Shown in pieces: positions 1-64,000 of a DNA stretch of 64,000 nucleotides; position 1 is the first letter of the stretch; each line of letters opens with the position of its first letter. The notes under the pieces were generated by a model. The model did no database searches. It saw only the letters and a list, made by a program, of their open reading frames with translations, and had not been told where the DNA came from. The position numbers were made by a program, and so were the translations under genes. This DNA comes from Candidatus Limnocylindria bacterium (GTDB lineage: Bacteria > Chloroflexota > Limnocylindria > P2-11E): contig DATCOD010000194.1 in assembly GCA_036564905.1 (NCBI GenBank), forward strand, positions 7,240 through 71,239. Direction: 5' to 3'.

Positions 1-2
1 AC

Positions 3-1247
3 GTGGTACGCGCGGACGCCGCCGGCAACGCGGTCGTCACGTTCTTCGATGGCAGCACGCTCACCGTCGAGTCCGGATCGCAGGTGAAGGTCGCGAGCCT
101 CACCAAGACGAGCAGCGGTGGGATCCAGGTCAGCATCGAGCAGACGTTGGGACGGACCTGGGCCTCCGTGCAGAAGCTCGCCCCGGGCAGCACGTTCGAG
201 ATCAAGACCCCGACCTCCACGGCCGCCGTGCGCGGCACGGCGTTCGAGACCGTGGTCGAGACGGTGAACGGCGTGACCACGACCACGATCAAGACGACCG
301 AAGGCCAGGTGCTGGTCCAGGCTGCCTCCGGTGGCCAGACGACCGTCGGCCCGGGCCAGGAGGTCCAGGTGCCGCAGGGCGCACCGGCTCCGGCGAACCC
401 CACGCCCCAGACGCCGACCGCGCGGCTGCGGTTCACGCCATCGGCGAATGTCGGCTTCACGATCATCGATCCGCGCGGGCTCCAGTGCAGCACCGCGGTC
501 CGTCAGGTCCCCGGCTGCGACTTCGCCGGCACGGTCGTGTCGATCGACGGCCCGGTCGCCGGGACCTACTCGATCGCGTTGACGGCCGCCGCGCCGTCGC
601 CGGGCGCGACCCTGACGGTGGATGGCACACGTGGGACGGCGAACGATTTCTCGACGAAGTTCACCACGAACCTCGCCGTCGGTGACCTGGTGCGCACGAC
701 GCTCCAGATCACCGCCCCCGCGGTCGGCGCGCTCGCGACGAGCGCCTTCACCGCCGCGGAGCTCGTGACGAGCGTCTGCGGCGCCGAGGCGACCGGCCGG
801 GTGTTCTCGTCCGGAGACGTCGGGGCCCGCGGTGACGCGCTCGCGGCGTACGGTCGTCAGGCCGCGAAACAGCCCGCGGCCATCGTGGTGTCGGCGTCCG
901 AGCTGACCCTTGCCGCCGCGGACGGCGTGAGGAACGCGAATCTGCCGGTGCCGGTCAGCGGGGTCACAGTGACGATCGATGGCGCGGGCCTGCACCTCAA
1001 CGCGCAGGCAAGTGCGGGCCCGCTCACGGTCCCGGCGACCGCGAACGTGATCGCCGGCGCCCACGACGGGAAGCTGTTCATGAAAACGCGCGATCTCGAC
1101 CTCGGTCCGATCCCGGGCACCGTCAAGGATCAGCTGATCTCGGCGTTGGACAGGTCGCTGACCGACTTCTCCGGATCGTTCCCGCTGGTGGTGGATCGGG
1201 TCGCGTTCCGCAACGGCTGCCTTGCCGTGATCGGCACGACGCCCTAG
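3..1247 (+). CDS. FecR-domain protein, 5'-truncated at window edge; Thr/Ala/Val-rich, probably secreted or envelope-associated
   Basis: ORF-track translation contains the FecR-type motif 'AAVRGTAFE' and repeated beta-rich TVxT segments. No start codon inside the window. Confidence 0.5.
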   Translation: MVRADAAGNAVVTFFDGSTLTVESGSQVKVASLTKTSSGGIQVSIEQTLGRTWASVQKLAPGSTFEIKTPTSTAAVRGTAFETVVETVNGVTTTTIKTTEGQVLVQAASGGQTTVGPGQEVQVPQGAPAPANPTPQTPTARLRFTPSANVGFTIIDPRGLQCSTAVRQVPGCDFAGTVVSIDGPVAGTYSIALTAAAPSPGATLTVDGTRGTANDFSTKFTTNLAVGDLVRTTLQITAPAVGALATSAFTAAELVTSVCGAEATGRVFSSGDVGARGDALAAYGRQAAKQPAAIVVSASELTLAAADGVRNANLPVPVSGVTVTIDGAGLHLNAQASAGPLTVPATANVIAGAHDGKLFMKTRDLDLGPIPGTVKDQLISALDRSLTDFSGSFPLVVDRVAFRNGCLAVIGTTP

Positions 1248-1371
1248 CGCGCCGGCCGGCCCAGCGAGCCGTCGGTCGCGGTCCGGTCGCCCGAGTGGGC
1301 CTTTCGTCATGGCCCCCATGGCCTCGCCGGGTCATCTACTCCCCGGGGCGACGCGGGCGGACCATCGGGCG

Positions 1372-2343
1372 ATGGACAGGCGGCCCGCGGTCCTGATCGT
1401 CGACGATGACCCGGCGACCTGCCGCATGCTGATGGAGCGACTCGCCGAGGATGGGATCGCGAGCGAGTCCGCTCACGACGGCGTGACGGCCCTGCGGCGT
1501 GCGATCGCGCTCCGGCCCCAGCTCATCATCCTCGACCTCGCCCTCCCGGAGCTGTCCGGCGATCAGGTGTTCGAGCGGCTGCAGGCCGATCACCGCACGC
1601 GGTACACGCCGGTCGTGTTCCTCACCGGCTCGTCACGGCGCGATGACAAGGTCCGTCACCTACGCGCCGGCGCCGACGACTACGTCACGAAGCCATTCGA
1701 CCTCGAGGAGCTCGCCGCGCGCGTGCAGACGGCGCTGCGGCGATCGCGGACGCTCGGCGGACTGAACCCGCTCTCCGGCCTCCCGGGGAACACGGCGATC
1801 TACGAGGAGATCACCGCGCGCCTCCGGTCTGGCGAGCGATTCGCCTGCCTCTACGTCGACATCGACAACTTCAAGAGCTTCAACGATCGCTACGGCTTCA
1901 CGCGCGGGGACACGCTCATCACCGAGCTGGCCGAGGCGATCTTCGGGGCCGTGGCGGCGGCCGGCGAGGACGCGTTCCTCGGCCACATCGGCGGGGACGA
2001 CTTCGTGATCCTGTGCTCCGTCGACCAGTCGGAAGCCCTGGCCGACGAGATCGTGGCGCGCTTCGGTGTCCGCTCACGTCAGCTGCACGACGCGGGCGAC
2101 ATCGCGGCCGGCGGCTACGAAGCGCCGGACCGTCGCGGGCTCCGGAGCCGCTGGCCATTCGCGTCGGTCTCGGTCGGCATCGCGCGATCCGACGCGCGCG
2201 CGTTCCCGACGGCCGCCGCGCTCGCGCAGGCGGCCGCTGAGATGAAGACGGTCGCGAAGCGGCAGTCCGGCCAGCGGGTCGCCCTCGATCGCCGTGGCCC
2301 GCGGGCGGAGTCGCGTGCAGAGGCGCATTCCCACCGGTCCTAG
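1372..2343 (+). CDS. Response regulator with receiver (REC) domain fused to a GGDEF diguanylate-cyclase domain; signature reads GGDDF
   Basis: N-terminus 'MDRRPAVLIVDDD...ILDLALPELSG...YVTKPF' is a typical REC domain. C-terminus 'LYVDIDNFKSFNDRYGF...HIGGDDFVIL' is a GGDEF domain. ATG at 1372 gives a canonical REC N-terminus; the longer ORF begins at 1309. Confidence 0.8.
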   Translation: MDRRPAVLIVDDDPATCRMLMERLAEDGIASESAHDGVTALRRAIALRPQLIILDLALPELSGDQVFERLQADHRTRYTPVVFLTGSSRRDDKVRHLRAGADDYVTKPFDLEELAARVQTALRRSRTLGGLNPLSGLPGNTAIYEEITARLRSGERFACLYVDIDNFKSFNDRYGFTRGDTLITELAEAIFGAVAAAGEDAFLGHIGGDDFVILCSVDQSEALADEIVARFGVRSRQLHDAGDIAAGGYEAPDRRGLRSRWPFASVSVGIARSDARAFPTAAALAQAAAEMKTVAKRQSGQRVALDRRGPRAESRAEAHSHRS

Positions 2344-2459
2344 ACTCGCTCCTCGTGGACACCCTCGAGCGGCCCGCGACCGTCACACAGTCGCAGCGGA
2401 CCGAGATCGAGGCGCAGCGCCAGGCGACGAGCGAGACCCGCCGCGCGACCGTGCCGGCG

Positions 2460-4670
2460 ATGGAAGCGCTCCTCTATCAGCCCATCCCGGTCCTCGACCA
2501 CGGCTTCATCCGGGTGATCGACTACATGGGCGACGACGCGGCGGTCGTGCAGGCCGCGCGAGTGTCGTACGGCGCCGGGACGAAGAAGATCCGCGAGGAC
2601 GCGGGCCTCATCAACTACCTGATGCGTCACCGGCACACCTCGCCGTTCGAGATGTGCGAGATCAAACTGCATGTGAAGCTGCCCATCTTCGTGGCCCGCC
2701 AGTGGATCCGGCACCGGACCGCGTGCCTTGCCGGTGACACGAAGCTCTGGTTCGACCTCCCAAATGGGCTCAAGCGGGGCGGTCGCGCAATCAGCTCGAC
2801 GACCATCGAGCGGTTCCACCGAGAGTGGCACGAAGGCTCGAGGCATCCGATCCCTAAGAAGAAGCCGACCCACATGGAGGATGTCGATCCGGAGCGCTGG
2901 TATTCGGTACCCGAACTCGCCAAGCTCGTGCACCGGCGTGCGGAATCGCTGAGGAATCAGATCCGGGAGGGGTCTCTCGAAGCCACCCAGCGACCGACGA
3001 AGGACCCCCACGAGCCGCAGCTCTGGATCAAGGGCTCTGCGTGGCATGACTTCGCGAACCACACCTACATAGCGAAGGTCGATCTGCAGGACGTGCTCTC
3101 GCGCCGGCTCCTTCGTCACTGCGACGAAAGCAGCGGTGAGATCGACGACACGCGCGTCCTGGACGTATGGGAGACCGGCGTTCGGCCCGTGTTCAAGGTG
3201 ACGCTCGCCAATGGGTACTCGGTCAAGATGACCAAGGATCACTTGTGCCTGACTTCGGATGGCTGGAAGACCTTGGAGCAGGCCACCGGAGTTCACATGG
3301 GCATGGGCGGCGGCGCTACATGGCGTGAGGATTCTCCGCGGTTCGCCGTGAATGGCGTACCGGCGCACCACGACCGCGAATGGCTACAAGCCCGCCGGGC
3401 CGAGGGGCTGCAAGTCCAAGCGATAGCCGACCGCGCAGGTGTCTCGTATCACACGATCAGAAAGGCGTTGCAGCGCCACGGGCTGCAGTTCACTGCGAAA
3501 GAGAAGGCGAAGTTCTCCGGGCTAGCCCAGCGCGGCCAACGGCGAACCTTCGCTCGGCATCAGCACAGTCCCGAGGGCCTCGCTCGGATCCGCGTGGCTC
3601 GTTCTGGCCGAGCTTCTAACTTCTGGAAGGGCGGAGTCACTGTCGAACGACAGCTGATCGGCGCATGGACGACAAGTCACGCCCGGGCGGTCCACGAACG
3701 GAACGGATTCAGCTGCGTCATGTGTGGCGGCAAGGGTCGATTGAATGCCCACCACGTCGATCCGGTCTGGCATAACCCTGAGCGATCGCGCGAGATCGAC
3801 AACCTGACGACCCTGTGCGGGCGTTGCCACCGGGACATCCATCGGATGAATCTGGAACTGGCGCTGCTTGAGGAGGCGCAGAGCGGAGACGTCGCGTCGT
3901 TCTGGCAGCGACACGCAACGTCCCAGCCACGGCACCCAGCGAAGCGCAAGCCCCCCGTGCGGAAGCTGGTCCGCGGTTGGTCGGCCGTTGAGCGCATCGA
4001 GTACGCAGGCGAAGAAATGACCTACGACATCGAGGTGCTCGGTCCGGATCACAACTTCGTGGCGAACGGGTTCATCGTTCACAACAGCGTGAACGAGTAC
4101 TCGGCTCGCTATTCGATCCTCGACCGAGAGTTCTACGTGCCTGAACCGGAACAGCTCGCCGTCCAGGCGACATCGAATCGGCAGGGACGCGGAGAGGTGA
4201 TCACCGGGGAGCGCGCCCAGCAGATCCTTAGCGTCCTCAGGCAGGACGCGGACAGGATGTATCGCGACTACGAGAGCCTCTTGAACGAGACCGCTTCAGG
4301 CGAGGTGCTCGTGCCGGAGGAGCAGGGGCTGGCACGCGAGCTCGCGCGAATGAACCTGTCGGTGAACTTCTACACGCAGTGGTACTGGAAGACGAATCTT
4401 CACAATCTTTTGAACTTCCTCTCGCTGCGCGCGGACGCGCATGCGCAGTACGAGATCCGCGTCTACGCGGAGGTTCTGCTGAAGGTGTTGAAGGACTGGG
4501 TCCCGCACACGTACTCCGCCTTCATGGACTACCGGATGGGCGCGTACGAGCTGTCGGCAAAGGGTCTCGCGGCCGTGCGCCGCTTGCTCCGTGGCGAACC
4601 GGTCGAGCGCGAGTCGACCGGCATGTCGCCGGGCGAGTGGCGCGAGCTCATGGAGACGCTCGAGCGCTGA
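2460..4670 (+). CDS. thyX: Flavin-dependent thymidylate synthase ThyX, interrupted by an in-frame intein (extein about 282 aa)
   Basis: N-extein 'LDHGFIRVIDYMGDD...YLMRHRHTSPFEMCEIKLHVKLPIFVARQWIRHRTA' followed, after the intein, by 'SVNEYSARYSILDREFYVPE'. This reconstitutes the ThyX signature RHR-X7-S (RHRTASVNEYS). Alternative longer start at 2355. Confidence 0.9.
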   Translation: MEALLYQPIPVLDHGFIRVIDYMGDDAAVVQAARVSYGAGTKKIREDAGLINYLMRHRHTSPFEMCEIKLHVKLPIFVARQWIRHRTACLAGDTKLWFDLPNGLKRGGRAISSTTIERFHREWHEGSRHPIPKKKPTHMEDVDPERWYSVPELAKLVHRRAESLRNQIREGSLEATQRPTKDPHEPQLWIKGSAWHDFANHTYIAKVDLQDVLSRRLLRHCDESSGEIDDTRVLDVWETGVRPVFKVTLANGYSVKMTKDHLCLTSDGWKTLEQATGVHMGMGGGATWREDSPRFAVNGVPAHHDREWLQARRAEGLQVQAIADRAGVSYHTIRKALQRHGLQFTAKEKAKFSGLAQRGQRRTFARHQHSPEGLARIRVARSGRASNFWKGGVTVERQLIGAWTTSHARAVHERNGFSCVMCGGKGRLNAHHVDPVWHNPERSREIDNLTTLCGRCHRDIHRMNLELALLEEAQSGDVASFWQRHATSQPRHPAKRKPPVRKLVRGWSAVERIEYAGEEMTYDIEVLGPDHNFVANGFIVHNSVNEYSARYSILDREFYVPEPEQLAVQATSNRQGRGEVITGERAQQILSVLRQDADRMYRDYESLLNETASGEVLVPEEQGLARELARMNLSVNFYTQWYWKTNLHNLLNFLSLRADAHAQYEIRVYAEVLLKVLKDWVPHTYSAFMDYRMGAYELSAKGLAAVRRLLRGEPVERESTGMSPGEWRELMETLER
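2724..4085 (+). mobile_element. Intein (454 aa) inside thyX carrying an HNH homing-endonuclease and an HTH domain
   Basis: Block A 'CLAGDTKLWFDL' with Cys1 at 2724-2726; block B 'KMTKDHLCLTSDGW'; C-terminal blocks 'EEMTYDIEVLGPDHNFVANGFIVHN' then +1 Ser. Asn codon at 4083-4085, Ser at 4086. Internal HNH 'CVMCGGKGRLNAHHVDPVWHNP...NLTTLCGRCHRDIH' and HTH 'LQVQAIADRAGVSYHTIRKALQRHG'. Confidence 0.85.
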
Positions 4671-5740
4671 AGACCGACCGCGCGGGGTTCGTGTGGGACC
4701 CGCGGCTCGCGTCCCACGTCTACCGCGCCGACCATCCGTTGAAGCCGAGGCGGCTCATCGGCGTGCATGACCGGCTCGAGCAGCTCGGCGCGTTCGGGCG
4801 CCCGAACGCCGTCCTCCTCGAGCCACGCGAGGCGACGATCGCCGAGCTCGAGCGCATCCACTCGCCGGAGTACGTGCGTGCCGTCGTGCAGGCCTCGGGC
4901 GATCCGGACCGTGACTACTCGCGCTGGGGCCTGTCGGCCGGTGGCGACACACCGCCGTTCACGGGTATGCACGAGGCGTCGCTCCTCACGACCGGCGGGA
5001 CGCTCCGCGGCATGGACGCGGTCCTCGCGGGGGACCTCCGCGTCTCGTTCAACGGAGCAGGCGGGCTGCACCACGCGATGCGCGGCCGCGCCTCGGGCTT
5101 CTGCATCTACAACGACCCCGCGATCGCCTGCGGACTGCTCGCCGATCGCGGCCTCAAGGTCGCGTACGTGGACATCGACGCGCACCACGGCGACGGCGTG
5201 CAGGCCGCGTTCTACGACACCGATCGGGTCCTCACGATCTCGCTGCACGAGACCGGACGCTCGTTGTTCCCGGGCACCGGCTTCGCCGACGAGCGGGGGA
5301 CCGGCGCGGGCGCTGGCTACAGCATCAACGTCGCGCTGCCGCCGTACACCGACGACCGCGCCTACACGACGGCGTTCGACGCGGTCGTGCCGCCGCTCGT
5401 CGAGCGCTTCCGGCCGGACGTGCTGGTGACGCAGCAGGGGATCGACTCGCACTTCAGCGACCCGCTCACGCACCTCCAGGTCTCCACGCGCGCGCGCGAG
5501 CACGTCGTCCGCGCGTTCCGCGGCTTCGACCTGCCCTGGGTCGCGATGGGTGGGGGCGGCTACGACCTCGATGCGGTCGCGCGCGGCTGGTCCATCGAGT
5601 ACCTCGTCATGCTCGGCGCGCCGGTGCCCGACGAGCTCCACGATGCCGATCCGCCGGAGTGGACCGGCGACGAACGCGACTCGATCGACATCGCGACGGA
5701 CGTGGCGGTCCAAGACGCGCTCGCGGCGGCGTTCCGTTGA
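4637..5740 (+). CDS. Histone deacetylase superfamily protein (acetoin utilisation AcuC / acetylpolyamine amidohydrolase-like)
   Basis: 'FVWDPRLASHVY...HPLKPRR', 'GGLHHAMRGRASGFCIYND', 'YVDIDAHHGDGVQAAF' are HDAC zinc-site motifs. Start inferred as the GTG just upstream of the thyX stop. Confidence 0.75.
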   Translation: MARAHGDARALKTDRAGFVWDPRLASHVYRADHPLKPRRLIGVHDRLEQLGAFGRPNAVLLEPREATIAELERIHSPEYVRAVVQASGDPDRDYSRWGLSAGGDTPPFTGMHEASLLTTGGTLRGMDAVLAGDLRVSFNGAGGLHHAMRGRASGFCIYNDPAIACGLLADRGLKVAYVDIDAHHGDGVQAAFYDTDRVLTISLHETGRSLFPGTGFADERGTGAGAGYSINVALPPYTDDRAYTTAFDAVVPPLVERFRPDVLVTQQGIDSHFSDPLTHLQVSTRAREHVVRAFRGFDLPWVAMGGGGYDLDAVARGWSIEYLVMLGAPVPDELHDADPPEWTGDERDSIDIATDVAVQDALAAAFR

Positions 5741-6420
5741 CCGAGCTGCTCGCGCTCCTGCGGTCGCCGCGGCTCGGCGCGGCCGCGGTCCTCGCGAACG
5801 GACGCCTCTCCGTCGCCGTCGGCCTGGTCATCGCGTCGACCGCGGTCGCGGCGGTGAGCGCGGCCCGGTACGCGGCGGATGTGCCGGCGAGCAGCTTCCT
5901 CTACGGCGACACGCGCAGTCCGCTCGTGACCACCCTCATCGACCTTCTCGGTCGCGATCGCGCCGCGATCATCGGCTATCTCATCGAGCAGGTCTGGACC
6001 GCGGTCATCGTCGTCACGGCGTTGTCGCCGCTGCTCGTGTGGATCCTCGGGTCCACGGCCGTGCATGCGGCGGCTCGGCTCGACGGCGCGCGCCGGCCGT
6101 TCCGGCCGACACTCGTGCTCTTCGGCTACGCCACGGCGCTCACGCGGATCCCGGCGGACGGAGCATCCGCGCTCCTTGGGAGCGGCAAGACCGCGGGCGC
6201 GCAGGTCGCGCAGGTCATCGGGACCGCGTGCCTGATCTGGCTTGGCATCATCGTGTGGCGTGCCATCGAGGCGCACTTCGCGCTCACCTCGCGGCGCGCG
6301 GCGATCGTGCTCGGCATCGCGATCGTGCTGTTCTACCTGGCGCCGCTCGTCCTCATCCTGGCCGCGTTCGTCGCGATCCTCGTCGCGGCGATCGTCCTGG
6401 ATTACGTGCCCGGGCTGTAG
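5737..6420 (+). CDS. Polytopic integral membrane protein (Yip1-like, function unknown)
   Basis: Several hydrophobic helices (VGLVIASTAVAAV, VIVVTALSPLLVWILG, IGTACLIWLGIIVW, LVLILAAFVAILVAAIVL). TTG start overlaps the upstream stop. Family assignment is weak. Confidence 0.4.
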   Translation: MTELLALLRSPRLGAAAVLANGRLSVAVGLVIASTAVAAVSAARYAADVPASSFLYGDTRSPLVTTLIDLLGRDRAAIIGYLIEQVWTAVIVVTALSPLLVWILGSTAVHAAARLDGARRPFRPTLVLFGYATALTRIPADGASALLGSGKTAGAQVAQVIGTACLIWLGIIVWRAIEAHFALTSRRAAIVLGIAIVLFYLAPLVLILAAFVAILVAAIVLDYVPGL

Positions 6421-7437
6421 CTACTCGTCCGCGCTGACCGCGGCCACGAGCGCCAGGTCTCCGGCGCGCACGGACTTCGGATCGAACTTGCGGACGTTCG
6501 CGGCCATCTTTCCGAGGGCCTCGGCCATGCGCATCGGGGGCGGCGCGCCGCGCTTCTGTGGGAGCCAGCGCACCGGGTTGCACCGGGCGACGACGACCGC
6601 CCGAAGGTACGGGCTCTTGAAGCCCATCCCCTGGAGCGTCTTCACGTGCGCCGCGACCCGGTCGTCGATGTCGAGGAGCCGCCGGCCCCACTGATCGCGC
6701 TGCCGGAGCGCGGCCGGCAGCGTGCCGTCGAGGAACACGTCCACGCGCCGGAGCATCGACTGGTAGGACGATCCCGCGAAACGACCGCGCTCCTCATAGG
6801 CCGTGCCCAGTGTGAGAAAGTGAGCGGCCTCGAACGCGACGGCGTGATCCTTCTCCCTCGAGCGTGGCTGCTCCTTCGCGAGCGACCGCGCCATCCGGAT
6901 CACCTCCACGCTGCGGTCGCGGAGGTTATGGGCCTTCTCGGTGTTCAGCGGCAGGATCCGATACGCGATCCGTGGATCGGTGACGACGAGCGCGCTCACC
7001 GTGCGCAGCCCGAGCTTCTTCGCGGCCGCGAGGCGGTGCCGGCCGTTCGGCGAGGTGAAACCGCCGTCGTCGCTCGGCACCGCGATCACCGGATCGAGGA
7101 AGACGCCGACCGCCCCGATCGCGTCGGAGATGCGGTCGGCGTGGACCTTCGAGAGATCGCGCTGGAACGGCGTCGCCTCGATCGCCCGGAGCGGGAGGCT
7201 CGCGAACAGCAAGGGTGTGCCGGCGTACGGGTCCCGGTATGCGGCCAGCGTCGCGCCACCGGCCTTGGCGATCTGCCGTGCGAGCGGTGCGACGCTCGGG
7301 TCGGCGAGGTCGATCGCGCTCTCGAGCGGCTCCGGTCCGCGTGGCGCCGCGGGGCCACGCTTCTTCGTGGTCTTTCTCTTCGCAGTGGCTGCGCCCCTTC
7401 CACCCCGGAGCACCGCGGTCGTCTTCTTCGCTGGCAT
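6421..7437 (-). CDS. ParB/Srx-fold N-terminal domain protein (ParB-like nuclease/partition family)
   Basis: Motif 'PNGRHRLAAAKKLGLRTVSALVV' is a ParB N-terminal domain signature. Basic Lys/Arg-rich N-terminus. Start chosen at the internal M (MPAKKTT). Confidence 0.5.
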   Translation of the reverse strand: MPAKKTTAVLRGGRGAATAKRKTTKKRGPAAPRGPEPLESAIDLADPSVAPLARQIAKAGGATLAAYRDPYAGTPLLFASLPLRAIEATPFQRDLSKVHADRISDAIGAVGVFLDPVIAVPSDDGGFTSPNGRHRLAAAKKLGLRTVSALVVTDPRIAYRILPLNTEKAHNLRDRSVEVIRMARSLAKEQPRSREKDHAVAFEAAHFLTLGTAYEERGRFAGSSYQSMLRRVDVFLDGTLPAALRQRDQWGRRLLDIDDRVAAHVKTLQGMGFKSPYLRAVVVARCNPVRWLPQKRGAPPPMRMAEALGKMAANVRKFDPKSVRAGDLALVAAVSADE

Positions 7438-7478
7438 CGCCGGAACGATAGAGCCACACCCCGAGTGCGTCGCGCGAT

Positions 7479-8780
7479 ATGTTCGCGGCACACGGTCGCC
7501 TGTATGGTCCGAACGTGCGGAACTTCCGCCTCTTGGCGCGGCGGAACTTCGGACTGCTCTGGGCTGGCGGGCTCATCTCGTTCATCGGCGACTGGGTCCT
7601 CTTCACCGGCATGCCGATCTCGATCTACCAGATGACCGGCTCGGCGCTCGCGACGACGCTCCTGTTCGCCGCGGGCGTGGTGCCGAGCGTGCTCCTCGGC
7701 AGCATCGCGGGCGTCTACGTCGATCGCTGGGATCGCCGGCACACCGTGATCCTCGGCAACCTCCTCCTCGCCCTCGCGCTCGTGCCCCTCGTCCTCGTGC
7801 ACGACGCCGGCACGATCTGGATCGTCTACCTGGTCGTTTTCGCCGCCGCGACCATCGGGCAGTTCGTCAACCCGGCCGTCGGAGCGCTGCTCCCGCGCCT
7901 CGTCGACCAGGACGAGCTCGTCGCGGCGAACTCGCTCAACGCGTCGAGCGCGAACCTCGCGCGGATCGTCGGTCCACCGATCGGCGGCATCATTGCCGCC
8001 GCAGCGGGGATCGCCGGCGTCGCGCTCGTCGACGCGGTCACCTTCCTCGCCCCGGTCCTGCTCGTGAGCCTGATGCGCATCGGTCCGTCGGTGGCCGCGG
8101 CGGCGGCGACCGTCGAGGACGGCGTCCGCGCATGGCGCGCGCTCTGGCGCGATTGGATCGCGGGGCTGACGGTCGTCCGCGAGCGCCGGGCGGTCAGCGT
8201 CCTCTTCCTGCTCGTCGGCGTGGCGTCCATCGGTGAGGGCGTGTTCCGGGTGCTGATCATCCTGTATGTCGTTCAGCTGCTCCACGGCGGCGCGTCCGAG
8301 CTCGGCCTGCTCATGTCGATGCAGGGCGTCGGAAGCGTCATCGGAAGCCTGGCGCTCGTCGCGATCAGCGCGCGCATCGCGCCGGCGCCGCTCATCGCCT
8401 GGACCGCGTTGTCCTTCGGGGCGATCGACCTCGTCATCTTCAACGCGCCGGGGCTCGGCGCGACGTTCGCCGTGGTCGCCGCGCTCTTCCTGCTCGTCGG
8501 CCTGCCCGGCGCGATGACGTTCCCCACGATGTTCGGCGTGATCCAGGCGAGCGTGCCGGACGCGTACCGCGGGCGGGTGCTCGGGGCGATGGGGACGACC
8601 GCCGCGCTGCTCGGGCTCGTCGGTCTGGCGATCGGCGGTTCCCTCGCGACGCCCCTTGGGACCGTGACCGTCCTGAACGTCCAGGGCCTCGCCTACGCGG
8701 TCGCGGGCGCCGCGATGTTCGTCCTGCTCCCGCGCGCGATGGAGCGCGACCGACGCGAGCCGATCCCGATCGCTGGCTAG
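7479..8780 (+). CDS. MFS transporter (EntS/DHA-like family)
   Basis: Twelve hydrophobic segments. N-terminus 'FRLLARRNFGLLWAGGLISFIGDWV' is typical of the MFS_3 family. Confidence 0.8.
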   Translation: MFAAHGRLYGPNVRNFRLLARRNFGLLWAGGLISFIGDWVLFTGMPISIYQMTGSALATTLLFAAGVVPSVLLGSIAGVYVDRWDRRHTVILGNLLLALALVPLVLVHDAGTIWIVYLVVFAAATIGQFVNPAVGALLPRLVDQDELVAANSLNASSANLARIVGPPIGGIIAAAAGIAGVALVDAVTFLAPVLLVSLMRIGPSVAAAAATVEDGVRAWRALWRDWIAGLTVVRERRAVSVLFLLVGVASIGEGVFRVLIILYVVQLLHGGASELGLLMSMQGVGSVIGSLALVAISARIAPAPLIAWTALSFGAIDLVIFNAPGLGATFAVVAALFLLVGLPGAMTFPTMFGVIQASVPDAYRGRVLGAMGTTAALLGLVGLAIGGSLATPLGTVTVLNVQGLAYAVAGAAMFVLLPRAMERDRREPIPIAG

Positions 8781-8789
8781 AGTGGGCCC

Positions 8790-10721
8790 ATGCCTGCGGC
8801 ATGGTCACCGACGGAACGCCACCTGGACCGCAGCCGGCTCCGCCGATTCGCGAACGCGCACGGCCTGACCAGCTACGACGCGCTGCTGTCCTGGGCGACC
8901 GACGACCTCGAGCGCTTCTGGCGTGCGGTCGACCGCGATCTCGGGCTCGTCTGGACCGCGCCCTACTCGGCCGCGCTGGACACCTCGCGGGGCATCCCCT
9001 GGACGACGTGGTGGACCGGCGGCCGGATGAACTACGTCGGAACCGCGCTGCGCTCGGATCGCGACCAGGATCGCGTGGCCGTGATCGCCGAGCGTGAGGA
9101 CGGGCGGGTCGATCGCCGGACCTACGGCGAGCTCCGCGCGGACGTGGCCCACTTCGGCGCGGGTCTGCGGGCCATCGGCGTGCGGAAGGGCGATCGCGTC
9201 GCGGTGTTCCTTCCGATGGGCATCGAGTGCGTCGTCGCCGTCCTCGCGCTCGGCGCGCTCGGCGCGATCTACACGCCGATCTTCTCGGGTTACGGCGCGG
9301 AGGCGATCGCCGGGCGGTTGCGCGACTGCGACGCGTCGGTCGTGATCTGCGCCGACGGGTTCCACCGGCGCGGCGCGATCGTGGCGATGAAGGAGACCGC
9401 CGACCTGGCGGCCGACGGCGCGCCCACGGTGAAGACGGTCGTCGTCGCCGAGCGGCTCGGTCGCGCGTATCCGAAGCGCGATCGCGACGTCACGTGGGCC
9501 GAGGTCGTGCGCCGCGGCAGCGCTCCGCTCGTCGCTTGGGAGGATACGAGCGCCGAGGACCCGTTCATGATCATCTACACCTCGGGCACCTCCGGCCGGC
9601 CGAAGGGCGCGGTCCACGTGCACGGCGGCTTCCCGGTGAAGGCCGCGCAGGACATGGCCCACTGCTTCGACGTGCAGAACGGCGACGTCGTCTTTTGGTT
9701 CACCGACATCGGCTGGATGATGGGCCCCTGGCTCATCGCCGGGGGGCTCATGCTCGGCGCGACGATCGTGCTCTACGACGGAACACCCGACTTCCCCGAT
9801 GAGTCGCGGCTGTGGTCGATGGTGGAACGACACGCGGTGACGCACCTCGGCATCTCGCCGACGGCGATCCGCGGCCTCATGCGCGCGGGCGAAGCGCCGG
9901 TCCGCAGGCACGACCGTTCGAGCCTGTTCGTGCTCGGGAGCACCGGCGAGCCCTGGAACCCCGAGCCGTGGTGGTGGTACTTCCGCACGGTCGGCGAGGC
10001 GCGCTGCCCGATCATCAACTACTCCGGCGGCACGGAGATCTCCGGCGGCATCCTCGGATGCACGACCTGGACGGACATCGAGCCCGGCTCGTTCCGCGGT
10101 CCGGTCCCGGGGATGGCCGCCGACGTCGTCGACGAGCACGGGCATCCGGTGCGGGGCGCGGTCGGCGAGCTCGTCCTGCGCGCCCCGTGGCCGGGGATGA
10201 CTCGTGGGTTCTGGAAGGATCGGGGGCGCTACCTCGAGACGTACTGGTCGCGCTTGACCGACGTATGGGTGCACGGTGACTGGGCGCGCGTCGACGACGA
10301 TGGCTTCTGGTACATCGAAGGGCGCAGCGACGACACGCTGAAGATCGCAGGGAAGCGCGTCGGCCCGGCCGAAGTCGAGTCCGCCGCGGTCGCCAACCCC
10401 GCGGTCGGCGAGGCCGCGGCCATCGGGGTGCCCGACGAGCTGAAAGGCGAGGCCATCGTCGTGTTCGCCGTGGCGAAGCGCGGCGTGATCATCGACGCCA
10501 CGCTGGAGCGGTCGGTCTCGGACACGATCGCCGAGCAGCTCGGGAAGCCGCTCCGGCCGAAGGCCGTGCGGTTCGTGGCGCAGCTCCCGAAGACGCGCAA
10601 CGGGAAGGTCCTCCGCCGGCTCATCCGCGGCGCGTACCTCGGCGTCACGGATCTCGGCGACACGTCAGCGCTCGAGGACCCAGCGGCCCTCGACGCGGTG
10701 CGCGCCGCGGCGCGAAGCTAG
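8790..10721 (+). CDS. AMP-forming acyl-CoA synthetase of the acetyl-/acetoacetyl-/propionyl-CoA synthetase family
   Basis: ACAS_N-like N-terminus (FW...W...YVGTAL). AMP-binding motif 'IIYTSGTSGRPKG'; 'YSGGTEISG'; conserved C-terminal Lys 'KTRNGKVLRR'. Confidence 0.85.
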   Translation: MPAAWSPTERHLDRSRLRRFANAHGLTSYDALLSWATDDLERFWRAVDRDLGLVWTAPYSAALDTSRGIPWTTWWTGGRMNYVGTALRSDRDQDRVAVIAEREDGRVDRRTYGELRADVAHFGAGLRAIGVRKGDRVAVFLPMGIECVVAVLALGALGAIYTPIFSGYGAEAIAGRLRDCDASVVICADGFHRRGAIVAMKETADLAADGAPTVKTVVVAERLGRAYPKRDRDVTWAEVVRRGSAPLVAWEDTSAEDPFMIIYTSGTSGRPKGAVHVHGGFPVKAAQDMAHCFDVQNGDVVFWFTDIGWMMGPWLIAGGLMLGATIVLYDGTPDFPDESRLWSMVERHAVTHLGISPTAIRGLMRAGEAPVRRHDRSSLFVLGSTGEPWNPEPWWWYFRTVGEARCPIINYSGGTEISGGILGCTTWTDIEPGSFRGPVPGMAADVVDEHGHPVRGAVGELVLRAPWPGMTRGFWKDRGRYLETYWSRLTDVWVHGDWARVDDDGFWYIEGRSDDTLKIAGKRVGPAEVESAAVANPAVGEAAAIGVPDELKGEAIVVFAVAKRGVIIDATLERSVSDTIAEQLGKPLRPKAVRFVAQLPKTRNGKVLRRLIRGAYLGVTDLGDTSALEDPAALDAVRAAARS

Positions 10722-10726
10722 AGGAG

Positions 10727-11161
10727 CTAGACCGGGGTCCGGTTGTTCGCGATCGCCCGTACCAATCCGACAACGAGCGCAGCGATGAGCAGCAGGGCCA
10801 CGATGGCGAGGACCGCCGGCAGGTCGAACACCACGGGTGTGTCCGTTCGCGGCCAGATCCCCTGGAACGGCCTGACGAGCGGCTCCGTGATCGCGTACAG
10901 CGCGGCGACGAGGGCCTGCTGCGGATTCGCGCCAAAGAGCTTGAGCGCGAAGCGGATGAGCAGCACGACCTCGAGGACCGTGAACACGAGCGTGATGACG
11001 CGCGTGGCGGTCCACACCGGGGCATATGGGCTCGTGCCGACGTTCGCCTGGCCCGTCGGTGGGACGGACTCGGACTCGCGGGTGCGCTCGACATGGTGTG
11101 CGATCACAGGCCTGTCGATGACCTCGGTCTCGTTGGTGTCTGGTTCGTGTGTCGTACTCAT
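10727..11161 (-). CDS. YggT-family small membrane protein
   Basis: 'ALKLFGANPQQALVAALYAITEPLVRPFQ' resembles the YGGT repeat. Hydrophobic C-terminus. Confidence 0.5.
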   Translation of the reverse strand: MSTTHEPDTNETEVIDRPVIAHHVERTRESESVPPTGQANVGTSPYAPVWTATRVITLVFTVLEVVLLIRFALKLFGANPQQALVAALYAITEPLVRPFQGIWPRTDTPVVFDLPAVLAIVALLLIAALVVGLVRAIANNRTPV

Positions 11162-11207
11162 GCCGGGAGAACGAGCAGGGCGCATGCCAAGCGGCTAGCC
11201 TCGCGAG

Positions 11208-11639
11208 ATGGCCATGACGACGGGCGAATACCCGTTCGCGCACCGCCAGCGCGTGCGGTTCGGCGAGACGGACCTGCAGGCGGTCGTCTACTACGCGAAC
11301 TACCTGCTCTTCGCGGAGGTCGGGCGGATCGCGTACCTGCGCGACCTCGGCATCGACTACAAGCGCGATCTGCTCGAGCACGGCGTCGACTTCACGATCG
11401 GCGAGGCGAGCGTGCGCTACCAGGCACCCCTCCGATTCGACGATGAGTACGACATCCGCGTCCGGGTGGGGGAGATCCGAAACTCATCCTGGGTCTTCGA
11501 GTACGCGTTCGACCGCGCCGACGGGCTGCGCTGCGCGGTCGGATCCACGGTGCAGGTGATCCTCGACCACGCGAGCGGCAAGGCCGCGCGCATCCCGCAG
11601 CACCTGCGCGACGTCCTCGAGCGCGCGAAGACCGCCTGA
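11208..11639 (+). CDS. Acyl-CoA thioesterase, 4HBT/YbgC-like hotdog fold
   Basis: 'RVRFGETDLQAVVYYANYLLFAEVGRIAYLRDLG' is the YbgC/4HBT signature, with Asp in the ETD motif. Confidence 0.8.
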   Translation: MAMTTGEYPFAHRQRVRFGETDLQAVVYYANYLLFAEVGRIAYLRDLGIDYKRDLLEHGVDFTIGEASVRYQAPLRFDDEYDIRVRVGEIRNSSWVFEYAFDRADGLRCAVGSTVQVILDHASGKAARIPQHLRDVLERAKTA

Positions 11640-12784
11640 TGGACCCGACCCTTCCGGAGGAGCTGCGGCTGCTGCAGCAGAGCATCCGCGCGTTCGTCGA
11701 GGAGCGGCTCGTGCCGCGGGCCGACGAGATCGAGAAGAGCGATCGCATCCCGCGCGACGTCATCGACGCGATGGCCGCGATGGGCCTCTTCGGGATCGGG
11801 TTCCGCGAGTCGGTCGGTGGCCAGGGTTTCGGGAAGCTCGGGTACTGCATCGCGGTCGAGCAGCTCGCGCGGGCGAACGCGTCGCTGTGGAACGTGATCG
11901 GTGGGTCGGCCGGGCTGTGCGGGACGGCGATCGATGTCGGCGGTCCGGACGACCTGCGCGAGCGGTATCTGCCGGATCTGCTCTCCGCCAAGCGCATCGG
12001 GGCGTACGGACTGTCCGAGCCCGGCGCGGGCAGCGACGCCGGCAGCCTGCACACGAGCGCCCGCCGCGACCGCGACACCTACGTCATCGACGGGGCCAAG
12101 ACGTTCATCACCAACGCGCCGATCGCCGACGTGTTCACGATCTTCGCGACGGTCGACCATGCGGCCGGATCGAAGGGCATCACCGCGTTCGTCGTCGAGC
12201 GCGGCACGCCGGGCCTCGAGGTCGGGCCGAACGACGACAAGATGGGCCTGCACGGATCGACGACCGCCCAGCTCTTCTTCAGCGATCTCCGTGTGCCGGC
12301 GTCGCAACGCATCGGCGCGGAAGGCGAGGGCTTCAAGATCGCGCTCCGCACGCTCGACCTCGGGCGGCTCGGCCTCGCGGCGCACGCGGTCGGCGCGGCC
12401 CAGCGGCTCCTCGAGGCGTCGGTGGCGCACGCGAAGGCGCGCGTGCAGTTCGGGAAGCCGATCGCGGTCCACCAGGCGATCCAGTGGATGCTCGCCGACG
12501 CGGCGACCGAGATCCACGCCGCTCGGCTCATGGTCCACGACGCGGCGTCGCGCGCGGACCGGGGGGAACGCGTTACCGATCGGGCGGCGATGACGAAGCT
12601 GTTCGCGACCGAGCTCCTCGGCCGGGTGGCGGATGCCGCCGTCCAGATCCACGGCGGGATGGGCTACATGCGCGAGCTGTGGATCGAGCGGGCCTATCGG
12701 GATGCGCGCATCTACCGGATCTACGAGGGGACGAGCGAGATCCAGCGGGTCGTGATCGCGGCCGGCCTGCTTGCGGATGGCTGA
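11639..12784 (+). CDS. Acyl-CoA dehydrogenase
   Basis: 'YGLSEPGAGSDAGSL', 'KTFITNA', 'QIHGGMGYMRE', 'YRDARIYRIYEGTSEIQR' are ACAD motifs. ATGA overlap with the upstream thioesterase. Confidence 0.9.
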   Translation: MDPTLPEELRLLQQSIRAFVEERLVPRADEIEKSDRIPRDVIDAMAAMGLFGIGFRESVGGQGFGKLGYCIAVEQLARANASLWNVIGGSAGLCGTAIDVGGPDDLRERYLPDLLSAKRIGAYGLSEPGAGSDAGSLHTSARRDRDTYVIDGAKTFITNAPIADVFTIFATVDHAAGSKGITAFVVERGTPGLEVGPNDDKMGLHGSTTAQLFFSDLRVPASQRIGAEGEGFKIALRTLDLGRLGLAAHAVGAAQRLLEASVAHAKARVQFGKPIAVHQAIQWMLADAATEIHAARLMVHDAASRADRGERVTDRAAMTKLFATELLGRVADAAVQIHGGMGYMRELWIERAYRDARIYRIYEGTSEIQRVVIAAGLLADG

Positions 12785-12907
12785 GCGTTGGACGCGTTGC
12801 GAACAGGATCGCCGTTCGAACGTCGGGTGCCGCGGGCCGTCCGGTGTGGATAACCACCCGATTCCGGTGGATAAAGCCCCTCTAGGACCCCAAACGAGCC
12901 CTTTCCT

Positions 12908-13822
12908 GTGGAAAAGCCAGCCGTGCTGAAAGCGTCCACGCCGGGCGGACATCCCGTCATTCGGGCGGTCTGGCTGACCGGGTTCCTCCTCGTGCTGGCC
13001 GCCGTCGGGCTGCGACTCGTCGGCTCGTTCGCGTCCCCGATCATCGCGCTCGTCGCCGCCGGATGGTTCCTCGCGGGCCTCGCCGCGTACCTCGTCCGGC
13101 ACGCGCGCTTCCTCGCGACGCTGTCGAGTGGGGAGCGCGCGCTGCGCGCCGGGGACCTCGCGACCGCGCGCGCGATCGTCGCGCCGCTCGTCGACCGCTA
13201 CCCGGCCTTTGCGCCGGTCCAGCGGCTCGCCGGGCTGGTCCTCTACCCGAGCGGCGACCCGCTCTCGGCCGCGACGCTCCTCGAGGCCGCGGGGAAGCAC
13301 GCCCACGACCGCGATCTCGTCGTCACGCTCGTCGCCGCGTACGCCGCGCTCAACAAGGCCGGGGATGCGCGCCGCTCGGCGGCGCTCCGGCCGAACGACC
13401 CGGACGTCCGGCTGGCGCTCGCCTGGGCGGAGCTCGTCGCGCTCGGCGGCGACCGCACACGCGGCGCGGCGCTCGCCGCCGCGCTGCCCGTGGACTCACC
13501 GGCCCGTGCCGCCATGGCCGCGACCCTGCAGGCGATCGCCGCCGCGCACCGCCGCGATGCGGACGCGGTCCGCGCCCGGCTACGTGACGCGGAGGATCGC
13601 TACGTCCTGCTGGCCGAAGACGAGCGGGCGTTCCTCGGCTATCTCGGTGGAGTCGCGCTCCGCGAGCTCGGCGCCTCCGACGACGCGCGAACGACGTTCA
13701 CGCTCGCGATGGAAGCGGCACCGGAGTCGATCGGCGAGGCGCTCGCGCGCCGTGAGCGGGCTCACTTACCGTCGGGCTCGGGCTCTCCTTCGTCCTCATC
13801 GGTCCAACCTTCGGCGGACTGA
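12908..13822 (+). CDS. Hypothetical membrane-anchored Ala-rich (TPR-like) protein
   Basis: Two N-terminal hydrophobic helices followed by Ala/Arg/Leu-rich helical repeats. No recognisable catalytic motif. Confidence 0.35.
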   Translation: MEKPAVLKASTPGGHPVIRAVWLTGFLLVLAAVGLRLVGSFASPIIALVAAGWFLAGLAAYLVRHARFLATLSSGERALRAGDLATARAIVAPLVDRYPAFAPVQRLAGLVLYPSGDPLSAATLLEAAGKHAHDRDLVVTLVAAYAALNKAGDARRSAALRPNDPDVRLALAWAELVALGGDRTRGAALAAALPVDSPARAAMAATLQAIAAAHRRDADAVRARLRDAEDRYVLLAEDERAFLGYLGGVALRELGASDDARTTFTLAMEAAPESIGEALARRERAHLPSGSGSPSSSSVQPSAD

Positions 13823-14075
13823 AGGTCGTCGGCGAACAGCTCGACGTCGAATCCGAGCCCGTCGATGACCGCGACGAGACCGTTGCGCTGCTCAGGCGGC
13901 GTCGTGCGGATCCAGCCCCGGACCACATCGTCGACGACCACCTCGTCGCCCGCGCGGTCGGACGCCACGAGCTCGCTCTCGTCGCGCGCGGCGGCCGTCG
14001 CGAGCTCGCGCAGCGTCGCGGGGACCATGTCGGCGAGCGCCCGCAGCGTCCGCTCGGCGTTGCCATCCCAGCGCA
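13762..14075 (-). CDS. Small hypothetical protein (104 aa) with acidic C-terminal tail, translationally coupled downstream of the acyl-CoA dehydrogenase
   Basis: ATG at 14075 lies 3 nt past the ACAD stop (14079-14081). The rest of the long ORF is an off-frame artefact. Confidence 0.4.
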
Positions 14076-14078
14076 TGG

Positions 14079-15251
14079 TCACGAAATGGCGTCGATGCCG
14101 GTCGCGAAACGGCTGATGATGAGCTTCTGGATCTGGCTCGTGCCCTCGTAGAGGCGGTTGACCCGAGCATCGCGCCAGTACCGCTCGACCGGGAACTCGT
14201 CCGAGAAGCCGTAGCCGCCATGGATCTGGATCGCGCCGTCGGCGGCTCGCTGCGCCGCCTCGGTCGCGTAGAGCTTCGCGATGCTCGTCTCGCGCGTGTT
14301 CGGCCGGCCCTTGTCCTTGAGGTCGCCGGCGCGCCAGACCAGGAGGCGCGCCGCCTCGGTCTCCACGACCATGTCCGCGATCAGCTCGGCGACGAGCTGA
14401 TGACCCGCGATCGGCTTTCCGAATGTCTTCCGCTGCGTCGAATACGTGACCGAGGCGTCGATGCAGGCCTGCGCCACGCCGACGGCCCCGGCCGCGACGG
14501 AGTAGCGCCCGGAGTCGAGCGCGCTCATCGCGATCTTGAAGCCGTCGCCGATCTCGCCCAGGCGGTTCGCGTCGGGCACGCGGACGTCGTCGAAGATGAG
14601 CTCCGACGAATCGCTCGAGCGCAGCCCGAGCTTCCCGTGGATGCCCTGGCTCCCGTACCGCTGCTTCTCGCGATCGAGGAGGAACGCGACGATCCCCTTG
14701 TGCCCCAGCGCCGGGTCGGTCTGCGCGAACACGAGGGCCAGCCCGCTCACGCTGCCATTGCTGATCCACATCTTCCGGCCGCGCAGGATCCAGTCAGAGC
14801 CATCGCGCTTCGCGCTCGTGCGCAGCTTCGTGGCGTCGCTGCCGACCTCGGGTTCGGTGAGGCCGAAGCAGCCGATGATCGCCCCGCTGCACAACGCCGG
14901 CAGGTACTGCCTCTTCTGCGCCTCGGTGCCCCACTTGAGGATCGTGAGCTCGACGAGCGAGATCTGGACCGACAGCGTCGTCCGGACGGACGAGTCCGCG
15001 CGGCCGATCTCCTCGGTCACGAGCGCGTGCGAGATGTAGTCGAGACCGTGACCGCCGTACGCCTCGGGGACCGGGCCGCCGAGCAGCCCGAGGGGGCCCA
15101 TCTTCTTCAGGACGTCGGCCGGGAACGTCTCGGTCCTGTCGCGCTCGCGGGCGCCGGGCGCGATCTCCCGGTCGGCGAAATCGCGCGCAAGCGCGCGGAT
15201 CGCGTCCTGTTCCGGGGAGAGGTCGTAGTCCACTGCGCCGAGTCTAGGCAA
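14079..15251 (-). CDS. Acyl-CoA dehydrogenase (glutaryl-/short-chain-like)
   Basis: 'FGLTEPEVGSDA', 'KMWISNG', 'QIHGGYGFSDEFPVERYWRDARVNRLYEGTSQIQ'. Confidence 0.9.
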   Translation of the reverse strand: MPRLGAVDYDLSPEQDAIRALARDFADREIAPGARERDRTETFPADVLKKMGPLGLLGGPVPEAYGGHGLDYISHALVTEEIGRADSSVRTTLSVQISLVELTILKWGTEAQKRQYLPALCSGAIIGCFGLTEPEVGSDATKLRTSAKRDGSDWILRGRKMWISNGSVSGLALVFAQTDPALGHKGIVAFLLDREKQRYGSQGIHGKLGLRSSDSSELIFDDVRVPDANRLGEIGDGFKIAMSALDSGRYSVAAGAVGVAQACIDASVTYSTQRKTFGKPIAGHQLVAELIADMVVETEAARLLVWRAGDLKDKGRPNTRETSIAKLYATEAAQRAADGAIQIHGGYGFSDEFPVERYWRDARVNRLYEGTSQIQKLIISRFATGIDAIS

Positions 15252-15356
15252 CGCCTCGTGTCCGAGTCGTTACCGGGCTGGGCCGGATGGCCCACGGTGA
15301 TGGTGCGGAACGGCCCTAGTCCGGCCGGTCCCGAGCGCTGACACTGGTCGGAAACC

Positions 15357-16448
15357 ATGCGCCAGCTGGAAATGCCGCTCGTCCTTGTCCTCGAGCCGGA
15401 CCAGACGCTCGCCGACCCGATCGGCGTCGCATTGCGCGGCGCCGGCCTCCAGGTGGTGTCGTGCCGTCATGCGGTCGACGCGGTCGCCGCGGTCTCGTTC
15501 CACCGTCCGAGCGTCGTCGTCATCGACGTCGGCGCAGACGACGGACACGGCTGGGATGTGCTCGTCGCGGCCCGCGACCACGGTCAGCTGCCGACCGTCG
15601 CGCTCGACCGTGAGGACGATCCGGCGACCCGGCGCGCCGCGTACGCCGCGGGTGCCGACGATGTCCTTGCCGCACGAGTGGATCCCGTGGACCTCGCGGC
15701 GCGCGTGGTCGCGCTCGCGCGGCGCGCTCGCCCGGAGTCGCGGGGCGGCGTGATCCACCGGCACCACGATCTGGTCATGGATGTCGCGGCGCACGAGGTC
15801 ACGCTCGCGGGGAAGCCGATCGCGTTCACGGCGCAGCAGTTCGCGATCCTGCGCGCGCTCCTCGAGGCAGGCGGCGCGACGTTGGGCCGCGAACAGCTCG
15901 TCAGCCGGACCGGGGCGCTCGACGACGAGCCGCCATCGGACCGGGCCATCGACCTGCACGTCACCCGGTTGCGCCGCCGGCTCGGCGACGACCCACGCGC
16001 GCCGCGGTACATCGAAGCCGTATACGGCGTCGGGTATCGGCTGGCGCATGGCACCGGCGGGGTCCAGCAGCAGCTGGGCGCCGACGCATCCGTGCTACTC
16101 GACGCGCTCCCGGACGCGGTCCTCGTGCTCGACCGCGCCCTCACCATCCGCTTCGCGAACCGCACCGCCGAGCTCCTCCTCGGCCTGCCGCGCGCGTCGC
16201 TCGCCGGCCAGCGCTGCGGCGCGATCCTCGCCTGCACGTCCTGCGGCGGCCTGCCGCTCGACGGGCCTCGCTGTATCGGTCGGGCGGCGCTCGGTGGCCT
16301 CGCACAGGTGCACGACGCGCCGGCGATCATGCGCGGTCCCGACGGTCCCCTGCCGGTCAGCCTGTCGTACGGACAGCTCGGGCTCGGCAAGGGCGACGCG
16401 CTGCTCACCTTGACCATCCGCCCGCGTTCGGCCGCGCCCGCGCCCTGA
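15357..16448 (+). CDS. Atypical response regulator: REC-like domain + OmpR/PhoB winged-helix DNA-binding domain + C-terminal PAS domain
   Basis: REC-like 'LVLVLEPDQ...VVVIDVGADDGHG'; wHTH 'FTAQQFAILRALLEAGGATLGREQLV...IEAVYGVGYRL'; PAS-like 'LLDALPDAVLVLDRALTIRFANRTAELLLG'. Confidence 0.7.
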   Translation: MRQLEMPLVLVLEPDQTLADPIGVALRGAGLQVVSCRHAVDAVAAVSFHRPSVVVIDVGADDGHGWDVLVAARDHGQLPTVALDREDDPATRRAAYAAGADDVLAARVDPVDLAARVVALARRARPESRGGVIHRHHDLVMDVAAHEVTLAGKPIAFTAQQFAILRALLEAGGATLGREQLVSRTGALDDEPPSDRAIDLHVTRLRRRLGDDPRAPRYIEAVYGVGYRLAHGTGGVQQQLGADASVLLDALPDAVLVLDRALTIRFANRTAELLLGLPRASLAGQRCGAILACTSCGGLPLDGPRCIGRAALGGLAQVHDAPAIMRGPDGPLPVSLSYGQLGLGKGDALLTLTIRPRSAAPAP

Positions 16449-16449
16449 C

Positions 16450-16468
16450 TCGGACACAGGTCGGACAC
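16450..16468. promoter_or_regulatory. Tandem direct repeat TCGGACAC-N3-TCGGACAC (11-bp periodicity) between the regulator gene and the GNAT/Bcr-like operon; candidate OmpR-type operator
   Basis: Read directly: 'tcggacac agg tcggacac' at 16450-16468, 23 nt upstream of the GNAT ATG. Confidence 0.35.
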
Positions 16469-16490
16469 GATCGGGCAGTAGCTTCGGCCC

Positions 16491-16922
16491 ATGGTCATCA
16501 CCGCGGCCGGACCGGCCATTCGCGATCTCCGCCCAACGGACATCGCCGCACTCGTCTCGCTCGGGGACGCGCTCGGCGCGGGCGAGCCCGCCCAGGTCTG
16601 GCGCCGGCGCCTGGGCGACCGTGCGATCGTGGCGATCGGCGCCGAGCAGGATGGACGGATCGTCGGCTACGCCGCCGGCAGCGTGCGCACCGCCTTCGGT
16701 CTCGAGACCGGCGGTTGGGTCGAGACCTTCGCCGTCGCGAATGCGTGGCGCGGCCGCGGGCTCGGCCGGACTCTCGCGAGCGAGCTCCTCGCGCGCTTCC
16801 GCGCCACCGGCGCGCAGCACGTCTACACGATCGTCCCGGTCCACGACCTCGCGCTGCTGCCGTTCTTCCGCGATCTCGGCTTCCGCGACCTGCCCGTGAC
16901 GGCGCTCGGACGGACGCTGTGA
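16491..16922 (+). CDS. GNAT family N-acetyltransferase
   Basis: 'FAVANAWRGRGLGRTLASELL' is the GNAT motif A (R/Q-x-x-G-x-G/A). GTGA overlap with the downstream gene. Confidence 0.75.
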   Translation: MVITAAGPAIRDLRPTDIAALVSLGDALGAGEPAQVWRRRLGDRAIVAIGAEQDGRIVGYAAGSVRTAFGLETGGWVETFAVANAWRGRGLGRTLASELLARFRATGAQHVYTIVPVHDLALLPFFRDLGFRDLPVTALGRTL

Positions 16923-18082
16923 CCCTGACGCTGGACACCACGTTCCCGGCCGCTCGGTACCGCGACGTCGTCGAGGACCGGGACTTCCCGACCGTTCGCG
17001 ACTACGCGCGACGGACCGGTCGGTCCGCCGCCGGCTGCTACCCGGTGTACGGGCCGGTCGAGCTCGTGCGCGCCGCGGGACTCCTGCCGGTCGGTCTTTT
17101 CGGCGGCGGGAACCGCATCGAGATCGCGCATGCGGACTCCCGTTTCCAGTCGTTCATCTGCTCGATCGTGAAGAGCACGATGGAGCTCGGCTTCCAGGAG
17201 AAGCTCGGGCCGTTCAAGGCCCTGCTCTTCGAGTCGATCTGCGATCCCGCGCGGAACCTCGCCAGCATCATGTCGCGCAACTTCGCCGACCAGAAGTCGG
17301 TGTACGTCCACCTCCCGCAGAACATGACGTCGCCGGCGGCGGTCGACTACCTCGTGTCGGAGTACCGGCGCGTCCTCGCCGAGCTCTGCCTGGTGACGGG
17401 CACGACCGTCACCGACGACGATCTCCGCGAGAACCTCCGTTCGTACAACGCCATGCGGGCCGCGCTCCGCGAGCTCTACGCGTTCCGAGCGCGCCGCCCC
17501 GAATCGCTCCTCACGGGCGAGCTCTACACGCTCACCCGGCTTGCGACGTTGATGGATCCCGACGAGGTCACGCCGATCCTCCGCGAGTCGCTGGCGGCGG
17601 CGAACGAGCGCCAGGACCGGCCGAAGGACCGCATCCGGGTCGTGCTCATCGGCGCGTTCTGCGAGCAGCCACCACTCGAGCTCGTCGAGAGCATCGAGGA
17701 GTCCGGCTGCTACATCGTCGACGATGACTTCATGCTCGGATGGCGGTTGTTCCGCCGCGACGTGCCGCTGGACGGCGATCCGCTCGTCGCGCTCGCGCGG
17801 GCCTACCTCGATGACAGCGTGCACCTGAGCACGAAGCACGACCTCCGCGCGCCGCGCGCGAAGGCGATCGTGGACTCGGTGCGGTCCATGAAGGCCGACG
17901 CCGCGATCTGCCTCATCGCGAAGTTCTGCGAGCCAGGGCTCTTCGACTACGCGCTCTATCGCAAGGCGTTCGACGAGAACGCGATCCCGCATCTCTACCT
18001 CGAGTTCGAAGAGAAGATGTGGCTCTACGAAAAGATCAGAACGGAGGTCGAGACCTTCGTGGAATCGATGCTCTTCCGATGA
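16919..18082 (+). CDS. Bcr/Hgd-like enzyme, HGD-D-type subunit 1 (homologous to benzoyl-CoA reductase BcrB/BadE and 2-hydroxyacyl-CoA dehydratase HgdB)
   Basis: 387-aa product with HGD-D family features (conserved Cys; '...FICSIVKSTMELG...ICDPARN...CLIAKFCEPG'). GTG start overlaps the GNAT stop. Confidence 0.75.
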   Translation: MTLTLDTTFPAARYRDVVEDRDFPTVRDYARRTGRSAAGCYPVYGPVELVRAAGLLPVGLFGGGNRIEIAHADSRFQSFICSIVKSTMELGFQEKLGPFKALLFESICDPARNLASIMSRNFADQKSVYVHLPQNMTSPAAVDYLVSEYRRVLAELCLVTGTTVTDDDLRENLRSYNAMRAALRELYAFRARRPESLLTGELYTLTRLATLMDPDEVTPILRESLAAANERQDRPKDRIRVVLIGAFCEQPPLELVESIEESGCYIVDDDFMLGWRLFRRDVPLDGDPLVALARAYLDDSVHLSTKHDLRAPRAKAIVDSVRSMKADAAICLIAKFCEPGLFDYALYRKAFDENAIPHLYLEFEEKMWLYEKIRTEVETFVESMLFR

Positions 18083-19368
18083 CCGCTGCGGTCGAGATCA
18101 AGTACCAGGGCGAGCTGCATCTCCTGCAGAAGGAGATCATGGCGAAGTACTACGCCGAGGCGACCGCGATCGCCGAGGGGAACGGCAAGAAGGCCGCGCA
18201 CCTCCTGATCGCGGGGAACCCGGTCGAGCTCCTGCGGGCGTTCGACGTGCTCCCGATCTACCCGGAGGTGAACGTCCTCCAGATCGCGGTCCGGAAGGGC
18301 TCCCTCCCGCTCATCCAGAAGGCCGAAGAGCTCGGTTACGCGACGGACAACTGCGCCTACGTGAAAGCCGACATCGGTCTCTACCACGCCGGCGGCGTCA
18401 CGCCGTTCGCCAAGATCCCGAAGCCGGACGTGCTCGTGTGCAACTACGTCGGCTGCAACGTCTACCTCAACTGGTTCGAGCATCTCGCCGAGCTGACCGG
18501 CGCGCCGGCGATGAACATCGACATCCCGTTCATCCGCACGCCCGACGGCGAGCCGACCGCGGACGACGTCCGGTACGTGGTGAAGCAGCTCGAGGAGCTC
18601 ATCGTCCTTCTGGAGAACGTGACCGGGAAGAGCCTCGACTGGAAGGAATTCACGAAGATCGTCGAGCGCTCGTCCGAGACCGGACGCCTCTGGGCCGAGA
18701 TCAAGGACATGACCAAGGCGCGCCCGGCACCGTACGACGCCTACTTCGACTCGGTCACGATGATGGCCCCGCTCTACACGCTCCGCGGCACCGAGGAGGG
18801 CCTCCGGTTCTTCGAGGTCGCGCATCGCGAGATGAGCCAGCGGGTGCGCGAAGGCCGCGGCCCGCTCCCGGAGGAGCGGTTCCGCATCGTCATCGAGGGG
18901 CCGCCACCGTGGCCGAAGCTCCGGGTCTTCCGCGACATGTTCAGTCGCTGGGGCGCCGTCGCCGTCGCGTCCACCTATTCGACCGTCGGCGGGCTCTGGG
19001 AGTTCGGCTTCCGGCACGACCCGCAGCACCCGCTGGAGTCCATCGCCGCTCACATGCTGTCGTACAACGTCTGCAACCGGACCTTCCTCCAGCGCTATGA
19101 GCAGATCGAGCGGTACGTGGACGAGTGGCACGCCGACGCCGTGGTCATCCACTCGGTGAAGTCCTGCCGGCTCTTCTCCGCGGGGCAAGGCGACATGCGC
19201 GAGCACTTCGTCCGAGACCGCGACGTCCCGACGCTCCTCATCGAGTCCGATCTCGAGGACCCGCGCTACTTCTCGGAGGCGCAGCTCCGCAACCGCATCG
19301 ACGCCTTCTTCGAGGCGCTCGAGCAGCGGCGGATCACCGCGGGCAAGGCGGCCGGAGGGGTGTCATGA
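18079..19368 (+). CDS. Bcr/Hgd-like enzyme, HGD-D-type subunit 2 (BcrC/BadD/HgdA-like)
   Basis: 'NCAYVKADIG...LVCNYVGCNVYLNWFEHLA...VIHSVKSCRLFSAGQ' is the HGD-D-family Cys pattern. ATGA overlap with subunit 1. Confidence 0.75.
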   Translation: MTAAVEIKYQGELHLLQKEIMAKYYAEATAIAEGNGKKAAHLLIAGNPVELLRAFDVLPIYPEVNVLQIAVRKGSLPLIQKAEELGYATDNCAYVKADIGLYHAGGVTPFAKIPKPDVLVCNYVGCNVYLNWFEHLAELTGAPAMNIDIPFIRTPDGEPTADDVRYVVKQLEELIVLLENVTGKSLDWKEFTKIVERSSETGRLWAEIKDMTKARPAPYDAYFDSVTMMAPLYTLRGTEEGLRFFEVAHREMSQRVREGRGPLPEERFRIVIEGPPPWPKLRVFRDMFSRWGAVAVASTYSTVGGLWEFGFRHDPQHPLESIAAHMLSYNVCNRTFLQRYEQIERYVDEWHADAVVIHSVKSCRLFSAGQGDMREHFVRDRDVPTLLIESDLEDPRYFSEAQLRNRIDAFFEALEQRRITAGKAAGGVS

Positions 19369-20165
19369 GATACGCGGCGGGCGTCGATGTCGGATCCACG
19401 CAGACGAAGGCGATCATCGTCGACGAGCAGCAGCACATCATCGCCCGGTCCCTCACCGACACCGGCGCGTACCTCGTGCGTGCGGCCGACCGGGCCTTCC
19501 AGGCAGCGCTCGACGAGTCCGGGCTCGCCCGGGGCGACGTCGAGCAGGTCATCGGCACCGGCTATGGCCGATTCAAGGTCGAGTTCGGTGACGCGCAGGT
19601 GACCGAGATCTCGTGCCACGCGAAGGGCGCCTGGGCGCTCATTCCGGCCACCCGCACGGTCATCGACATCGGCGGCCAGGACACGAAGGCGATCAAGGTG
19701 AGCGACCACGGCGAGGTCCTCGACTTCGCGATGAACGACAAGTGCGCCGCGGGGAGCGGCCGGTTCCTCACCAACTCCGCCGAGGCGGTCGGGCTGCAGG
19801 TCTCAGAGATGGGCGAGCGGTCGATGGGCGCAAAGCAGCCCGTGCGTCTCTCGACCGTGTGCACGATCTTCGTCGAGTCCGACATCCTCCAGTACCTCGC
19901 TCAGGGGAAGAAGATCGAGGACATCCTGGCCGGGGTCCACGGCTCGATCGCCGCGCGCACCGTCGCCCTCGTCCGGCGCGTCGGCGCCGAGTCCGAGGTG
20001 ACGTTCACCGGCGGGGTCTCGCGCAACGTCGGCATCGTGAAGGCCGTGGAAGAGAAGCTCGCCACGCACGTGAACGTGAGCCCTGACTCGCACTACACCG
20101 GCGCGCTCGGCGCGGCGATCTTCGCGATGGAGCGGGTCGTCGCCGGCCGGGAGGTGCTCGCATGA
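19365..20165 (+). CDS. BadF/BadG/BcrA/BcrD-type ATPase subunit 1 (HgdC-like activator, ASKHA fold)
   Basis: 'AGVDVGSTQTKAIIVD', 'IDIGGQDTKAI', 'NDKCAAGSGRFL', 'TGGVSRN' are the acetate/sugar kinase-like ATPase motifs of HgdC/BcrAD. ATGA overlap upstream. Confidence 0.85.
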   Translation: MRYAAGVDVGSTQTKAIIVDEQQHIIARSLTDTGAYLVRAADRAFQAALDESGLARGDVEQVIGTGYGRFKVEFGDAQVTEISCHAKGAWALIPATRTVIDIGGQDTKAIKVSDHGEVLDFAMNDKCAAGSGRFLTNSAEAVGLQVSEMGERSMGAKQPVRLSTVCTIFVESDILQYLAQGKKIEDILAGVHGSIAARTVALVRRVGAESEVTFTGGVSRNVGIVKAVEEKLATHVNVSPDSHYTGALGAAIFAMERVVAGREVLA

Positions 20166-20965
20166 CGCTGATCGCCGGCATCGACATGGGCTCCCGAAGC
20201 GCGAAATGCGTGCTCATCGATGGGGACGCGGTCGTCGGGAGCGGGCTCGCGCGGATGCGCCCCGACTTCGCGGGTCTTGCGAACGAGGTCCTCGAGCTCG
20301 CGCTCGCGAAGGCCGGACGGCAGCGGACCGATGTCGCCTACATCGCGACGACCGGACTCGGCCGCTACAACGTGCCGCACCGCGACATCCAGATCACCGA
20401 CATCACCTGCGTCGCGCGGGGTGCCGCGCACCTCTTCCCGAACACCAGATCGGTGATCGACATCGGCGCGCAGACGACGCGCGCGATGCGCGTCAAGGAG
20501 GGCGGCCATGTCGTGGAGTTCCGGTCGAACGACAAGTGCGCCGCCGGCGCCGGCGGGTTCGCGGAGCGCGCGGCGCGTTACCTCGAGGTGAAGCTCGAGG
20601 ATCTCGGCGACCTGTCGCTCCGTGCCGACGGGGCCGAGGCCTTTACCTCGGTCTGCGCCGTGTTCGCGGAGTCCGAGATCATCAACCTCGTCACCGCCGG
20701 CACGAGCATCGAGAACATCGTCCGCGGGATCCACGACTCGCTCTCCGAGAAGGCTCTCCAGCTCCTGAAACGGGTCGGCCTCGAGCCCGAGCTCACCTTC
20801 GTGGGCGGCATGGCCCGGCAGGCCGGCCAGGTGAAGTCCCTCGAGACGGCGCTCGGGGTGTCGGTGAACGTCTCGCCGGATCCCGATCTCGTCGCGGCGC
20901 TCGGCGCCGCCCTCCTCGGGCGGCAGCGGTACGAGGGTCGTGCTTCGCAGGAGGTGGCGGCATGA
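20162..20965 (+). CDS. BadF/BadG/BcrA/BcrD-type ATPase subunit 2 (HgdC-like)
   Basis: 'AGIDMGSRSAKCVLID', 'IDIGAQTTRAM', 'NDKCAAGAGGF', 'VGGMARQ'. Paralogous to the preceding ATPase. Confidence 0.85.
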   Translation: MTLIAGIDMGSRSAKCVLIDGDAVVGSGLARMRPDFAGLANEVLELALAKAGRQRTDVAYIATTGLGRYNVPHRDIQITDITCVARGAAHLFPNTRSVIDIGAQTTRAMRVKEGGHVVEFRSNDKCAAGAGGFAERAARYLEVKLEDLGDLSLRADGAEAFTSVCAVFAESEIINLVTAGTSIENIVRGIHDSLSEKALQLLKRVGLEPELTFVGGMARQAGQVKSLETALGVSVNVSPDPDLVAALGAALLGRQRYEGRASQEVAA

Positions 20966-21918
20966 ACGAGCTCCACGACATCGGGTACACGATCAAGGAC
21001 TGGGTGGCCACGGTCACCATCCGCCGGCCGAGCTCGTACAACGCCTACACGACCCGCACCCTGGGCGAGCTCGCGCGGGCGTTCCGCGCAGCGTCGGAGG
21101 ACGACTCGGTCGCCGTCATCGTCCTCACCGGCGAGGGGGAGCAGGCCTTCTGCACCGGTGGCGACGTCAAGGAATACGCCGACGTGTACACGAAGCGCCC
21201 GCACGAGTACTGGAAGTACATGCGCGCGTTCTCCGACGCGATCGAAGGGCTCACGCAGTCGGGCAAGCCGACGATCGCGCGGATCAATGGAATGGCCGTC
21301 GGCGGCGGGAACGAGCTCAACCTCGCCTGCGACCTGTCGGTCGCGGCGGACCATGCCCGCTTCCGCCAGGTCGGCGTGCAGGTCGGCTCCGTCGCCGCGG
21401 GCGGGGCGACCCAGTGGCTCGCGCTCACGATCGGCGAGAAGCGCGCGCGGCAGATGCTCATGACCTGCGAGTGGGTGGACGCGAAGACGGCGCTCGAGTG
21501 GGGCCTCGTGAACGAGGTCGTACCCCTGGCCGAGCTCGACGCGGCGGTCGCGCGGCTCGCCGGGAAGCTCGTCGACACGTTCCCCGAGTGCATGCGCTAC
21601 ACGAAGGCGCAGGCCAACTTCCTGAAGGACTTCGTCTGGTCGTCCACCGTGAGCCACGCCAAGGACTGGCTCTCCGTGCACTTCGGCTCGCTCGAGCCGT
21701 ACGAGGGGATGAGCGCGTTCGCGCAGAAGCGGCGCGCCGACCGCGTCGGTCTCCGTGAGAAGGCCCGCGACGGTGGCTCGAGCGAATACCTCTGGGGTCC
21801 GAACACCCAAGCCTGTCCCGGCTGCGGGGCCCTGGGCCTGCCGGCCGCCTTCAGCCACTGCGGCAGGTGTGGCCACGCCCTCATGCCCGTGGCCGAGCCC
21901 GTCCATGCTGGTCGCTAG
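20962..21918 (+). CDS. Enoyl-CoA hydratase/isomerase (crotonase) family protein, possibly MenB/BadI-like, with an unusual ~45-aa C-terminal Cys4 zinc-ribbon tail
   Basis: Crotonase core 'AFCTGGDVKEY...INGMAVGGGNELNLACDL...EGMSAFAQKRRAD', then 'CPGCGALGLPAAFSHCGRCGH'. RBS 'aggaggtggcgg' upstream; ATGA overlap with ATPase 2. Confidence 0.8.
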   Translation: MNELHDIGYTIKDWVATVTIRRPSSYNAYTTRTLGELARAFRAASEDDSVAVIVLTGEGEQAFCTGGDVKEYADVYTKRPHEYWKYMRAFSDAIEGLTQSGKPTIARINGMAVGGGNELNLACDLSVAADHARFRQVGVQVGSVAAGGATQWLALTIGEKRARQMLMTCEWVDAKTALEWGLVNEVVPLAELDAAVARLAGKLVDTFPECMRYTKAQANFLKDFVWSSTVSHAKDWLSVHFGSLEPYEGMSAFAQKRRADRVGLREKARDGGSSEYLWGPNTQACPGCGALGLPAAFSHCGRCGHALMPVAEPVHAGR

Positions 21919-22684
21919 CCGAAGCGCGACCCGTGACGCCGCGCCGCTCCTGGGGCGTGTCGCCCTCGTGACCGGCGGCTCGCGGGGCATCGGGCGCGCG
22001 ATCGCGCTCGACCTCGCCGCGCACGGAGCGGCGGTCGCGTTCACCTACGCGCACGATGCCGCCGCGGCCGGCGCGGTCACCGACCGCATCGCCGAGGCCG
22101 GGCGCGACGCGCTGGCCGTCCGGGCGGACGGCCGCACGGTTGCGGACGTCGAGCTCGCCATCGCCGCGACCGCTGAACGGTTCGGCGGCCTCGACATCCT
22201 CGTGAACAACGCCGGGATCACCCGCGACCGGATGGTCTGGAAGATGACCGATGACGAGTGGTCCGATGTGCTCGACGCCGACCTCAGCGCGTGCTTCCGG
22301 TACATCCGCGCCGCCGTGCCCCTGCTCCGCGAGCGAGGCGGTGGGCGGATCGTGAGCATCTCCTCGATCAACGCCCAGCGGGGGAAGCTCGGGCAGTCGA
22401 ACTACACCGCGTCGAAGGCGGGCATCATCGGGCTCTCCAAGAGCGTCGCGCGCGAGGTCGGGCAGTACGGCATCACGGTGAACGTCATCACCCCGGGCCT
22501 CATCGCGACCGATCTCGTCGCCGCCGCGCCCGACGAGGTCCGCACGCGCGCGCTCGGCGAGATCGTCCTCGGCAGGCTCGGTGCGCCCGAGGACGTGGCG
22601 GCGCTCGTCACGTTCCTCGCGACCGATCGCGCGAAGCACATCACCGGCGCGGTCATCCCGGTCGACGGTGGCCAATACCTCTAG
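21905..22684 (+). CDS. SDR-family oxidoreductase, FabG/BadH-like 3-oxoacyl or 2-hydroxyacyl-CoA dehydrogenase
   Basis: 'ALVTGGSRGIGRAIA', 'NNAGI', 'SSINAQRGKLGQSNYTASKAG' contain the TGxxxGxG and YxxxK motifs. Start may instead be a downstream GTG. Confidence 0.85.
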   Translation: MLVASRSATRDAAPLLGRVALVTGGSRGIGRAIALDLAAHGAAVAFTYAHDAAAAGAVTDRIAEAGRDALAVRADGRTVADVELAIAATAERFGGLDILVNNAGITRDRMVWKMTDDEWSDVLDADLSACFRYIRAAVPLLRERGGGRIVSISSINAQRGKLGQSNYTASKAGIIGLSKSVAREVGQYGITVNVITPGLIATDLVAAAPDEVRTRALGEIVLGRLGAPEDVAALVTFLATDRAKHITGAVIPVDGGQYL

Positions 22685-22693
22685 GGGGACGGC

Positions 22694-23128
22694 ATGCGGA
22701 TCATCGATCGCTTCTCACGCGAGCACGAGGCCTTCGTCGGAGCGCTCGACGCGCTCCGGATCGCCGTGGCGTCAGGCGGCGACGTTGGTCTCGCGATCGC
22801 CGCGATCCGGACGCTCGCCGAGCCGCTGCTGCGGCACGCCGCGAACGAGGAGGTCCTGCTCTTCCCGGACCTCGTGGAGAAGCTCGGAGGCGAGGACGGC
22901 GGCCCGGTGGGGGTCCTCCGGCAGGAGCACACGATCATCCACGGTCAGGTCGACACGCTGCGCGGGACCCCGACGCGGGCCGACTTCGATCGGGTGTTCA
23001 AGGCGTTCGACGCGCTGCTCCGAGAGCACATCGAGAAGGAAGAGGAGGTGCTCTTCCCGCTGTCGGCGCGGCTGCTCGGGGACGCCCGCCTCGCCGAGAT
23101 GGACGAGGAGATCGCCGCGGGGGTCTAG
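22694..23128 (+). CDS. Hemerythrin-like (HHE cation-binding) domain protein
   Basis: 'REHEAF...LLRHAANEEVLLFPDL...LRQEHTIIH...LLREHIEKEEEVLFP' has the repeated H/E-x-x-x-E spacing typical of hemerythrin HHE domains. Confidence 0.55.
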   Translation: MRIIDRFSREHEAFVGALDALRIAVASGGDVGLAIAAIRTLAEPLLRHAANEEVLLFPDLVEKLGGEDGGPVGVLRQEHTIIHGQVDTLRGTPTRADFDRVFKAFDALLREHIEKEEEVLFPLSARLLGDARLAEMDEEIAAGV

Positions 23129-23895
23129 TGGTGCACCCACCTGGGGGGGCGCTTTTCGAGGAACGCGCGGAGACCCTCCTGCGCGTCGGCCGATCCCGGT
23201 AGCGCATCGACCGAGAGCGCGTTCGCTCGCTCGATCGCGGCGAGCAGATCCGGCCACGAGACACGGAGGGAGCGGCGCGCGAGGCGCAGCGCGGATGCGC
23301 TCTTCGCTTCGAAGCCCGCGGCGACCCGCGCGGCCTCGGCGCGCAGCTCCGTCGCGGGCACGCTTCGCCAGACAAGTCCCCACGCGGCCGCCTCGGCCCC
23401 GGAGATCGGCTCGCCGGTGAGCACGAGGGCCGCGGCGCGCTGGCGGCCGATCACGCTCGGGAAGAGCGCCGCGCCGACCGGAGGGACCACCGCAAGGGTG
23501 ATCTCGGGCACGCCGATCCGGGCGTCGTCCGCGACGATCGCGAGGTCACAGAGCGCCACGAGCTCGCACGCACCACCCAGCGCCGAGCCGTGCACGACGG
23601 CCATGACCGGGACGTCGCCCTCGATGAGCCGGACGGCCACGCGGGTGAACGCGTCGAGCATCGGGCCGATCTGGTCGCCCAGGTGCTCGCCGATGTCGAC
23701 GCCCGCGGAGAACGTCTTACCGGCGCCTTCCAGGACGATGAGCTTCAGCGATCGGTCGGCCGCGAGATCGTGGAGCGTCTCGTCGAGCTCGTCCATGAGC
23801 GCCATGTTCAGGACGTTCAGCGGCGGCCGATCGAGGGTCGTCCACGCCACGCCGCCTTCGCGGCGCACGTGGACCTGGGTTCCGATGGCGGGCAT
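23125..23895 (-). CDS. Enoyl-CoA hydratase/isomerase family protein
   Basis: 'LEGAGKTFSAGVDI...AVVHGSALGGACELVALCDLAIV...GLRAFLEKRPPRW'. ATG at 23895 confirmed by the 'cat' on the plus strand. Confidence 0.85.
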   Translation of the reverse strand: MPAIGTQVHVRREGGVAWTTLDRPPLNVLNMALMDELDETLHDLAADRSLKLIVLEGAGKTFSAGVDIGEHLGDQIGPMLDAFTRVAVRLIEGDVPVMAVVHGSALGGACELVALCDLAIVADDARIGVPEITLAVVPPVGAALFPSVIGRQRAAALVLTGEPISGAEAAAWGLVWRSVPATELRAEAARVAAGFEAKSASALRLARRSLRVSWPDLLAAIERANALSVDALPGSADAQEGLRAFLEKRPPRWVHH

Positions 23896-24079
23896 GGTAG
23901 GGATGGTCGGCGCCGGCCGTGTCCGTCCGGCGTCAGCCACGGCCGGTGCGGCACGCCCCGCTGACATCGGCCGGACATCCTTCGCCGCTACGGTCCGAAG
24001 GAGACGCTCGCCGGGAGGCCTGCCCACGTCGATCGACACCGCACCAGCCGCCGACCCGACCGACGCCTTGCCGGCGACG

Positions 24080-25102
24080 ATGCGTGGCGCGGTGTTCACC
24101 GGCGGCGGCAAGCCGCTCGAGCTGCGCGTCGTTCCCCGGCCGAACGCCGGACCGGGAGAGGTCCTCGTCCGGGTGGTCGCCTGCGGGCTCTGCCACAGCG
24201 ACCTCCATTACCTCGACCACGGCACGCCGACGTTCAAGGCGCCGCCGCTCATCCTGGGCCACGAGATCTCAGGCACGGTGGTGGGCGTCGGCTCGGGAGT
24301 GAGCCCGGAGCGCACCGGTGAGGGCGTCGTCCTGTCCTCGATCTCGACCTGCGGCACGTGTCCCGCCTGCCGGTCCGGACGGGAGAACCAGTGCGCGGAG
24401 CAGCGGATGATCGGCAACTCGGTCGACGGCGGCCTCTCCGAGTACGTCGCCTGGCCGGCCCGCGACACGTTCCAGATCCCTCCTGAGGTGCCCCTCGAGG
24501 ACGCCTGCATCGTCGCCGACGCGCTCACGACCGCGTTCCACGCGGTCGTCCGCCGCGGCCGCGTCTCGTCCGGCGAGACGGTCGCGGTCTTCGGCTGTGG
24601 CGGCGTCGGACTCTCGGCCGTCCAGGTGGCCGTCCAGGCGGGCGCCCGCGTCCTCGCGATCGACATCGACCCGAAGAAGCTCGCGCTCGCGCGGGCGTTC
24701 GGCGCCGAGCTCACGTTCGACGCGAAGGATCCGGACCTCGTCAAGGCGTTGAAGCGCGCGACGTCCGGTGGACCCGACGTCGCCATCGAAGCCATCGGCA
24801 AGCCGGACGTGCAGGAGCAGGCCCTCTCGGCGCTGCGCACCGGCGGCCGGCTCGTGCTCCTGGGCTTCGCCGCGAAACCGATGTCCGTGCAGGGCGGCCG
24901 GGTGACGTTCCGGGAGCTCGAGATCATCGGCACGCTCGGCTGCCGCAACGTGGACTTCCCCCTCGTCATCGACCTCGTCCGGCGCGGCAAGCTCTTGATC
25001 ACGCCGCTCGTCTCACATCGCCATCGCCTGGAGGAGGTGAATGCGGGCTTCGACCTGTTGCGCTCGGGCGCCGGTATCCGTCACATCGTCGTGATGGAGT
25101 AG
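24080..25102 (+). CDS. Zinc-dependent alcohol dehydrogenase (MDR family)
   Basis: 'ACGLCHSDLH' and 'GHEISGTVVGVG' are the catalytic Zn site; 'CGTCPACRSGRENQC' is the structural Zn site; 'VFGCGGVGLSAV' is the NAD fold. Confidence 0.85.
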   Translation: MRGAVFTGGGKPLELRVVPRPNAGPGEVLVRVVACGLCHSDLHYLDHGTPTFKAPPLILGHEISGTVVGVGSGVSPERTGEGVVLSSISTCGTCPACRSGRENQCAEQRMIGNSVDGGLSEYVAWPARDTFQIPPEVPLEDACIVADALTTAFHAVVRRGRVSSGETVAVFGCGGVGLSAVQVAVQAGARVLAIDIDPKKLALARAFGAELTFDAKDPDLVKALKRATSGGPDVAIEAIGKPDVQEQALSALRTGGRLVLLGFAAKPMSVQGGRVTFRELEIIGTLGCRNVDFPLVIDLVRRGKLLITPLVSHRHRLEEVNAGFDLLRSGAGIRHIVVME

Positions 25103-25243
25103 CCGTCCCACGAGCGCGCACCGCGCCCGTTCCATCTGCATGGAGACCCTCATCGTCCTCGCGGTGCTCGCGACCGTGGTCTTCATCGGCCTCGCCTCGA
25201 GACCGGTCCCCGGTGCCATCGACGCCGAGTGGCTTCGGAGGCG

Positions 25244-25687
25244 CTAGCCCTCGCGATACGGCCGCGCGATCCGCATGAAGCGGCCAGCCTCGACGCGTTG
25301 CCACCCGAACTTCTCGTAGAGCCCGTGCGCATCGCGCGTCGCGAGGACGAACCCGCGCTGCACCTGTAGGTCAGGGTGCGCGACGGCCGTCGCGATGAGC
25401 CACCTCGCGAGGCCTCGGCCGCGATACGCCGGCAGCACGAAGACGTCGCAGAGCCAGGCGAACGTCGCGCCATCTGTGACAACGCGGCTGAAGCCGATCT
25501 GGGTGCCGCCGGTGCCGGCTTCGCCTTCGAACAATCCGAAGTTGAGCGACCGTTCGATGGAGTGGTCGAAGACGTCGCGCGGGATCCCGTTCGCCCAGTA
25601 CGACTCGTCATGCAGGTACCGCCAGATGACATCGCGATCGAGGTGCGCGGGATCCGTGGAGATCGTGAATCCGTCGCGTCGCCACAT
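25244..25687 (-). CDS. GNAT family N-acetyltransferase
   Basis: 'VLPAYRGRGLARWLIATAV' is the GNAT motif A. Confidence 0.7.
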   Translation of the reverse strand: MWRRDGFTISTDPAHLDRDVIWRYLHDESYWANGIPRDVFDHSIERSLNFGLFEGEAGTGGTQIGFSRVVTDGATFAWLCDVFVLPAYRGRGLARWLIATAVAHPDLQVQRGFVLATRDAHGLYEKFGWQRVEAGRFMRIARPYREG

Positions 25688-25737
25688 GCGTCGCAGTTTA
25701 CGGTCGCATCCGCGCCGCGGCCGATAGCATCGACGCG

Positions 25738-26679
25738 GTGCCGGCGGAACGCAGCGCGTCCCCAGTCGCGATCTGGACGGCGCTCGGCGTCGTCTACGTG
25801 GTCTGGGGCTCGACGTACCTCGCGATCGCGATCGCGGTGCAGACGCTCCCGCCGCTCCTCTCCGCCGGGCTACGGTTCTGCGTCGCCGGACTCGTGCTCC
25901 TTGGTCTCATCGGTGTCCGCCGCGGTCTGCGGGTCGGACGCGAGCAGCTGATCTCCGCGGCGGCGGTCGGGCTGCTGCTGCTCGTCGGCGGGAACGGGTT
26001 CGTCGTCCTCGCGGAGCGGACCGTCCCATCCGGCTTCACCGCGCTGATCGTCGCCTCGGTGCCGCTGTGGATCGTGATCCTGCGGCGGGTCGCGGGCGAC
26101 CGGATCCACCGTTCGACGTTCGTTGGCGTTGCCGTCGGGTTCGTTGGCGTGGCGGTCCTCGTCGTTCCGCGCGGCTCGAGCGGCGGCGCGGACCTGGGTG
26201 GGATCGCGCTGCTCCTGGTCGCGACGGTGTCGTGGGCCCTCGGGACATTCCTCGCGCCGCGGCTCCGCCTGCCCGCCGACGCGCTGCTCTCGACGGGCCT
26301 CCAGCAGCTCGCCGGGGGCATCGTCCTGGTCGCGCTCGGTGCCGCGATGGGGGAGCTCGCGCACCTCGAACCCGCGACGTGGTCGACGAGATCGCTCCTG
26401 GCGATGGTCTACCTCGTCGTGTTCGGCTCGCTCGTCGCGTTCACCGCGTACAGCTGGCTGCTCCAGCGCGCGCCCGTGTCGCTCGTCTCCACGTACGCGT
26501 ACGTGAATCCGGTCGTCGCGGTGCTCCTTGGCGCGCTCGTACTCGCCGAGCCGGTCACGCCGTCGATCGTCGTGGGCGCGGCGATCATCGTCGCGGCCGT
26601 CGCGTTCATCGTGAGCCGCGAGAGCGCTCGGCAGCGCGCCGCGCGCGCCTCGCCGACCCTCGCGAGCGAGGCCGACTAG
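25738..26679 (+). CDS. DMT superfamily (EamA-like) transporter
   Basis: Ten hydrophobic helices in a duplicated EamA arrangement ('VWGSTYLAI', 'SWALGTFLA'). Confidence 0.75.
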   Translation: MPAERSASPVAIWTALGVVYVVWGSTYLAIAIAVQTLPPLLSAGLRFCVAGLVLLGLIGVRRGLRVGREQLISAAAVGLLLLVGGNGFVVLAERTVPSGFTALIVASVPLWIVILRRVAGDRIHRSTFVGVAVGFVGVAVLVVPRGSSGGADLGGIALLLVATVSWALGTFLAPRLRLPADALLSTGLQQLAGGIVLVALGAAMGELAHLEPATWSTRSLLAMVYLVVFGSLVAFTAYSWLLQRAPVSLVSTYAYVNPVVAVLLGALVLAEPVTPSIVVGAAIIVAAVAFIVSRESARQRAARASPTLASEAD

Positions 26680-26685
26680 TACGGG

Positions 26686-27860
<1,175 letters not shown>

Positions 27861-27864
<4 letters not shown>

Positions 27865-28724
27865 GCCTTCATTGTCCCACTCGCCACGCGGACCGCCCGG
27901 ACGATGGCCTGTTCGACAGCATCGGCGGCCGCGGCCTGGAGCTCCACCGTGCTCGCCTCCTGCGTACCGTAGGCGAGCGAAAAGATGCAGTCGCCGTCGA
28001 AGTCCGTGTGCGCCGGCCGGATCGCGCGCGCCAGGCCGTCATGCGCCGTCAGCGCGACCCGGCGGACAGCTTCGCGGCCGAGCTTCGCGTCGGTGAGAAC
28101 GGCGCCGATCGTCGTGTTCCCCGTCTGGGGCGGCAGCGCGGCCGGTCCGGAGCGCGCGACCCACGCGTTCCGCGCACCGTCCCAGATGTCCCCGAGCGCG
28201 TTGACGACCATGACCGCGGTCACCGTCGCCGCGCCGGCCCGTGCCGACGCGATCCCCAGGCCGCCCGGGGCCGAGCCGCCCTTCAGCTTCGCGACCGTCG
28301 CGCCGGTGCCGGCGCCGACCTGTCCCTCCGCCGGGTCGACCGTCGCCATCCCGCACGCGGCATAGCCGGCGTCCGGATCGGGGCGGACCCGGCCGTCGCC
28401 CGTCGCCAGGTCGAAGATGACGGCGCCCGAGACGTGCGGGACCCGCCACTCGCGGACCGCGACGCCCACGCCGCGTTCCTCGAGGAACCGCATCACGCCG
28501 GCGTACGCGGCGAGCCCGAACGCGCTGCCGCCGGTGAGGAGCACGGCGTGGAGGATCCCCGTCGCCGAGGCCGGCCCGATGATGTCGGTCTGGATCGTGG
28601 CCGGTGCGCCGCCGCCCATGTGCACGCCGGCCGTCGCCGCGCCCTCGCAGAGGATGACCGTGCAACCGGTCTTCGCGACCGGGTCGGTCCAGTGGCCGAT
28701 CGTGAAGCCGGCGGGCAACGTCAT
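27861..28724 (-). CDS. Peptidase S58 / DmpA-family L-aminopeptidase (Ntn-hydrolase, ArgJ-like fold)
   Basis: 'TIGHWTDPVAKTGCTVIL...GGGAPATIQTD' and 'GNTTIGAV' (the Ser/Thr nucleophile region of DmpA). Its TGA overlaps the thiolase ATG (ATGA). The N-terminal 2/3 of the 809-aa ORF is an antisense artefact. Confidence 0.7.
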
Positions 28725-28754
28725 CTGCGCGGCGAGTCTGCCACCATCTGCCTC

Positions 28755-30422
28755 ATGGCGACGCGCAGCGTTCCCGACATCCGCAAGAGCGAGGCGGTCT
28801 CGACCGGCGGCATGATCACCGCGGAGCATCCGCTCGCGGCCGAGGCCGGGGCGCGGATCCTGCGCGAGGGCGGAAATGCGGTCGATGCCGCGGTCGCGGC
28901 GGCGTTCGCCATGGGCGTGGTCGAGCCGACGACGAGCGGTCTGGGCGGGGTCGCCTGGTGCGTCATCCGGCAGCCGGACGGCACGGTCACGACGATCGAC
29001 GGCTCGGGCGCGGCGCCACTTCGCGCGACCCCCGACCTGTACGAGCTGCAGTCGACCGGCGCGGCGGGGATGTACGGCTGGCCGATGACGAAGGGCAACG
29101 CCCAGAACTACGGCTACCAGGCGATCGGGCAGATGGGGGCGGTCGGCTGCCTGTGCCACGCGCTCGAGCGGTACGGATCGCTGGATCGCGAGACCGTCAT
29201 GAAGGACGCGATCTCGCTCGCCGCCGATGGGTGGGAGACCGACTGGAACCTCACGCTGGCGCTCGGCCTGTACTACGACCGGCTCGCCCCGATCGACGCG
29301 TCGCGCGCGGTCTTCTTCCGGGAGGGTCGCTACCCGCTCCGCGCGCCGACCGGGCTCGAGGCCGGCGATCGCTGCGTTCAGCGCGACCTCGCCCAGAGCC
29401 TCCGCGCCATCGCCGCCGGCGGCGCGCAGGTCTTCTATCACGGCGAGCTCGGCCGGCGCATCGTCGAGGACGTGCAGGCGCGCGGCGGGATCCTGTCGAT
29501 CGAGGACTTCACCTCGTTCGAGGTCCGCGAGCGTCCGCCGCTCGCGATCGACTACCGCGGGCTGCAGCTGCGCACGCTCCCCGGTGCGTCCGGGGCCATC
29601 ACGACCGTCGAGATGTTGCGGATCGTCGAAGGGTTCGAGCTCGGGCGGATGGACCCGCAGTCGCCGATGGCCTTGCACCTGTTGGCCGAAGCCCAGCGGC
29701 GCGCATTCGCGGACCGCTTCACATACCTCGCGGACGAGGCCATCGCCGGCTCCGCGATCTACGAGCGGCTTGCATCCGTCGAGCACGCCGCCGCCGCGCG
29801 ATCGACGATCGACCCCGGCCGGGCGACCCCGGAGGTCGCCGCGACGCCGGTCCCGCCGTCCTCGGACTGCACGACGCACGTGAACGTGATCGACCGCGAC
29901 GGACGCATGGTCGCGCTCACGACGACGCTCGGCGGCGCGTTCGGATCGGGCGTGATCGCCGCGGGCACCGGGATCATGCTCGCGAACGTCATGACCTGGT
30001 TCGATCCGCGGCCCGGACGGCCGAACTCGATCGCCGGCGGCAAGCGGATCCTGTCGGCGATCGCGCCGATGTTGGTGCTCCGCGGCGGCGCGCCGTTCGC
30101 CGCGATCGGGGCGCCGGGCGGCCGCCGGATCATGAGCGCGATGCTCCACGTCGTGACGAACCTCGTGGATTGGGTGCAGCCGCCGCAGCAGGCGGTGAAC
30201 GCGCCCCGCTCCCACTGCGAAGGAGAGCCGCTGCTCATCGACACGCGGATCGCGCAGGCCACCCGCGACGCGCTCGCGGCCATGGGGCACGCGGTGAGCC
30301 CCAAGGTCGAGACGTTCGCGTCATCGCATTTCGCGCGGCCGAGCGCGATCGTCGTGCAGGGCGCGGAAAAGCGCGCCGGCGTCGGCGCGCTCAAGAGCTC
30401 GACGGCGATCGGGGTCGACTAG
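28755..30422 (+). CDS. ggt: Gamma-glutamyltranspeptidase
   Basis: 'TAEHPLAAEAGARILREGGNAVDAAVAA', 'TTHVNVIDRDGRMVALTTTLGGAFGSG' (autocleavage Thr region), 'PGGRRIMSAM' are GGT signatures. Confidence 0.85.
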   Translation: MATRSVPDIRKSEAVSTGGMITAEHPLAAEAGARILREGGNAVDAAVAAAFAMGVVEPTTSGLGGVAWCVIRQPDGTVTTIDGSGAAPLRATPDLYELQSTGAAGMYGWPMTKGNAQNYGYQAIGQMGAVGCLCHALERYGSLDRETVMKDAISLAADGWETDWNLTLALGLYYDRLAPIDASRAVFFREGRYPLRAPTGLEAGDRCVQRDLAQSLRAIAAGGAQVFYHGELGRRIVEDVQARGGILSIEDFTSFEVRERPPLAIDYRGLQLRTLPGASGAITTVEMLRIVEGFELGRMDPQSPMALHLLAEAQRRAFADRFTYLADEAIAGSAIYERLASVEHAAAARSTIDPGRATPEVAATPVPPSSDCTTHVNVIDRDGRMVALTTTLGGAFGSGVIAAGTGIMLANVMTWFDPRPGRPNSIAGGKRILSAIAPMLVLRGGAPFAAIGAPGGRRIMSAMLHVVTNLVDWVQPPQQAVNAPRSHCEGEPLLIDTRIAQATRDALAAMGHAVSPKVETFASSHFARPSAIVVQGAEKRAGVGALKSSTAIGVD

Positions 30423-31702
30423 GAGCCGAGCAGCGCGAGCGCCGCCAGGGCCATGACCTTCGTCGCGTTCGCGAGATCCTCGAGGTCGACGTACTCATCG
30501 GGACGGTGCGCGGTCTCGAGCCGCCCTGGCCCATAGGCCACGCAATCGGCGACGCCGCCGCGGCGCACGACGTGCTTCTGGTCGTACGTCCCGGGACTCG
30601 CGATGATCTTCGCCTCACGCCCGAGCACGTCGTGGATCGCGGTCCGCACCGCGCGGGCCACCGGCGCGTCGATCGGCGTCGCGGTCGGCTCGACGAGCAT
30701 GAGCTCGCGCACGGACCAGCGGATGTCGGGGTCGCTCGCCGCCTGAAGGGCGACGACCGCCTCGAATTCGCGACGCACATCGCCGCTGGACTCTTCGGCG
30801 ATGAACCGCCGGTCGAAGATCGCGACGGAGACGTCGGGCACCATCGGTGTTTGCTCCACGCCGATCGGCTGGCCGGCGTGGAGCGCGTTCAGGCTGATGG
30901 ATGCGTGCCGAGCGCCGGGCGGCTCCACGGGCATCGCGGTCACTCGGCCCGCGAGCTTCGGCTTGAGGTCGCGCTCGATACGCGTGACGAGCCCGGCCAT
31001 CGCGTCCGCCGCGTTCCGGCCGAGGTCGGGCATGCTGCCGTGCGCGGTCACGCCCCGCGCGGTCACCTCGGCCCAGTACACCCCGCGATGCCCGATGCAC
31101 ACGCGGTCGACATCGAGGGGCTCGGTGATGATGACGTGGTCGGTCCGGGCCGCGCTGATCAGCCCCTGATCGCAGAGCTCCGCGACGCCGGCGAAGCCAC
31201 CGCTCTCCTCGTCGACCGTCCCACTCTGCTCGACGCTGCCGCGCAGGGTGAGCCCCGCGCGGCGGATCGCCTCGATCGCGTAGATGGATGCCGCGATGCC
31301 GGCCTTCTGATCGCCGGTCCCTCGGCCCCAGAGCCGGCCATCCGCGATCTCGCCGCCGAACGGCGCGCGCGCCCAGGCCGCCGGATCGCCCGCCGGGACG
31401 ACGTCGAAGTGCCCGTTGAAGTGCAGCGTCGGCCGAGCGGCGCGGCCCTCGAGACGGCCGAACACGTTCACCCGCGGCGGGCCGTCGTGCGGCGTCCGCG
31501 GCCGGACGTACTGCACCGCGTAGCCCTGGCTGGTCAGTCGATCGCCGATGAGCCGCGCGCAGTCCGCATAGCGCTCGCCCGGCGGGTTCACCGTGGGGAT
31601 CCGGACCAGCTCCTGCAGGAACGCCGCGCACTCGTCGCGCAGCGCGTCCACGGCCGCGCGGACGCGGTCGGCATCGCTCACCACGGGAACGGCGTGCGCC
31701 AT
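30419..31702 (-). CDS. M20 family metallopeptidase (ArgE/DapE/carboxypeptidase G2-like)
   Basis: 'LHFNGHFDVVPAG' and 'GRGTGDQKAG' are M20 metal-binding motifs. Confidence 0.8.
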   Translation of the reverse strand: MAHAVPVVSDADRVRAAVDALRDECAAFLQELVRIPTVNPPGERYADCARLIGDRLTSQGYAVQYVRPRTPHDGPPRVNVFGRLEGRAARPTLHFNGHFDVVPAGDPAAWARAPFGGEIADGRLWGRGTGDQKAGIAASIYAIEAIRRAGLTLRGSVEQSGTVDEESGGFAGVAELCDQGLISAARTDHVIITEPLDVDRVCIGHRGVYWAEVTARGVTAHGSMPDLGRNAADAMAGLVTRIERDLKPKLAGRVTAMPVEPPGARHASISLNALHAGQPIGVEQTPMVPDVSVAIFDRRFIAEESSGDVRREFEAVVALQAASDPDIRWSVRELMLVEPTATPIDAPVARAVRTAIHDVLGREAKIIASPGTYDQKHVVRRGGVADCVAYGPGRLETAHRPDEYVDLEDLANATKVMALAALALLGS

Positions 31703-32544
31703 AGGGCGACCGTGAACGCGAGCGCGACCGCGAGGGCGATCCAGTCGAGCCGTCCGAGCGGCCCGAGGTCCACCTTGCTCCGGCCGGCGCCGCCGACGTA
31801 GCAGCGCGACTCCATCGCGAGGATGAGATCCTCGGCCCGGCGGAACGCGGACACGAACAGCGGTACGGTCACCGGCACGAGCTGCCGGGTGCGCTGCACG
31901 AACCGCAGCCGGCCCGGGCGTCCGAAATCCGCCCCGCGGGACGCCTGGGCCTTCATCAGCCGCTCGAGCTCTTCGGCCACCGTCGGCAGGAACCGGTACG
32001 CGATCGCCAGCATCATCGCGATCTCATGGCCAGGCACCTTGAACCGCCGGAACGGCGCGAGCAGGCTCTCGATGCCCTTCGAGAGCGCGGTGATCGGCGT
32101 GGTGAGGGTGAGCAGACTGGACAGCAGGATGAGGTCGAAGACCCGGAACACGCCCTGCACGGTCTGACGCATCGAGTTATCGGTGACCGTGAACGCGAAC
32201 TGCCAGGGCCCGAGCGAGACGGGTGTGCGGAACAGCACGGCCGATCCGGTCGGGTCGTAGTTCCCGAGGAACAGGAAGTTGAAGATCGTGTAGACGACGA
32301 TGATCGGCAGGATCGGCCGAATGCCGCTGAAGAGGTAGGTCAACGGCACATCGCCGAGCGCGATGAGCAAGAGCACGGCAACAAACGCAGCCGCGTTCCC
32401 CACGTACGACGATGCCGTGATCACGCCCGCGATGATCACGAGGAAGCCGATGATCTTGGCTCGGGGATCCAGCCGATGGATCACCGATGTGCCCGGGATG
32501 TACTGACCGATCGTTACGCTGCGGGAGAACTCGAACTCGTCCAC
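31678..32544 (-). CDS. ecfT: ECF transporter transmembrane component EcfT
   Basis: 'RLDPRAKIIGFLVII...' and the conserved 'ARG' motif region 'MKAQASRGADF'. GTG start. Follows the two ATPase genes. Confidence 0.75.
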   Translation of the reverse strand: MDEFEFSRSVTIGQYIPGTSVIHRLDPRAKIIGFLVIIAGVITASSYVGNAAAFVAVLLLIALGDVPLTYLFSGIRPILPIIVVYTIFNFLFLGNYDPTGSAVLFRTPVSLGPWQFAFTVTDNSMRQTVQGVFRVFDLILLSSLLTLTTPITALSKGIESLLAPFRRFKVPGHEIAMMLAIAYRFLPTVAEELERLMKAQASRGADFGRPGRLRFVQRTRQLVPVTVPLFVSAFRRAEDLILAMESRCYVGGAGRSKVDLGPLGRLDWIALAVALAFTVALWRTPFPW

Positions 32545-33383
32545 ATCGCCTCCACCGCGTCGTCGATGGTGAGCACGTCGCCCCGCAGCGCCACGCCGCG
32601 TTCGCGCAGGGCGCCGGCGAGCTCGGCCGCGGCCGGCACCCCGAGCCCGAGCTCGCGCAGCCGGCGCTCCTCGCGGAACACCTCCCGCACGCCGCCGGAC
32701 AACACGACCTTCCCGTCCGCCAGCACGTCGACCCGGGTGACCAGCTCCGCGACCTCGTCCATGTTGTGCGACACGAAGACGAGCGCGGTGCCACGCGTGT
32801 CGTGCAGGTCGCGTAGGCCGGCAAGGAGGTCGCGGCGGGCTCGCGGGTCGAGACCGGCCGTCGGCTCGTCGAGGACGAGGACCTCCGGCTCGAGTGCCAG
32901 GACGCCCGCGAGTGCCACCTTGCGCATCTCGCCGCCGGACAGGCCGAACGTGTAACGGTCCTTGAACGTCTCGAACGGCAGGCCGACCGCGGCCATCGCC
33001 CCCTGCACGCGGCGGCGCACCTCCGCGTGATCGCAGCCGAGCTTCCGCGGACCGAACGCGATGTCTTCGGCGACGGTCGGATCGAAGAGCTGCTGCTCGG
33101 GGAACTGGAAGACGAGACCGACCCTGCGCCGCAGCGGGCGCGGATCGACGTGCGGGTCGCCCAGGTCGCTGCCGAAGACCCGCACCGATCCGCGGTGCGG
33201 ACGGAGCAGACCGTTGAAGTGCTGCACGAGCGTGGACTTGCCGGATCCGGTGTGGCCCATGATCCCGACCACCTCGCCCGCGGCGAGCGTGAAGGACGCG
33301 CCCTGCAGGGCGAGGGACTCGAGGGGCGTCTTGCGCAGATACCAGTGCCACAGATCACGGACCTCGATGATCGGCTCGATCAT
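32514..33383 (-). CDS. ecfA2: ECF transporter ATPase EcfA2
   Basis: Walker A 'GHTGSGKST', signature 'LSGGEMRKVALAG', Walker B 'LVLDEPTAGLD', and the C-terminal EcfA helix. ATGA coupling with ecfA1. Confidence 0.85.
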   Translation of the reverse strand: MIEPIIEVRDLWHWYLRKTPLESLALQGASFTLAAGEVVGIMGHTGSGKSTLVQHFNGLLRPHRGSVRVFGSDLGDPHVDPRPLRRRVGLVFQFPEQQLFDPTVAEDIAFGPRKLGCDHAEVRRRVQGAMAAVGLPFETFKDRYTFGLSGGEMRKVALAGVLALEPEVLVLDEPTAGLDPRARRDLLAGLRDLHDTRGTALVFVSHNMDEVAELVTRVDVLADGKVVLSGGVREVFREERRLRELGLGVPAAAELAGALRERGVALRGDVLTIDDAVEAMWTSSSSPAA

Positions 33384-34228
33384 CGTGCCAGGCCGACGTA
33401 CGCGTCCGCGAGCTCGGACACCGTGAGGGGCACGATGCCGACGTCCAGGCCGCGGGCGCGCAGGCGGGCGGCGATCTCCGTGACCTGCGGCACGTCGAGC
33501 TCGAGCTCCCGAAGGCGCTCCGGCTGCGCGAAGAGCTGCCGTGGCGCGGCCTCGAGCGCGACGCGCCCTTCGGCGAGCACGATCACGCGGTCGGCCAGGG
33601 TGACCTCGCTCATGAAGTGCGTGATGGCCACGATCGTGACCCCGTCGCGGTGCAGCGCCTGGGCCGCCTGCAGGACCTCGGCGCGGCCGGACGGGTCCAG
33701 CATCGCGGTCGATTCGTCGAGCACGAGTACCGCGGGTCGCATCGCCAGCACGCCGGCGATGGCCACCCGCTGCTTCTGCCCGCCGGAGAGCTGATGCGGC
33801 GCGCGCTGACGAAGGTCCTCGATCTCGAGCCGGCGCATCGCGTCCGCGACCCGCTCCGCGATCTCCGCGCGCGGCAGGCCGAGATTCTCCGGGCCAAAGG
33901 CCACATCCTCCTCGACCACTGTCGCGACGAGTTGGTTGTCCGGGTCCTGGAAGACCATGCCGACGATCTGCCGGATCCGTGCGCGCTGCTCCTCGTCGCG
34001 AGTCGAGAGACCGCCGACCGTCACCTCCCCGCGGCCGGGGACGACGAGTCCGTTGAACAGCTTGGCGAGCGTGCTCTTGCCCGAGCCGTTGTGGCCGATG
34101 ACCGTCAGCCACTCGCCGCGCCGGACCTCGAGCGACACGTCGTCGAGCGCCCGCACTCGCCCTCCGGGCACCCGATACGCGACGGAAACGGAGTCGACGC
34201 GAATGAGCGGCTCGCCCGCTCCGGTCAC
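33380..34228 (-). CDS. ecfA1: ECF transporter ATPase EcfA1
   Basis: Walker A 'GHNGSGKST', 'LSGGQKQRVAIAG', 'LVLDESTAMLD'. GTG start overlaps the upstream SDR stop (GTGA). Confidence 0.85.
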   Translation of the reverse strand: MTGAGEPLIRVDSVSVAYRVPGGRVRALDDVSLEVRRGEWLTVIGHNGSGKSTLAKLFNGLVVPGRGEVTVGGLSTRDEEQRARIRQIVGMVFQDPDNQLVATVVEEDVAFGPENLGLPRAEIAERVADAMRRLEIEDLRQRAPHQLSGGQKQRVAIAGVLAMRPAVLVLDESTAMLDPSGRAEVLQAAQALHRDGVTIVAITHFMSEVTLADRVIVLAEGRVALEAAPRQLFAQPERLRELELDVPQVTEIAARLRARGLDVGIVPLTVSELADAYVGLAR

Positions 34229-35010
34229 AGCGGCGGCTGGAACCGACCGTCGGCGGCGGTCCACCCTCCGTCGACGAACATGCACGCCCCAGTGACGTAC
34301 GAGCTCGCGTCCGAGGCGAGGTACACGACCATCCCGGCGAGCTCCTCGGGCTTGGCCCAACGGCCGAGCACGTTCTTCCGGGCGTATGCGTCGTACCAGG
34401 CGGCGTTCTGCTTGATCGGTGCGGTCAGCGGCGTCTCGACGACGCCCGGGGCGATCGCGTTCGCCCGCACGCCCCGCGGGCCGAGCTCGGCCGCGAGCGC
34501 GCGGAGCATTTGGACGATCCCGGCCTTCGTCGCCGCGTAGACGCCCTGACCGGGCTCGACGGTCAGCGACCGGATGCTCGAGAAGGCGATGATGCTGCCC
34601 TTGCCGCGCTCGGCCATCGACTCGCCCGCGGCGCGGATCAGGCGGAACGTCCCTTTGAGGTTCACGTCGATCACGCGGTCAAATTCCTCGTCGCTGATCC
34701 GCAGCAGCGGCTTCCGGACATTGATGCCCGGAGTGGAGACGAGCACGTCGATCGCGCGGTCGCGGGCGAACGCGGCCGTCACGGTCTTCGTGTCGCGGAC
34801 ATCGATGTGGATCGCGTCCGCCCGTCGGCCGGCGGCGGCGATGGACAGGGCCGTCCGCTCCGCGGCCCCGAGGTCAAGGTCGGCACAGGTGACGTGGGCG
34901 CCGAACGCCGCGAGTGCCTCCGCGCTCGTCTTGCCGATCCCACTACCCGCACCCACGACGAGCGCGCGGCGATCGTCGAGCCGGAAGAGCGATGCGTAAT
35001 CGAACACCAT
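34225..35010 (-). CDS. SDR-family oxidoreductase, first gene of the ecfA1A2T operon
   Basis: 'ALVVGAGSGIGKTSA', 'SSIRSLTVEPGQGVYAATKAG' (YxxxK). Confidence 0.8.
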   Translation of the reverse strand: MVFDYASLFRLDDRRALVVGAGSGIGKTSAEALAAFGAHVTCADLDLGAAERTALSIAAAGRRADAIHIDVRDTKTVTAAFARDRAIDVLVSTPGINVRKPLLRISDEEFDRVIDVNLKGTFRLIRAAGESMAERGKGSIIAFSSIRSLTVEPGQGVYAATKAGIVQMLRALAAELGPRGVRANAIAPGVVETPLTAPIKQNAAWYDAYARKNVLGRWAKPEELAGMVVYLASDASSYVTGACMFVDGGWTAADGRFQPPL

Positions 35011-35089
35011 GGCGAGCCCCTTCTTGACCGGCGGCGCGGACACCCGGTGGAGACCGCGTGGCCTCCGCCGGGTGTCGACCACATTTTGA

Positions 35090-35695
35090 CTAGACGGTGG
35101 ACTTCCGCATGCGGCCCGCGCCGCGAACGGCCGATCCGACCGCGACGGTGATGATGATCGCCAGGATGGCCTCCCACCATGACTGCGTCGTGACCGCGCC
35201 CCAGGCCTGCTGAGGCGTGAGGTACGGCACGCCATTCGGGCCGTTCAGCGTGACCGCCAAGCCGAGCACCAGGGCGGTGTTGGTGACGGTCCCGAACAGT
35301 CCCGCGAGGCCGAGCGCCAGCGGTTCATTGATCGGTTTCGCGGCCCGGTAGACGAAGTACGCGACCACGCCGATCAGCAGCCGCGGACCGATCGCGACGA
35401 GCGGGTTCTGGAAGAGCGGGGTCGTCGCTTGTAGAAAGCTGAATACCCCGAAGATCCCTCCGACCGCCAGGCCCGCGATCGGGCCTTCCATCACACCCGC
35501 GATGATCGCCGGAACGTGCAGGATCGTCGCATTGATCCCCGTCGGCATCGGGATGAAGCCGATCCGGGTCACTGCGAGCGCTATCGCCACTGCCGCGAGA
35601 ACGCCTGACACCACAACCGTGCGGACGGTCCGGTTGCGTGGCATGAAGCCGATCTCGTCGTCGATGGCTGTCGAGCGAGTCGTGGTGGTCGCCAT
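35090..35695 (-). CDS. ECF transporter substrate-specific (S) component; candidate pantothenate-type because it is divergent from panE
   Basis: About 200 aa, six hydrophobic helices, located upstream of SDR-ecfA1A2T. Confidence 0.5.
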   Translation of the reverse strand: MATTTTRSTAIDDEIGFMPRNRTVRTVVVSGVLAAVAIALAVTRIGFIPMPTGINATILHVPAIIAGVMEGPIAGLAVGGIFGVFSFLQATTPLFQNPLVAIGPRLLIGVVAYFVYRAAKPINEPLALGLAGLFGTVTNTALVLGLAVTLNGPNGVPYLTPQQAWGAVTTQSWWEAILAIIITVAVGSAVRGAGRMRKSTV

Positions 35696-35782
35696 GTTCC
35701 CCTCCAAGCCCTCGGTCGCTTCGCTGTTGCGGGACTCTACTCCAGCCCCCGCCTGCGTCCGGGGCCCTATCGTCGCTCCCGA

Positions 35783-36595
35783 ATGTGGGTCGCCGTGCTG
35801 GGCCAGGGTGCGATCGGGACCCTCGTGAGCCGGACGCTGGACGGGCGCGTCGGGCTCGTACGGATCGATCGCACGAAGGCGCCACTCGAAGGCGCCGGGG
35901 ACCCGGTCGATATCGCGATCGTGGCGACGAAGTCGCAGGGGACCGCGTGGGCGGCTGAGACCGCACGCCGGGTCCTCGCGACCGACGGCACGGTGCTCAC
36001 GATCCAGAATGGGCTCGGGCACCGCGAGCGCCTGGCCGCGACGGTCGGGGACGACCGCGTCGCGGTCGGCGTCATCTACGTGGGCGCCGTGCTCGACGGT
36101 GAGGAGCTCCACACGACGGGTCCGGGACGCGTCGTCCTCGGGCGCGCGCGGCACGTCGACGAGCTTGCCGCGGCGCTCCAGGCAGGCGGCATGACCGCGT
36201 CCGTCGTCGACGACCCCTGGCCCGCGGTGTGGCGCAAGCTCGTCGGCAACGCCGCGGTGAATCCGGTGAGCGCGCTCGTCGGCATCACGAACGGCGAGCT
36301 GCTCGGGCACCTCGCGGCACGCATCGTCGACCGAGCCGCGAAGGAGGCCGCACGTGTTGCCTGCGCCGAGGGGGTCGCGATCACTGACGATGAGGCGATC
36401 CGGCTGTGGCGCGCGATGGCCGAGCTCACCGCGGCGAACCGCTCGTCGATGTTGCAGGACGTGCGCAGCGGCCGGCCCACGGAGATCGATTGGATCAACG
36501 GCGAGGTCGTGCGACGAGGTCGCCGGCATGCCATCCCGACGCCGGTGAACGACGCGCTGCTACAGCTCGTCGAGGTGGTGGAGGACTACCCCTAG
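35783..36595 (+). CDS. panE: 2-dehydropantoate 2-reductase (PanE/ApbA)
   Basis: 'VAVLGQGAIGTLV' Rossmann fold; 'NGLGH'; 'SSMLQDVRSGRPTEIDWINGEVVRRG' is the ApbA C-terminal signature. Confidence 0.8.
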   Translation: MWVAVLGQGAIGTLVSRTLDGRVGLVRIDRTKAPLEGAGDPVDIAIVATKSQGTAWAAETARRVLATDGTVLTIQNGLGHRERLAATVGDDRVAVGVIYVGAVLDGEELHTTGPGRVVLGRARHVDELAAALQAGGMTASVVDDPWPAVWRKLVGNAAVNPVSALVGITNGELLGHLAARIVDRAAKEAARVACAEGVAITDDEAIRLWRAMAELTAANRSSMLQDVRSGRPTEIDWINGEVVRRGRRHAIPTPVNDALLQLVEVVEDYP

Positions 36596-37659
36596 GGGTT
36601 CGTCACCAGGTCGGCGATCACCTTCGCGTCCTCGAACGTTCGACCGGCTCGCGCGTCCACCCCGTCGATCCGGCCGGTGCGGAACGCGGCGAACAGCGCC
36701 CGCTCGATCGCGTCATGCGCCGGGGTGATCCCGACGTGGTCCAGGAGCAGGGCGAGCGCGCCAACGGCACCGACCGGGCTCGCCGCTTTCTGGCCGGTGT
36801 ACTTCGGCGCCGAGCCGTGGATCGGCTCGAACATCGAGACCCGACCGGGGTGGATGTTCCCGGATGCGGCGATGCCGAGGCCGCCGCAGATCGCCGCCCC
36901 GAGGTCGGTGATGATGTCGCCGAACAGATTCGTCGTCACGATCACGCTGAACTGCTCGGGCTTCTGCACCAGCCACATGCACGCCGCGTCGACGTACATC
37001 GCGTCGTGCTCGACGTCGGGATACTCCGCGGCGACCTCCTCGAGCACATCTCGCCACAGCTGCTGGATCGGGACGGCGTTCGACTTGTCGACCAACGTGA
37101 CCTTCTTGCGGTCCACCGTGCGGGCCCGCTCGAAGGCGTATCGAGTGATGCGTTCGACCCCGCGGCGGGTGAAGACCATGTCCACCGACACACGCTCGTC
37201 GGGGGTGCCCTGATCGGTGCGCGTGCCCTGACGGCCATACACGTCCTCGGTGTTCTCGCGCATGACGAGGATGCGGATGTCATCCTCGGTCTTGTCCTTC
37301 AACGGAGAGAGCCGCGCGTCGTAGAGGGTCAGCGGTCGCAGATTGACGTACAGGTCGAGGCCGCGCCGAAAGCCGAAGATGATGTCGGCCTCGAGCATCC
37401 CGCGCGGCACCCCGGGATGGCCGACCGCGCCAAGCAGCACCGCGTCCAGCTTCTTGATCGGCTCGAGCGCCGCCGCGTCGAAGCGCCGGCCGTCGCGGAG
37501 GTACTGCTCGCCGGACCAGTCGAAGACGGTCCGCTCCGTGCGGAAGCCGAAGCGGGCTTCGCACGCGTCGAGCACGACGAGCGCCGCGTCCACGACCTCC
37601 GGGCCGATACCGTCGCCGCCGAGGATGCCGACCTTCACCGTGCGCGTGGGGCTGCTCAT
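36592..37659 (-). CDS. leuB: 3-isopropylmalate dehydrogenase family (LeuB-like; tartrate or isocitrate dehydrogenase relatives cannot be excluded)
   Basis: 'KVGILGGDGIGPEV', 'NLRPL', 'ENTEDVYG', 'NLFGDIITDLGAAICGGLGIAASGNI' are beta-decarboxylating dehydrogenase signatures. Last gene of the his transcription unit. Confidence 0.75.
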   Translation of the reverse strand: MSSPTRTVKVGILGGDGIGPEVVDAALVVLDACEARFGFRTERTVFDWSGEQYLRDGRRFDAAALEPIKKLDAVLLGAVGHPGVPRGMLEADIIFGFRRGLDLYVNLRPLTLYDARLSPLKDKTEDDIRILVMRENTEDVYGRQGTRTDQGTPDERVSVDMVFTRRGVERITRYAFERARTVDRKKVTLVDKSNAVPIQQLWRDVLEEVAAEYPDVEHDAMYVDAACMWLVQKPEQFSVIVTTNLFGDIITDLGAAICGGLGIAASGNIHPGRVSMFEPIHGSAPKYTGQKAASPVGAVGALALLLDHVGITPAHDAIERALFAAFRTGRIDGVDARAGRTFEDAKVIADLVTNP

Positions 37660-38273
37660 CGTTGGGCTGCCTCCTTCTTCTTGTCCGCGAGCGACCGCAC
37701 GACATCGTCGGCGGTGATGCCGAGCTCGGTCGCGAGCACGAGGAGCGCGTACACGACGTCGGTGAACTCCGACAGCGCGCGCTCGGGCGACTCCGCGACC
37801 GCAGCGAGGGCGAGCTCGAGCGCCTCCTCGCCGACCTTCTGCGCGATCGCGCCGCGGCCCTTCTTGAACAGCTCCGCGCTGTACGAGCGCTCCGGGAGAT
37901 CGCGCTTGCGCTCGCGCAGGAGCGCGGCGAGCTCCGAGAGCGTCCGCGCGAGCGGAGACGCGGGATCGTCCCCCCAGCAGGTCGCGCTCCCGGTATGGCA
38001 GGCCGGCCCGTTCGGGTGCGCGCGCACGAGGATCGCGTCCCCGTCGCAATCCGCCCGCAGCTCGACCGCGTGGAGCGTGTTGCCGCTCGTCTCGCCCTTC
38101 TTCCAGAGCGCGTCGCGCGAGCGGCTGTGGAAGTGGACCAGCCCGGTCCGCTCGGTCGCCTCGATCGCCGCGCGATCCATCCAGGCGAGCATGAGCACCG
38201 TGCCCGTGCCGGCGTCCTGCACGATCGCCGGCACCAGGCCGCGCTCGTCGAACCGCACGTCGGTGCCGTTCAT
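37656..38273 (-). CDS. hisI: Bifunctional phosphoribosyl-AMP cyclohydrolase / phosphoribosyl-ATP pyrophosphatase
   Basis: HisI part 'GLVPAIVQD...MLAWMDR...ALWKKGETSGN...CDGDAILV'; HisE part 'TLSELAALLRERK...SYSAELF...KVGEEALEL'. Confidence 0.9.
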   Translation of the reverse strand: MNGTDVRFDERGLVPAIVQDAGTGTVLMLAWMDRAAIEATERTGLVHFHSRSRDALWKKGETSGNTLHAVELRADCDGDAILVRAHPNGPACHTGSATCWGDDPASPLARTLSELAALLRERKRDLPERSYSAELFKKGRGAIAQKVGEEALELALAAVAESPERALSEFTDVVYALLVLATELGITADDVVRSLADKKKEAAQR

Positions 38274-39049
38274 GCGAATGCCCGCTCGGGCGGGCGCACC
38301 GGGATGCCCGCGGCGGCGAGGGCATCCTTCACGGCCCCGACCGTCAGCAGGCCGTAGTGGAAGATCGACGCCGCGAGGCCCGCTTCCGCGCCCGTCGTCC
38401 GGAAGAGCTCGACGAAATCCGCGGCGGACGACGCGCCGCCGGACGCGATGACCGGAACGTCGACGGTGCTCGCGACCGCGGCCGTGAGCGCCAGATCGAA
38501 CCCCCGCTTCGTGCCGTCGTGGTCGATGCTGTTGAGGAGCACCTCACCGGCCCCACGCGACACGCCCTCGCGCACCCACGTGAGCGCATCCATCCCCGTG
38601 GGGACGCGTCCGCCGTCGAGCACGACCTCCCAGCGCCCGTCGCCGGCCGGCCGCGCATCGACGGACAGGACCGTGGCTTGGGACCCGTACCGGCTCGCGA
38701 TCTCCGTGATCAGCCGCGGGTCGCGCACGGCCGCGCTGTTCACCGCGACCTTGTCGGCGCCGACCCGCAGGATCTCGCCCGCGAGGTCCGCCGAGCCGAT
38801 CCCGCCGCCGACCGTGAACGGGATGAACAGCTGGTCGGCGACGGCCGAGGCGAACTCGACCATCGTGCGGCGCTTCTCGTGCGACGCGTTGATGTCAAGG
38901 AAGACGAGCTCATCGGCGCCCTCGCGGTCGTAGCGCTTCGCCAGCTCGATCGCATCCCCGACGTCCTGCGTGTCGACGAAGCGCACGCTCTTCACGACCT
39001 TGCCGTCGCGGACGTCGAGGCACGGGATGACCCGCTTCGCGAGCGTCAC
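38270..39049 (-). CDS. hisF: Imidazole glycerol phosphate synthase cyclase subunit
   Basis: 'KRVIPCLDVRDGKVVKSVRF', 'GADELVFLDI', 'FTVGGGI', 'DGTKRGFD'. GTG start overlaps the hisH stop. Confidence 0.9.
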   Translation of the reverse strand: MTLAKRVIPCLDVRDGKVVKSVRFVDTQDVGDAIELAKRYDREGADELVFLDINASHEKRRTMVEFASAVADQLFIPFTVGGGIGSADLAGEILRVGADKVAVNSAAVRDPRLITEIASRYGSQATVLSVDARPAGDGRWEVVLDGGRVPTGMDALTWVREGVSRGAGEVLLNSIDHDGTKRGFDLALTAAVASTVDVPVIASGGASSAADFVELFRTTGAEAGLAASIFHYGLLTVGAVKDALAAAGIPVRPPERAFA

Positions 39050-39675
39050 AGCGCCCCGACGCGAGCGGTCGCGTCGACGAACGCATTCAGGAGCCGAAGG
39101 CCGTTCGCGCCCGACTTCTCGGGGTGGAACTGGACGCCGAGCACGCTGCCGGCGCCCGCGATGGCGCACCGCGTCCCGCCATAGTCGACCGTGCCGAGCA
39201 CATCGCTCGCTCGCGCGGGCTCGGGCACGAAGCTGTGCACGAAATAGAACTGGTCGCCGTCCCGCGTGTCACGCAGCCACGGGTGCGCGCCGGCGAGGCC
39301 CAGCGCGTTCCAGCCGATCTGGGGCAGGCGCGGCACGTCCTTCATCTGGACGACCGTTCCCGGGAGGAAGCCAAGGCCCCGCTCGCCGCGGTCCTCGTCG
39401 CTCCCTTCGAACAGGAGCTGCATACCGACGCAGATCCCGAGGATCGGCACGCCCCGCTCGCGCGCGTCGCGCAGGGCTGGCGCGAAGCCGAACCGGTCGA
39501 ACTCCCGCGCGCAGTGGCCGAAGTTCCCGACTCCGGGGAGCACGATCGCGGTCGCGTCGCGCAGACCAGCCGGCTCGCGAACCAGCTCGGCCCGGGCGCC
39601 GACGGTCGTGAGCGCCTTCCGCACGCTCGCGAGGTTGCCCACGCCGTAATCGACGATCGCGATCGGGCTACGCAC
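39046..39675 (-). CDS. hisH: Imidazole glycerol phosphate synthase glutaminase subunit
   Basis: 'IAIVDYGVGNLASV', 'PGVGNFG', 'GICVGMQLL' (catalytic Cys), 'VQFHPEKS'. Confidence 0.9.
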   Translation of the reverse strand: MRSPIAIVDYGVGNLASVRKALTTVGARAELVREPAGLRDATAIVLPGVGNFGHCAREFDRFGFAPALRDARERGVPILGICVGMQLLFEGSDEDRGERGLGFLPGTVVQMKDVPRLPQIGWNALGLAGAHPWLRDTRDGDQFYFVHSFVPEPARASDVLGTVDYGGTRCAIAGAGSVLGVQFHPEKSGANGLRLLNAFVDATARVGAL

Positions 39676-40270
39676 CCACGCGTCCCTTGCTGGATGGCGC
39701 CTTGCCCGCGCGCCGCGGATCCGTGCGTGCCGCGGTATCGATGACCCGGCCGAGCCCCTTCATGGTCGCCTCGAGCAGGTGATGCGGGTTGCCGCCGCGG
39801 ATCTGCGTGACGTGCAGCGTGAGCCGGCCGGTCTGCGCGAGCGACTCGAGGAAGTGCGGCATGAGCGTCGTGTCGAAGGTGCCGACGATCCGCTCCGATG
39901 GCGCGAGGTCGTAGGCGAACGCCGGACGGCCGCCGAGGTCGATGGCCACATTCACGAGGCACTCGTCCATCGGGACGGTGAGCGACGCGAACCGCACGAT
40001 CCCGAGGCGATCGCCGAGTGCCTGGTCGAGCGCGCGACCGAGCACGAGCCCGAGATCCTCGACCGTGTGGTGCTGGTCCACCTGCAGATCCCCCGTGGCC
40101 TTGACGCGCAGATCCATGAGCCCATGGACCGCCATCAGCTCGAGCATGTGGTCCATAAAGGGAATTCCTGTCGCAACGCGCGCCTGACCCTTCGCGTCGA
40201 GCTTCAGCGTGATCGCGACATCGGTCTCCTTGGTCTTCCGCGCTCGGGACCCCGTCCGGGTGGGCGTCAC
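39668..40270 (-). CDS. hisB: Imidazoleglycerol-phosphate dehydratase, monofunctional (no HAD/HolPase domain)
   Basis: 'RKTKETDVAITLKLD', 'TGIPFMDHMLE', 'DQHHTVED', 'GNPHHLLEA'. 200 aa. Confidence 0.9.
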   Translation of the reverse strand: MTPTRTGSRARKTKETDVAITLKLDAKGQARVATGIPFMDHMLELMAVHGLMDLRVKATGDLQVDQHHTVEDLGLVLGRALDQALGDRLGIVRFASLTVPMDECLVNVAIDLGGRPAFAYDLAPSERIVGTFDTTLMPHFLESLAQTGRLTLHVTQIRGGNPHHLLEATMKGLGRVIDTAARTDPRRAGKAPSSKGRVGA

Positions 40271-41370
40271 GCCGCGGCCGCCTTGAAGATCGAATCGATC
40301 GCGGCGACGACGCGGCCGTTCTCGGCCGGAGTTCCGATCGATACTCGCAAGCACCGGTCGCAACCGGGCCACGACGACACGTCGCGGAGCAGGATGCTGT
40401 GCTCGAGGAATTTCGCGTGCACCTCGGCGGGGGTCCGATCGGCGAGCCGGAAGAGGATGAAGTTGGTGACCGACGGGAACGCCTCGACCCCCGGCGCGCG
40501 CTGGAGCGCCGCGTAGACGCGGTCGCGCTCCCTCGCGCACTGCGCGATCCGCCGCGCGACGTCATCGTCGCGTTGCGCGATCCGGCCGCCGACGACCGTG
40601 GTGAGCGGGCTCACGTTATATGGCAGCTGCACGGCACGGAAGATCTCCGCCACGCGCGGGTGCACGATCAGCAACCCGAGACGGAGCCCCGCGGCGGCGC
40701 GCACTTTCGAGAAGGTCTTGGTCACGATGATGTTCGGATGCGCCGGCATGGCCGGAACGATCGTGTTGCCCGCGAAGTCGCTGTAGGCCTCGTCGACGAG
40801 GATCACCGTCTCGGGGTATCGCTCCGCCGCCGCCAGGATGATCGCGTCGTCGATGAGATTCCCCGTCGGATTGTTCGGCGTCGTGAAGCACACGATGTGC
40901 GGCTTCGCCCGGTCCAGCGCGGCGAGCACGCGCTCCTTGGTCACGAGATACGGAAGGCCGATGTGCTCCTCCGCGACGGTGCCGCCGGCGATCTGCGTGA
41001 GCCGGCCGTGCATCGTGTACGTCGGCTGGAAGAGCAGCGTGCTGCGGCCATGCCCGCCGAAGACGAGGAACACGTTGAGGAGCACCTCGTTGCTCCCGTT
41101 GCCGAAGATGAGCTGATCGGCCGCGACGCCGAAGCGTTTCGCGAGGCTCAGGCGCAGGTCCGCGCTCGCCTGCGCGGTCGGATAGCGGTTGAGGAGGATC
41201 GCCTCGAGCTCGGCGGGCGACAAATAGGCGCTGACCGGGTTGGGCTCGGCCCACTCGTTCGCGTTCACCCTGACGTCGGCCGCCATCTGCTGCGTGCGGT
41301 ACGCCTGGAACGCCCCGAGGTCGTCGCGCGGGCGGGGCAGCTGGTCGCTCACCTTCATAGCCTGCCACAC
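40267..41370 (-). CDS. hisC: Histidinol-phosphate aminotransferase
   Basis: 'ANEWAEP', 'FTTPNNPTG', PLP-Lys region 'TKTFSKVRAAAGLRLG'. Start may be the internal M at 41358. Confidence 0.85.
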   Translation of the reverse strand: MWQAMKVSDQLPRPRDDLGAFQAYRTQQMAADVRVNANEWAEPNPVSAYLSPAELEAILLNRYPTAQASADLRLSLAKRFGVAADQLIFGNGSNEVLLNVFLVFGGHGRSTLLFQPTYTMHGRLTQIAGGTVAEEHIGLPYLVTKERVLAALDRAKPHIVCFTTPNNPTGNLIDDAIILAAAERYPETVILVDEAYSDFAGNTIVPAMPAHPNIIVTKTFSKVRAAAGLRLGLLIVHPRVAEIFRAVQLPYNVSPLTTVVGGRIAQRDDDVARRIAQCARERDRVYAALQRAPGVEAFPSVTNFILFRLADRTPAEVHAKFLEHSILLRDVSSWPGCDRCLRVSIGTPAENGRVVAAIDSIFKAAAA

Positions 41371-41388
41371 GCGCCGCCGGAACGAACG

Positions 41389-42630
41389 CTAGCCGCGCAG
41401 CTCCATCGAGGCGGCGTGGAACTCCATGCCTTCGTGCTTCGCGATGGCCGAGCCGGCCCGCGCCGCCGCCGCGATGTTCCGGCCCGCGGTCACCTCGGTG
41501 GTCCAGTGGACGAAATCCTCGACCCGCAGCGGCGATGCCCACCGCGCCGTGCCGCCGGTCGGCAGGCAGTGATTGGACCCGGCGACGTAGTCGCCGAACG
41601 CGACGGCCGTCCGGGTGCCGACGAACACCGCGCCCGCGTTCCGCGCTCGCCCGACGAGCCGCGCGGCCCGTGCCCCGGCGAGATGGAGGTGCTCCGGCGC
41701 GGCGAACGCGGCCGCCTCCACCGCCGCTTCGAGCGACGGCGCCCGATACAGGCCGATGGCGCGGCCACCCCCCAGGCGGGAGATGACCGCGCGCACCACC
41801 GCGAGGATCCCGTCGTCGTCGCTGAGCAGCGCGGCGAACGGCCGGCCGCCGTGCTCGGCCTGGGCCTCGAGATCCAGGACGATCGCCGCGGGATCGGCAT
41901 CCTTCGATGCGATGACCACGAGCTCGCTCGGTCCCTGGAGCGCGTCGATGCCGACATCCGCGGAGACGAGCCACTTCGCCGCGGTGGTGTACGCGTTGCC
42001 CGGCCCGACGATCTTGTCGACGGCGTCGAGCGTCTTCGTGCCGTACGCGAGCGCCGCGACGGCCGCCGCTCCGCCGGCGCGGTAGAGACCGCGCGCGCGC
42101 ACCTTCGTCGCAGCGTACGCGAGGGCCGGGTCGATGGCCCCATCGGACGGCATCGGCGACACGAGGACGAGGTCGCCGACCTCCGCGACACGCGCCGGCA
42201 CGCCGATCATCAGCGCGGTCGATGGGTATCCGACGGTCCCGCGCGGGACGCATCCGCCGACGCGCGCGAGCGCTCGGGGCACGAGCACCTCGCTGAACGC
42301 GGCGCCGCGATGCGCGATCCGCTTCGGCTTCTGCGGTCGATGGAAGCCGAGGATCGCGTCATGGGAGCGATCGAGCGCGGAACGCAGCTCGGACGGGCAG
42401 GCCCGCGCCGCCGCGCGGAGCGATCGCGCGTCGATCCAGAGATCCTTCGGCCGCGCGCCCGGGTGGTCGAATCGGCGCACGTTCGCGAGGACCGCGGCGT
42501 CGCCCCGCCGGCGGACATCGGCGACGATCCGTTGCGTCGCCCGGACGACCGCCGCGTCGAAGACCGCGGTGGCACGGCGCCGCGTGACGTCGCGGCGGAA
42601 GCCCGCGAGATCGCCGACGCGCGCGTTCAT
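41389..42630 (-). CDS. hisD: Histidinol dehydrogenase
   Basis: 'KIVGPGNAYTTAAK', 'QGPSELVVIA', 'DLEAQAEHGG', 'VAGSNHCLPTGGTARWASPL'. Alternative start at 42642. Confidence 0.9.
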   Translation of the reverse strand: MNARVGDLAGFRRDVTRRRATAVFDAAVVRATQRIVADVRRRGDAAVLANVRRFDHPGARPKDLWIDARSLRAAARACPSELRSALDRSHDAILGFHRPQKPKRIAHRGAAFSEVLVPRALARVGGCVPRGTVGYPSTALMIGVPARVAEVGDLVLVSPMPSDGAIDPALAYAATKVRARGLYRAGGAAAVAALAYGTKTLDAVDKIVGPGNAYTTAAKWLVSADVGIDALQGPSELVVIASKDADPAAIVLDLEAQAEHGGRPFAALLSDDDGILAVVRAVISRLGGGRAIGLYRAPSLEAAVEAAAFAAPEHLHLAGARAARLVGRARNAGAVFVGTRTAVAFGDYVAGSNHCLPTGGTARWASPLRVEDFVHWTTEVTAGRNIAAAARAGSAIAKHEGMEFHAASMELRG

Positions 42631-43268
42631 CGCGCCGCCCATGCTTCGAGCCGGGACGCGAGCGCCGCGATGCGCTCGCGATCGCGCGCGTAGCTCACGC
42701 GATTCGCGATGAGCCGCGCCGTGCAGACCGCGATCTCCTCGATGATCGCGAGCCGGTTCTCCTTGAGCGTCCGGCCGGTGCTGACGAGGTCCACGATCCA
42801 ATCCGCCAGCCCGACCTGCGGCGCGAGCTCGACCGAGCCGCCGAGCTTGATGATCTCCACCTGGATGCCGCGTCCCTGGAAGTGTCGCTCGGCGACCCGC
42901 GGGTATTTCGTCGCGACCTCGAGCGACCCGAGGTGCCGGTACTCGTCGAGGGAACGATCGACCGTGCCCGCCGGTGCCGCCACGACGAAGCGGCATCGCC
43001 CGTAGCGGAGATCGACGAGCTCGAGGACATCCGCGTCGCTCTCGAGGAGCACGTCCTTGCCGACGATGCCGATGTCGGCCGCGCCGTGGGCCACGTGCGT
43101 GGGCACATCGCCGGGCCGCGCGAGGATGTATTCGACGTCCGTGCCCGGGATGACGAGCCGGCGGCCGCCATCGTCGAGCTCGTCCGTCGCGAGGCCCGCG
43201 GCCGCGAGCGCGACCTTCGTGTCGGCGAGCAGGGTGCCCTGGGCGAGCGCGATGCGAAGCGCCCTCAC
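42627..43268 (-). CDS. hisG: ATP phosphoribosyltransferase, short (HisZ-dependent) form
   Basis: 213 aa; 'LRIALAQGTLLADT', 'RPGDVPTHVAHGAADIGIVGKDVL', 'DLVSTGRTLKEN'. No C-terminal regulatory domain. GTG start overlaps the hisZ stop. Confidence 0.85.
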   Translation of the reverse strand: MRALRIALAQGTLLADTKVALAAAGLATDELDDGGRRLVIPGTDVEYILARPGDVPTHVAHGAADIGIVGKDVLLESDADVLELVDLRYGRCRFVVAAPAGTVDRSLDEYRHLGSLEVATKYPRVAERHFQGRGIQVEIIKLGGSVELAPQVGLADWIVDLVSTGRTLKENRLAIIEEIAVCTARLIANRVSYARDRERIAALASRLEAWAAR

Positions 43269-44455
43269 CGCGGCCCGCCGGTCAGCGCCGCGATGACCGC
43301 TTCGAGCTCGCGCGCGACCCCTTCGTACTCCACGTGCCCGTCGTCGATCACGCGGGCGCGGCGGACATCCTGGCCCGCGCCCTCCGCGATATCGCCGATC
43401 GCGACCGCGATGCCGGCGCCACGCAGCGCGACCGCGACCCGGAGCGTCGTCGCGTCGTCGACGTGCGGCGCGAGGAGCAGGAGCGGCGACTCGGCCTGCG
43501 CCTGCCACCCCGCGGCGACGAGGGCCTGGTGCAGATGGGGGACCGCGATCCCGAAGCCCGTCGCCGGTCGATCGGCGCCGAACCGGGCGAGGAGGCCGTC
43601 GTACCGTCCACCGGCCGCGATCGGGAATCCGAGATCCGCGACGGTGACCTGGAACACCACGCCGGTGTAATACGGGAGCGCCGGAACGAGCCCGAGGTCG
43701 AACCGGACGGCGCCACCGGCGCCGGCCGCCTCGAGGAGCGGCCGAAGGGCATCGAGCGTGTCGAGCGCGCTCTGCGACGCCGCGGGCGCGCCGGCGCGGG
43801 CGCCGGCGAGATCCGCCGACCGGTGGCGAAGGCCGCGCTCGAGCGCCGCGCCACGAGCGGCGCTCAGGCCCGCCGCGCGCGCGAGCGACAGCGTGCCGAC
43901 CAGATCCCCGCTGCGCGCCGCGGCGCTCACCCCCGCGCGCGCATCGGCCGGGAGCTCCGCGATGAAGCCGTCGAGGAAGCCGACATGACCGATGTCGATA
44001 TCCGGTGCGAGCAGCCCGCAGCGCGCGAGCGCGTCGGCGAGCAGCGCGATGACCTCGGCGTCCGCGCGCAGGGTCGCGTCGCCGATCAGCTCGACGCCCG
44101 CCTGGTCGTATTCGCGCTCCGATCCACGCATGGAGGCCTCTTCGCGGAAGATCGGCGCGAAGTACGCGAGCCGCAGCGTCGCGTCGGCTTGCCGGTAGCG
44201 CTGCGCGACCACGCGCGCCACCGCGGTCGTGACATCGGGACGGAGCGCGAGCAGCTGACCATCCCGATCGAGGAACCGCAGCGTGCGCCGCTCGTCCACC
44301 GTGATCGCGCCCTGCGCGAACTCCACCGTCGGCGGCTCGAGCGGCACGTAGCCGTAGCCGGCGAACGCGTTCATCAGCGTGCGCTCGATCACGTGAAGCT
44401 CGCGCGCCTCCGTGGGCAGGATGTCGCGGAAGCCGCGGGGGAGCGCGTTCTTCAC
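43265..44455 (-). CDS. hisZ: ATP phosphoribosyltransferase regulatory subunit (HisRS paralog)
   Basis: 'LPRGFRDILP' and 'YFAPIFREE...REYDQAGVELIG' are class II aaRS-like core motifs. No anticodon-binding domain. Lies directly upstream of the short hisG. Confidence 0.8.
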   Translation of the reverse strand: MKNALPRGFRDILPTEARELHVIERTLMNAFAGYGYVPLEPPTVEFAQGAITVDERRTLRFLDRDGQLLALRPDVTTAVARVVAQRYRQADATLRLAYFAPIFREEASMRGSEREYDQAGVELIGDATLRADAEVIALLADALARCGLLAPDIDIGHVGFLDGFIAELPADARAGVSAAARSGDLVGTLSLARAAGLSAARGAALERGLRHRSADLAGARAGAPAASQSALDTLDALRPLLEAAGAGGAVRFDLGLVPALPYYTGVVFQVTVADLGFPIAAGGRYDGLLARFGADRPATGFGIAVPHLHQALVAAGWQAQAESPLLLLAPHVDDATTLRVAVALRGAGIAVAIGDIAEGAGQDVRRARVIDDGHVEYEGVARELEAVIAALTGGPR

Positions 44456-45267
44456 GCGGGCTGCGGGAAGGCGTCGACGCGTTCGAGGCCTCCCACCGCT
44501 GCGCGAAGCTCGTGGAGCGCGCGGATCCGCGCATCCGGGACGATCGTCCCGGCGGCGCCACCGTTCGTCCGGTCGAGCCAGATGCTGCGCAGCCCGGCAC
44601 GCCGCGCGCCCACGACGTCACGCTCAAGGCTATCTCCGACCATCACCGCCTCGGTGCGCTCGACGTCGAGCGCGTCCAGCGCCGCGCGGAAGATCAGCGG
44701 ATCGGGCTTGCCCGCGCCGACCTCGCCTGAGATCACGATCGCGGCGAATCGCGATGCGAGCGTGGTGGCCGCGAGCTTCTCGCGCTGCACGTCCGGCGCT
44801 CCGTTGGTGACGAGGGCGAGCCGGTGATCGCGGCCGACATCGTCGAGCGTCGCCTCGGCCTCGGGGTCGATCGGACACAGGGCCCGGCGCGCCGTGCGAT
44901 ACACCGCCACGAGCTCGTCGGCCAGCGCGCCATCCGTGATGCCCGCGGCCTCGAGTCCGCCGCTCCAGACCGCGCGGCGGAAGCCCGGCACGTACCGGCG
45001 CAGCGCCGCGAGGCCCGGCTGGTCGCCGGCGAACTCACCCCAGAGCGCCTCGCCCCACCAGATCCCCAGCGCATCCGCGTACGCGAACACTTCCGAGGAG
45101 CGGAAAAGTGCCTCCGCCGTCTCACCGGCCGCGACCTGAATGACACCGCCGTCGACCCCGGCCCGGCGGGCGGCGTGCGCGCTCGTCTGCTCCAGCGCAC
45201 GGAGGGTGGCCTCATCTTCGAGCAGCAGGGTGTTGTCGAGGTCGAAGAGGATCGCGCGGATCGGCAT
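44452..45267 (-). CDS. HAD-superfamily (subfamily IA-like) hydrolase, first gene of the his operon
   Basis: 'ILFDLDNTLL' (DxDxT motif I), 'LVTNG' (motif II), 'GKPDP...MVGDSLERDVVGARRAG' (motifs III/IV). Confidence 0.75.
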   Translation of the reverse strand: MPIRAILFDLDNTLLLEDEATLRALEQTSAHAARRAGVDGGVIQVAAGETAEALFRSSEVFAYADALGIWWGEALWGEFAGDQPGLAALRRYVPGFRRAVWSGGLEAAGITDGALADELVAVYRTARRALCPIDPEAEATLDDVGRDHRLALVTNGAPDVQREKLAATTLASRFAAIVISGEVGAGKPDPLIFRAALDALDVERTEAVMVGDSLERDVVGARRAGLRSIWLDRTNGGAAGTIVPDARIRALHELRAAVGGLERVDAFPQPA

Positions 45268-45344
45268 TGGTCGAGTTTAGGGAGCGGAGCGCGTGTCCGG
45301 CCGAGGGCTTGGCCGCGGTGCGCCGCAGTGGTACCGTAACGGCG

Positions 45345-45431
45345 ATGCGCTCCGTCGTCCTCGGCATCATCGTTATTGAGTCCCTTATCGGGGGCTTGAA
45401 CGACGCTGGGAGGCGCACCACCACCGCGTAG
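45345..45431 (+). promoter_or_regulatory. Leader peptide ORF 1 (MRSVVLGIIVIESLIGGLNDAGRRTTTA), a Val/Leu/Ile-rich attenuator leader
   Basis: Read directly from sequence. Eight of eleven codons after Met-Arg-Ser encode Val/Leu/Ile. The peptide overlaps the antiterminator segment 'ctgggaggc'. Confidence 0.7.
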
Positions 45432-45457
45432 CGAGAACAGAGACCGGAACCACCAGA

Positions 45458-45486
45458 GACCTCCCAGGACATGGGAGGTCTTTTTG
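45458..45486 (+). terminator. Rho-independent terminator of attenuator 1
   Basis: 'gacctccca ggacat tgggaggtc ttttt' is a perfect 9-bp GC-rich stem followed by a T-run. The 5' half can alternatively pair with 'tgggagg' inside the leader ORF, forming an antiterminator. Confidence 0.7.
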
Positions 45487-45584
45487 ATTCCGGGAAGTTC
45501 AGGCGAGGGAGGGCGTTGCCCGACCGAGCCGCAAGGGACCCACGAACGGAGCAAGCCGCAGCTGGCGAAGAGAGAGGGACACAA

Positions 45585-45779
45585 ATGGATGCCCGACGCG
45601 AGCTGGCCAAGCGACTGGCAAGGCTGGGTATGCACTTCGAGGGCGAGCGCCTCGACCATGCCGAGCGGATCGTCCACGCGCATGTTCCGCATCACACCTC
45701 GCTCACCGACCTGGTCCTCATGACGATCTGCGTCGAGGCCTACCGCAAGAGCGACCTCGACCTGCCGGCCTGGGTCTGA
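45585..45779 (+). CDS. Conserved small protein (64 aa), paralog of the ilvC-leuA intergenic small protein; function unknown
   Basis: 'MDARRELAKRLARLGMHFEGERLDHAERIVHAHVPHHTSLTDLVLMTICVEAYRKSDLDLPAWV'. RBS 'gagaggga' 7 nt upstream. About 50% identical to the 49659-49844 ORF. Confidence 0.65.
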   Translation: MDARRELAKRLARLGMHFEGERLDHAERIVHAHVPHHTSLTDLVLMTICVEAYRKSDLDLPAWV

Positions 45780-45789
45780 ACCGGTAGCC

Positions 45790-46380
45790 ATGGACGATCA
45801 GGCCGGGCGCACGTACGCGATCGCGTTCCTCGGCGAGGCGCGCACGCCGATCAGGACATCGGTGGTGCGGCTCGGCGCGGACGACGATCCGCGGGTCGTC
45901 GCGGAGTCGCTGCGCCACGCGGAGTCCGACCGGCTGAGCGATCCGATCCTGTCGGCGGGCCTAGGCGGGCCTCGGGATCCGGAGCGCTCCCTTCATCTGA
46001 CGGCGCTCCACGCGGAGCAGGCCGTCCGGCTCGGCCGCGCGTTGAACGGTCCCGGGCGCGTCACCGCGTTCGCGGACCTCGGCCCGTACTGCTTCGTGCT
46101 CGGCCGGCCGACGGAGGAGATCCGGATCTTCTGCCGGACGATCCTCGGGCCGCTGGCCGAGAGCGCGCAGCGCGACGAGCTGCGCACGCTCGAGGAATTC
46201 CTCCGGGCCCACGGGAGCGTGAACGCGGTCGCCCGCGCGCTCTTCCTGCACCGGAACACCGTGCGTCAGCGTCTCAAGCGGATCGGCGAGCTCACCGGCG
46301 CCGACCTCGAGGACGCCGACCAGCGCATGCAGCTCTACCTCGCGGTCCTCGGCCAGAACGCCCTGCGGGCGCTGGCGTGA
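45790..46380 (+). CDS. PucR/CdaR-family transcriptional regulator (C-terminal HTH_30)
   Basis: C-terminus 'LRTLEEFLRAHGSVNAVARALFLHRNTVRQRLKRIGELTG' is the PucR-type HTH. Starts 8 nt after the small-protein stop. Confidence 0.7.
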   Translation: MDDQAGRTYAIAFLGEARTPIRTSVVRLGADDDPRVVAESLRHAESDRLSDPILSAGLGGPRDPERSLHLTALHAEQAVRLGRALNGPGRVTAFADLGPYCFVLGRPTEEIRIFCRTILGPLAESAQRDELRTLEEFLRAHGSVNAVARALFLHRNTVRQRLKRIGELTGADLEDADQRMQLYLAVLGQNALRALA

Positions 46381-46460
46381 TCGGGACTGTGCAGAGTGCA
46401 CCGACTTCCAGGTGGAGCGTTGACGCGACCGCGGTCCGTCCGGCACTGTCCACCTTCCTG

Positions 46461-46535
46461 ATGCGGAACCTCGTGGTCGTCGTCCTTATCGGCATCGTCC
46501 TCATTGAGGACGAGGGGAGACGGCTGGGAGGCTAG
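46461..46535 (+). promoter_or_regulatory. Leader peptide ORF 2 (MRNLVVVVLIGIVLIEDEGRRLGG), the ilvB attenuator leader
   Basis: Twelve of fourteen codons after Met-Arg-Asn are Val/Leu/Ile. The stop lies inside the 'ctgggaggctag' antiterminator arm. Confidence 0.75.
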
Positions 46536-46562
46536 CGGCACACACCACGGACCATGCGAGCA

Positions 46563-46593
46563 AGGCCTCCCGGCAACGGGAGGCCTCTTTGTT
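46563..46593 (+). terminator. Rho-independent terminator of the ilvB attenuator
   Basis: 'aggcctccc ggcaac gggaggcct ctttgttg'. The alternative pairing of 'gcctccc' with 'gggaggc' in the leader gives an antiterminator. Confidence 0.7.
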
Positions 46594-46627
46594 GTCCAGG
46601 ACAGAGATGGATGAAGGAGGCACCGCG

Positions 46628-48337
46628 ATGGCGACACTTGCGACGACCGAGCTGCCCGAGGCGAGCACCGTCGTTCACCGCGGCGCCGACCTGGTCTGGC
46701 GGGCCCTCGAGCACGCCGGCGCGGACGTGGCGTTCGGCTACCCCGGTGGCGCGTGCCTGCCGCTGTACGACGCGCTCCCCGATCACCCGCGCGTGCATCA
46801 CGTCCTCGTGCGCCACGAGCAGGGCGCCGCGCACATGGCCGACGGCTACGCGCGCGCGACCGGACGGGTCGGCGTGTGCGTCGCCACCTCCGGCCCCGGC
46901 GCGACCAATCTCGTGACCGGGCTCGCCTGCGCATACATGGACAGCGTGGCGCTGGTCGCGATCACCGGCCAGGTCTCCACGCCGATGATGGGCCGGGACG
47001 CCTTCCAGGAGACCGACGTGCTCGGCATGGTCGGGCCGATCACCAAGCATTCGTTCCTCGTCGAGCGGGTCGAGGACATCGAGCCCACGATCGCGCGCGC
47101 GTTCGAGGTGGCGCGCGCGGGCCGCCCCGGACCGGTGGTGGTCGACATCCCGAAGGACATCCAGCTCCGGACCGCCACGGCGCGCTCCCGCCCGACAGAC
47201 CCGACGACCGCTCCGCAGGGCGCCGACGCGAGCGAGCTCGATCGGGCGGCGGCGCTGCTCGCGTCCGCGCGGCGGCCGGTGATCATCGCCGGCCACGGCG
47301 TGCGCCTCGGGCGCGCCCACCGCGAGCTGCGCGCGCTCGCCGAGCGCATCGACGCGCCGGTCGTGACCACACTGCTCGGCATCGGCGCGATCGCCGAGGA
47401 CCATGCGCTCGCGGCCGGGATGCTCGGGATGCACGGCAGCGCCAACGCGAACCGCATGGTGAACGACGCGGACGTGATCCTGGGCGTGGGGCTGCGCTTC
47501 GACGATCGCGTGACCGGGAAGATCAGCGCCTTCGCGCCGAACGCCAAGATCATCCATGCCGACCTCGACGCGACCCAGATCGGCAAGAACGTGCCCACCG
47601 CGATCGGCATCGTTGCCGACGCGGGAGCGGTGCTGTTCGCGCTCGCCGCCCGCCTCCAGCGCGTGTCGCGGCCGGACTGGTCCGGACGTCTCGCGACCGC
47701 TCGTTCCCGCCCGCGGCTCGCGGCATACGAGGACCGGGTCGAGCTCCCGCCGCGCCTGGTCATCCGCGCGATCCGTGAGACCGCGAGCGACGACGCGTAC
47801 TTCGTCGCCGACGTGGGTCAGCATCAGATGTGGGCCGCGCAGCATCTGCGCCTCACGAACCCGGACCGGTTCCTCACCTCGGGCGGCCTCGGCGCGATGG
47901 GCTATGCCCTGCCGGCCGCGATCGGCGCGCAGATGGGCCGGCCGACGTCAGAGGTGTGGGCCATCGCCGGCGATGGGGGCGCGCAGATGACGTTCCAGGA
48001 GCTCGGGACCGCGGTGCAGGAGCGCACGCCGGTGAAGCTCGCGATCATGAACAACGGCTACCTCGGGATGGTCCGCCAGTGGCAGCAGCTGTTCCACGAC
48101 GGTCGGATCTCACAGACCCCGATCAGCAGCCCGGACTACGTGAAGCTCGCCGACGCGTACGGCGTGCTCGGCATCATGGTCGACCGTCGCGCCGACCTCG
48201 GCCCCTCGCTCGCGCGCGCTCGCGCGCACCAGGGGCCCGTCGTGCTCGACATCCGCATCGAGCGCGAGGCCAACGTGTGGCCGATCGTGCCGCCTGGCGG
48301 CGCGAACGCGGACCTCATCGAAGAGCCGGTCTCGTGA
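46628..48337 (+). CDS. ilvB: Acetolactate synthase (AHAS) large subunit
   Basis: 'GYPGGACLPLYDAL', 'RHEQGAAHMADGYARATGRVGVCVATSGPGATNLVTG', TPP motif 'GDGGAQMTFQELGTA...NNGYLGMVRQWQ'. RBS 'gaaggagg' 8 nt upstream of the ATG. Confidence 0.9.
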   Translation: MATLATTELPEASTVVHRGADLVWRALEHAGADVAFGYPGGACLPLYDALPDHPRVHHVLVRHEQGAAHMADGYARATGRVGVCVATSGPGATNLVTGLACAYMDSVALVAITGQVSTPMMGRDAFQETDVLGMVGPITKHSFLVERVEDIEPTIARAFEVARAGRPGPVVVDIPKDIQLRTATARSRPTDPTTAPQGADASELDRAAALLASARRPVIIAGHGVRLGRAHRELRALAERIDAPVVTTLLGIGAIAEDHALAAGMLGMHGSANANRMVNDADVILGVGLRFDDRVTGKISAFAPNAKIIHADLDATQIGKNVPTAIGIVADAGAVLFALAARLQRVSRPDWSGRLATARSRPRLAAYEDRVELPPRLVIRAIRETASDDAYFVADVGQHQMWAAQHLRLTNPDRFLTSGGLGAMGYALPAAIGAQMGRPTSEVWAIAGDGGAQMTFQELGTAVQERTPVKLAIMNNGYLGMVRQWQQLFHDGRISQTPISSPDYVKLADAYGVLGIMVDRRADLGPSLARARAHQGPVVLDIRIEREANVWPIVPPGGANADLIEEPVS

Positions 48338-48591
48338 CCGACCCGCAGCACACCTTCGAGCTCACGGTCGACGCCGTGCCCGGCGCGATCGAGCGCGTGC
48401 TGTCGGTCGTGCGCCGCAGGCGGCTCGGCCTGCGCTCGTTCCGGGCGGACGCCGGCAGTCAGGGGCAGTGGAACGTCCGCATCGAGGCCGGCGCCGTCCC
48501 AACGGAAGCGGCCCTTGCGCTCAGACAATTCGCATCGCTCATCGACGTTCGCAACGCGCGCCTGTCCGATGGCGATCGCACCGCGAGCTAA
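48334..48591 (+). CDS. ilvN: Acetolactate synthase small subunit, short ACT-only form (85 aa)
   Basis: 'HTFELTVDAVPGAIERVLSVVRRRRLGLRSF' is the ACT domain of IlvN/IlvM. GTGA overlap with ilvB. Confidence 0.65.
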   Translation: MTDPQHTFELTVDAVPGAIERVLSVVRRRRLGLRSFRADAGSQGQWNVRIEAGAVPTEAALALRQFASLIDVRNARLSDGDRTAS

Positions 48592-48609
48592 AGAAAGCAG
48601 GAGGAAGAG

Positions 48610-49659
48610 ATGGCCACCATCTATTACGACAAGGACGCGGATCCGCGGGCGCTGGCCGGCAAGACGATCGCCGTGATCGGCTACGGGAGCCAGGGCCACG
48701 CCCACGCCCAGAACCTGCGCGACAGCGGGCACTCCGTCGTCATCGGCCTGGCCGCCGGCAGCAAGAGCTGGGCGACCGCCGAGCGGGACGGCTTCGACGT
48801 CCGCGAGGTTGCGGACGCCGCGCGCAACGCCGACGTGATCGTCATCCTCGTGCCTGACCCGAAACATCGGTCGGTCTATGAACGGATCGCGCCGTCGCTC
48901 GGGCGCGGGCGGACCATCGTCGTGGCGCACGCGTTCTCCGTCCATTTCAAGGAGATCGTCGCGTCGCCCGACATCGACGTCGTGCTCATCGCGCCGAAGG
49001 CCCCGGGGCACCGGATGCGCGAGCTCTTCGTCGAGGGCAAGGGCGTGCCCGCGCTCGTCGCGGTGCACCAGGACGCCAGCGGCCACGCCAAGCAGACGGC
49101 GCTCGCGTACGCGCAGGCCGTCGGCTCGACGCGCGCGGGCGTCATCCAGACCACGTTCGCGGAGGAGGTCGAGACCGATCTCTTCGGCGAGCAGACGGTC
49201 CTGTGCGGCGGTATCTCCGAGCTGGTGAAGGCCGGTTTCGAGACCCTGGTCGAAGCCGGCTACCAGCCGGAGATCGCGTACTTCGAGTGCCTGAACGAGA
49301 TGAAGCTCATCGTCGACCTCATGTACGAGGGCGGGCTCTCGTACATGCGGTACTCGGTGAGCGACACGGCCGAGTACGGCGACTACGTGTCCGGCAAGCG
49401 GGTCATCGACGCGCGCGTTCGGCAGACCATGCGTGACGTGCTCGCCGAGATCAAGGACGGCAGCTTCGCCAAGCGGTGGATCGCCGAGGCCCGGGCGGGT
49501 GCGCCCGAGCTGCTCGCGACGCGTGCCCGCGAGCAGGACTCCCAGATCGAGCGGGTCGGACGATCGCTCCGCTCGATGATGCCCTGGCTCCCGAAGCGCG
49601 AGTTCGGCCAGCCCGCGGCGCCGGACGCGCCGAAGCGCGAGACCGCGGGGGTCGCGTAA
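48610..49659 (+). CDS. ilvC: Ketol-acid reductoisomerase
   Basis: '[21 protein letters not shown]', 'LVPD', 'GHRMRELF', '[17 protein letters not shown]'. Strong RBS 'gcaggaggaagag'. Confidence 0.95.
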
Positions 49660-49844
49660 TGGAGGCGTTCCGCGACCGGCTCGCGCGGCTCGGCATGCGC
49701 TTCGGCGACGAGCAGCTCGGCCACGCCCACTCGCTGGTCACGCGCTACGGATTCGTCCCGGAGGAGCTCACCGACATCCAGCTCATGACCATCTGCGTCG
49801 AGGCCTACCGCCATCCGGATTCCGACCTGCCGTTGTGGATCTGA
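49659..49844 (+). CDS. Conserved small protein (61 aa), paralog of the 45585-45779 ORF; translationally coupled between ilvC and leuA
   Basis: '[61 protein letters not shown]'. Its ATG overlaps the ilvC TAA (TAATG). Confidence 0.65.
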   Translation: MEAFRDRLARLGMRFGDEQLGHAHSLVTRYGFVPEELTDIQLMTICVEAYRHPDSDLPLWI

Positions 49845-53268
<3,424 letters not shown>

Positions 53269-53272
<4 letters not shown>

Positions 53273-54513
53273 CCAGCACCGTCGCGGTCGCGACGCGATC
53301 CATGACCGTCGCGGACGCGGCCGTGGCCATCGCCGGGCAGGTCGAGCGCACGCCGCTCCTCGCGTCGCCGGATCTGTCCGCGCTCGCGGGCTGCGAGATC
53401 CATCTCAAGCTCGAGAACCTGCAGCGCACCGGTGCGTTCAAGCTGCGCGGCGCGCTCGCCCGGCTCCTCGCGCTCTCCAGCGAGGAGCGCGCGCGCGGCG
53501 TCGTCACCGCGTCCGCGGGCAACCACGGGCAGGGCGTCGCCGTCGGCGCCGCTGCGCTCGGGATCCCCGCCTGCGTCGTGCTCCCGCGCGGCGTGCCGCT
53601 GGCGAAGCTCACCGCGATCCAGCGCGCCGGCGCGGAGGTCGTGATCACCGGGTCGGACTACGACGAGGCGTTCGCCGCGGCGCGCGAGCTCGCCGCGGAG
53701 CGCCGCGCCGTCTACATCCACGCGTTCGACGATCCGGCCGTCATCGCGGGACAGGGGACCGTCGCTCGCGAGATGCTCGAGGACCGCCCCGACCTCGACG
53801 CCATCGTCGTGCCGGTCGGCGGTGGCGGGCTCCTCGCCGGGTCGGCCCTCGCGATCGCCGAGGCCGGCGCGTCCGTCGCGCTCGTCGGTGTCCAGGCCGC
53901 CGGCGCGACCGCGTTCGCCGACGCCGTCCGGAGCGGATCGATCGCCGCGGGCGGCAGCGCCACCATCGCCGACGGCATCGCGGTCCGCCGGCCGGCGGAG
54001 CGTACGGTGGCGATCGCGCGAGCGCACCGGGCGACGATGCGGATCGTCACGGATGAGGCGATCGCGCGCGCGATGGTGCTGCTGCTCGAGCGCCACAAGC
54101 TCCTCGCGGAGGCCGCGGGCGCCGCGGGCGTCGCCGCGCTGCTCGACGGAGCGGCCGAGCTCGCGGGCAAGCGGGTCGGCATCATCGTGAGCGGTGGCAA
54201 CATCGACCCGAACCTGCTCGGGAAGGTCGTGCAGCAGGGCCTCGCGAGCGCGGGCCGCTACCTCGCGTTCCGCACCTGGCTCGACGACCGTCCGGGACAG
54301 CTGCACGAGCTCACCGGCATCCTGGGCGGCGAGCACATCAACATCCTGCACGTCGGCATCCATCGCGTCGGGCCGTACACCGCGCTCGGGCGCGTGGGCC
54401 TCGATGTGATCGTCGATACCCGCGATGCCGCGCACGCCCAGGAGGTCCTGGCACTCGTGCGGCGCTCCGGCTTCCCGGCCGAGCAGCTCATCGACGTCCA
54501 GCCGGAGCGGTGA
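53269..54513 (+). CDS. ilvA: Threonine ammonia-lyase (biosynthetic, single regulatory domain)
   Basis: PLP-Lys '[18 protein letters not shown]', '[10 protein letters not shown]', 'GGGGLLAG', and a C-terminal ACT-like domain. ATGA overlap with ilvD. Confidence 0.9.
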
Positions 54514-54532
54514 GCTGACCGGCCGCACGCTC

Positions 54533-55918
54533 GTGGCGAAGGTGTGGGACGAGCACGTCGTCCGGCGCGCCCCGGGCGAGCCAGATCTCCTCTACGTCGA
54601 TCTGCATCTCGTGCACGAGGTGACCTCGCCGCAGGCGTTCGACGGCCTGCGCCTCGCCGGCCGCCGCGTGCGCCGTCCCGATCTCACGCTCGCGACCGCG
54701 GACCACAACATCCCGACCGTCCTGGACCGGCCGGTCGCCGACCCGGTCTCGGCGCGCCAGATCGACGCGCTGACCCGGAACTGCGCGGAGTTCGGCGTCC
54801 GCCTGTACCCGATGGGCGATGCCCGTCAGGGCATCGTGCACGTCATCGGGCCGCAGCTCGGTCTCAGCCAGCCGGGGATGGTCATCGTGTGTGGCGACAG
54901 CCACACCGCGACGCACGGCGCGCTCGGGGCGATCGCCTTCGGGATCGGGACCAGCGACGTCGAGCACGTGCTCGCGACGCAAACGATCCCGCGGACGCCT
55001 CCGCGCACGATGGCGGTCACGATCGACGGCCGGACGCCCGCGGACGTGAGCGCGAAGGACATCATCCTCGGCGTCATCGCGCGCATCGGGATCGGCGGCG
55101 GCACCGGCCACATCATCGAGTACCGCGGCGACGCGATCCGGGCCCTATCGATGGAGGGGCGGATGACCGTCTGCAACATGTCCATCGAGGCCGGCGCGCG
55201 CGCGGGGCTGATCGCGCCCGATGACACCACGTTCGCCTACCTGCGTGGCCGGATGCACGCGCCGGCCGGATCGGATTGGGACCGCGCGGTCGAGCACTGG
55301 CGCGGCCTCGCGACCGACGCCGACGCCTCGTTCGACCGCGAGGTGCGCATCGCCGCGGCCGACCTCCGGCCGTACGTGACCTGGGGCACGAATCCCGCGC
55401 AGGCCGTCGGCATCGACGGCCGGGTGCCCGACCCCGAAGCGCTCGCGGGCGATGCGGCACGGGAGAGCGCGCGGCGCGCGCTCGCGTACATGGATCTCCG
55501 CCCCGGCACGGCGATGCGCGACATCGCGGTCGATTCGGTGTTCCTGGGCTCGTGCACGAACGGGCGGATCGAGGACCTCCGGGCCGCGGCCGACGTGCTC
55601 CGCGGCCGCCGGGTCCGCGCCGGACTACGCGCGCTCGCGGTACCCGGGTCGATGGCCGTGAAGGCCCAGGCCGAGAGCGAGGGCCTCGATCGGATCTTCG
55701 TCGCGGCGGGGTTCGAGTGGCGCAGCGCCGGCTGCTCGATGTGCCTCGGGATGAACGACGACGTCGCCGCGCCGGGCGAGCGGGTCGCCTCGACGTCGAA
55801 CCGCAACTTCGAGGGCCGCCAGGGGCCGGGCGCGCGCACGCACCTCGTGTCCCCGGCCGTCGCCGCCGCCACCGCCGTGGCCGGACACCTCGCGACTCCG
55901 GCGGATCTCGCGCGATGA
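54533..55918 (+). CDS. leuC: 3-isopropylmalate dehydratase large subunit
   Basis: N-terminus '[10 protein letters not shown]' matches the LeuC N-terminus. '[24 protein letters not shown]', '[11 protein letters not shown]', '[11 protein letters not shown]', '[12 protein letters not shown]' are aconitase-family Fe-S ligand motifs. Confidence 0.9.
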
Positions 55919-56520
55919 GAGCCACCTCGCGCGTGACCGGCCGCGCGCTGCCGCTCGACCGCCGCGACGTCGACACCGATCAGATCATCCCGAGCGACTG
56001 GCTGAAGCGCGTCGAGCGCACCGGCTACGGCGCGGGGCTGTTCGCCGCGTGGCGAACGGATCCGGCATTCGCGCTCAACGACCCGCGGTTCGCGGGCGCG
56101 ACCGTCCTGGTGACCGGAGCGAACTTCGGCTGCGGGAGCTCGCGCGAGCACGCGGCCTGGGCGCTCGAGGACTGGGGCTTCCGCGCGATCGTCGCGCCGA
56201 GCTTCGCCGACATCTTCCGCTCGAACTGCCTCGCCGTCGGCCTCGTGCTCGCGGAGCTTCCGGAGGCCGACATCGCGCGCGTGCTCGCGGCGGTCGCGCG
56301 CGACCCATCGATCGAGGTCAGCGTCGACGTCGACCGGCGGATCGTCGAGGTGCCGGCGCTCGGCTACGCCGCGGCGTTCCCGCTGGACGACGCGTCGCGC
56401 GCGCGCCTGCTCGCGGGACAGGACGAGATCGACCTGAGCCTCGCCCACGCGGGCGAGATCGCGAGCTACGAGGCGCGGCGGCACGGGTGGCTGCCGCGCC
56501 TGCGGACCCCGTCGGGCTAG
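55915..56520 (+). CDS. leuD: 3-isopropylmalate dehydratase small subunit
   Basis: '[14 protein letters not shown]' and '[17 protein letters not shown]'. ATGA overlap with leuC. Confidence 0.9.
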
Positions 56521-57410
56521 CGCAGCTCCTTCGCGATCGCGCGCAGCTGCGCGAGCGTGTCGCCGCCGAGCATCTGGAGACAGACGTGGTCCGCGCCGGC
56601 GGCGTGCTGGGCCGCGACCCGGCCGGCGATGCTCCGGGCGTCGCCCGACGCGACGATCGCGTCCATCAGTTCTTCGCTCCCGCCGTCGGCCAGGTCCGCC
56701 TCGCTCCAGCCCAGGCGCCGCAGGTTGTTCGCGTAGTTCTCGAGCGCCAAGTAGTACTTGGTATGCCGTTTGGCCGCGGCGAGGATCTTCTCGCGGTCCA
56801 GGCCGACGACCGCGGCCTGCTCCACCGCGAGCAGCGGCTCGGCACCGAGCGCCTCGCGGGCGACGGCGGTGTGCTCCACCGGCACGAAGTACGGGTGCGC
56901 GCCCAGCGAACGCTCCGCCGCGAGGCGCAGCATCTGCGGGCCCAGCGCCGCCAGCACCCGGGGAGCGGGCGGCTCGTCGCGATTCGGGCCGACGAACGGC
57001 GCCGCGTCCATCGCGTCGAGGTACGCGCGCATGTGCTCCAGCGGCTTCCGGTAGGTGCCGCCCCGGATCGCGACGCTCGGCTTGTGGCTCACGCCGAGGC
57101 CCAGCAGGAACCGGTCGGGATAGGCCTCGCTGAGCGTCTTGGCGCCGTTCGCCATCGCGACCGGATCGCGGGCCCAGATGTTCGCGATGCCGGACGCGAC
57201 GATCAGGGTCTTCGTGGCCGCAAGGAGGATGCCCGCGTGGGCGAAGACCTCTTTGCTGCCCAGCGACTCCTGGATCCACAGGGTCTTGAAGCCCAGCGAT
57301 TCGACCTCGTTCGCGAACCTCCGCGCGTCCGCCGCGGTCATGCGCTCGGGGTCCGCGGACCACACGCCGACGGTGCCCAGCTGCGTTGCGGTCTCGCGTG
57401 CGGTCTTCAT
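56517..57410 (-). CDS. Luciferase-like monooxygenase (LLM) family, probable F420-dependent oxidoreductase
   Basis: Bacterial-luciferase TIM-barrel signatures 'VWSADP...FANEVESLGFKTLWIQES' and 'LGLGVSH'. Confidence 0.7.
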   Translation of the reverse strand: MKTARETATQLGTVGVWSADPERMTAADARRFANEVESLGFKTLWIQESLGSKEVFAHAGILLAATKTLIVASGIANIWARDPVAMANGAKTLSEAYPDRFLLGLGVSHKPSVAIRGGTYRKPLEHMRAYLDAMDAAPFVGPNRDEPPAPRVLAALGPQMLRLAAERSLGAHPYFVPVEHTAVAREALGAEPLLAVEQAAVVGLDREKILAAAKRHTKYYLALENYANNLRRLGWSEADLADGGSEELMDAIVASGDARSIAGRVAAQHAAGADHVCLQMLGGDTLAQLRAIAKELR

Positions 57411-57433
57411 CCGATGCGCGCATTCTCCCATCC

Positions 57434-58357
57434 GTGCGGCCATTCCGCTTCGCGATCACGACCTCCCGCGCCGGGTCCGGCCCGGAGTGGCGTGCGAAGG
57501 CCCGCCGGATCGAGGAGCTCGGCTACGACACCCTCCTGCTGACCGACCACATCACCTCGCAGCTCGCCCCGGTCCCCGCCCTGGCCGCGGCGCTCGAGGC
57601 GACGACCCGGCTGCGTGTCGGCAGCTACGTCTTCGCGAACGATTACCGCAATCCGTTCATGCTCGCGAAGGAGGTCGCCACGCTCGACGTGCTGTCCGGC
57701 GGGCGCGTCGAGTTCGGGATCGGCGCGGGGTGGCACGCGCGCGACTACGAGATGCTCGGCATCCCGTACGACGCGCCGGCGACCCGGGTCTCGCGGATGA
57801 TCGAAGCGGTCCGGCTCATCGACCGGCTCTTCGTCGAGGACACGGTCGACGCGAGTGGCCGCTACTACACGGTCCGCGGCGCGAAGCTGCTCCCCAAGCC
57901 GGTCCAGCGGCCACGGCCGCCGCTGATGATCGGCGGCGGCGGCCCGCGGATGCTCCGTTTCGCGGCGGAGCACGCGGACATCGTCGCGCTCAACCCGCAG
58001 TTCAGCGCGGACGGCCAGCCGGTCGTCTCCGACCTCACGACCGGCGCGACCGAGCGGAAGCTCGAGCGGCTACGCGCGGAGGTCGGCGCGCGGCTCGCCG
58101 AGGTGGAGCTGAACGTGTTCATCGTCGACGCGGGCGTGACCGATGAGCCGCGTTCGCGGTGGGACGCGCTGGCCACCCGCCTGAAGGGCGCGGCCGCACA
58201 GCTGGTGGACTCGCCGTACTTCCTCTACGGGTCGACCGCGGAGCTGAAGCGGCAGCTCCTCGCGCGCCGCGAGCGCCTCGGGATCACGTACATCGGGTTG
58301 CCGGAGCAGGCGATGGAGCCATTCGCGCCGCTCGTCCGGGAGATGCGCGGGGTCTAG
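57434..58357 (+). CDS. Luciferase-like monooxygenase (LLM) family, probable F420-dependent oxidoreductase
   Basis: 'FRFAITTS...ELGYDTLLLTDH', 'EFGIGAGW', 'RPPLMIGGGGPRMLRFAAEHADIV'. Divergent from the preceding LLM gene. Confidence 0.7.
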   Translation: MRPFRFAITTSRAGSGPEWRAKARRIEELGYDTLLLTDHITSQLAPVPALAAALEATTRLRVGSYVFANDYRNPFMLAKEVATLDVLSGGRVEFGIGAGWHARDYEMLGIPYDAPATRVSRMIEAVRLIDRLFVEDTVDASGRYYTVRGAKLLPKPVQRPRPPLMIGGGGPRMLRFAAEHADIVALNPQFSADGQPVVSDLTTGATERKLERLRAEVGARLAEVELNVFIVDAGVTDEPRSRWDALATRLKGAAAQLVDSPYFLYGSTAELKRQLLARRERLGITYIGLPEQAMEPFAPLVREMRGV

Positions 58358-58490
58358 GCGGATCCGTGGCGCCGCAGGTACGTCACCACCCGGTACGCGG
58401 AGAGCGCGAAGATCCACGCGGCGATCACGGCGACGCCCCACTGAACGTGCCGACGATGAGCCAGAGCAGGAGCCCGCCCACCTCGCGGTC

Positions 58491-60539
58491 CTAGATCCCG
58501 TAGCGCTCGGGCGTCCAACGCAGGCGCAGCTCGCTCGGCGGCGCCATGTATCCGAGCAACGCCGACGAGGCGACCACGGCCGGGCTCGCGAGATAGCCCT
58601 CGCCCCCGACGCCCATGCGGTTCTGCCAGTTCCGGTTGAACGACGTGATCGCGCGCTGGCCCTGCGCCAGCGCGTCGTCGCCCTGTCCGAAGCACGGGCC
58701 GCACCAGCTCATCCGGATCTCGGCACCGACCGAGCGCAGGACATCGGCGACCGACTCGCCGCCGAGGCGCGCGTCCGGCCGCTCGATCGCGTCCTTCACC
58801 GAGCCCGAGCCGGGGAAGACGACGAAATCCGTCGCCGCCTTCGTGTGGCCGGCGTCGCGCGCGCCCCGGACCACGAGGGCGGCCTGGAGCAGATCGTCGT
58901 AGCTCCCGTTCGTGCACGAGCCGATGTACGCCTTGTCGAACGCGAGGTGCTCGCTCGCAACGGCCTCCGCGGCGAACGCGTTGCCCGGCGAGAAGGGCTT
59001 CGCGATCATCGGCACGATCCCGGAAAGGTCCAGCGTCTCGTCGATCTCGTAGCGCGCGTCCCGACCGGGCCGCACGAGCGGGTAGGGGAGCGCGATGCCC
59101 ATCTTCCGGTACCAGGCGGCGGTGATCTCGTCCGCGGCGAAGATGCCGTTCTGCGCCTCGCCCTCGGCCATCATGTTCGCGATCGTGTTGCGATACGCGA
59201 TCGGCAGCTGGACGCGCTCGTCCACGAATTCGACGGACATGCCCTGCGACTGCGCGGTGCCCCAGCGCTCGAGGAGCGCCAGCACGATGTCCTTCCCGCT
59301 CACCCATGGCTGCAGGGCCCCGGTAAGCACGACGCGGCGCGCCTTCGACAGCGTCGTGAACACGTAACCGGTGGCCCAGCCGAAGCCGAGCGTCGTCGAG
59401 CCGACGCCGATGCCGACCGCGCCGTAGGCGCCGTACGCGCGCGAGTGCGAGTCCGCGCCGGCGACGAACGATCCGGGATGCACGAGCCCCTGCTCGGGGA
59501 AGTAGAAGTGGAAGATCCCGTCTCCCGGGGTCGCGTAGTACGGCGTTCGGATGCCGAACTTCTCCGCGAAGGCCTTCCCGATCGCCGTCTGCTTGTCGTC
59601 GGCCTCCTTGCGGGTGAACACGAAGTGATCGTTCGCCACCGCGATCTGCCTCGGGGCGATGGTGTCGCCGCCGGTGATCTGATTGAACGTGTGGATCGAG
59701 AACGGCGCGGTCCCGTCCGACGCCGGCAGCAGATCGGCGTACACGCGGAGCGTCGTGCCGGGCGTGACGTCGGCGTCCTTGTCGACGCGGTGCGCCCAGA
59801 TGATCCGTTCGGTCGTCGTCATCCGCCGAGCGGTCTCGTCGTCCGGCCATTCGATCTTCGGCTGCCGCCGCACCGAGTCGGCGAACTCGCGCCGGCCGAT
59901 CGTGAAGATCCCGCCCGAGCGGCGGATCTCGTCCTCCTTCGGCGTGAGCGGCTTCGGGTCGTAGGTCGTGCCCTGCGTCTCGTTCGTGAGCCTGCGGCTC
60001 GCGGGCTCGAAGCTGAACGCGTCGCCGTCCTGGGCATCGTCGACCGCGGCGGGCGATTGCACGACCTCGAGGCCGAGATTGAACGCGTTCCGGCGGAAGA
60101 TGTCGCCCATGTTGTCGCCGCACACGATCACCAGCTCGAGGCCCGCCTCCTCGGCGACGGCCTTCAGGCCGGCGGGGCTCATCTCGCGCGAGCTCCCGAT
60201 GGCGAACCGGTCGCCGGCGATCACGAACGTCTCGCCGCCGTGCACGCGCTTTCTGAAATCGGGCATCAGGAATCGGAACGAGCCGGCCTTCCAGCGCTCA
60301 TCGAGCGTATCGAGGCTCTCGGACACGCAGTCCTTGGCCGGAGTGATCTGGTCCGTGTCGATGGCGTCGAGCTTCTTCCCGGGGCGGCGCCCCGACCGAT
60401 CCCAGAAGATCAGCGACGTCCCGCGGATGCGGTGCTCTGAACGCGCGGCTTCGGGTGCGGCCGCGCGCCGCTCGATGTCCGCGGCGGTGACGCCCGGGAG
60501 GAGCTTCGCGGGCGCGATGCGATGGCGCACGTCGGTCAC
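58491..60539 (-). CDS. Aconitase-family hydro-lyase with fused LeuD-like swivel domain (N-terminal) and LeuC-like catalytic domain (C-terminal), 682 aa
   Basis: Swivel 'LDAIDTDQITPA...HGGETFVIAGDRFAIGSSREMSPAGL'; catalytic 'FVAGADSHSRAYGAYGAVGIGVGSTTLGF', 'YIGSCTNGSYDDL', 'MSWCGPCFGQGDD', 'FNRNWQNRMG'. GTG start 5 nt after the upstream stop. Confidence 0.8.
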   Translation of the reverse strand: MTDVRHRIAPAKLLPGVTAADIERRAAAPEAARSEHRIRGTSLIFWDRSGRRPGKKLDAIDTDQITPAKDCVSESLDTLDERWKAGSFRFLMPDFRKRVHGGETFVIAGDRFAIGSSREMSPAGLKAVAEEAGLELVIVCGDNMGDIFRRNAFNLGLEVVQSPAAVDDAQDGDAFSFEPASRRLTNETQGTTYDPKPLTPKEDEIRRSGGIFTIGRREFADSVRRQPKIEWPDDETARRMTTTERIIWAHRVDKDADVTPGTTLRVYADLLPASDGTAPFSIHTFNQITGGDTIAPRQIAVANDHFVFTRKEADDKQTAIGKAFAEKFGIRTPYYATPGDGIFHFYFPEQGLVHPGSFVAGADSHSRAYGAYGAVGIGVGSTTLGFGWATGYVFTTLSKARRVVLTGALQPWVSGKDIVLALLERWGTAQSQGMSVEFVDERVQLPIAYRNTIANMMAEGEAQNGIFAADEITAAWYRKMGIALPYPLVRPGRDARYEIDETLDLSGIVPMIAKPFSPGNAFAAEAVASEHLAFDKAYIGSCTNGSYDDLLQAALVVRGARDAGHTKAATDFVVFPGSGSVKDAIERPDARLGGESVADVLRSVGAEIRMSWCGPCFGQGDDALAQGQRAITSFNRNWQNRMGVGGEGYLASPAVVASSALLGYMAPPSELRLRWTPERYGI

Positions 60540-60544
60540 CGCGC

Positions 60545-61759
60545 TCAGTCTAGGTGGGCGAGCGCGCCGACCTCCTCCTCCGTGAGCAGCCGGTCCGACG
60601 CTTTCGCCGCCGCCATCACGCGATCGATCCGCGCGCGGGTCGGCTCGATGCCGCGCAGCTCGAGCCAGAACACGACGTTCGACTCGCCGCTCATCGGGCC
60701 GACCTCGATGCGCTGCTCGCGTCCCACGACGGACGCGGGGACGCCGCTGTACACGCGATCCGCGAGCGCCCGGTCCCCCATGCGGAGCGCCTTCACGACC
60801 GCGGCCGCATGCACGCCCGTCCCGGTGCGGAACGCGTCGGCACCGAGCACGGGGTAGTTCGGAGGCAATGCCGCGCCGCAGTGCTCGACCACGAGCGCGG
60901 CGTACTCGACGAGCGGCTCGAGGTCGGTCGTGATGAGCCCCCAGAGCCGGAGATTCACGAGCAGCTGGTCCATCGACGTATTGCCGACGCGCTCGCCGAT
61001 GCCGAGGGCGGTGCCGTGGACTCGATCGGCGATCGCTGTCGCGGCCAGCGCGTTGATCGTGCCGAGGCCGCGGTCGTTGTGGCCGTGGAAGTCGAGTTTC
61101 ACGTCGCGCCCCTTGATGATGTCGGCGCGGATGAAGGTCAGCAGGTTGCGCACGCCCTCGGGCGTGGCGTGGCCCACGGTGTCCGACGCGCAGATCCGTT
61201 TCGCCCCGGCGCCGATGGCGGTCTCGTACAGCGTGACGAGCGTCGACGGATCCGCGCGGGTGGTGTCCTCGGTCACGAACATGACCGGCAACCCGTTCCG
61301 GGTCGCCAGGCTGACCGACTCCTCCACCTGCTTCCGCATGGTGTCGATCGACCAGCTCTCGGCGACCCGGCGGATCGGGCTCGAGCCGATGAACGCGCAG
61401 GTCTCGATGGCCACACCTGATGCGACCGCCGCTTGGATCGCGCCGTTGATGTCGGCGGGATGCGTGCGACATGCCACGTTCGGCGTGATGCGGAGCTTCG
61501 CCGTCTCCGTCGCGAGCGCGACGATCTCCTCGCGCGCCCGCGCCGAGGCGCCGGGGAGGCCGATGTCCGCGCTCTGGATCCCGAGCTGATCCATCAGGTG
61601 GAGGAGCCGGATCTTCACGTCGAGCGGCGGATTGCGGACCGATGGGCCCTGGAGGCCGTCGCGCAGCGTCTCGTCATCGAGCTCGACGGCACGGTAATCG
61701 GCGCGCGCGGCGCGACCGTCACGGTTCCAGTCGTACACGAGGGCGTCGAGCTCGCTCAC
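60545..61759 (-). CDS. DRE-TIM metallolyase family protein (LeuA/homocitrate synthase/HMG-CoA lyase-like 2-oxoacid:acyl-CoA C-acyltransferase), 404 aa, no LeuA regulatory domain
   Basis: 'DDETLRDGLQ', 'KLDFHGHNDRGLGTINALAA', 'VHGTALGIGERVGNTSMDQL'. Confidence 0.7.
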   Translation of the reverse strand: MSELDALVYDWNRDGRAARADYRAVELDDETLRDGLQGPSVRNPPLDVKIRLLHLMDQLGIQSADIGLPGASARAREEIVALATETAKLRITPNVACRTHPADINGAIQAAVASGVAIETCAFIGSSPIRRVAESWSIDTMRKQVEESVSLATRNGLPVMFVTEDTTRADPSTLVTLYETAIGAGAKRICASDTVGHATPEGVRNLLTFIRADIIKGRDVKLDFHGHNDRGLGTINALAATAIADRVHGTALGIGERVGNTSMDQLLVNLRLWGLITTDLEPLVEYAALVVEHCGAALPPNYPVLGADAFRTGTGVHAAAVVKALRMGDRALADRVYSGVPASVVGREQRIEVGPMSGESNVVFWLELRGIEPTRARIDRVMAAAKASDRLLTEEEVGALAHLD

Positions 61760-62856
61760 CGGACCGGCCCGGCGATCGGGCGTGCCATGACCACGTGGCC
61801 GTTGTCCCAGGCGAGCAGCGCGATCTCGCGCGGATCGACGCCTACGTGGCGCGTGGCGGTGAACGTGTACGTCGTGGCGATGCCGGCGAATGTACCGCCC
61901 TCGATGCGCGCCCGCGACCGCTCGGCATCGCCGGCCGCGTCGGCGCTCGCCGCGAGCAGCGCGAGCGCATCGGTCGCGGTGGCGGCATGCGTTCCGACGG
62001 CCAGCTCCGTCGGGCGGCGCAGGCCCGGCCAGCGCACGCCCGCGGCGCTGCTGCCAAGGCGGCTCGCTTCGTTCGGGTCGGTCAGATAGGAAAGGAACAC
62101 CAGCACCGTGGTCGCCGGGTCGGCCGCCGGCACCACGCGCACCGGATCGAGGTAGGCCGCCGTCGGGCCGGTGAAGAACATGCCCGAGCTCGTGCCGAGG
62201 AATGGTCTGGACCGCTGGGCGAAGAGCTCCCGCTGATCCGGCGCCGCGCTCATCGTGAGCGGCGCGGCGCGGCCCTCCGCGCGGAACGCCCCGTCCAAGG
62301 CGACCTTCTCGCGGCCCGATGCGAGCGTGCCGCTTGTCACGACGATCCCCGGTGTGGCGGGCGTCGGGAGGGCATCGACGAGCGCCCGCGCGAGCGCGTC
62401 GGGGGTCGGCGCCAGCCCGAAGATCCAGCGCGCCGCGTCGCCGGTCGGCTCGGGGATCGGAAGCGTGAACAGCACCGGACGCCGCACGAGCGCGATCGCG
62501 CCCATGAGCGCATCGTCGAGCGTCGCGGGCACGCCGATCACGAACGCGTCGGTATCACCGGCGTCCGCGGCACGCTTCAGCTCGAGGAGCAGCTTCGCGT
62601 CGCTCCCGGCGACATCGACGATCCGCAGCTTCACCCGCGGCGACGTGCGTTGCGCGCCGCTCGATGCCCACTGCTGCATCGCGCTGCGCTGCGCGTCGCC
62701 GCGTGGCCCGCGGCTGCCCGACAGGTCGAGGAGCGCCGTGACCGCGTACGTGCCGGGCTCGCGGGTCGGCGATGGCGTCGGTGCGGCGGTCGACGGCGGT
62801 GGCGCGGCGCACGTGGCGACGAGCAGGGCGAGCCCGATGAGGCCCGCGCGCTTCAA
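61756..62856 (-). CDS. Lipoprotein, periplasmic substrate-binding protein (type I PBP / LivJ-like fold, tentative)
   Basis: Signal/lipobox 'MKRAGLIGLALLVATC' from a TTG start, then a Pro/Thr linker and an alternating beta-alpha pattern 'KLRIVDVAGSDA...AFVIGVPATLDDAL'. Family call is weak. Confidence 0.45.
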   Translation of the reverse strand: MKRAGLIGLALLVATCAAPPPSTAAPTPSPTREPGTYAVTALLDLSGSRGPRGDAQRSAMQQWASSGAQRTSPRVKLRIVDVAGSDAKLLLELKRAADAGDTDAFVIGVPATLDDALMGAIALVRRPVLFTLPIPEPTGDAARWIFGLAPTPDALARALVDALPTPATPGIVVTSGTLASGREKVALDGAFRAEGRAAPLTMSAAPDQRELFAQRSRPFLGTSSGMFFTGPTAAYLDPVRVVPAADPATTVLVFLSYLTDPNEASRLGSSAAGVRWPGLRRPTELAVGTHAATATDALALLAASADAAGDAERSRARIEGGTFAGIATTYTFTATRHVGVDPREIALLAWDNGHVVMARPIAGPVR

Positions 62857-62860
62857 CGCT

Positions 62861-63907
62861 CTACGCGCGGGTGCCGCCCGGGATGCCGTCCTTCGCGTAC
62901 ACGTGCAGAAGGAGGTCCAGGGCGCTGGGGTCGGGCGCGGCCTCGGCTTCGTCGATCGAGCGCTCGATCTCGGCCGCGATCTCCGCACGGAGCGCATCGA
63001 GCGCGGACCGCGGCACCCCCTGCGACAGGAGGTAGTCGCGACCTTTGTCGACGGGGTCCTTCGCCTGCCATTCCTTCAACGCGTCCTTTGAGCGGTAGCG
63101 CGAGTCGTCGTCGTCGGAGCTGTGCGGCTGGTAGCGGTAGCACTTGACCTCGACGATGCTCGGCCCCTCGCCGCGGCGCGCGCGGTCCGCGGCCTCCTTC
63201 GTCTTGGCGTAGACGTCGAGGACGTCCGTGCCGTCGGCGATGAGGCCGGGGATCCCGTACCCCGCGGCGCGGTCCGCGACGTTCGGCACGCTCATCTGCT
63301 TCGCGGTCGGCGTGGAGATCGCGAACAGGTTGTTCTCGATGACGAACACGACCGGGAGCTTGTGGATCGCGGCGAAGTTGACGGCCTCGTGGAAGTCGCC
63401 CGGGCTGGTGGAGCCGTCGCCGCCGTACGTGAAGACGACGCGGTCCTCCTTACGCACCTTGATCGCGAGCGCGATCCCCGCGGCCTGCGGGAACTGCGTC
63501 GCGATGCAGACCGACCCGGTGACGATGTTCGCCTCGGGCGAGCTGAACTGGTTCACGATCTGGCGCCCGCCGGAGTTCGGATCGGTCGCCTTCGCGAAGA
63601 CGCCGAGGAACTGGTCCTTCGCGGTCTGGCCGAGCACGAGCGCGACGCCGACGTCCCGGTAGTATGGATGGACCCAGTCGTGACCGCGCCGGATGAGCCA
63701 GGCGGAGCCGACCTCGGCGGCCTCGTGCCCGTCGGCCACGCCGACGAAGGCCGCGCGGCCCATCCGGTTCATCTGCATCATCCGCTCGCCGAGCATCCGG
63801 GTGAGGAGCATCGCGCGATACATCCCCTTCGCGTCGTCGAGCGTGAGGCCCAGAGCTTCATGACGCGATCGCGGCTGGGCCTTCTGTTGACCGGTCTTGA
63901 TCGCCAT
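62861..63907 (-). CDS. Thiamine-diphosphate-dependent 2-oxoacid dehydrogenase E1 component, alpha subunit
   Basis: TPP motif 'YGGDGSTSPGDFHEAVNFAAIHKLPVVFVIENN'; 'YRYQPHSSDDD'. Confidence 0.8.
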   Translation of the reverse strand: MAIKTGQQKAQPRSRHEALGLTLDDAKGMYRAMLLTRMLGERMMQMNRMGRAAFVGVADGHEAAEVGSAWLIRRGHDWVHPYYRDVGVALVLGQTAKDQFLGVFAKATDPNSGGRQIVNQFSSPEANIVTGSVCIATQFPQAAGIALAIKVRKEDRVVFTYGGDGSTSPGDFHEAVNFAAIHKLPVVFVIENNLFAISTPTAKQMSVPNVADRAAGYGIPGLIADGTDVLDVYAKTKEAADRARRGEGPSIVEVKCYRYQPHSSDDDDSRYRSKDALKEWQAKDPVDKGRDYLLSQGVPRSALDALRAEIAAEIERSIDEAEAAPDPSALDLLLHVYAKDGIPGGTRA

Positions 63908-64000
63908 CAGCGTGATGCTACCGACCGGCGGGTCACAACGGCGACGAGCAGGAGACCGTCGGCGGCCTCGACGCTCCCGCGCCGCTCGGTGAGCTCGTTG

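Follow-up and report, generated by a model that had tools for sequence, protein, structure and literature searches.

The thyX gene in the window (the whole 64,000-nt stretch of Candidatus Limnocylindria DNA that was analysed) very probably contains, at 2724-4085, a class-1 intein that splices itself out of ThyX and carries a modular HNH homing endonuclease that would act with co-conversion of flanking DNA. The ORF list holds an uninterrupted frame of 771 codons, 2355..4670 on the plus strand, which corresponds to thyX with an insert; read from the DNA, the insert measures exactly 1362 nt, or 454 aa. It opens with the Cys1 codon TGC (2724-2726) and closes with the His-Asn codons CAC-AAC (4080-4085), and the next codon is AGC for Ser+1 (4086-4088). 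The residues at the two junctions (marked here by slashes) are ...QWIRHRTA/C...HN/SVNEYSARYS. A continuous 771-codon frame with a 454-aa insert had been claimed in the original prediction, and the ORF and DNA coordinates bear it out.

Table 1. Features of the interrupted thyX gene, in positions of the window.
Feature	Coordinates	Strand	Evidence
N-extein of thyX, residues 1-123, ending RHR + Thr-Ala	2355..2723	+	Pfam Thy1, TIGR02170, 6j61/1kq4 alignment
Hint N-lobe part a, intein residues 1-43, block A C1-L-A-G-D	2724..2852	+	
Xis/MerR/BldC-like winged helix-turn-helix inserted in Hint N-lobe, intein residues 44-128	2853..3107	+	
Hint N-lobe part b, intein residues 129-190, block B T170-K-D-H173	3108..3293	+	TIGR01445, H173, phmmer
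Linker, helix-turn-helix (~216-252) and basic helical region, intein residues 191-330	3294..3713	+	Pfam, model
Zinc-finger HNH nuclease core, intein residues 331-376	3714..3851	+	
Post-HNH helices and linker returning to Hint, intein residues 377-414	3852..3965	+	model helices 378-387, 393-396
Hint C-lobe, intein residues 415-454, blocks F and G (D435, H443, H453-N454)	3966..4085	+	TIGR01443
C-extein of thyX, Ser+1 to stop, starting SVNEYSARYS	4086..4670	+	6j61/1kq4 alignment
Approximate mosaic (putative co-conversion) tract: last ~70 nt of N-extein, intein, first ~330 nt of C-extein	2654..4416	+	

Pfam Thy1 matched the ORF in two stretches (E 3e-49, 167.8 bits against a cut-off of 24.8), and the thyX equivalog TIGR02170 scored 186.5 bits against a cut-off of 87.9. 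Both exteins aligned contiguously to the ThyX structures 6j61 (residues 6-87 and 87-261) and 1kq4 (residues 13-94 and 95-221), as had been expected of a genuine insertion into ThyX. These profile and structure matches lie far beyond chance. The RHR-X7-S motif of ThyX is split in the precursor and reads RHR-TASVNEY-S once the intein is removed; the insertion point corresponds to Ala82/Ser83 (T. maritima numbering). It lies two residues past the RHR that binds FAD (PMC6514825) and five residues ahead of the motif serine. The reconstituted site in an allele without the intein would read CAGTGGATCCGGCACCGGACCGCG followed directly by AGCGTGAACGAGTAC. The sizes predicted are 317 aa and 36.6 kDa for spliced ThyX, 51.7 kDa for the free intein and 88 kDa for the precursor; the ~50 kDa originally given for the intein was close, whereas the ~32 kDa given for the enzyme was too small. 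Intein-free orthologues (n=119) are 316-317 aa long, 78-84% identical to the predicted spliced ThyX and colinear with it. This colinearity supports the earlier claim that splicing would regenerate RHRTASVNEYS, and the spliced product is predicted to be a flavin-dependent thymidylate synthase with its motif intact.

The insert matched Pfam Intein_splicing (44.3 bits, cut-off 35.8), TIGR01445 intein_Nterm (25.2 bits, cut-off 24.5) and TIGR01443 intein_Cterm (23.2 bits, cut-off 15.6), in agreement with the original expectation of a Hint domain. In phmmer searches part b of the Hint N-lobe matched the DnaB inteins 4o1r and 1mi8, and the AF2 model of the intein reached a pLDDT of 91.7. The Hint fold is complete and every catalytic residue is present. 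C1 is invariant in all 77 aligned relatives and in the 111 whose junctions were parsed. Among the 77 aligned relatives H173, D435, N444, H453 and N454 are invariant as well, while D172 and H443 are at least 90% conserved. The junction RHRxx/C...HN/SxNExS is common to the 111 relatives, with Ser+1 invariant in all the parsed junctions. Thus the Cys1, TxxH block B, terminal His-Asn and Ser+1 that were first read from the letters alone are invariant or nearly so across the family. Cys or Ser at position 1 (block A) separates class 1 from classes 2 and 3, and the class-1 features found here are the Hint fold, Cys1, TxxH, blocks F and G, Ser+1 and an insert removable in frame. Of the window's other ORFs, the 10 longest gave no Hint or intein domain.

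The remainder of the insert holds three modules that had been missed earlier: a zinc-finger HNH nuclease, a helix-turn-helix (HTH) ahead of it, and the Xis/MerR-like winged helix within the Hint N-lobe. The HNH core is C331-x2-C334 ... H343-H344 ... N360 ... C365-x2-C368-H369 ... H373 and scored 31.9 bits with Pfam HNH (cut-off 21.4). It is of the beta-beta-alpha-metal type, and the general-base His, the Asn and the metal-binding His of the motif are all present. In its CxxC...CxxC zinc site C331, C334 and C365 are invariant and C368 is at least 90% conserved; zinc ligands and catalytic residues alike are kept across phyla in the 77 aligned sequences. Ahead of the core, residues 216-252 gave sub-threshold Pfam matches to HTH_23, HTH_38 and Sigma70_r4_2, and the model places helices at 218-251, 258-269, 283-292 and 308-326. 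This region (191-330) is basic, with a pI of 10.7-12.0, and contains a conserved SNFWKGG motif at 298-304, of which S298, F300 and G303 are invariant in the 77 aligned relatives. Shorter relatives and the mini-intein P0121 lack the winged helix. No LAGLIDADG family was found among the Pfam and NCBIfam matches at E<=0.1, and the region between the lobes consists of HTH and HNH; a LAGLIDADG identity was rejected, the zinc-finger HNH module occupying the region instead. Two antisense ORFs lie within the intein on the minus strand (2340-3371 and 3522-4082) and are regarded as artefacts of high GC; with an intact HNH domain already in frame, a nested nuclease gene need not be assumed.

That the intein splices, where and how specifically it cleaves, and that homing continues are inferred, as follows. 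The 88-kDa precursor would be inactive, as the insert interrupts the catalytic motif. An N-S acyl shift at Cys1 would be followed by trans-esterification onto Ser+1, cyclisation of Asn454 with the assistance of His453, and an O-N shift. The products would be the 36.6-kDa ThyX with the whole RHRTASVNEYS and the free intein. In the latter, the HNH core would be positioned by the HTH, the basic helical region and the winged helix grafted in the Hint N-lobe, and it would nick or cut the motif-coding DNA of intein-free thyX alleles. Recombinational repair would then copy in the intein, and with it neighbouring extein DNA.

Related inteins form 170 clusters at 50% identity (E<=1e-30). They are spread over many phyla, in no fewer than 336 GTDB species, in addition to Thermoplasmata and viral contigs. 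The same architecture recurs in independent assemblies of hundreds of metagenomes and metagenome-assembled genomes (MAGs). The host is nearly always ThyX: a local ThyX HMM matched 120 of 149, and 8 of the 10 non-matches checked with Pfam were Thy1. A contig scan of genomes gave no relative above 57% identity. The intein is a new addition to a large, partly described ThyX-specific family, of which the same type is found in cyanobacteria and mycobacteriophages. It is thus less unusual than was first supposed, and it reveals no new kind of system.

Most characterised inteins use LAGLIDADG endonucleases; HNH-type inteins were reportedly noted by Dalgaard et al. in 1997. I-HmuI and I-TevI are modular homing endonucleases of the HNH or GIY-YIG type, in which a small core is tethered to DNA-binding modules. 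The window intein resembles them in combining a small nuclease core with a separate HTH and winged helix, and like HNH-type inteins it has these modules in frame within a splicing element. PI-SceI (the VMA1 intein) has a DNA-recognition region (DRR) grafted into Hint between blocks A and B, and fold matches of the window intein include the PI-SceI structures 1dfa, 1gpp and 1jva. Both inteins have an extra DNA-binding module between blocks A and B plus a nuclease domain; the insert is of the Xis/MerR winged-helix type here, in contrast to the DRR fold, and the nuclease is HNH rather than LAGLIDADG. HNH inteins have been described as rare and 'non-canonical' (10.1101/2025.01.02.630785), whereas the present family is large and almost exclusively tied to one host gene.

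Cyanobacterial ThyX inteins share with the window intein the host protein, a site in the ThyX motif, class-1 residues and an HNH domain (by Pfam on one retrieved locus, L035), and are 28-39% identical to residues ~120-454. However, the cyanobacterial loci retrieved have the junction THRVGVSFDVQ/C...HN/SFRYTG, 5-6 residues downstream and directly ahead of the motif serine. They are without the winged-helix insert, and some have a duplicated HTH instead (L082). The cyanobacterial intein is homologous, but not allelic, to that of the window. A ThyX intein of Trichodesmium erythraeum ('Ter ThyX') was reportedly described by Liu and Yang in 2004; by its taxonomy and the title of that paper, it presumably belongs to the cyanobacterial group. 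Splicing of Ter ThyX is in experimental use, and its mini-intein derivatives splice at ~100% in E. coli (PMC3620165), which indicates that ThyX inteins of such kind can be active.

The ThyX inteins of cluster C1 mycobacteriophages, e.g. Cane17 gp82 (Kelley et al. 2016, PMC5050341; Gosselin et al. 2025, 10.1101/2025.01.02.630785), occupy the same insertion point, RHRSGF/C...HN/SYNEES as against RHRTA/C...HN/SVNEYS here, and likewise combine the class-1 residues with an HNH nuclease in frame. Homology is distant (tblastn, 31-32% identity over 169 aa, residues 286-454, E 5e-11). The site and the homology place the window intein in the allelic family of the phage intein. The phage intein is 253 aa long compared with 454 aa, has neither the winged helix nor the greater part of the HTH and helical region, is of low overall similarity, and is hosted by a phage rather than by a bacterial chromosome.

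The intein is under purifying selection. Estimates of dN/dS, which are rough because dS is saturated (1.0-2.2), were ~0.08-0.09 over the whole intein, 0.03-0.06 in Hint N-lobe part b, 0.015-0.05 in the Hint C-lobe, 0.04-0.16 in the HNH core and 0.06-0.12 in the winged helix; residues 377-414 were the least constrained (up to 0.32). GC3 of the intein is 0.77 versus 0.927 +/- 0.012 in host genes, ~13 SD lower. It is low from codon ~101 to ~700 of the thyX ORF, and that of the N-extein is 0.94, like host genes.

The gene order acetyltransferase, FecR, response regulator-GGDEF, thyX, deacetylase, Yip1 is syntenic in Limnocylindria-like genomes. At this locus a full intein is present in the window, L083 and L084, none is present in L085, L086, L088 and L089, and L087 has a 205-aa mini-intein without the DNA-binding and nuclease modules. 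The intein had been proposed as a lineage marker, and its presence does vary, but only as a presence/absence polymorphism within this one class. Divergence from the intein-free syntenic alleles peaks in the mosaic tract of Table 1. In sliding windows, DNA identity to the four intein-free loci falls from 0.83-0.93 to 0.50-0.63 at the site and has recovered by ~4500, while identity to intein-bearing loci across the tract is 0.70-0.88. The tract of ~400 nt, the low GC3 and the low dN/dS would fit homing accompanied by co-conversion. The intein-bearing alleles of other lineages yielded no donor for the divergent stretch of the C-extein; the closest of them, at 69.5% identity, did not exceed the intein-free relatives. 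The intein-free allele classes are also mosaic to each other, so that recombination or selection that has nothing to do with the intein may account for some of the pattern.

Among genomes that show equal relatedness in the flanking genes, the ~400-nt cassette around the site exists in at least 4 sharply distinct allele classes. The intein-free alleles lack RHRTA, and their classes carry substitutions at motif positions that are otherwise nearly universal in ThyX: RTR or RSR in place of RHR, Gln in place of Trp, and Ala or Asn in place of the +1 Ser that serves as splice nucleophile. The site reads QQIRTRTAA in L085, EWVRHRVAN in L088 and QFLRHRVAS in L089. Across the same 7 residues, homologous inteins of other lineages use no fewer than 4 alternative Ser/Cys codons as insertion points. 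A tentative reading, which we hold as a possibility somewhat short of even, is that the motif region of thyX may be a lasting battleground between intein and host gene, in which altered sites would abolish the target and make insertion lethal, and the intein would re-target. Around the site, 23-32 of 84 nt are different in the present intein-free alleles, and susceptible targets may therefore be rare today.

This divergence of target sites in nearby intein-free alleles would also fit a genuine splicing intein that has become fixed and vertically inherited, its HNH domain no longer homing but decaying or serving another role, and the tract being an old footprint or unrelated. The closest intein-bearing loci keep synteny with exteins 92-95% and inteins 76-83% identical, as after one invasion, and the intein may now be vertically inherited within the clade. 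Deletion derivatives exist as well, of 205 aa (P0121) and of 379-399 aa (P0009, P0010 and P0012). Loss of homing nevertheless seems rather unlikely. The HNH core and winged helix are constrained as given above, with ligands and catalytic residues kept across phyla, and GC3 is still far below that of host genes. Moreover, exteins 90.6% identical were found with inteins only 58.7% identical, which argues for replacement and not simple descent; conversely, exteins 34.6% identical occur with inteins 59.8% identical.

It seems improbable that the intein is kept mainly as a conditional-splicing switch that gates ThyX and the dTMP supply post-translationally in response to redox, metals or DNA damage. 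In favour of a switch, an insert within the catalytic motif must leave the precursor inactive, the nucleophile Cys1 is sensitive to redox, C133 and C175 show at least 90% conservation, and conditional splicing is established for other inteins (cited in 10.1101/2025.01.02.630785). However, the data hold no evidence specific to regulation, many sister genomes do without the intein, and the mini-inteins drop the nuclease and retain the Hint domain, as expected of a selfish element. In an alignment to the Ssp DnaB intein, C133 and C175 appear to replace buried hydrophobic residues. Finally, that the segment is never removed, as a permanent HNH/HTH insertion (a bifunctional ThyX-nuclease) or as an assembly chimera or pseudogene, is scarcely credible and already contradicted by the data, given the full Hint fold with all its catalytic residues, the interruption of a motif that is necessarily contiguous, the independent assemblies in hundreds of data sets, and the intact 771-codon frame under purifying selection.

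A spliced intein with a homing nuclease therefore stays the preferred reading, and it bears on annotation. Such genes, hundreds in public data, are labelled 'FAD-dependent thymidylate synthase' or 'HNH endonuclease, partial', whereas the mature enzyme would be the 317-aa ThyX and the HNH domain a selfish passenger. The window intein is a high-confidence, full-length HNH intein of a large family with one host gene. Winged helix, HTH and HNH make up a compact nuclease, a candidate for assays of sequence-specific nicking or cleavage, and the Hint domain might be tried in splicing applications; mini-intein and split-intein forms of Ter ThyX, a distant relative, already perform well. If the battleground between intein and host gene is real, it would show in nature how an endonuclease drives the active site of an enzyme to diversify. 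Since a single syntenic locus in these uncultivated soil bacteria has alleles that are empty, full, reduced to a mini-intein or altered at the site, the homing cycle and escape of the target are directly testable from sequences and by simple biochemistry.

The thyX reading frame (2355-4670, + strand) runs for 771 codons without interruption in an ORF scan, and Pfam Thy1 matches it in two separate stretches (E 3e-49). The codon for Cys1 (TGC, 2724-2726) stands immediately 3' of CGG-CAC-CGG-ACC-GCG (RHRTA), and the terminal His-Asn (CAC-AAC, 4080-4085) is followed by AGC-GTG-AAC-GAG-TAC-TCG (SVNEYS). Therefore the intein is exactly 2724-4085 and 454 aa long, and the codons at both junctions bear out the extent given in the original prediction. 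Pfam Intein_splicing matches the segment at 44.3 bits (cut-off 35.8), the NCBIfam N-terminal and C-terminal intein models both match the ORF, and the thyX equivalog TIGR02170 (NCBIfam) scores 186.5 bits against a cut-off of 87.9. When aligned with solved structures, the exteins cover residues 6-87 and then 87-261 of Thermus ThyX (6j61), and residues 13-94 and then 95-221 of Thermotoga ThyX (1kq4), with a gapless junction in each case. It can be seen that the extein halves are contiguous on intein-less ThyX and that the segment belongs to known intein profiles; the earlier reading of an intein lodged inside the ThyX motif was real and rightly interpreted. Assuming a 12-residue tag in the 1kq4 numbering, the alignment places the insertion point between Ala82 and Ser83 of T. 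maritima ThyX, two residues past the RHR triplet and five ahead of Ser88 of RHR-X7-S. According to a review of FDTS structures, the RHR residues hold FAD by hydrogen bonds to its phosphate, ribityl and isoalloxazine groups (PMC6514825). The ThyX precursor should therefore be inactive before splicing.

Features of the intein and of the thyX locus (window positions unless a retrieved locus, L, or protein, P, is named)
Feature	Location	Description
HTH	intein residues ~216-252, N-terminal of HNH core	sub-threshold HTH_23, HTH_38 and sigma-70 region 4 matches
Basic helical stretch	between HTH and HNH core	strongly basic; conserved SNFWKGG motif
HNH core	intein residues 331-376	C331-x2-C334...H343-H344...N360...C365-x2-C368-H369...H373
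Full-intein alleles, orthologous locus	window, L083, L084	
Mini-intein allele, orthologous locus	L087:1823-3391 (P0121, 522 aa)	205-aa intein; winged helix and HTH-HNH region both gone
Empty allele, orthologous locus	L085:3001-3954	non-canonical ThyX motif
Empty allele, orthologous locus	L086:3001-3954	non-canonical ThyX motif
Empty allele, orthologous locus	L088:3001-3954	non-canonical ThyX motif
Empty allele, orthologous locus	L089:3001-3951	non-canonical ThyX motif
Mosaic cassette in central thyX	~2654-2723 and 4086-4416	spliced nt ~300-700; at least four allele classes
Deacetylase-family ORF	4379-5740 (+)	mechanically called; overlaps final ~290 nt of thyX
Insertion point 1	RHRxx|SxNExS	window's site
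Insertion point 2	...|SxRY, before motif serine	cyanobacteria (L034-L082)
Insertion point 3	RHRxxSY|SQQSxRY	archaeal virus vir335 (L002:2171-3655) and viral contigs
Insertion point 4	...S|SRAIP	divergent Thy1-like proteins

Pfam HNH matches the intein at 31.9 bits (cut-off 21.4). All the HNH-core residues listed in the table are invariant or nearly so among aligned relatives, and this Cys-His-Asn pattern marks a zinc-finger HNH. The DNA-binding modules differ in the relatives at loci L082 (Tolypothrix), L044 (Thermoplasmata) and L043, some of which carry a tandem pair of the 'LYRxxxWL...IA...G.S..T.R.W' HTH unit in place of the winged-helix insert. Such variety suggests a modular evolution of target recognition.

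The surroundings are those of an ordinary chromosome (acetyl-CoA synthetase, gamma-glutamyltranspeptidase, HisG, IlvD, an aconitase-family gene), and no other intein was found among the window's longest ORFs. The 317-aa spliced product is 78-84% identical to 119 ThyX proteins of 316-317 aa that lack the intein, and the window shares with contigs encoding intein-free ThyX the order acetyltransferase, FecR-like, response regulator-GGDEF, thyX, deacetylase, Yip1, acetyl-CoA synthetase. The upstream neighbours of thyX (window ~300-2343) vary among syntenic loci, the FecR-like gene being missing from L085, L087 and L088 and the response regulator-GGDEF gene from L089. Downstream, called deacetylase starts in syntenic loci lie from 33 nt before to 93 nt after the thyX stop; the true start in the window is therefore probably near 4640-4720. 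Three retrieved proteins (P0009, P0010, P0012) hold intermediate deletion forms of this intein at the same locus, 379-399 aa long.

An intein-only query matched 364 proteins. Among the best 120 of these, all 115 that contain exteins are ThyX (Pfam PF02511), and the junction RHRxx|C...HN|SxNExS is common to all 111 fragments spanning both junctions, most with an intein of 448-459 aa. When 1.84 billion cluster representatives were searched exhaustively with HMMER, 623 clusters matched at E<=1e-10 and 170 at E<=1e-30; the ThyX profile matched 120 of the 149 best representatives, and Pfam Thy1 matched 8 of 10 tested among the remainder. The family is therefore essentially ThyX-specific. Relatives occur at at least 336 loci in GTDB species genomes, and the matches listed include Eisenbacteria, Myxococcota, Planctomycetota, Chloroflexota, Acidobacteriota, Elusimicrobia, Eremiobacterota, Binatia, Fibrobacterota, Gemmatimonadota, many Cyanobacteria and Thermoplasmata archaea; the nearest name-bearing proteins are from Candidatus Limnocylindria, Chloroflexota. 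Viral contigs, including ones of 204 kb and 360 kb, encode relatives at up to 48% identity. Relatives are also encoded by cluster C1 mycobacteriophages and a Methanomassiliicoccales virus.

A divergent Thy1-like protein hosts the same intein family, winged-helix insert included, in Eremiobacterota and Binatia (L016, L018-L021, L023) and in viral loci L131 and L142; its junction is THRQF|C...HN|SRNSASSRAIP, an SPFEH motif lies near its C-terminus, and its Pfam Thy1 match (66 bits) is confined to the second half. By Pfam, the 1058-aa ThyX homologue P0379 has a LAGLIDADG-type element upstream and an HNH-type intein at the motif, and so appears to carry two inteins. Intein-bearing thyX fragments and RefSeq copies (P0011, P0106; NC_054716.1, NC_041901.1, NC_021346.1) are annotated 'HNH endonuclease', and GenBank copies of those phage genes 'ThyX-like thymidylate synthase'; none of these annotations marks the intein.

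Comparison of the window with the two other full-intein loci puts dN/dS at 0.08-0.09 over the whole intein, with 0.06-0.12 in the winged helix and 0.04-0.16 in the HNH core; all these values are approximate, since dS is saturated at 1.0-2.2. Intein GC3 is 0.77 versus 0.927 +/- 0.012 in equal-sized codon samples from seven host genes. The drop starts at about codon 101 of thyX, and 0.90-0.95 is regained only ~120 codons past the intein. GC3 is 0.94 in the N-extein and 0.87 in the C-extein, with a like gradient in L083 and L084; central and 3' thyX, beyond the intein alone, is GC-poor (overall GC 0.61-0.65 versus 0.71-0.74 in the flanks, 1309-2343 and 4700-5740).

Once the intein sequence is taken out, the window matches the empty loci at 0.83-0.93 DNA identity in the N-extein and the genes downstream, but at 0.50-0.63 between a point slightly upstream of the insertion and ~330 nt beyond it; over that stretch the window and intein-bearing loci share 0.70-0.88. 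At the protein level, identity over residues 1-110, 136-245 and the distal C-terminus is 92.7%, 65.5% and 83.7% for intein-free relatives, and 95.6%, 92.1% and 87.7% for intein-bearing ones. Some pairs have exteins 90.6% identical with inteins 58.7% identical; in others the exteins are 34.6% and the inteins 59.8% identical. The thyX classes share 86-93% identity beyond the site and tract; inside the tract, alleles of one class are 82-98% identical and those of different classes 62-82%. Intein-free classes are mosaic relative to one another too. A donor of the divergent tract was looked for and not found. In the window and L083-L089, between-class DNA identity is 0.50-0.72 in the cassette, against 0.83-0.93 for every pair in the flanks and neighbour genes; the intein-free classes show this among themselves as well.

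The target motif was compared over window 2694-2723 plus 4086-4115. Intein-free alleles of the lineage do not read QWIRHRTASVNEYS; their main classes are QFLRHRVASANEVS, EWVRHRVANLNEIS and QQIRTRTAAVNEYS, with QAVRSRTVSLNEYS a minor one. In some of them the RHR His is replaced by Thr or Ser, and in some the would-be +1 nucleophile Ser by Ala or Asn. In an 84-nt stretch with the insertion point at its middle, 23-32 positions separate the intein-free alleles from the window's reconstituted site, and just 7-8 separate intein-bearing alleles from one another. The site region is almost unchanged in intein-bearing alleles of other phyla, for example 86% over 90 nt at an Eisenbacteria locus. The altered intein-free sites may reflect escape from the endonuclease, an attractive but inferred explanation.

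ThyX inteins are already known, and that of the window joins them as a class-1 intein whose homing endonuclease is of the HNH type. Liu & Yang reported one from Trichodesmium in 2004, and derivatives of it splice efficiently (PMC3620165); a 2016 catalogue includes two from mycobacteriophages (PMC5050341). A 2025 survey (10.1101/2025.01.02.630785) lists thymidylate synthase among phage hosts of inteins with 'non-canonical' nucleases, in-frame HNH included, and describes such architectures as rare. The mycobacteriophage Cane17 ThyX intein (253 aa) has an identical aligned insertion position and is a distant homologue, whereas the window intein is nearly double its length and has an extra winged helix. 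In cyanobacteria the ThyX inteins are homologues too (intein residues ~120-454, 28-39% identity), but are inserted 5-6 residues further downstream, immediately before the motif serine, and are therefore not allelic with the window intein by the usual definition. Across L034-L082, L002 and viral contigs L096-L105 and L111, homologous HNH inteins use at least four points in a ~7-residue stretch of the ThyX motif, in every case before a Ser or Cys.

The segment 2724-4085 is very probably a splicing element. The 88.3-kDa precursor would splice by the canonical four-step class-1 route (thioester at Cys1, transfer of the chain onto Ser+1, cyclisation of Asn454, O-N shift), giving a 36.6-kDa ThyX and a 51.7-kDa basic intein (computed pI 9.6). 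The winged helix, HTH and basic helices of the free intein would then dock on an empty thyX at the DNA that encodes the motif, the HNH core would nick or cut close by, and repair off the intein-bearing allele would copy the intein with adjoining extein DNA. Phages whose ThyX carries a related intein could plausibly ferry the element from one lineage to another. Taken together, the alleles, selection, composition, mosaic structure and incongruence are signatures expected of a homing cycle, whose stages would here comprise invasion with co-conversion of the flanks, vertical persistence and nuclease decay. The fruitless search for a donor of the tract and the mutual mosaicism of the intein-free classes temper this reading. 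It is fairly likely that homing is recent or continuing, and an endonuclease-driven arms race may be reshaping the ThyX catalytic motif. As far as the literature was searched, this particular bacterial clade, its winged-helix insert and the footprints seen at the locus at population level have not been described, which makes the ThyX intein locus well suited to study, though not surprising.

Follow-up and report, generated by a model that had tools for sequence, protein, structure and literature searches.

Inteins that carry an HNH endonuclease are rare. The classical ones, in GyrB of Synechocystis and Nostoc and in dCTP deaminase, are reportedly those of Dalgaard et al. in 1997, a minority class in which HNH occupies the place of LAGLIDADG between the two Hint lobes. 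In ThyX, the enzyme of interest here, the intein of Trichodesmium erythraeum (InBase) is a mini-intein devoid of an endonuclease, located in a bacterial chromosome. We know of no biochemical or in vitro characterisation of an intein-borne HNH endonuclease. By family, the classical HNH inteins belong to PF13392 (HNH_3), the I-HmuI-like branch, His-Me finger group 22 (PMC5714182).

In-frame HNH inteins, those in ThyX of actinophages included, have already been published (PMC5050341; bioRxiv 10.1101/2025.01.02.630785). Among 784 actinophage inteins 712 carry LAGLIDADG, and HNH is found among the 63 ‘non-canonical’ ones (bioRxiv 10.1101/2025.01.02.630785), figures in keeping with the minority status that a preliminary description of the present DNA had assigned to HNH inteins. 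Elsewhere, a small nuclease tethered to a DNA-binding array is the design of I-HmuI, I-TevI and other phage HNH/GIY-YIG enzymes with NUMOD modules, free-standing or intron-encoded, in which the nuclease is non-specific and individual helices, NUMOD3 and HTH read a long target (Stoddard 2014, PMC3943268). Among LAGLIDADG inteins an extra DNA-binding domain supplements the nuclease of PI-SceI (its DRR) and of TliVMA and PI-TkoII (their ACDs, which are similar to HTH motifs; Beyer et al. 2022, PMC8966425).

How does the intein in the 64,000-nt stretch of DNA analysed here (the window) compare with these? With the ThyX inteins of cluster C1 phages (Cane17 gp82, Gizmo gp97; Kelley et al. 2016; Gosselin, Arsenault and Gogarten 2025) it shares the protein, the site (RHRxx|C...HN|S.NE) and an in-frame HNH with Cys pairs, and over its residues 286–454 it is 31–32% identical to them (E ~1e-10). 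However, the phage intein is only ~260 aa long and is without the central helix-turn-helix (HTH), the NUMOD3-like array and the winged HTH insert of the N-terminal lobe that are predicted here, and the window intein is chromosomal, in a Limnocylindria-like bacterium. From the classical HNH inteins it differs in its extein and in that the PF13392 profile finds no match in the window. Its free-standing relatives carry NUMOD3 repeats or tandem HTH units, as in the I-HmuI/I-TevI group, whereas its own putative array is embedded in an intein in the order HTH, NUMOD3-like, HNH, with a further predicted DNA-binding domain in the splicing domain. Unlike the additions to PI-SceI and the ACD inteins, that domain would be a winged helix similar to HTH_17/MerR and would follow the first strand and helix of the N-terminal lobe, and the nuclease it accompanies is HNH. 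We conclude that the element is probably a mobile, in-frame HNH homing-endonuclease intein at one thyX site, the ThyX-motif codons RHRxx|S.NE.S.RY. It is real but only moderately unusual, a member of a large, metagenomic and mostly undescribed family.

The thyX precursor and its intein

The precursor of 771 aa begins with GTG and contains a single intein (table 1). The extein that splicing would leave has 317 aa and aligns colinearly from end to end (100%) with intein-less orthologues of 316–317 aa, at 78–84% identity. The ThyX motif is interrupted as RHRTA|C...HN|SVNEYSARY. The splicing residues are Cys1 (2724), T170 and H173 of block B (3231 and 3240), D435 of block F, H453–N454 (4080–4085) and the +1 Ser (4086); of these, C1, H173, H453 and N454 do not vary among 96 sequences. 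The AF2 model of the whole intein has a pLDDT of 92.3, and with it Foldseek retrieves the DnaB, RecA, GyrA and DnaE mini-inteins at probability 1.00. The locus thus combines Cys1, TxxH, HN and +1 Ser with a split Hint fold and an in-frame insertion into a colinear host protein, as a class-1 intein does. Since these four splicing elements are intact, we infer that the Hint domain would excise the 454-aa intein after translation and ligate both halves of ThyX. The basic tail that leads from HNH back to Hint is the least conserved of all intein segments. Rfam and tRNA scans of the entire window gave no matches.

Table 1. Features of the thyX locus, in window coordinates.
Feature	Position	Strand	Evidence
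thyX precursor ORF, FAD-dependent thymidylate synthase	2355..4670	+	PF02511 167.8 bits in two stretches; TIGR02170 186.5 bits
Upstream mosaic extein tract, including 5' half of presumed homing site	2655..2723	+	DNA identity to L014
Class-1 intein, 454 aa	2724..4085	+	PF14890 44.3 bits (cut-off 35.8); TIGR01445; TIGR01443
N-terminal Hint lobe, first part, block A, intein aa 1–37	2724..2834	+	Alignment with insert-less Natroniella and deletion allele P0270
Putative excisionase/MerR-like winged HTH, ~90-aa N-lobe insertion	2835..3107	+	HTH_17 match 2898–2987, WYSVPELAKLVHRRAESLRNQIREGSLEAT
N-terminal Hint lobe core, block B ‘TKDH’, intein aa 129–205	3108..3338	+	phmmer and Foldseek alignments to NpuDnaB and SspDnaB mini-inteins
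Predicted central three-helix HTH, intein aa 206–255, core 3393–3476	3339..3488	+	Homologues and predicted structure
Linker with two putative NUMOD3-like helices (FTAKEKAKFSGLAQRG, HSPEGLARIRVARSGRASNFWKGG) and SNFWKGG motif	3489..3677	+	Conservation; alignment to P0251
HNH (His-Me finger) nuclease domain, PF01844 core 3714–3845	3678..3893	+	Pfam, PHROG, predicted fold
Basic tail, HNH back to Hint, intein aa 391–415	3894..3968	+	Mean pairwise identity 0.385
C-terminal Hint lobe, blocks F and G	3969..4085	+	TIGR01443; alignment to NpuDnaB intein C-terminus
Downstream mosaic extein tract, 3' half of presumed homing site at its start	4086..4496	+	DNA identity, 15-aa windows, GC3

The nuclease and the DNA-binding modules

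What kind of endonuclease does the intein carry? The gathering score of PF01844, 21.4, is exceeded at 30.9–33.8 bits (E 3.9e-8 for a 178-aa segment), and 63 of 63 scanned homologues match the profile; PHROG families of HNH endonucleases match with E down to 8.5e-15. The motif string ‘CVMCGG...NAHHVD...CGRCHRDIH’ lies in frame at 3714–3842 and supplies the zinc ligands C331/C334/C365/C368 and the catalytic residues H343–H344, N360, H369 and H373, all invariant across the family (63–96 homologues). A catalytic His, a structural Asn, a metal-binding His and a Cys4 zinc site are thereby combined with a predicted beta-beta-alpha-metal fold. By sequence and model, the endonuclease is a canonical zinc-type HNH of the PF01844 type, and is predicted to cleave DNA.

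It is scarcely credible that the HNH match is incidental and that the true homing endonuclease is a cryptic LAGLIDADG, or is read from a different frame or the opposite strand. No other endonuclease is nearly as frequent in inteins as LAGLIDADG, antisense and out-of-frame endonucleases are on record in actinophage inteins (bioRxiv 10.1101/2025.01.02.630785), and two antisense ORFs of some length do overlie the intein, at 2340–3371 and 3522–4082, both on the minus strand. But Pfam searches with LAGLIDADG_1, LAGLIDADG_2, LAGLIDADG_3 and Hom_end are empty even at E≤10, and the alpha-beta-beta-alpha-beta-beta-alpha core of LAGLIDADG is absent from the predicted fold of the intein; a separate AF2 model of its centre (pLDDT 89) contains only the HTH and the beta-beta-alpha-metal fold. 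The antisense and alternative-frame ORFs over the intein gave no Pfam matches either, and in DNA of 71% GC such ORFs are expected. Both candidates were rejected on these grounds. The preliminary description, which had read this region as an HNH with two Cys pairs, preceded by an HTH and lacking LAGLIDADG, and had proposed profile searches as the check, was therefore right on all three counts. It also placed the region correctly, save that the in-frame start is 3339 and not 3340; its ‘residues ~320–520 of the intein’ are in precursor numbering, the intein having only 454 residues, and correspond to a finding at intein aa 206–383.

If the nuclease is small, what might provide its specificity? 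The three-helix HTH ahead of it (string LQVQAIADRAGVSYHTIRKALQRHG, in frame at 3408–3482) recurs as 2–8 tandem copies in the free-standing HNH proteins P0222, P0255, P0267 and P0243. This supports its assignment as a separable DNA-recognition module, as the earlier reading had supposed. That reading had overlooked two further elements: a pair of NUMOD3-like helices, which lies between the HTH and the nuclease, and, within the N-terminal Hint lobe, another HTH, of the winged kind. The linker that holds the former has a motif, S298-N-F-W-x-G-G, conserved to at least 90%, and aligns with the free-standing protein P0251 from the last NUMOD3 repeat of the latter through HNH, at 39% identity (E 8e-23). 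NUMOD3 repeats proper (PF07460) are present in P0251 (88 bits) and P0266 (46 bits); since PF07460 finds no match in the window, we call the helices NUMOD3-like only. The pLDDT of the linker is low, 57–81, as expected of a flexible tether.

The N-lobe insert reaches 19.9 bits with HTH_17, below the gathering score of 27. Among homologues HTH_17 is matched (E≤0.01) by 36 of 63, with a best E of 2.8e-7, and the orthologous inserts of P0065 (28.3) and P0155 (30.3) exceed the gathering score. Its model is beta-alpha-alpha-beta-alpha with a pLDDT above 93. Against PDB sequences a profile of the insert found nothing above chance level (a designed protein and histone H2A, E ≥ 0.3), and when the model of the entire intein was compared with PDB by Foldseek, the Hint domain alone was matched, with nothing for the inserts. 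The insert is missing from most clusters of ThyX HNH inteins and precisely deleted in one allele, P0270, which lacks intein aa 39–117. In the window sequence the central HTH, the winged HTH and the NUMOD3-like helices all fall under curated Pfam thresholds; these putative assignments rest on homologues and on predicted structure.

Family, mobility and alternatives

Over 360 ThyX proteins, in 233 clusters at E≤1e-10, have this intein at the same site; they come from Chloroflexota, Myxococcota, Eisenbacteria and other groups. Its whole architecture is kept at 47–83% identity, and its length, mostly 449–459 aa, is uniform across phyla. A search with the HTH–HNH module yielded 150 clusters of 50% identity, in which the intein-embedded examples were nearly all in ThyX, including very divergent ThyX. 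Ten divergent candidates went unrecognised as ThyX by BLAST; a Pfam scan found Thy1 in nine of them, one under the curated cut-off, and none at E≤0.001 in the tenth, P0142. Mycobacteriophage Cane17 gp82 and Natroniella share the insertion point. At this thyX site Cane17 and the cluster C1 mycobacteriophages have HNH only, and Natroniella and most of the 50%-identity clusters have HTH and HNH without the N-lobe insert.

Free-standing viral and metagenomic HNH endonucleases (P0222, P0251, P0255, P0266, P0267) match across HTH, linker and HNH. A free-standing viral HNH was also matched by Foldseek in BFVD (E 9e-8 over 185 columns), and by tblastn HCTV-5 and a Leeuwenhoekiella phage match intein aa 212–376. 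The HTH–linker–HNH layout is common to the intein and these enzymes. Judged from the sequences, modular accretion took place, but long ago: because GC3 is even across the intein modules (0.74–0.80) and the architecture is conserved across phyla, we reject the recently recombined homing cassette that the preliminary description had suggested. Comparison with an 81%-identical Limnocylindria allele (L001) gives dN/dS values of 0.09 (intein), 0.11 (HNH), 0.07 (NUMOD-like linker) and 0.17 (winged HTH), which are approximate because dS is near saturation (1.0–2.4). All modules with a finite estimate lie at 0.03–0.17, that is, under purifying selection; for the central HTH dS is saturated and gives no estimate.

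Is the intein mobile? In one locus, L014, the site is empty. Its DNA is 81% identical to that of the window along a colinear 6.1 kb, and it has the same neighbours (FecR, a GGDEF response regulator, thyX, a histone-deacetylase family gene and Yip1) and an uninterrupted thyX of 317 aa. Intein-less alleles at 78–84% identity number 119; the intein is therefore sporadic at a fixed site among close relatives, and empty target alleles exist. The flanks of the insertion are mosaic. DNA identity to L014 falls from ~0.90 to 0.67–0.75 starting ~60 nt ahead of the insertion point and is 0.48–0.75 in the downstream tract, as against 0.85–0.93 in the N-extein, so that the mosaic spans ~−60 to ~+410–450 nt. 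In 15-aa windows over extein aa 161–205, intein-bearing and intein-less alleles are 0.37–0.52 identical, and 0.65–0.92 within each group; GC3 of the downstream tract is 0.866 versus 0.943 for the N-extein. Extein aa 106–140 are 100% identical to a distant intein-bearing allele and at most 89% identical to empty alleles of the same lineage. A search for the donor of the mosaic C-extein among distant intein-bearing alleles found none (best 57%, versus 60% for own-lineage empty alleles). The flanks are consistent with co-conversion, in a tract for which the donor search was negative and which extends over a region where ThyX varies naturally.

The intein itself has a GC3 of 0.77, versus 0.90–0.94 in neighbouring genes, and its identity holds at ~51% where that of the extein is merely 20–40%. 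Three derivatives have lost parts: P0009 the HNH core, P0118 the linker, and P0270 both the winged HTH and HTH–HNH, leaving a 205-aa mini-intein. Such degeneration products are expected of a homing cycle.

Domain identities, catalytic conservation, purifying selection, sporadic distribution, mosaic flanks and deletion derivatives all support a homing intein. In the mechanism we propose, the freed intein, or the precursor, would serve as a site-specific endonuclease whose zinc-stabilised HNH nicks or cuts the intein-less thyX allele. Specificity would come less from the small nuclease than from a chain of DNA-binding modules in contact with the target: the three-helix HTH, the two NUMOD3-like helices on their flexible tether and the excisionase-like winged HTH in the N-terminal splicing lobe. 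Repair templated by the intein-bearing allele would then transfer the intein, with part of the adjoining extein, to the allele that was cut. The presumed target across the insertion point in the fused extein is GCCCGCCAGTGGATCCGGCACCGGACCGCG^AGCGTGAACGAGTACTCGGCTCGCTATTCG (...CGGCACCGGACCGCG^AGCGTGAACGAGTAC...), and the intein-less site of L014 reads ...CGGACGCGCACTGCC GCGGTGAATGAG...

Could the intein have ceased to home? A decaying relic that retains splicing, has an inactive HNH and is passed on only vertically until lost is unlikely. The degenerate alleles P0009 and P0270 of the same clade speak for it, and the target reads differently (RTR..A|A, or RHRVA|N) in the intein-less alleles sampled from the lineage, so that they could be uncleavable, ending the local homing cycle; but in the window allele the HNH catalytic and zinc-binding residues, invariant in the family, are intact, HNH has the low dN/dS given above, and the architecture is full length, free of frameshifts and stops. 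We regard as more improbable still a domesticated or regulatory intein, its modules kept for the benefit of the host without active homing; splicing that depends on DNA or on stress might then gate dTMP synthesis, or the excised intein might be a DNA-binding regulator. The strong conservation of the intein could be read as such a host-beneficial role, given the low dN/dS of every tested module and the uniform length. Because the insertion splits the catalytic motif of an enzyme that makes a DNA precursor, ThyX is presumably inactive until splicing has occurred. The identity of the intein also follows that of the extein (r 0.73), which implies that much inheritance is vertical, and regulatory inteins are the subject of work cited in bioRxiv 10.1101/2025.01.02.630785. 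Yet most close relatives have no intein at the syntenic locus, and near-identical host genes carry derivatives that keep the splicing domain and have shed HNH/HTH, so that the DNA-binding parts seem dispensable to the host. The mosaic flanks and foreign composition argue in the same direction, and a sensor would not need invariant nuclease catalytic residues.

Tentatively, the intein may be a homing enzyme of a kind not characterised before, in which recognition of the target is shared by three kinds of module: a winged HTH in the splicing domain, an HTH similar to those of transposases, and NUMOD3-like helices flexibly tethered to a McrA/IscB-like HNH. It would cut away from the insertion point and be engaged in an arms race with the host. 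If so, distant cutting would explain the strong 3' skew of the conversion tract, and the unusual diversification that intein-free alleles show in the catalytic ThyX motif (RHR to RTR) and at the +1 position (Ser to Ala/Asn) would be target-site immunity. No current concept is overturned by the finding. The family does offer a natural series at one target site, from HNH only through HTH+HNH to winged HTH+HTH+NUMOD3-like+HNH, together with deletion derivatives, which makes it testable how accessory DNA-binding modules join inteins and what they contribute to specificity. It bears on models of intein persistence and on the engineering of modular nickases and nucleases. The annotation is also corrected, as public records label gene fragments simply ‘HNH endonuclease’.

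The thyX intein and its nuclease

The interrupted gene encodes the FAD-dependent thymidylate synthase ThyX, matched by PF02511 (Pfam) in two stretches at 167.8 bits and by TIGR02170 (NCBIfam) at 186.5 bits. The intein itself is recognized by PF14890 (Intein_splicing), TIGR01445 and TIGR01443 from the same two libraries, and its excision in silico joins RHRTA to SVNEYSARY, restoring the ThyX signature motif. The preliminary description counted 'residues 320-520 of the intein' in precursor numbering; in intein numbering, its span 3340-3870 is residues 206-383. GC content, 70.9% over the 64-kb window, dips clearly to about 63% over thyX and the intein (2600-4600). Neither a tRNA gene nor an Rfam family at gathering score was found in the whole window (1-64000).

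What kind of nuclease does the intein carry? The HNH motif read from the sequence holds up and is significant: PF01844 matches it at 30.9-33.8 bits (gathering score 21.4) and also hits all 63 homologues scanned, and PHROG HNH-endonuclease families match the domain down to E 8.5e-15. The two Cys pairs are C331/C334 and C365/C368; alignments of 63 and 96 sequences show these, H343-H344, N360, H369 and H373 to be either invariant or conserved at 90% or more. The domain belongs to the PF01844 (McrA/IscB-like) branch and not to HNH_3, under which the His-Me finger classification places the HNH domains of GyrB and dCTP-deaminase inteins (PMC5714182). Pfam detected no LAGLIDADG family even at E<=10, and no Pfam match in alternative-frame or antisense ORFs spanning the intein. 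The profile searches therefore revealed no cryptic LAGLIDADG motif beside the significant HNH match, and the proposed absence of LAGLIDADG stands. The long antisense ORFs over the intein are most likely by-products of high GC content.

Predicted DNA-binding modules

What surrounds the nuclease? The helix-turn-helix (HTH) reported upstream of it is weaker in this sequence (HTH_23, 21.0 bits; gathering score 24.6), the same residues being hit by HTH_38, Sigma70_r4_2 and GntR. It is backed by homologues, 25 of 63 matching HTH_23 (best E 4e-7), and by the three helices that AlphaFold2 places at this position when intein residues 206-415 are modelled (pLDDT 89). The interval between HTH and HNH contains two helices of NUMOD3-like sequence, FTAKEKAKFSGLAQRG and HSPEGLARIRVARSG, as well as the motif SNFWKGG, which hardly varies in the family alignment. 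Pfam found no match to PF07460 (NUMOD3) in the window sequence itself. Genuine NUMOD3 repeats, joined to the same WKGG-HNH unit, occur in the free-standing proteins P0251 (88 bits) and P0266 (46 bits); in P0251 the stretch comprising the last of these repeats and the HNH can be aligned to the window sequence (39% identity, E 8e-23). The linker is modelled at low confidence (pLDDT 57-81) and is presumably a flexible tether.

The N-terminal lobe of the Hint splicing domain holds a further insertion, missed by the preliminary description. Its segment WYSVPELAKLVHRRAESLRNQIREGSLEAT scores 19.9 bits against HTH_17, an excisionase/MerR-type winged helix with a gathering score of 27; orthologous inserts exceed that threshold (28.3 bits in P0065, 30.3 bits in P0155), and 36 of 63 family members match. 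The full-intein model (pLDDT 92.3) has a confident beta-alpha-alpha-beta-alpha unit here; a profile of the insert run against PDB sequences returned nothing informative. Judged by homologues and predicted structure, the central HTH, the NUMOD3-like helices and the winged HTH are predicted DNA-binding modules.

Features of thyX and its intein (window coordinates)
Feature	Position	Strand	Remarks
thyX precursor ORF, 771 codons	2355-4670	+	PF02511, TIGR02170
Intein, 454 aa	2724-4085	+	Cys124 of precursor ('CLAGDTKLW') to 'FIVHN', then Ser ('SVNEYSARYS')
N-lobe insertion, ~90 aa	2835-3107	+	intein aa 38-128
Mosaic extein tract	2655-2723 and 4086-4496	+	drop in DNA identity to L014
Insertion site	2690-2723 and 4086-4115	+	empty-allele diversity compared here
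Long antisense ORFs	2340-3371, 3522-4082, 3677-3997	-	no Pfam matches

The intact Cys1, TxxH, HN and +1 Ser suggest that the precursor would splice via the class-1 pathway. The intein would then cut, as a site-specific endonuclease, thyX alleles that lack it. With its single beta-beta-alpha-metal active site the HNH would nick the target, and a second event would turn this into a double-strand break. The winged HTH in the Hint lobe would join the central HTH and the NUMOD3-like helices in reading an extended target. The same combination of a nuclease with elements that read a long target operates in phage HNH and GIY-YIG homing endonucleases (PMC3943268, PMC5714182). In LAGLIDADG inteins a DRR and accessory domains, some HTH-like, play a parallel role (PMC8966425).

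Relatives and age of the architecture

The intein search gave 364 proteins among scored candidates; the best 120 full-coverage matches are all ThyX with the same intein (47-83% identity). Intein length is strikingly even, 449-459 aa in most alleles, and the named carriers include Candidatus Limnocylindria (closest), Thermomicrobiales, Polyangiaceae/Myxococcota, 'Deltaproteobacteria' and Eisenbacteria. With the HTH-linker-HNH module as query, HMMER found 233 clusters at E<=1e-10 among 1.84 billion representatives. By domain mapping, most intein-embedded matches are ThyX inteins, and the N-lobe insert is present in roughly a fifth of clusters and absent from most. Ten divergent candidates went unrecognized as ThyX by BLAST; Pfam finds Thy1 in nine (one under the curated cut-off) and no Thy1 match at E<=0.001 in the tenth, P0142. 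One metagenomic ThyX, P0256 (1058 aa), carries two inteins, one with LAGLIDADG_3 and the other of the HNH/HTH type.

Where did the module come from? At the same thyX site, Mycobacteriophage Cane17 gp82 (RHRSGF/CVAG...VVHN/SYNE, slashes marking the junctions) has an HNH only, and the Natroniella acetigena intein an HTH and HNH without the insert; the alleles P0158 and P0161 have the HTH unit in two copies. Free-standing proteins join the same HNH to 2-6 tandem HTH units or to NUMOD3 repeats, and the model finds viral HNH endonucleases in BFVD that align along 185-197 of its 210 columns (best E 9e-8). Given these simpler, free-standing and viral relatives, the module has the look of an HNH homing-endonuclease gene of the free-standing phage type that a thyX intein captured, its DNA-binding units apparently gained or lost over time. 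The HTH unit, 'D..WL...G.s..eIA...G.s..TI.r.l.khGi', occurs six times before the WKGG-HNH unit of free-standing P0255 (443 aa), and in at least eight tandem copies, with no nuclease, in free-standing P0243 (565 aa).

In-frame HNH inteins have reportedly been known since Dalgaard et al. in 1997. They are rare, one of four non-canonical endonuclease types spread over four host protein types, thymidylate synthase included (bioRxiv 10.1101/2025.01.02.630785), and cluster C1 mycobacteriophage ThyX inteins were catalogued in 2016 (PMC5050341). Among the open-access papers retrieved, none reports an HNH intein that contains HTH or NUMOD modules, and that preprint nowhere mentions a helix-turn-helix. 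As an HNH intein at the ThyX site, the window element belongs to a known kind; its architecture is richer and apparently undescribed.

Is this architecture a recently recombined cassette, as had been proposed? Three observations oppose that reading: GC3 is even across the intein modules (0.74-0.80), the full architecture is common to several phyla at about 50% identity, and every module tested is under purifying selection. Against the 81%-identical allele of L001, another intein-containing Limnocylindria locus, the intein as a whole has a dN/dS of 0.09, the HNH 0.11, the NUMOD3-like linker 0.07, the winged-HTH insert 0.17 and the Hint parts 0.03-0.06, all approximate because dS is high (1.0-2.4); dS is saturated in the central HTH, which has no estimate. 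The comparisons thus support a modular accretion, itself backed by the simpler relatives, that is ancient rather than recent. Between the window and L001, the two closest intein-containing alleles, dS is 1.40 for the intein, 0.49 for the N-extein and 0.94 for the C-extein. With a dS roughly threefold the N-extein value, the intein appears to have had a different history from the 5' half of thyX.

Empty sites, mosaic flanks and probable homing

Does the element move? A search with the spliced extein returned 119 ThyX proteins of 316-317 aa that have no interruption (78-84% identity), several from named Limnocylindria. Over 6.1 kb the locus L014, on a 41-kb contig, is colinear with the window (81% DNA identity) and shares its FecR-domain protein, response regulator-GGDEF, thyX, histone-deacetylase family and Yip1 genes; as its thyX is uninterrupted, it is therefore an orthologous empty site. 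DNA identity to the L014 thyX is 0.85-0.93 until about 60 nt upstream of the insertion point, falls to 0.48-0.75 between there and a point some 410-450 nt downstream, and rises again in part, to 0.70-0.87, towards the 3' end. Likewise, intein-containing and intein-free ThyX proteins are indistinguishable over the N-extein and the last 50 residues and form separate groups between: in 15-aa windows over extein aa 161-205, identity is 0.37-0.52 between groups and 0.65-0.92 within them. Over 35 residues around the site, identity is 100% to a distant intein-containing allele and at most 89% to empty alleles of the same lineage. This mosaic resembles a 3'-skewed co-conversion tract, and the skew would fit a cut, or resection, that lies downstream of the insertion point; a search for the donor among distant intein-containing alleles found none.

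Composition also sets the intein apart from its surroundings. GC3 is 0.77 in the intein, 0.94 in the N-extein, an intermediate 0.87 in the C-extein and 0.90-0.93 in neighbouring genes. Where exteins are just 20-40% identical, intein identity is still near 51%, and it exceeds extein identity in 70% of pairs.

How do the modules fare within single host genes? P0009 has lost only the HNH core and P0118 only the linker. P0270 (522 aa), the closest extein relative, is missing the winged HTH as well as the whole stretch from HTH through HNH. Its 205-aa mini-intein is the same intein after two independent deletions, the winged HTH having been precisely removed. These derivatives sit in almost identical host genes and show that the DNA-binding parts are not needed by the host. 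Empty, occupied and deletion-derivative alleles are the stages expected of a homing cycle, and we take them, together with the mosaic flanks, the GC3 values and the identity pattern, as evidence that the element is mobile now or was recently.

At the catalytic ThyX motif and the +1 position, and precisely there, the intein-free alleles of the same lineage (P0271-P0389) show unusual diversity. Intein-containing alleles all read 'QWIRHRTA/SVNEY' (slash, insertion point); variants among the empty ones include 'QQIRTRTA/AVNEY', 'EWVRHRVA/NLNEI' and 'QFLRHRVA/SANEV', and in most empty alleles the +1 residue is Ala or Asn, where the intein requires Ser. Such diversity may reflect target-site immunity.

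Follow-up and report, generated by a model that had tools for sequence, protein, structure and literature searches.

We consider it probable that an 18-bp direct-repeat box found immediately behind a regulator gene in the window, by which we mean the whole 64,000-nt stretch of Limnocylindria DNA analysed here, is the operator of this regulator, which would activate a small benzoyl-CoA reductase-like (Bcr-like) regulon in the manner of PhoB, with PAS-based control over a pseudo-receiver. The repeat, its conservation among orthologous loci and its linkage to the regulator gene and the target genes were read directly from the DNA, and from these we infer DNA binding and activation, as well as leaderless transcription and the cofactor and signal of the PAS domain.

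The repeat and its conservation

The sequence TCGGACAC occurs exactly at 16450-16457 and again at 16461-16468, with AGG in between and a period of 11 bp. Hence, the perfect 8-bp repeat described in the earlier note is real, and also its distance of 23 nt to the GNAT gene was given correctly, with the ATG at 16491 located 22 nt past the last repeat base, or 23 nt when counted inclusively. The bare repeat is within chance expectation, and it is conservation and position which give it significance. According to our own arithmetic, approximately 2.5-3.6 exact 8-mer matches at one fixed offset are expected per 64 kb at 71% G+C. Exact 8-mer repeats were indeed found in the window 1-12 times for each of the offsets 8-22, approximately 62 in total and one of them at offset 11, and the 19-nt pattern with up to 3 mismatches gave 3 matches in the window compared to 1.6 expected.

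The pair of 8-mers is present as claimed, but the functional unit appears instead to be an 18-bp box of the layout 7+4+7, which is placed 10 nt from a -10 hexamer. This box 1, CGGACAC-AGGT-CGGACAC (16451..16468, + strand), is a candidate activator site in the promoter of the GNAT-bcr operon and scored 22.4 with a PWM that was trained only on GNAT junctions with the window left out. The element C[T/G]GACAY-N4-CGGACAY, followed after 10 nt by TAnnnT and after another 6-8 nt by the GNAT start codon, was found in 38 of 42 distinct orthologous junctions, which come from Limnocylindria/Chloroflexota MAGs with regulator identities of 44-81%. The earlier note had made its proposal dependent on the occurrence of the repeat in orthologous intergenic regions, and in these 38 junctions it is there. 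The core pattern GACAY-N6-GACR-N11-TAnnnT was likewise detected in 38/42 of the orthologous regulator-GNAT junctions, whereas 1.15 Mb of unrelated loci, which have a lower G+C, gave 0 matches on both strands; in the window itself it exists only at 16453 and 23963, each time directly upstream of a gene.

In the anchored alignment, the information content is highest at the two GACA cores and at TA...T. The TAnnnT is near-invariant and 6-8 nt away from the start codon in 43 junctions; in the window it reads TAGCTT (16479..16484, + strand), separated from box 1 by 10 nt and from the GNAT ATG by 6 nt. The distance from the box to the -10 hexamer is constant, regardless of whether the box is intergenic, uses the TGA of the regulator within a half-site or is completely located within the coding end of the regulator gene, as in L016, L018 and L078. 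Therefore, the box belongs to the promoter and not to the gene end.

A standard sigma-70 promoter could not be found: the segment 15150-16650 contains no -35/-10 pair at standard spacing, and the hexamers CTGACA and CGGACA are 22 and 11 nt away from the -10 hexamer, neither of them usable as -35. The spacings also do not fit an ECF-type -35/-10 reading, and the GNAT promoter has no extended -10 TG. Judged by the short distance between the -10 hexamer and the ATG, the GNAT promoter is probably leaderless, with a transcript that would begin on the GNAT start codon or directly beside it.

Alternatively, the repeat could have been duplicated by chance, or it could function in the RNA, for instance in terminating or attenuating transcription of the regulator gene, and would then be irrelevant as a DNA site. 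A G+C-rich window like this one can be expected to contain exact 8-mer repeats at any chosen offset, but chance as full account is rejected by the conservation across junctions, and the comparative data, 38 of 42 junctions plus unrelated promoters on both strands, contradict both versions. Moreover, the repeat region showed no Rfam match and an ordinary RNA fold energy (z = -0.29), and no terminator was found between 15150 and 16650. Hence, this alternative can practically be dismissed. As a separate observation, the palindrome ACGGACGA-TCT-TCGTCCGT is present in some distant orthologues.

Candidate target operon and regulon

The candidate target operon (16491..23128, + strand) comprises, according to Pfam and NCBIfam, genes for a GNAT protein, a BcrC-like and a BcrB-like subunit, two BcrA/D-type ATPases, an Oah-like crotonase, an SDR and a hemerythrin. 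The best NCBIfam matches of the operon genes are all below the equivalog cut-offs, with 296.7 versus 421 for the BcrC-like and 311.5 versus 486.6 for the BcrB-like protein, and 199 versus 578 and 168 versus 313 for the two ATPases against the BcrA/BcrD models. Because the subunits score best to Bcr models yet stay under these cut-offs, the operon is regarded as encoding an enzyme related to the class I benzoyl-CoA reductase BcrCBAD. The position of the regulator at the head of a Bcr/Hgd-like operon, already seen by the earlier note, is a stable feature of the family, since GNAT and Bcr/Hgd-like genes follow in essentially every locus with enough sequence.

Further boxes were found at neighbouring genes. 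Box 3, CTGACAT-CGGC-CGGACAT, is followed after 10 nt by TACGGT (23961..23994, box at 23961-78, + strand) and is located upstream of a Zn-dehydrogenase gene (ATG 24080), which is had-like according to NCBIfam. Its PWM score of 26.4 is above every shuffle. Equivalent boxes exist before the ADH gene in L148, L149, L150 and L155, and each of these ADH/had-like boxes, that of the window included, is followed by 10 nt and TAnnnT. On the - strand, box 4, CTGACGC-CGGA-CGGACAC (23903..23936, box at 23919-36; PWM 19.6), is placed in front of the gene for a dch-like enoyl-CoA hydratase, followed by 10 nt, GACCAT, 7 nt and the ATG at 23895. This box is less conserved, because L148 contains no counterpart scoring at least 13.

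Box 2, CTGACAC-TGGT-CGGAAAC (15338..15355, + strand), ends 1 nt before the ATG of the regulator gene and is proposed as an autoregulatory operator. Its score of 16.9 is not significant alone (shuffle maximum 17.4), and most orthologues have the same box 1-3 nt ahead of the start codon of the regulator gene, at sites outside the PWM training set. Taken together, the boxes define, as far as sequence can tell, a small regulon around the BcrCBAD-like operon. Another site, CGGTAAC-GACT-CGGACAC, followed by 11 nt, TAGACT, 7 nt and the GTG at 15233 (15241..15276, - strand), precedes a divergent acyl-CoA dehydrogenase gene. It is a 3-mismatch match with a PWM score below 9, and in 4 close loci the -10 hexamer is conserved and the box is not, such that it is only listed as doubtful. 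Furthermore, the MAG of L018 contains a paralogue which is accompanied by the box before a NosZ-like gene.

It could be argued that the box is read by a different protein of the OmpR/PhoB family, for example a true PhoB or PhoP, and that the neighbouring regulator is coincidental. The half-site CTGACAT is only one base off the E. coli pho-box half-site CTGTCAT, and the layout is identical (PMC4447250). However, the box travels with the regulator gene in more than 40 loci and sits at the start codon of that gene, it precedes only the genes of one catabolic pathway, or nosZ in the case of the paralogue, and no phosphate-related gene is found among the targets. The regulator itself is also far under the PhoB equivalog cut-off (see below). 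Hence, we regard another reader as very unlikely.

The regulator and its domains

The regulator gene (15357..16448, + strand) is an open reading frame for 363 aa with the stop codon TGA at 16446-16448, in which a pseudo-receiver, an OmpR/PhoB-type winged helix and a Cys-rich PAS domain follow each other. Pfam assigned Response_reg (PF00072) to residues 9-117 with 38.2 bits (gathering cut-off 30.2) and Trans_reg_C (PF00486) to residues 152-229 with 67.1 bits (gathering cut-off 26.2), and residues 245-291 were matched by PAS_4 (30 bits), PAS_8 (28.5 bits) and PAS (26.5 bits), the match being confined to the N-terminal half of these PAS models. The REC-wHTH-PAS architecture noticed before is thereby confirmed, and it is kept in more than 180 homologues, precisely 186 proteins of approximately 360 aa each. 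In the AF2 model of the regulator (pLDDT 88.4), the N-terminal domain consists of five strand-helix units of high pLDDT, i.e. the (beta-alpha)5 receiver fold.

The winged-helix DNA-binding domain (residues 152-229, 15810..16043, + strand) contains a recognition-helix stretch, DRAIDLHVTRLRRRL, which is near-invariant across the family, and the invariant residues R196, D199, L200, H201 and R208. Its sequence matches in the PDB are the DNA-binding domains of MtrA, RegX3, KdpE, OmpR and PhoB. Nevertheless, the PhoB equivalog models were not reached: the regulator scored 89.7 bits with TIGR02154 (cut-off 296.2) and 56.7 bits with NF007546 (cut-off 471).

The C-terminal domain (residues ~240-358, 16074..16430, + strand) shows the five-stranded antiparallel sheet with flanking helices of a PAS fold. 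Inside this domain is the cysteine motif C287-x5-C293-x2-C296-x9-C306 (16215..16274, + strand), of which C287, C293 and C306 are present in 114/114 homologues and C296 in 89/114 (absent in 22%); also the divergent members P0127 and P0172 retained the PAS cysteines. The regulator thus has at least three strictly conserved cysteines within the PAS core, as expected for Fe-S PAS domains of the NreB/OrpR type. A search of 1.84 billion representatives found the motif only in the regulator's own family and gave, with regard to other architectures, mostly generic multi-PAS proteins without it. No solved PAS domain resembles the Cys segment detectably in sequence; among the PDB sequences, in a library which the NreB PAS structure may post-date, the profile search gave nothing but generic PAS domains at E values up to 1, and solved Fe-S PAS relatives were found neither by sequence nor by fold. 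The idea of redox sensing, which had been raised from the PAS domain as such, is sharpened by what the three invariant cysteines suggest. Most plausibly, they would serve as ligands of an Fe-S cluster or as redox thiols, and in this way report the oxygen or redox state.

The receiver-like domain (residues 9-117, 15381..15707, + strand) was aligned to MtrA (2gwr) to assign its functional residues, and the columns were counted over 114 homologues. The EPD pocket claimed in place of the usual DD is correct insofar as residues 13-15 are E-P-D and those of MtrA D-D-D; E13-P14 is aligned with the D-D of MtrA, D15 comes next, and a canonical DD pair is missing. The DD2 column, with P14 in the window protein, contains D in 81, G in 12 and P in 11 of the 114 sequences. 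This pocket is the lesser anomaly, and more weight is on the family-wide loss of T and K together with a variable phospho-Asp. At the T position, D84 in our protein, Asp is found in 102/114 and Glu in 6/114 sequences, but never Ser or Thr (0/114), while the K position, here A106, is occupied by Lys in only 10/114. The phospho-Asp is present in the window protein as D57 and in 85 of the 114 homologues (75%); in the other 25% it is replaced, chiefly by Ala (21) or Gln (4; other residues 4), and the rest of the protein as well as the box are still conserved. H49, P51 and W66 are invariant. Because these counts show T and K to be lost throughout the family and the phospho-Asp to be variable, the domain is, judged from its sequence, a pseudo-receiver under the definition in PMC12632262.

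A receiver with substitutions at DD, T or K can in some cases still be phosphorylated (PMC12632262), and D57 plus two acidic pocket residues are retained in the window protein. One may hence think of a conventional phosphorylation-dependent response regulator, which is served by an unlinked histidine kinase and uses the PAS domain only for dimerisation or as an accessory module. The D57 in the window protein and in three quarters of the family and the Pfam match to Response_reg would be in line with it, as would the divergent L018/L153 clade, in which a histidine-kinase (HATPase_c) gene ends 200 nt upstream of the regulator gene. But this clade is the only one with an adjacent kinase gene, which speaks against a conserved partner kinase, and in the window, L148-L150, L152 and L155 the regulator gene has no kinase gene next to it. 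The column counts at the T, K and phospho-Asp positions argue in the same direction, and three cysteines that are invariant in 114 sequences argue for a functional sensor. Such a conventional mode is unlikely in our view. Since the receiver is a pseudo-receiver, aspartate phosphorylation is probably not the control, and a control from the fused PAS domain, via a putative Fe-S cluster or redox thiols, would be more likely.

Proposed mode of regulation

In the mechanism that we propose, the two 7-bp direct repeats, whose centres are 11 bp apart, would accommodate the winged-helix domains as a head-to-tail dimer, such that the regulator occupies the -35 region and recruits RNA polymerase. A PhoB-style activator is most likely, because the box is exactly 10 nt away from TAnnnT and no usable -35 exists. 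The module of box and -10 hexamer would then drive the operon from the GNAT, BcrCBAD-like and Oah-like genes to the SDR and hemerythrin genes, together with the had-like and dch-like genes, i.e. a pathway-specific regulon for a dearomatisation route of the benzoyl-CoA type. The box at the regulator's own start codon would most likely permit negative autoregulation.

The regulator could bind the same boxes also as a repressor, which blocks RNA polymerase over the -35 region until a signal releases it. Box 2, abutting the start codon of the regulator gene, has a typical operator/repressor position, and the boxes cover roughly -40 to -19; overlap of a site with the -35 region is also compatible with repression. 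Moreover, repressors are common among the pathway-specific regulators of aromatic catabolism. However, with neither a -35 hexamer at 16-18 nt spacing nor an extended -10 TG, the unaided activity of these promoters should be low, and the constant 10-nt offset to the -10 hexamer is as found at PhoB-activated promoters (PMC4971064, PMC4447250), while repression needs no exact phasing. Hence, repression seems rather improbable, although it is the reading among the alternatives that we take most seriously, and we prefer activation.

With all due caution, the family may possibly represent an unrecognised class of one-component oxygen/redox sensors, in which an OmpR/PhoB-type DNA-binding domain and a defunct receiver are combined with a C-terminal three-Cys Fe-S PAS switch replacing the kinase, and which would control anaerobic modules of Limnocylindria such as BCR-like dearomatisation or, via the paralogue, N2O reductase. 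If this is true, the regulator would be functionally analogous to FNR, acting via PhoB-style class II activation on direct repeats. The switching of pseudo-receiver regulators is an acknowledged open question (PMC12632262), to which the family suggests one answer, namely a sensor domain that follows the DNA-binding domain in the same polypeptide. A candidate operator, a candidate regulon and dozens of natural variants make the idea directly testable in vitro. Furthermore, it would provide a first regulatory handle on a Bcr-like cluster found widely among uncultured Limnocylindria of soils and sediments, and with the module of box and -10 hexamer further regulon members might be predicted in their genomes.

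Relation to known systems

The pho box is an 18-bp site with two 7-bp CTGTCAT repeats and a 4-bp spacer, read as 11-bp tandem units, with PhoB in contact with sigma (PMC4447250), and it stands where the -35 would be, beside the -10 hexamer (PMC4971064). The system described here shares with E. coli PhoB the winged helix, the 18-bp site of 7+4+7, the 11-bp units and the site in place of the -35, the core TGACA here having its counterpart in the TGTCA of PhoB sites, and PhoP of Streptomyces likewise uses direct-repeat units of 11 nt (PMC2275107). The statement of the earlier note that the 11-bp spacing is preferred in the OmpR family thus agrees with the tandem spacing of PhoB-type proteins (PMC4447250, PMC2275107). 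In contrast, the spacer is G+C-rich here and A/T-rich in the pho box, and, unlike PhoB, our regulator has catabolic targets, a degenerate receiver and a PAS domain after the DNA-binding domain; it is not a PhoB orthologue.

ChxR, HP1043/HsrA and GlnR have in common with the regulator an OmpR-type DNA-binding domain and a receiver without catalytic residues. To our knowledge, the winged helix is the last domain of these proteins and no sensor is fused to them, whereas in the regulator of the window the C-terminal Cys-rich PAS domain is an obvious input route. They act without Asp phosphorylation, often on direct repeats (PMC12632262, PMC3960148, PMC5253667).

On the level of the pathway, the regulator resembles AadR, AcpR, BadR, BadM and BzdR in its proposed control of a cluster for an oxygen-sensitive, ATP-dependent ring reduction. 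These are regulators of the benzoyl-CoA pathway, among which the Fnr-type AadR and AcpR sense oxygen by a Cys-bound Fe-S cluster. As far as we know, none of their families (Crp/Fnr, MarR, Rrf2, XRE) is OmpR-type, and their operators are palindromes and not direct repeats.

The PAS domain finds precedents in the three-Cys Fe-S PAS domains of NreB, with a [2Fe-2S] cluster (PMC13478379), and OrpR, with a [4Fe-4S] cluster (PMC8359166), with which it shares the fold and a set of three cysteines, strictly conserved and located past strand 2. Both proteins control genes of anaerobic life (PMC13478379, PMC8359166), and so would the regulator of the window. The three proteins differ in architecture: NreB belongs to the histidine kinases and OrpR to the sigma-54 activators, the latter with its PAS domain at the N-terminus, and the PAS domain of our regulator is C-terminal to an OmpR-type DNA-binding domain. 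Counted after strand 2, the cysteines are found at +20, +26, +29 and +39 in the regulator and at +20, +23 and +35 in NreB, which corresponds to spacings of C-x5-C-(x2-C)-x9-C and C-x2-C-x11-C, respectively.

Proposed operator in front of the GNAT gene

The regulator ORF (15357..16448, + strand; 363 aa) matches Response_reg (residues 9-117, 38 bits), Trans_reg_C (residues 152-229, 67 bits) and the N-terminal half of PAS models (residues 245-291) in Pfam, which agrees with the architecture proposed in the earlier note. Its TGA (16446-48) is directly followed on the same strand by the repeat C-TCGGACAC-AGG-TCGGACAC, whose exact copies (16450-57 and 16461-68) lie between the regulator stop and the GNAT start as described there; the ATG (16491, +) stands 22 nt past the repeat. 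All factual statements of that note on regulator and repeat were thus borne out. However, the bare 8-mer repeat is not evidence by itself, because such repeats are expected by chance in this window: at its composition (71% G+C) a few exact 8-mer repeats per 64 kb are expected at a single offset, and about 62 were found over offsets 8-22, one of them at offset 11. It is the comparison across orthologous loci that upholds and considerably strengthens the main interpretation, in which the regulator would act on the downstream bcr-like operon through this site.

We aligned 43 distinct regulator-GNAT junctions at the start codon, which revealed the layout C[T/G]GACA[T/C]-N4-CGGACA[C/T](GATC)-N6-TAnnnT-N6-8-ATG/GTG, with the highest information content at the two GACA cores and the TA...T hexamer. 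The pattern GACAY-N6-GACR-N11-TAnnnT was present in 38 of 42 orthologous junctions, occurred only at 16453 and 23963 within the window, and yielded no match in 1.15 Mb of unrelated loci, which have a lower G+C than the window. The distance between the 18-bp box and the hexamer is constant although the regulator stop codon shifts; in many loci the TGA is itself part of the distal half-site, and in three (L016, L018, L078) one or both repeats lie within the regulator coding end. This fixed spacing ties the element to the downstream promoter rather than to the regulator gene end.

Neither a -35/-10 pair of normal spacing nor a terminator was found in 15150-16650, and the repeat region gave no Rfam match, its predicted RNA fold being ordinary (z = -0.29). 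CTGACA and CGGACA are ruled out as -35 elements by their distances of 22 and 11 nt to the hexamer. Since the -10 hexamer is situated 6-8 nt from the start codon in the junction alignment and a Shine-Dalgarno sequence is absent before the GNAT-type start, the sequence points to a leaderless GNAT mRNA. In five distant orthologues (L017, L019, L020, L021, L088) the proximal half-site of this junction is GGACGA, within a perfect palindrome ACGGACGA-TCT-TCGTCCGT that extends to the -10 and might reflect either an alternative way of binding or a hairpin.

The pho box is offset from its -10 by 10 bp. The box in the window shows the same distance of 10 nt and the same 7+4+7 layout, and its core TGACA is one base off the TGTCA of PhoB. 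The PhoB site comprises 18 bp with two 7-bp CTGTCAT repeats and a 4-bp spacer; PhoB contacts it as a pair of 11-bp tandem units, TGTCA lying in the major groove, and brings in polymerase by way of sigma (PMC4447250). At E. coli promoters the pho box takes the position of the -35 beside the -10 (PMC4971064). Given the shared layout, the near-identical core and the equal distance to the -10, the model that fits best is a predicted site for a class II activator of the PhoB kind. The regulator is not a PhoB orthologue, though the system would work like PhoB at the pho box. Binding of the regulator to the box is very likely, its action as activator moderately so, and the reading of the whole system appears likely to us.

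Further boxes and the proposed regulon

The 64-kb window was scanned with an 18-nt weight matrix derived from orthologous GNAT junctions other than its own; scores in 20 Markov shuffles reached 17.4 at most. Boxes were found before GNAT (16451-68, +, score 22.4), before the had-like gene (23961-78, +, 26.4) and before the dch-like gene (23919-36, -, 19.6). The latter two stand back to back within a divergent intergenic region, followed after 10 nt by a -10-like TACGGT on the had-like side and by a -10-like GACCAT on the dch-like side, the latter with its ATG after 7 nt. Equivalent box-plus-10 modules also stand upstream of the had-like gene in L148, L150 (two in tandem, 18401-18565) and L155; L149 carries them before a hemerythrin-ADH pair and a beta-propeller gene. 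The had-like ATG of L148 lies 6 nt past TACGGT and would be leaderless; compared with L148, about 32 nt are inserted in the window at 23989-24082, among them a GGGAGG Shine-Dalgarno, 7 nt after which an in-frame ACG (24026) replaces the ATG of L148, the first ATG following at 24080.

A fourth box (15338-55, +) ends 1 nt ahead of the regulator ATG. Its score is weak (16.9, under the shuffle maximum), but most orthologues have an equivalent box 1-3 nt ahead of the regulator start codon, at sites outside the training set. We read it as a predicted autoregulatory operator, probably a repressive one given that it lies over the regulator gene start. A candidate box before the divergent acyl-CoA dehydrogenase upstream of the regulator (14079-15233, -) was supported neither by the matrix scan nor by locus comparison. 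The mechanically called TTG start of this gene (15251, -) is probably wrong; from GTG 15233 the protein would begin with MDYDLSPEQ, and this codon has TAGACT and a 7-nt gap ahead of it, the same leaderless geometry as at the GNAT promoter, and this -10 is kept in L004, L068 and L148. A regulator paralogue in L023 (4938-6056), which has 42% identity and retains the three Cys, belongs to the MAG that also contains L018 and does not adjoin the bcr-like operon; there, a box (matrix score 20.7), 10 nt and GATCCT (7465-7540) are located 38 nt upstream of a NosZ-like gene (674 aa, nos_propeller plus cupredoxin).

According to third-position G+C and Pfam/NCBIfam scans, the co-directional string (+) runs from GNAT, its invariably conserved first gene, to 23128 and comprises GNAT, two HGD-D proteins, two ATPases, a crotonase, an SDR and a hemerythrin; the dch-like enoyl-CoA hydratase (23895-23125, -) and the had-like Zn-dehydrogenase (24080-25102, +) follow. 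The HGD-D proteins match best to BcrC and BcrB, the next two genes are BcrA/D-type ATPases and the crotonase is Oah-like; these NCBIfam matches are the best ones, yet all stay under the equivalog cut-offs. Judged by these matches, the gene set is that of a benzoyl-CoA-type dearomatisation pathway, not a certified BCR. Together, 16491-25102 holds best matches, all of them under the equivalog cut-offs, to BcrC, BcrB, BcrA/D, Oah, Had and Dch, a set that corresponds to the benzoyl-CoA pathway of the Thauera type. The predicted operator of the system is well defined, and its predicted regulon is compact and catabolic. A 304-aa ORF (12908-13822, +) with strong coding signal and no Pfam match adjoins acyl-CoA dehydrogenases in L004 and L148 as well, and in L149 a glutaredoxin-like ORF (12715-13197) sits between two HGD-D subunit genes.

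Receiver, PAS domain and distribution of the regulator

The receiver was aligned to MtrA and its columns counted over 114 homologues. The EPD pocket claimed in the earlier note, with Pro in place of the second acidic residue in the window regulator, is only part of the anomaly: the T position is Asp in 102/114 and never Ser or Thr, Lys occupies the K position in only 10/114, and the phospho-Asp is substituted in 25%, mostly by Ala or Gln. By these residues it is a pseudo-receiver as defined in PMC12632262. H49, P51 and W66 (FHRP and GWD motifs, window 15501-15554) are invariant in all 114 and replace the usual catalytic quintet.

The protein is not a canonical response regulator but a pseudo-receiver member of the OmpR family to which a predicted Cys-PAS sensor is fused. 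The motif C287-x5-C293-x2-C296-x9-C306 falls in the stretch that commonly accommodates the cofactor in PAS domains; C287, C293 and C306 occur in 114/114 homologues and C296 in 78%. Among 1.84 billion representative proteins searched, this Cys-PAS is limited to the regulator family, with about five clusters at 50% identity. BCR-type enzymes, the type predicted to be regulated here, are oxygen-sensitive, and the predicted regulon includes a hemerythrin. Three-cysteine PAS sensors are known with a [2Fe-2S] cluster in NreB (PMC13478379) and a [4Fe-4S] cluster in OrpR (PMC8359166). Considering these points and the NosZ-linked box of the paralogue, oxygen or redox input via an Fe-S cluster or thiols seems most plausible, a small-molecule ligand being a possible input instead; for Fe-S or redox sensing by the PAS domain as such, we see slightly less than an even chance.

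We detected 186 homologues, about 360 aa long and alike in their three-domain layout, all from metagenomes or MAGs, the named ones being Candidatus Limnocylindria/Chloroflexota, and the regulator type is apparently restricted to Limnocylindria-like Chloroflexota. Comparison of family loci from genomes (23) and metagenomes (39), plus seven extended ones, found the order regulator, GNAT, BcrC-like, BcrB-like, two ATPases, crotonase in essentially every sufficiently long locus, kept down to 44% regulator identity, and no conserved upstream neighbour of the regulator. No kinase gene adjoining the regulator was found except in L018/L153, the most divergent bcr-linked clade, where Pfam no longer detects the receiver and a histidine-kinase gene end (HATPase_c; L153 1-239) is located 200 nt upstream of the regulator.
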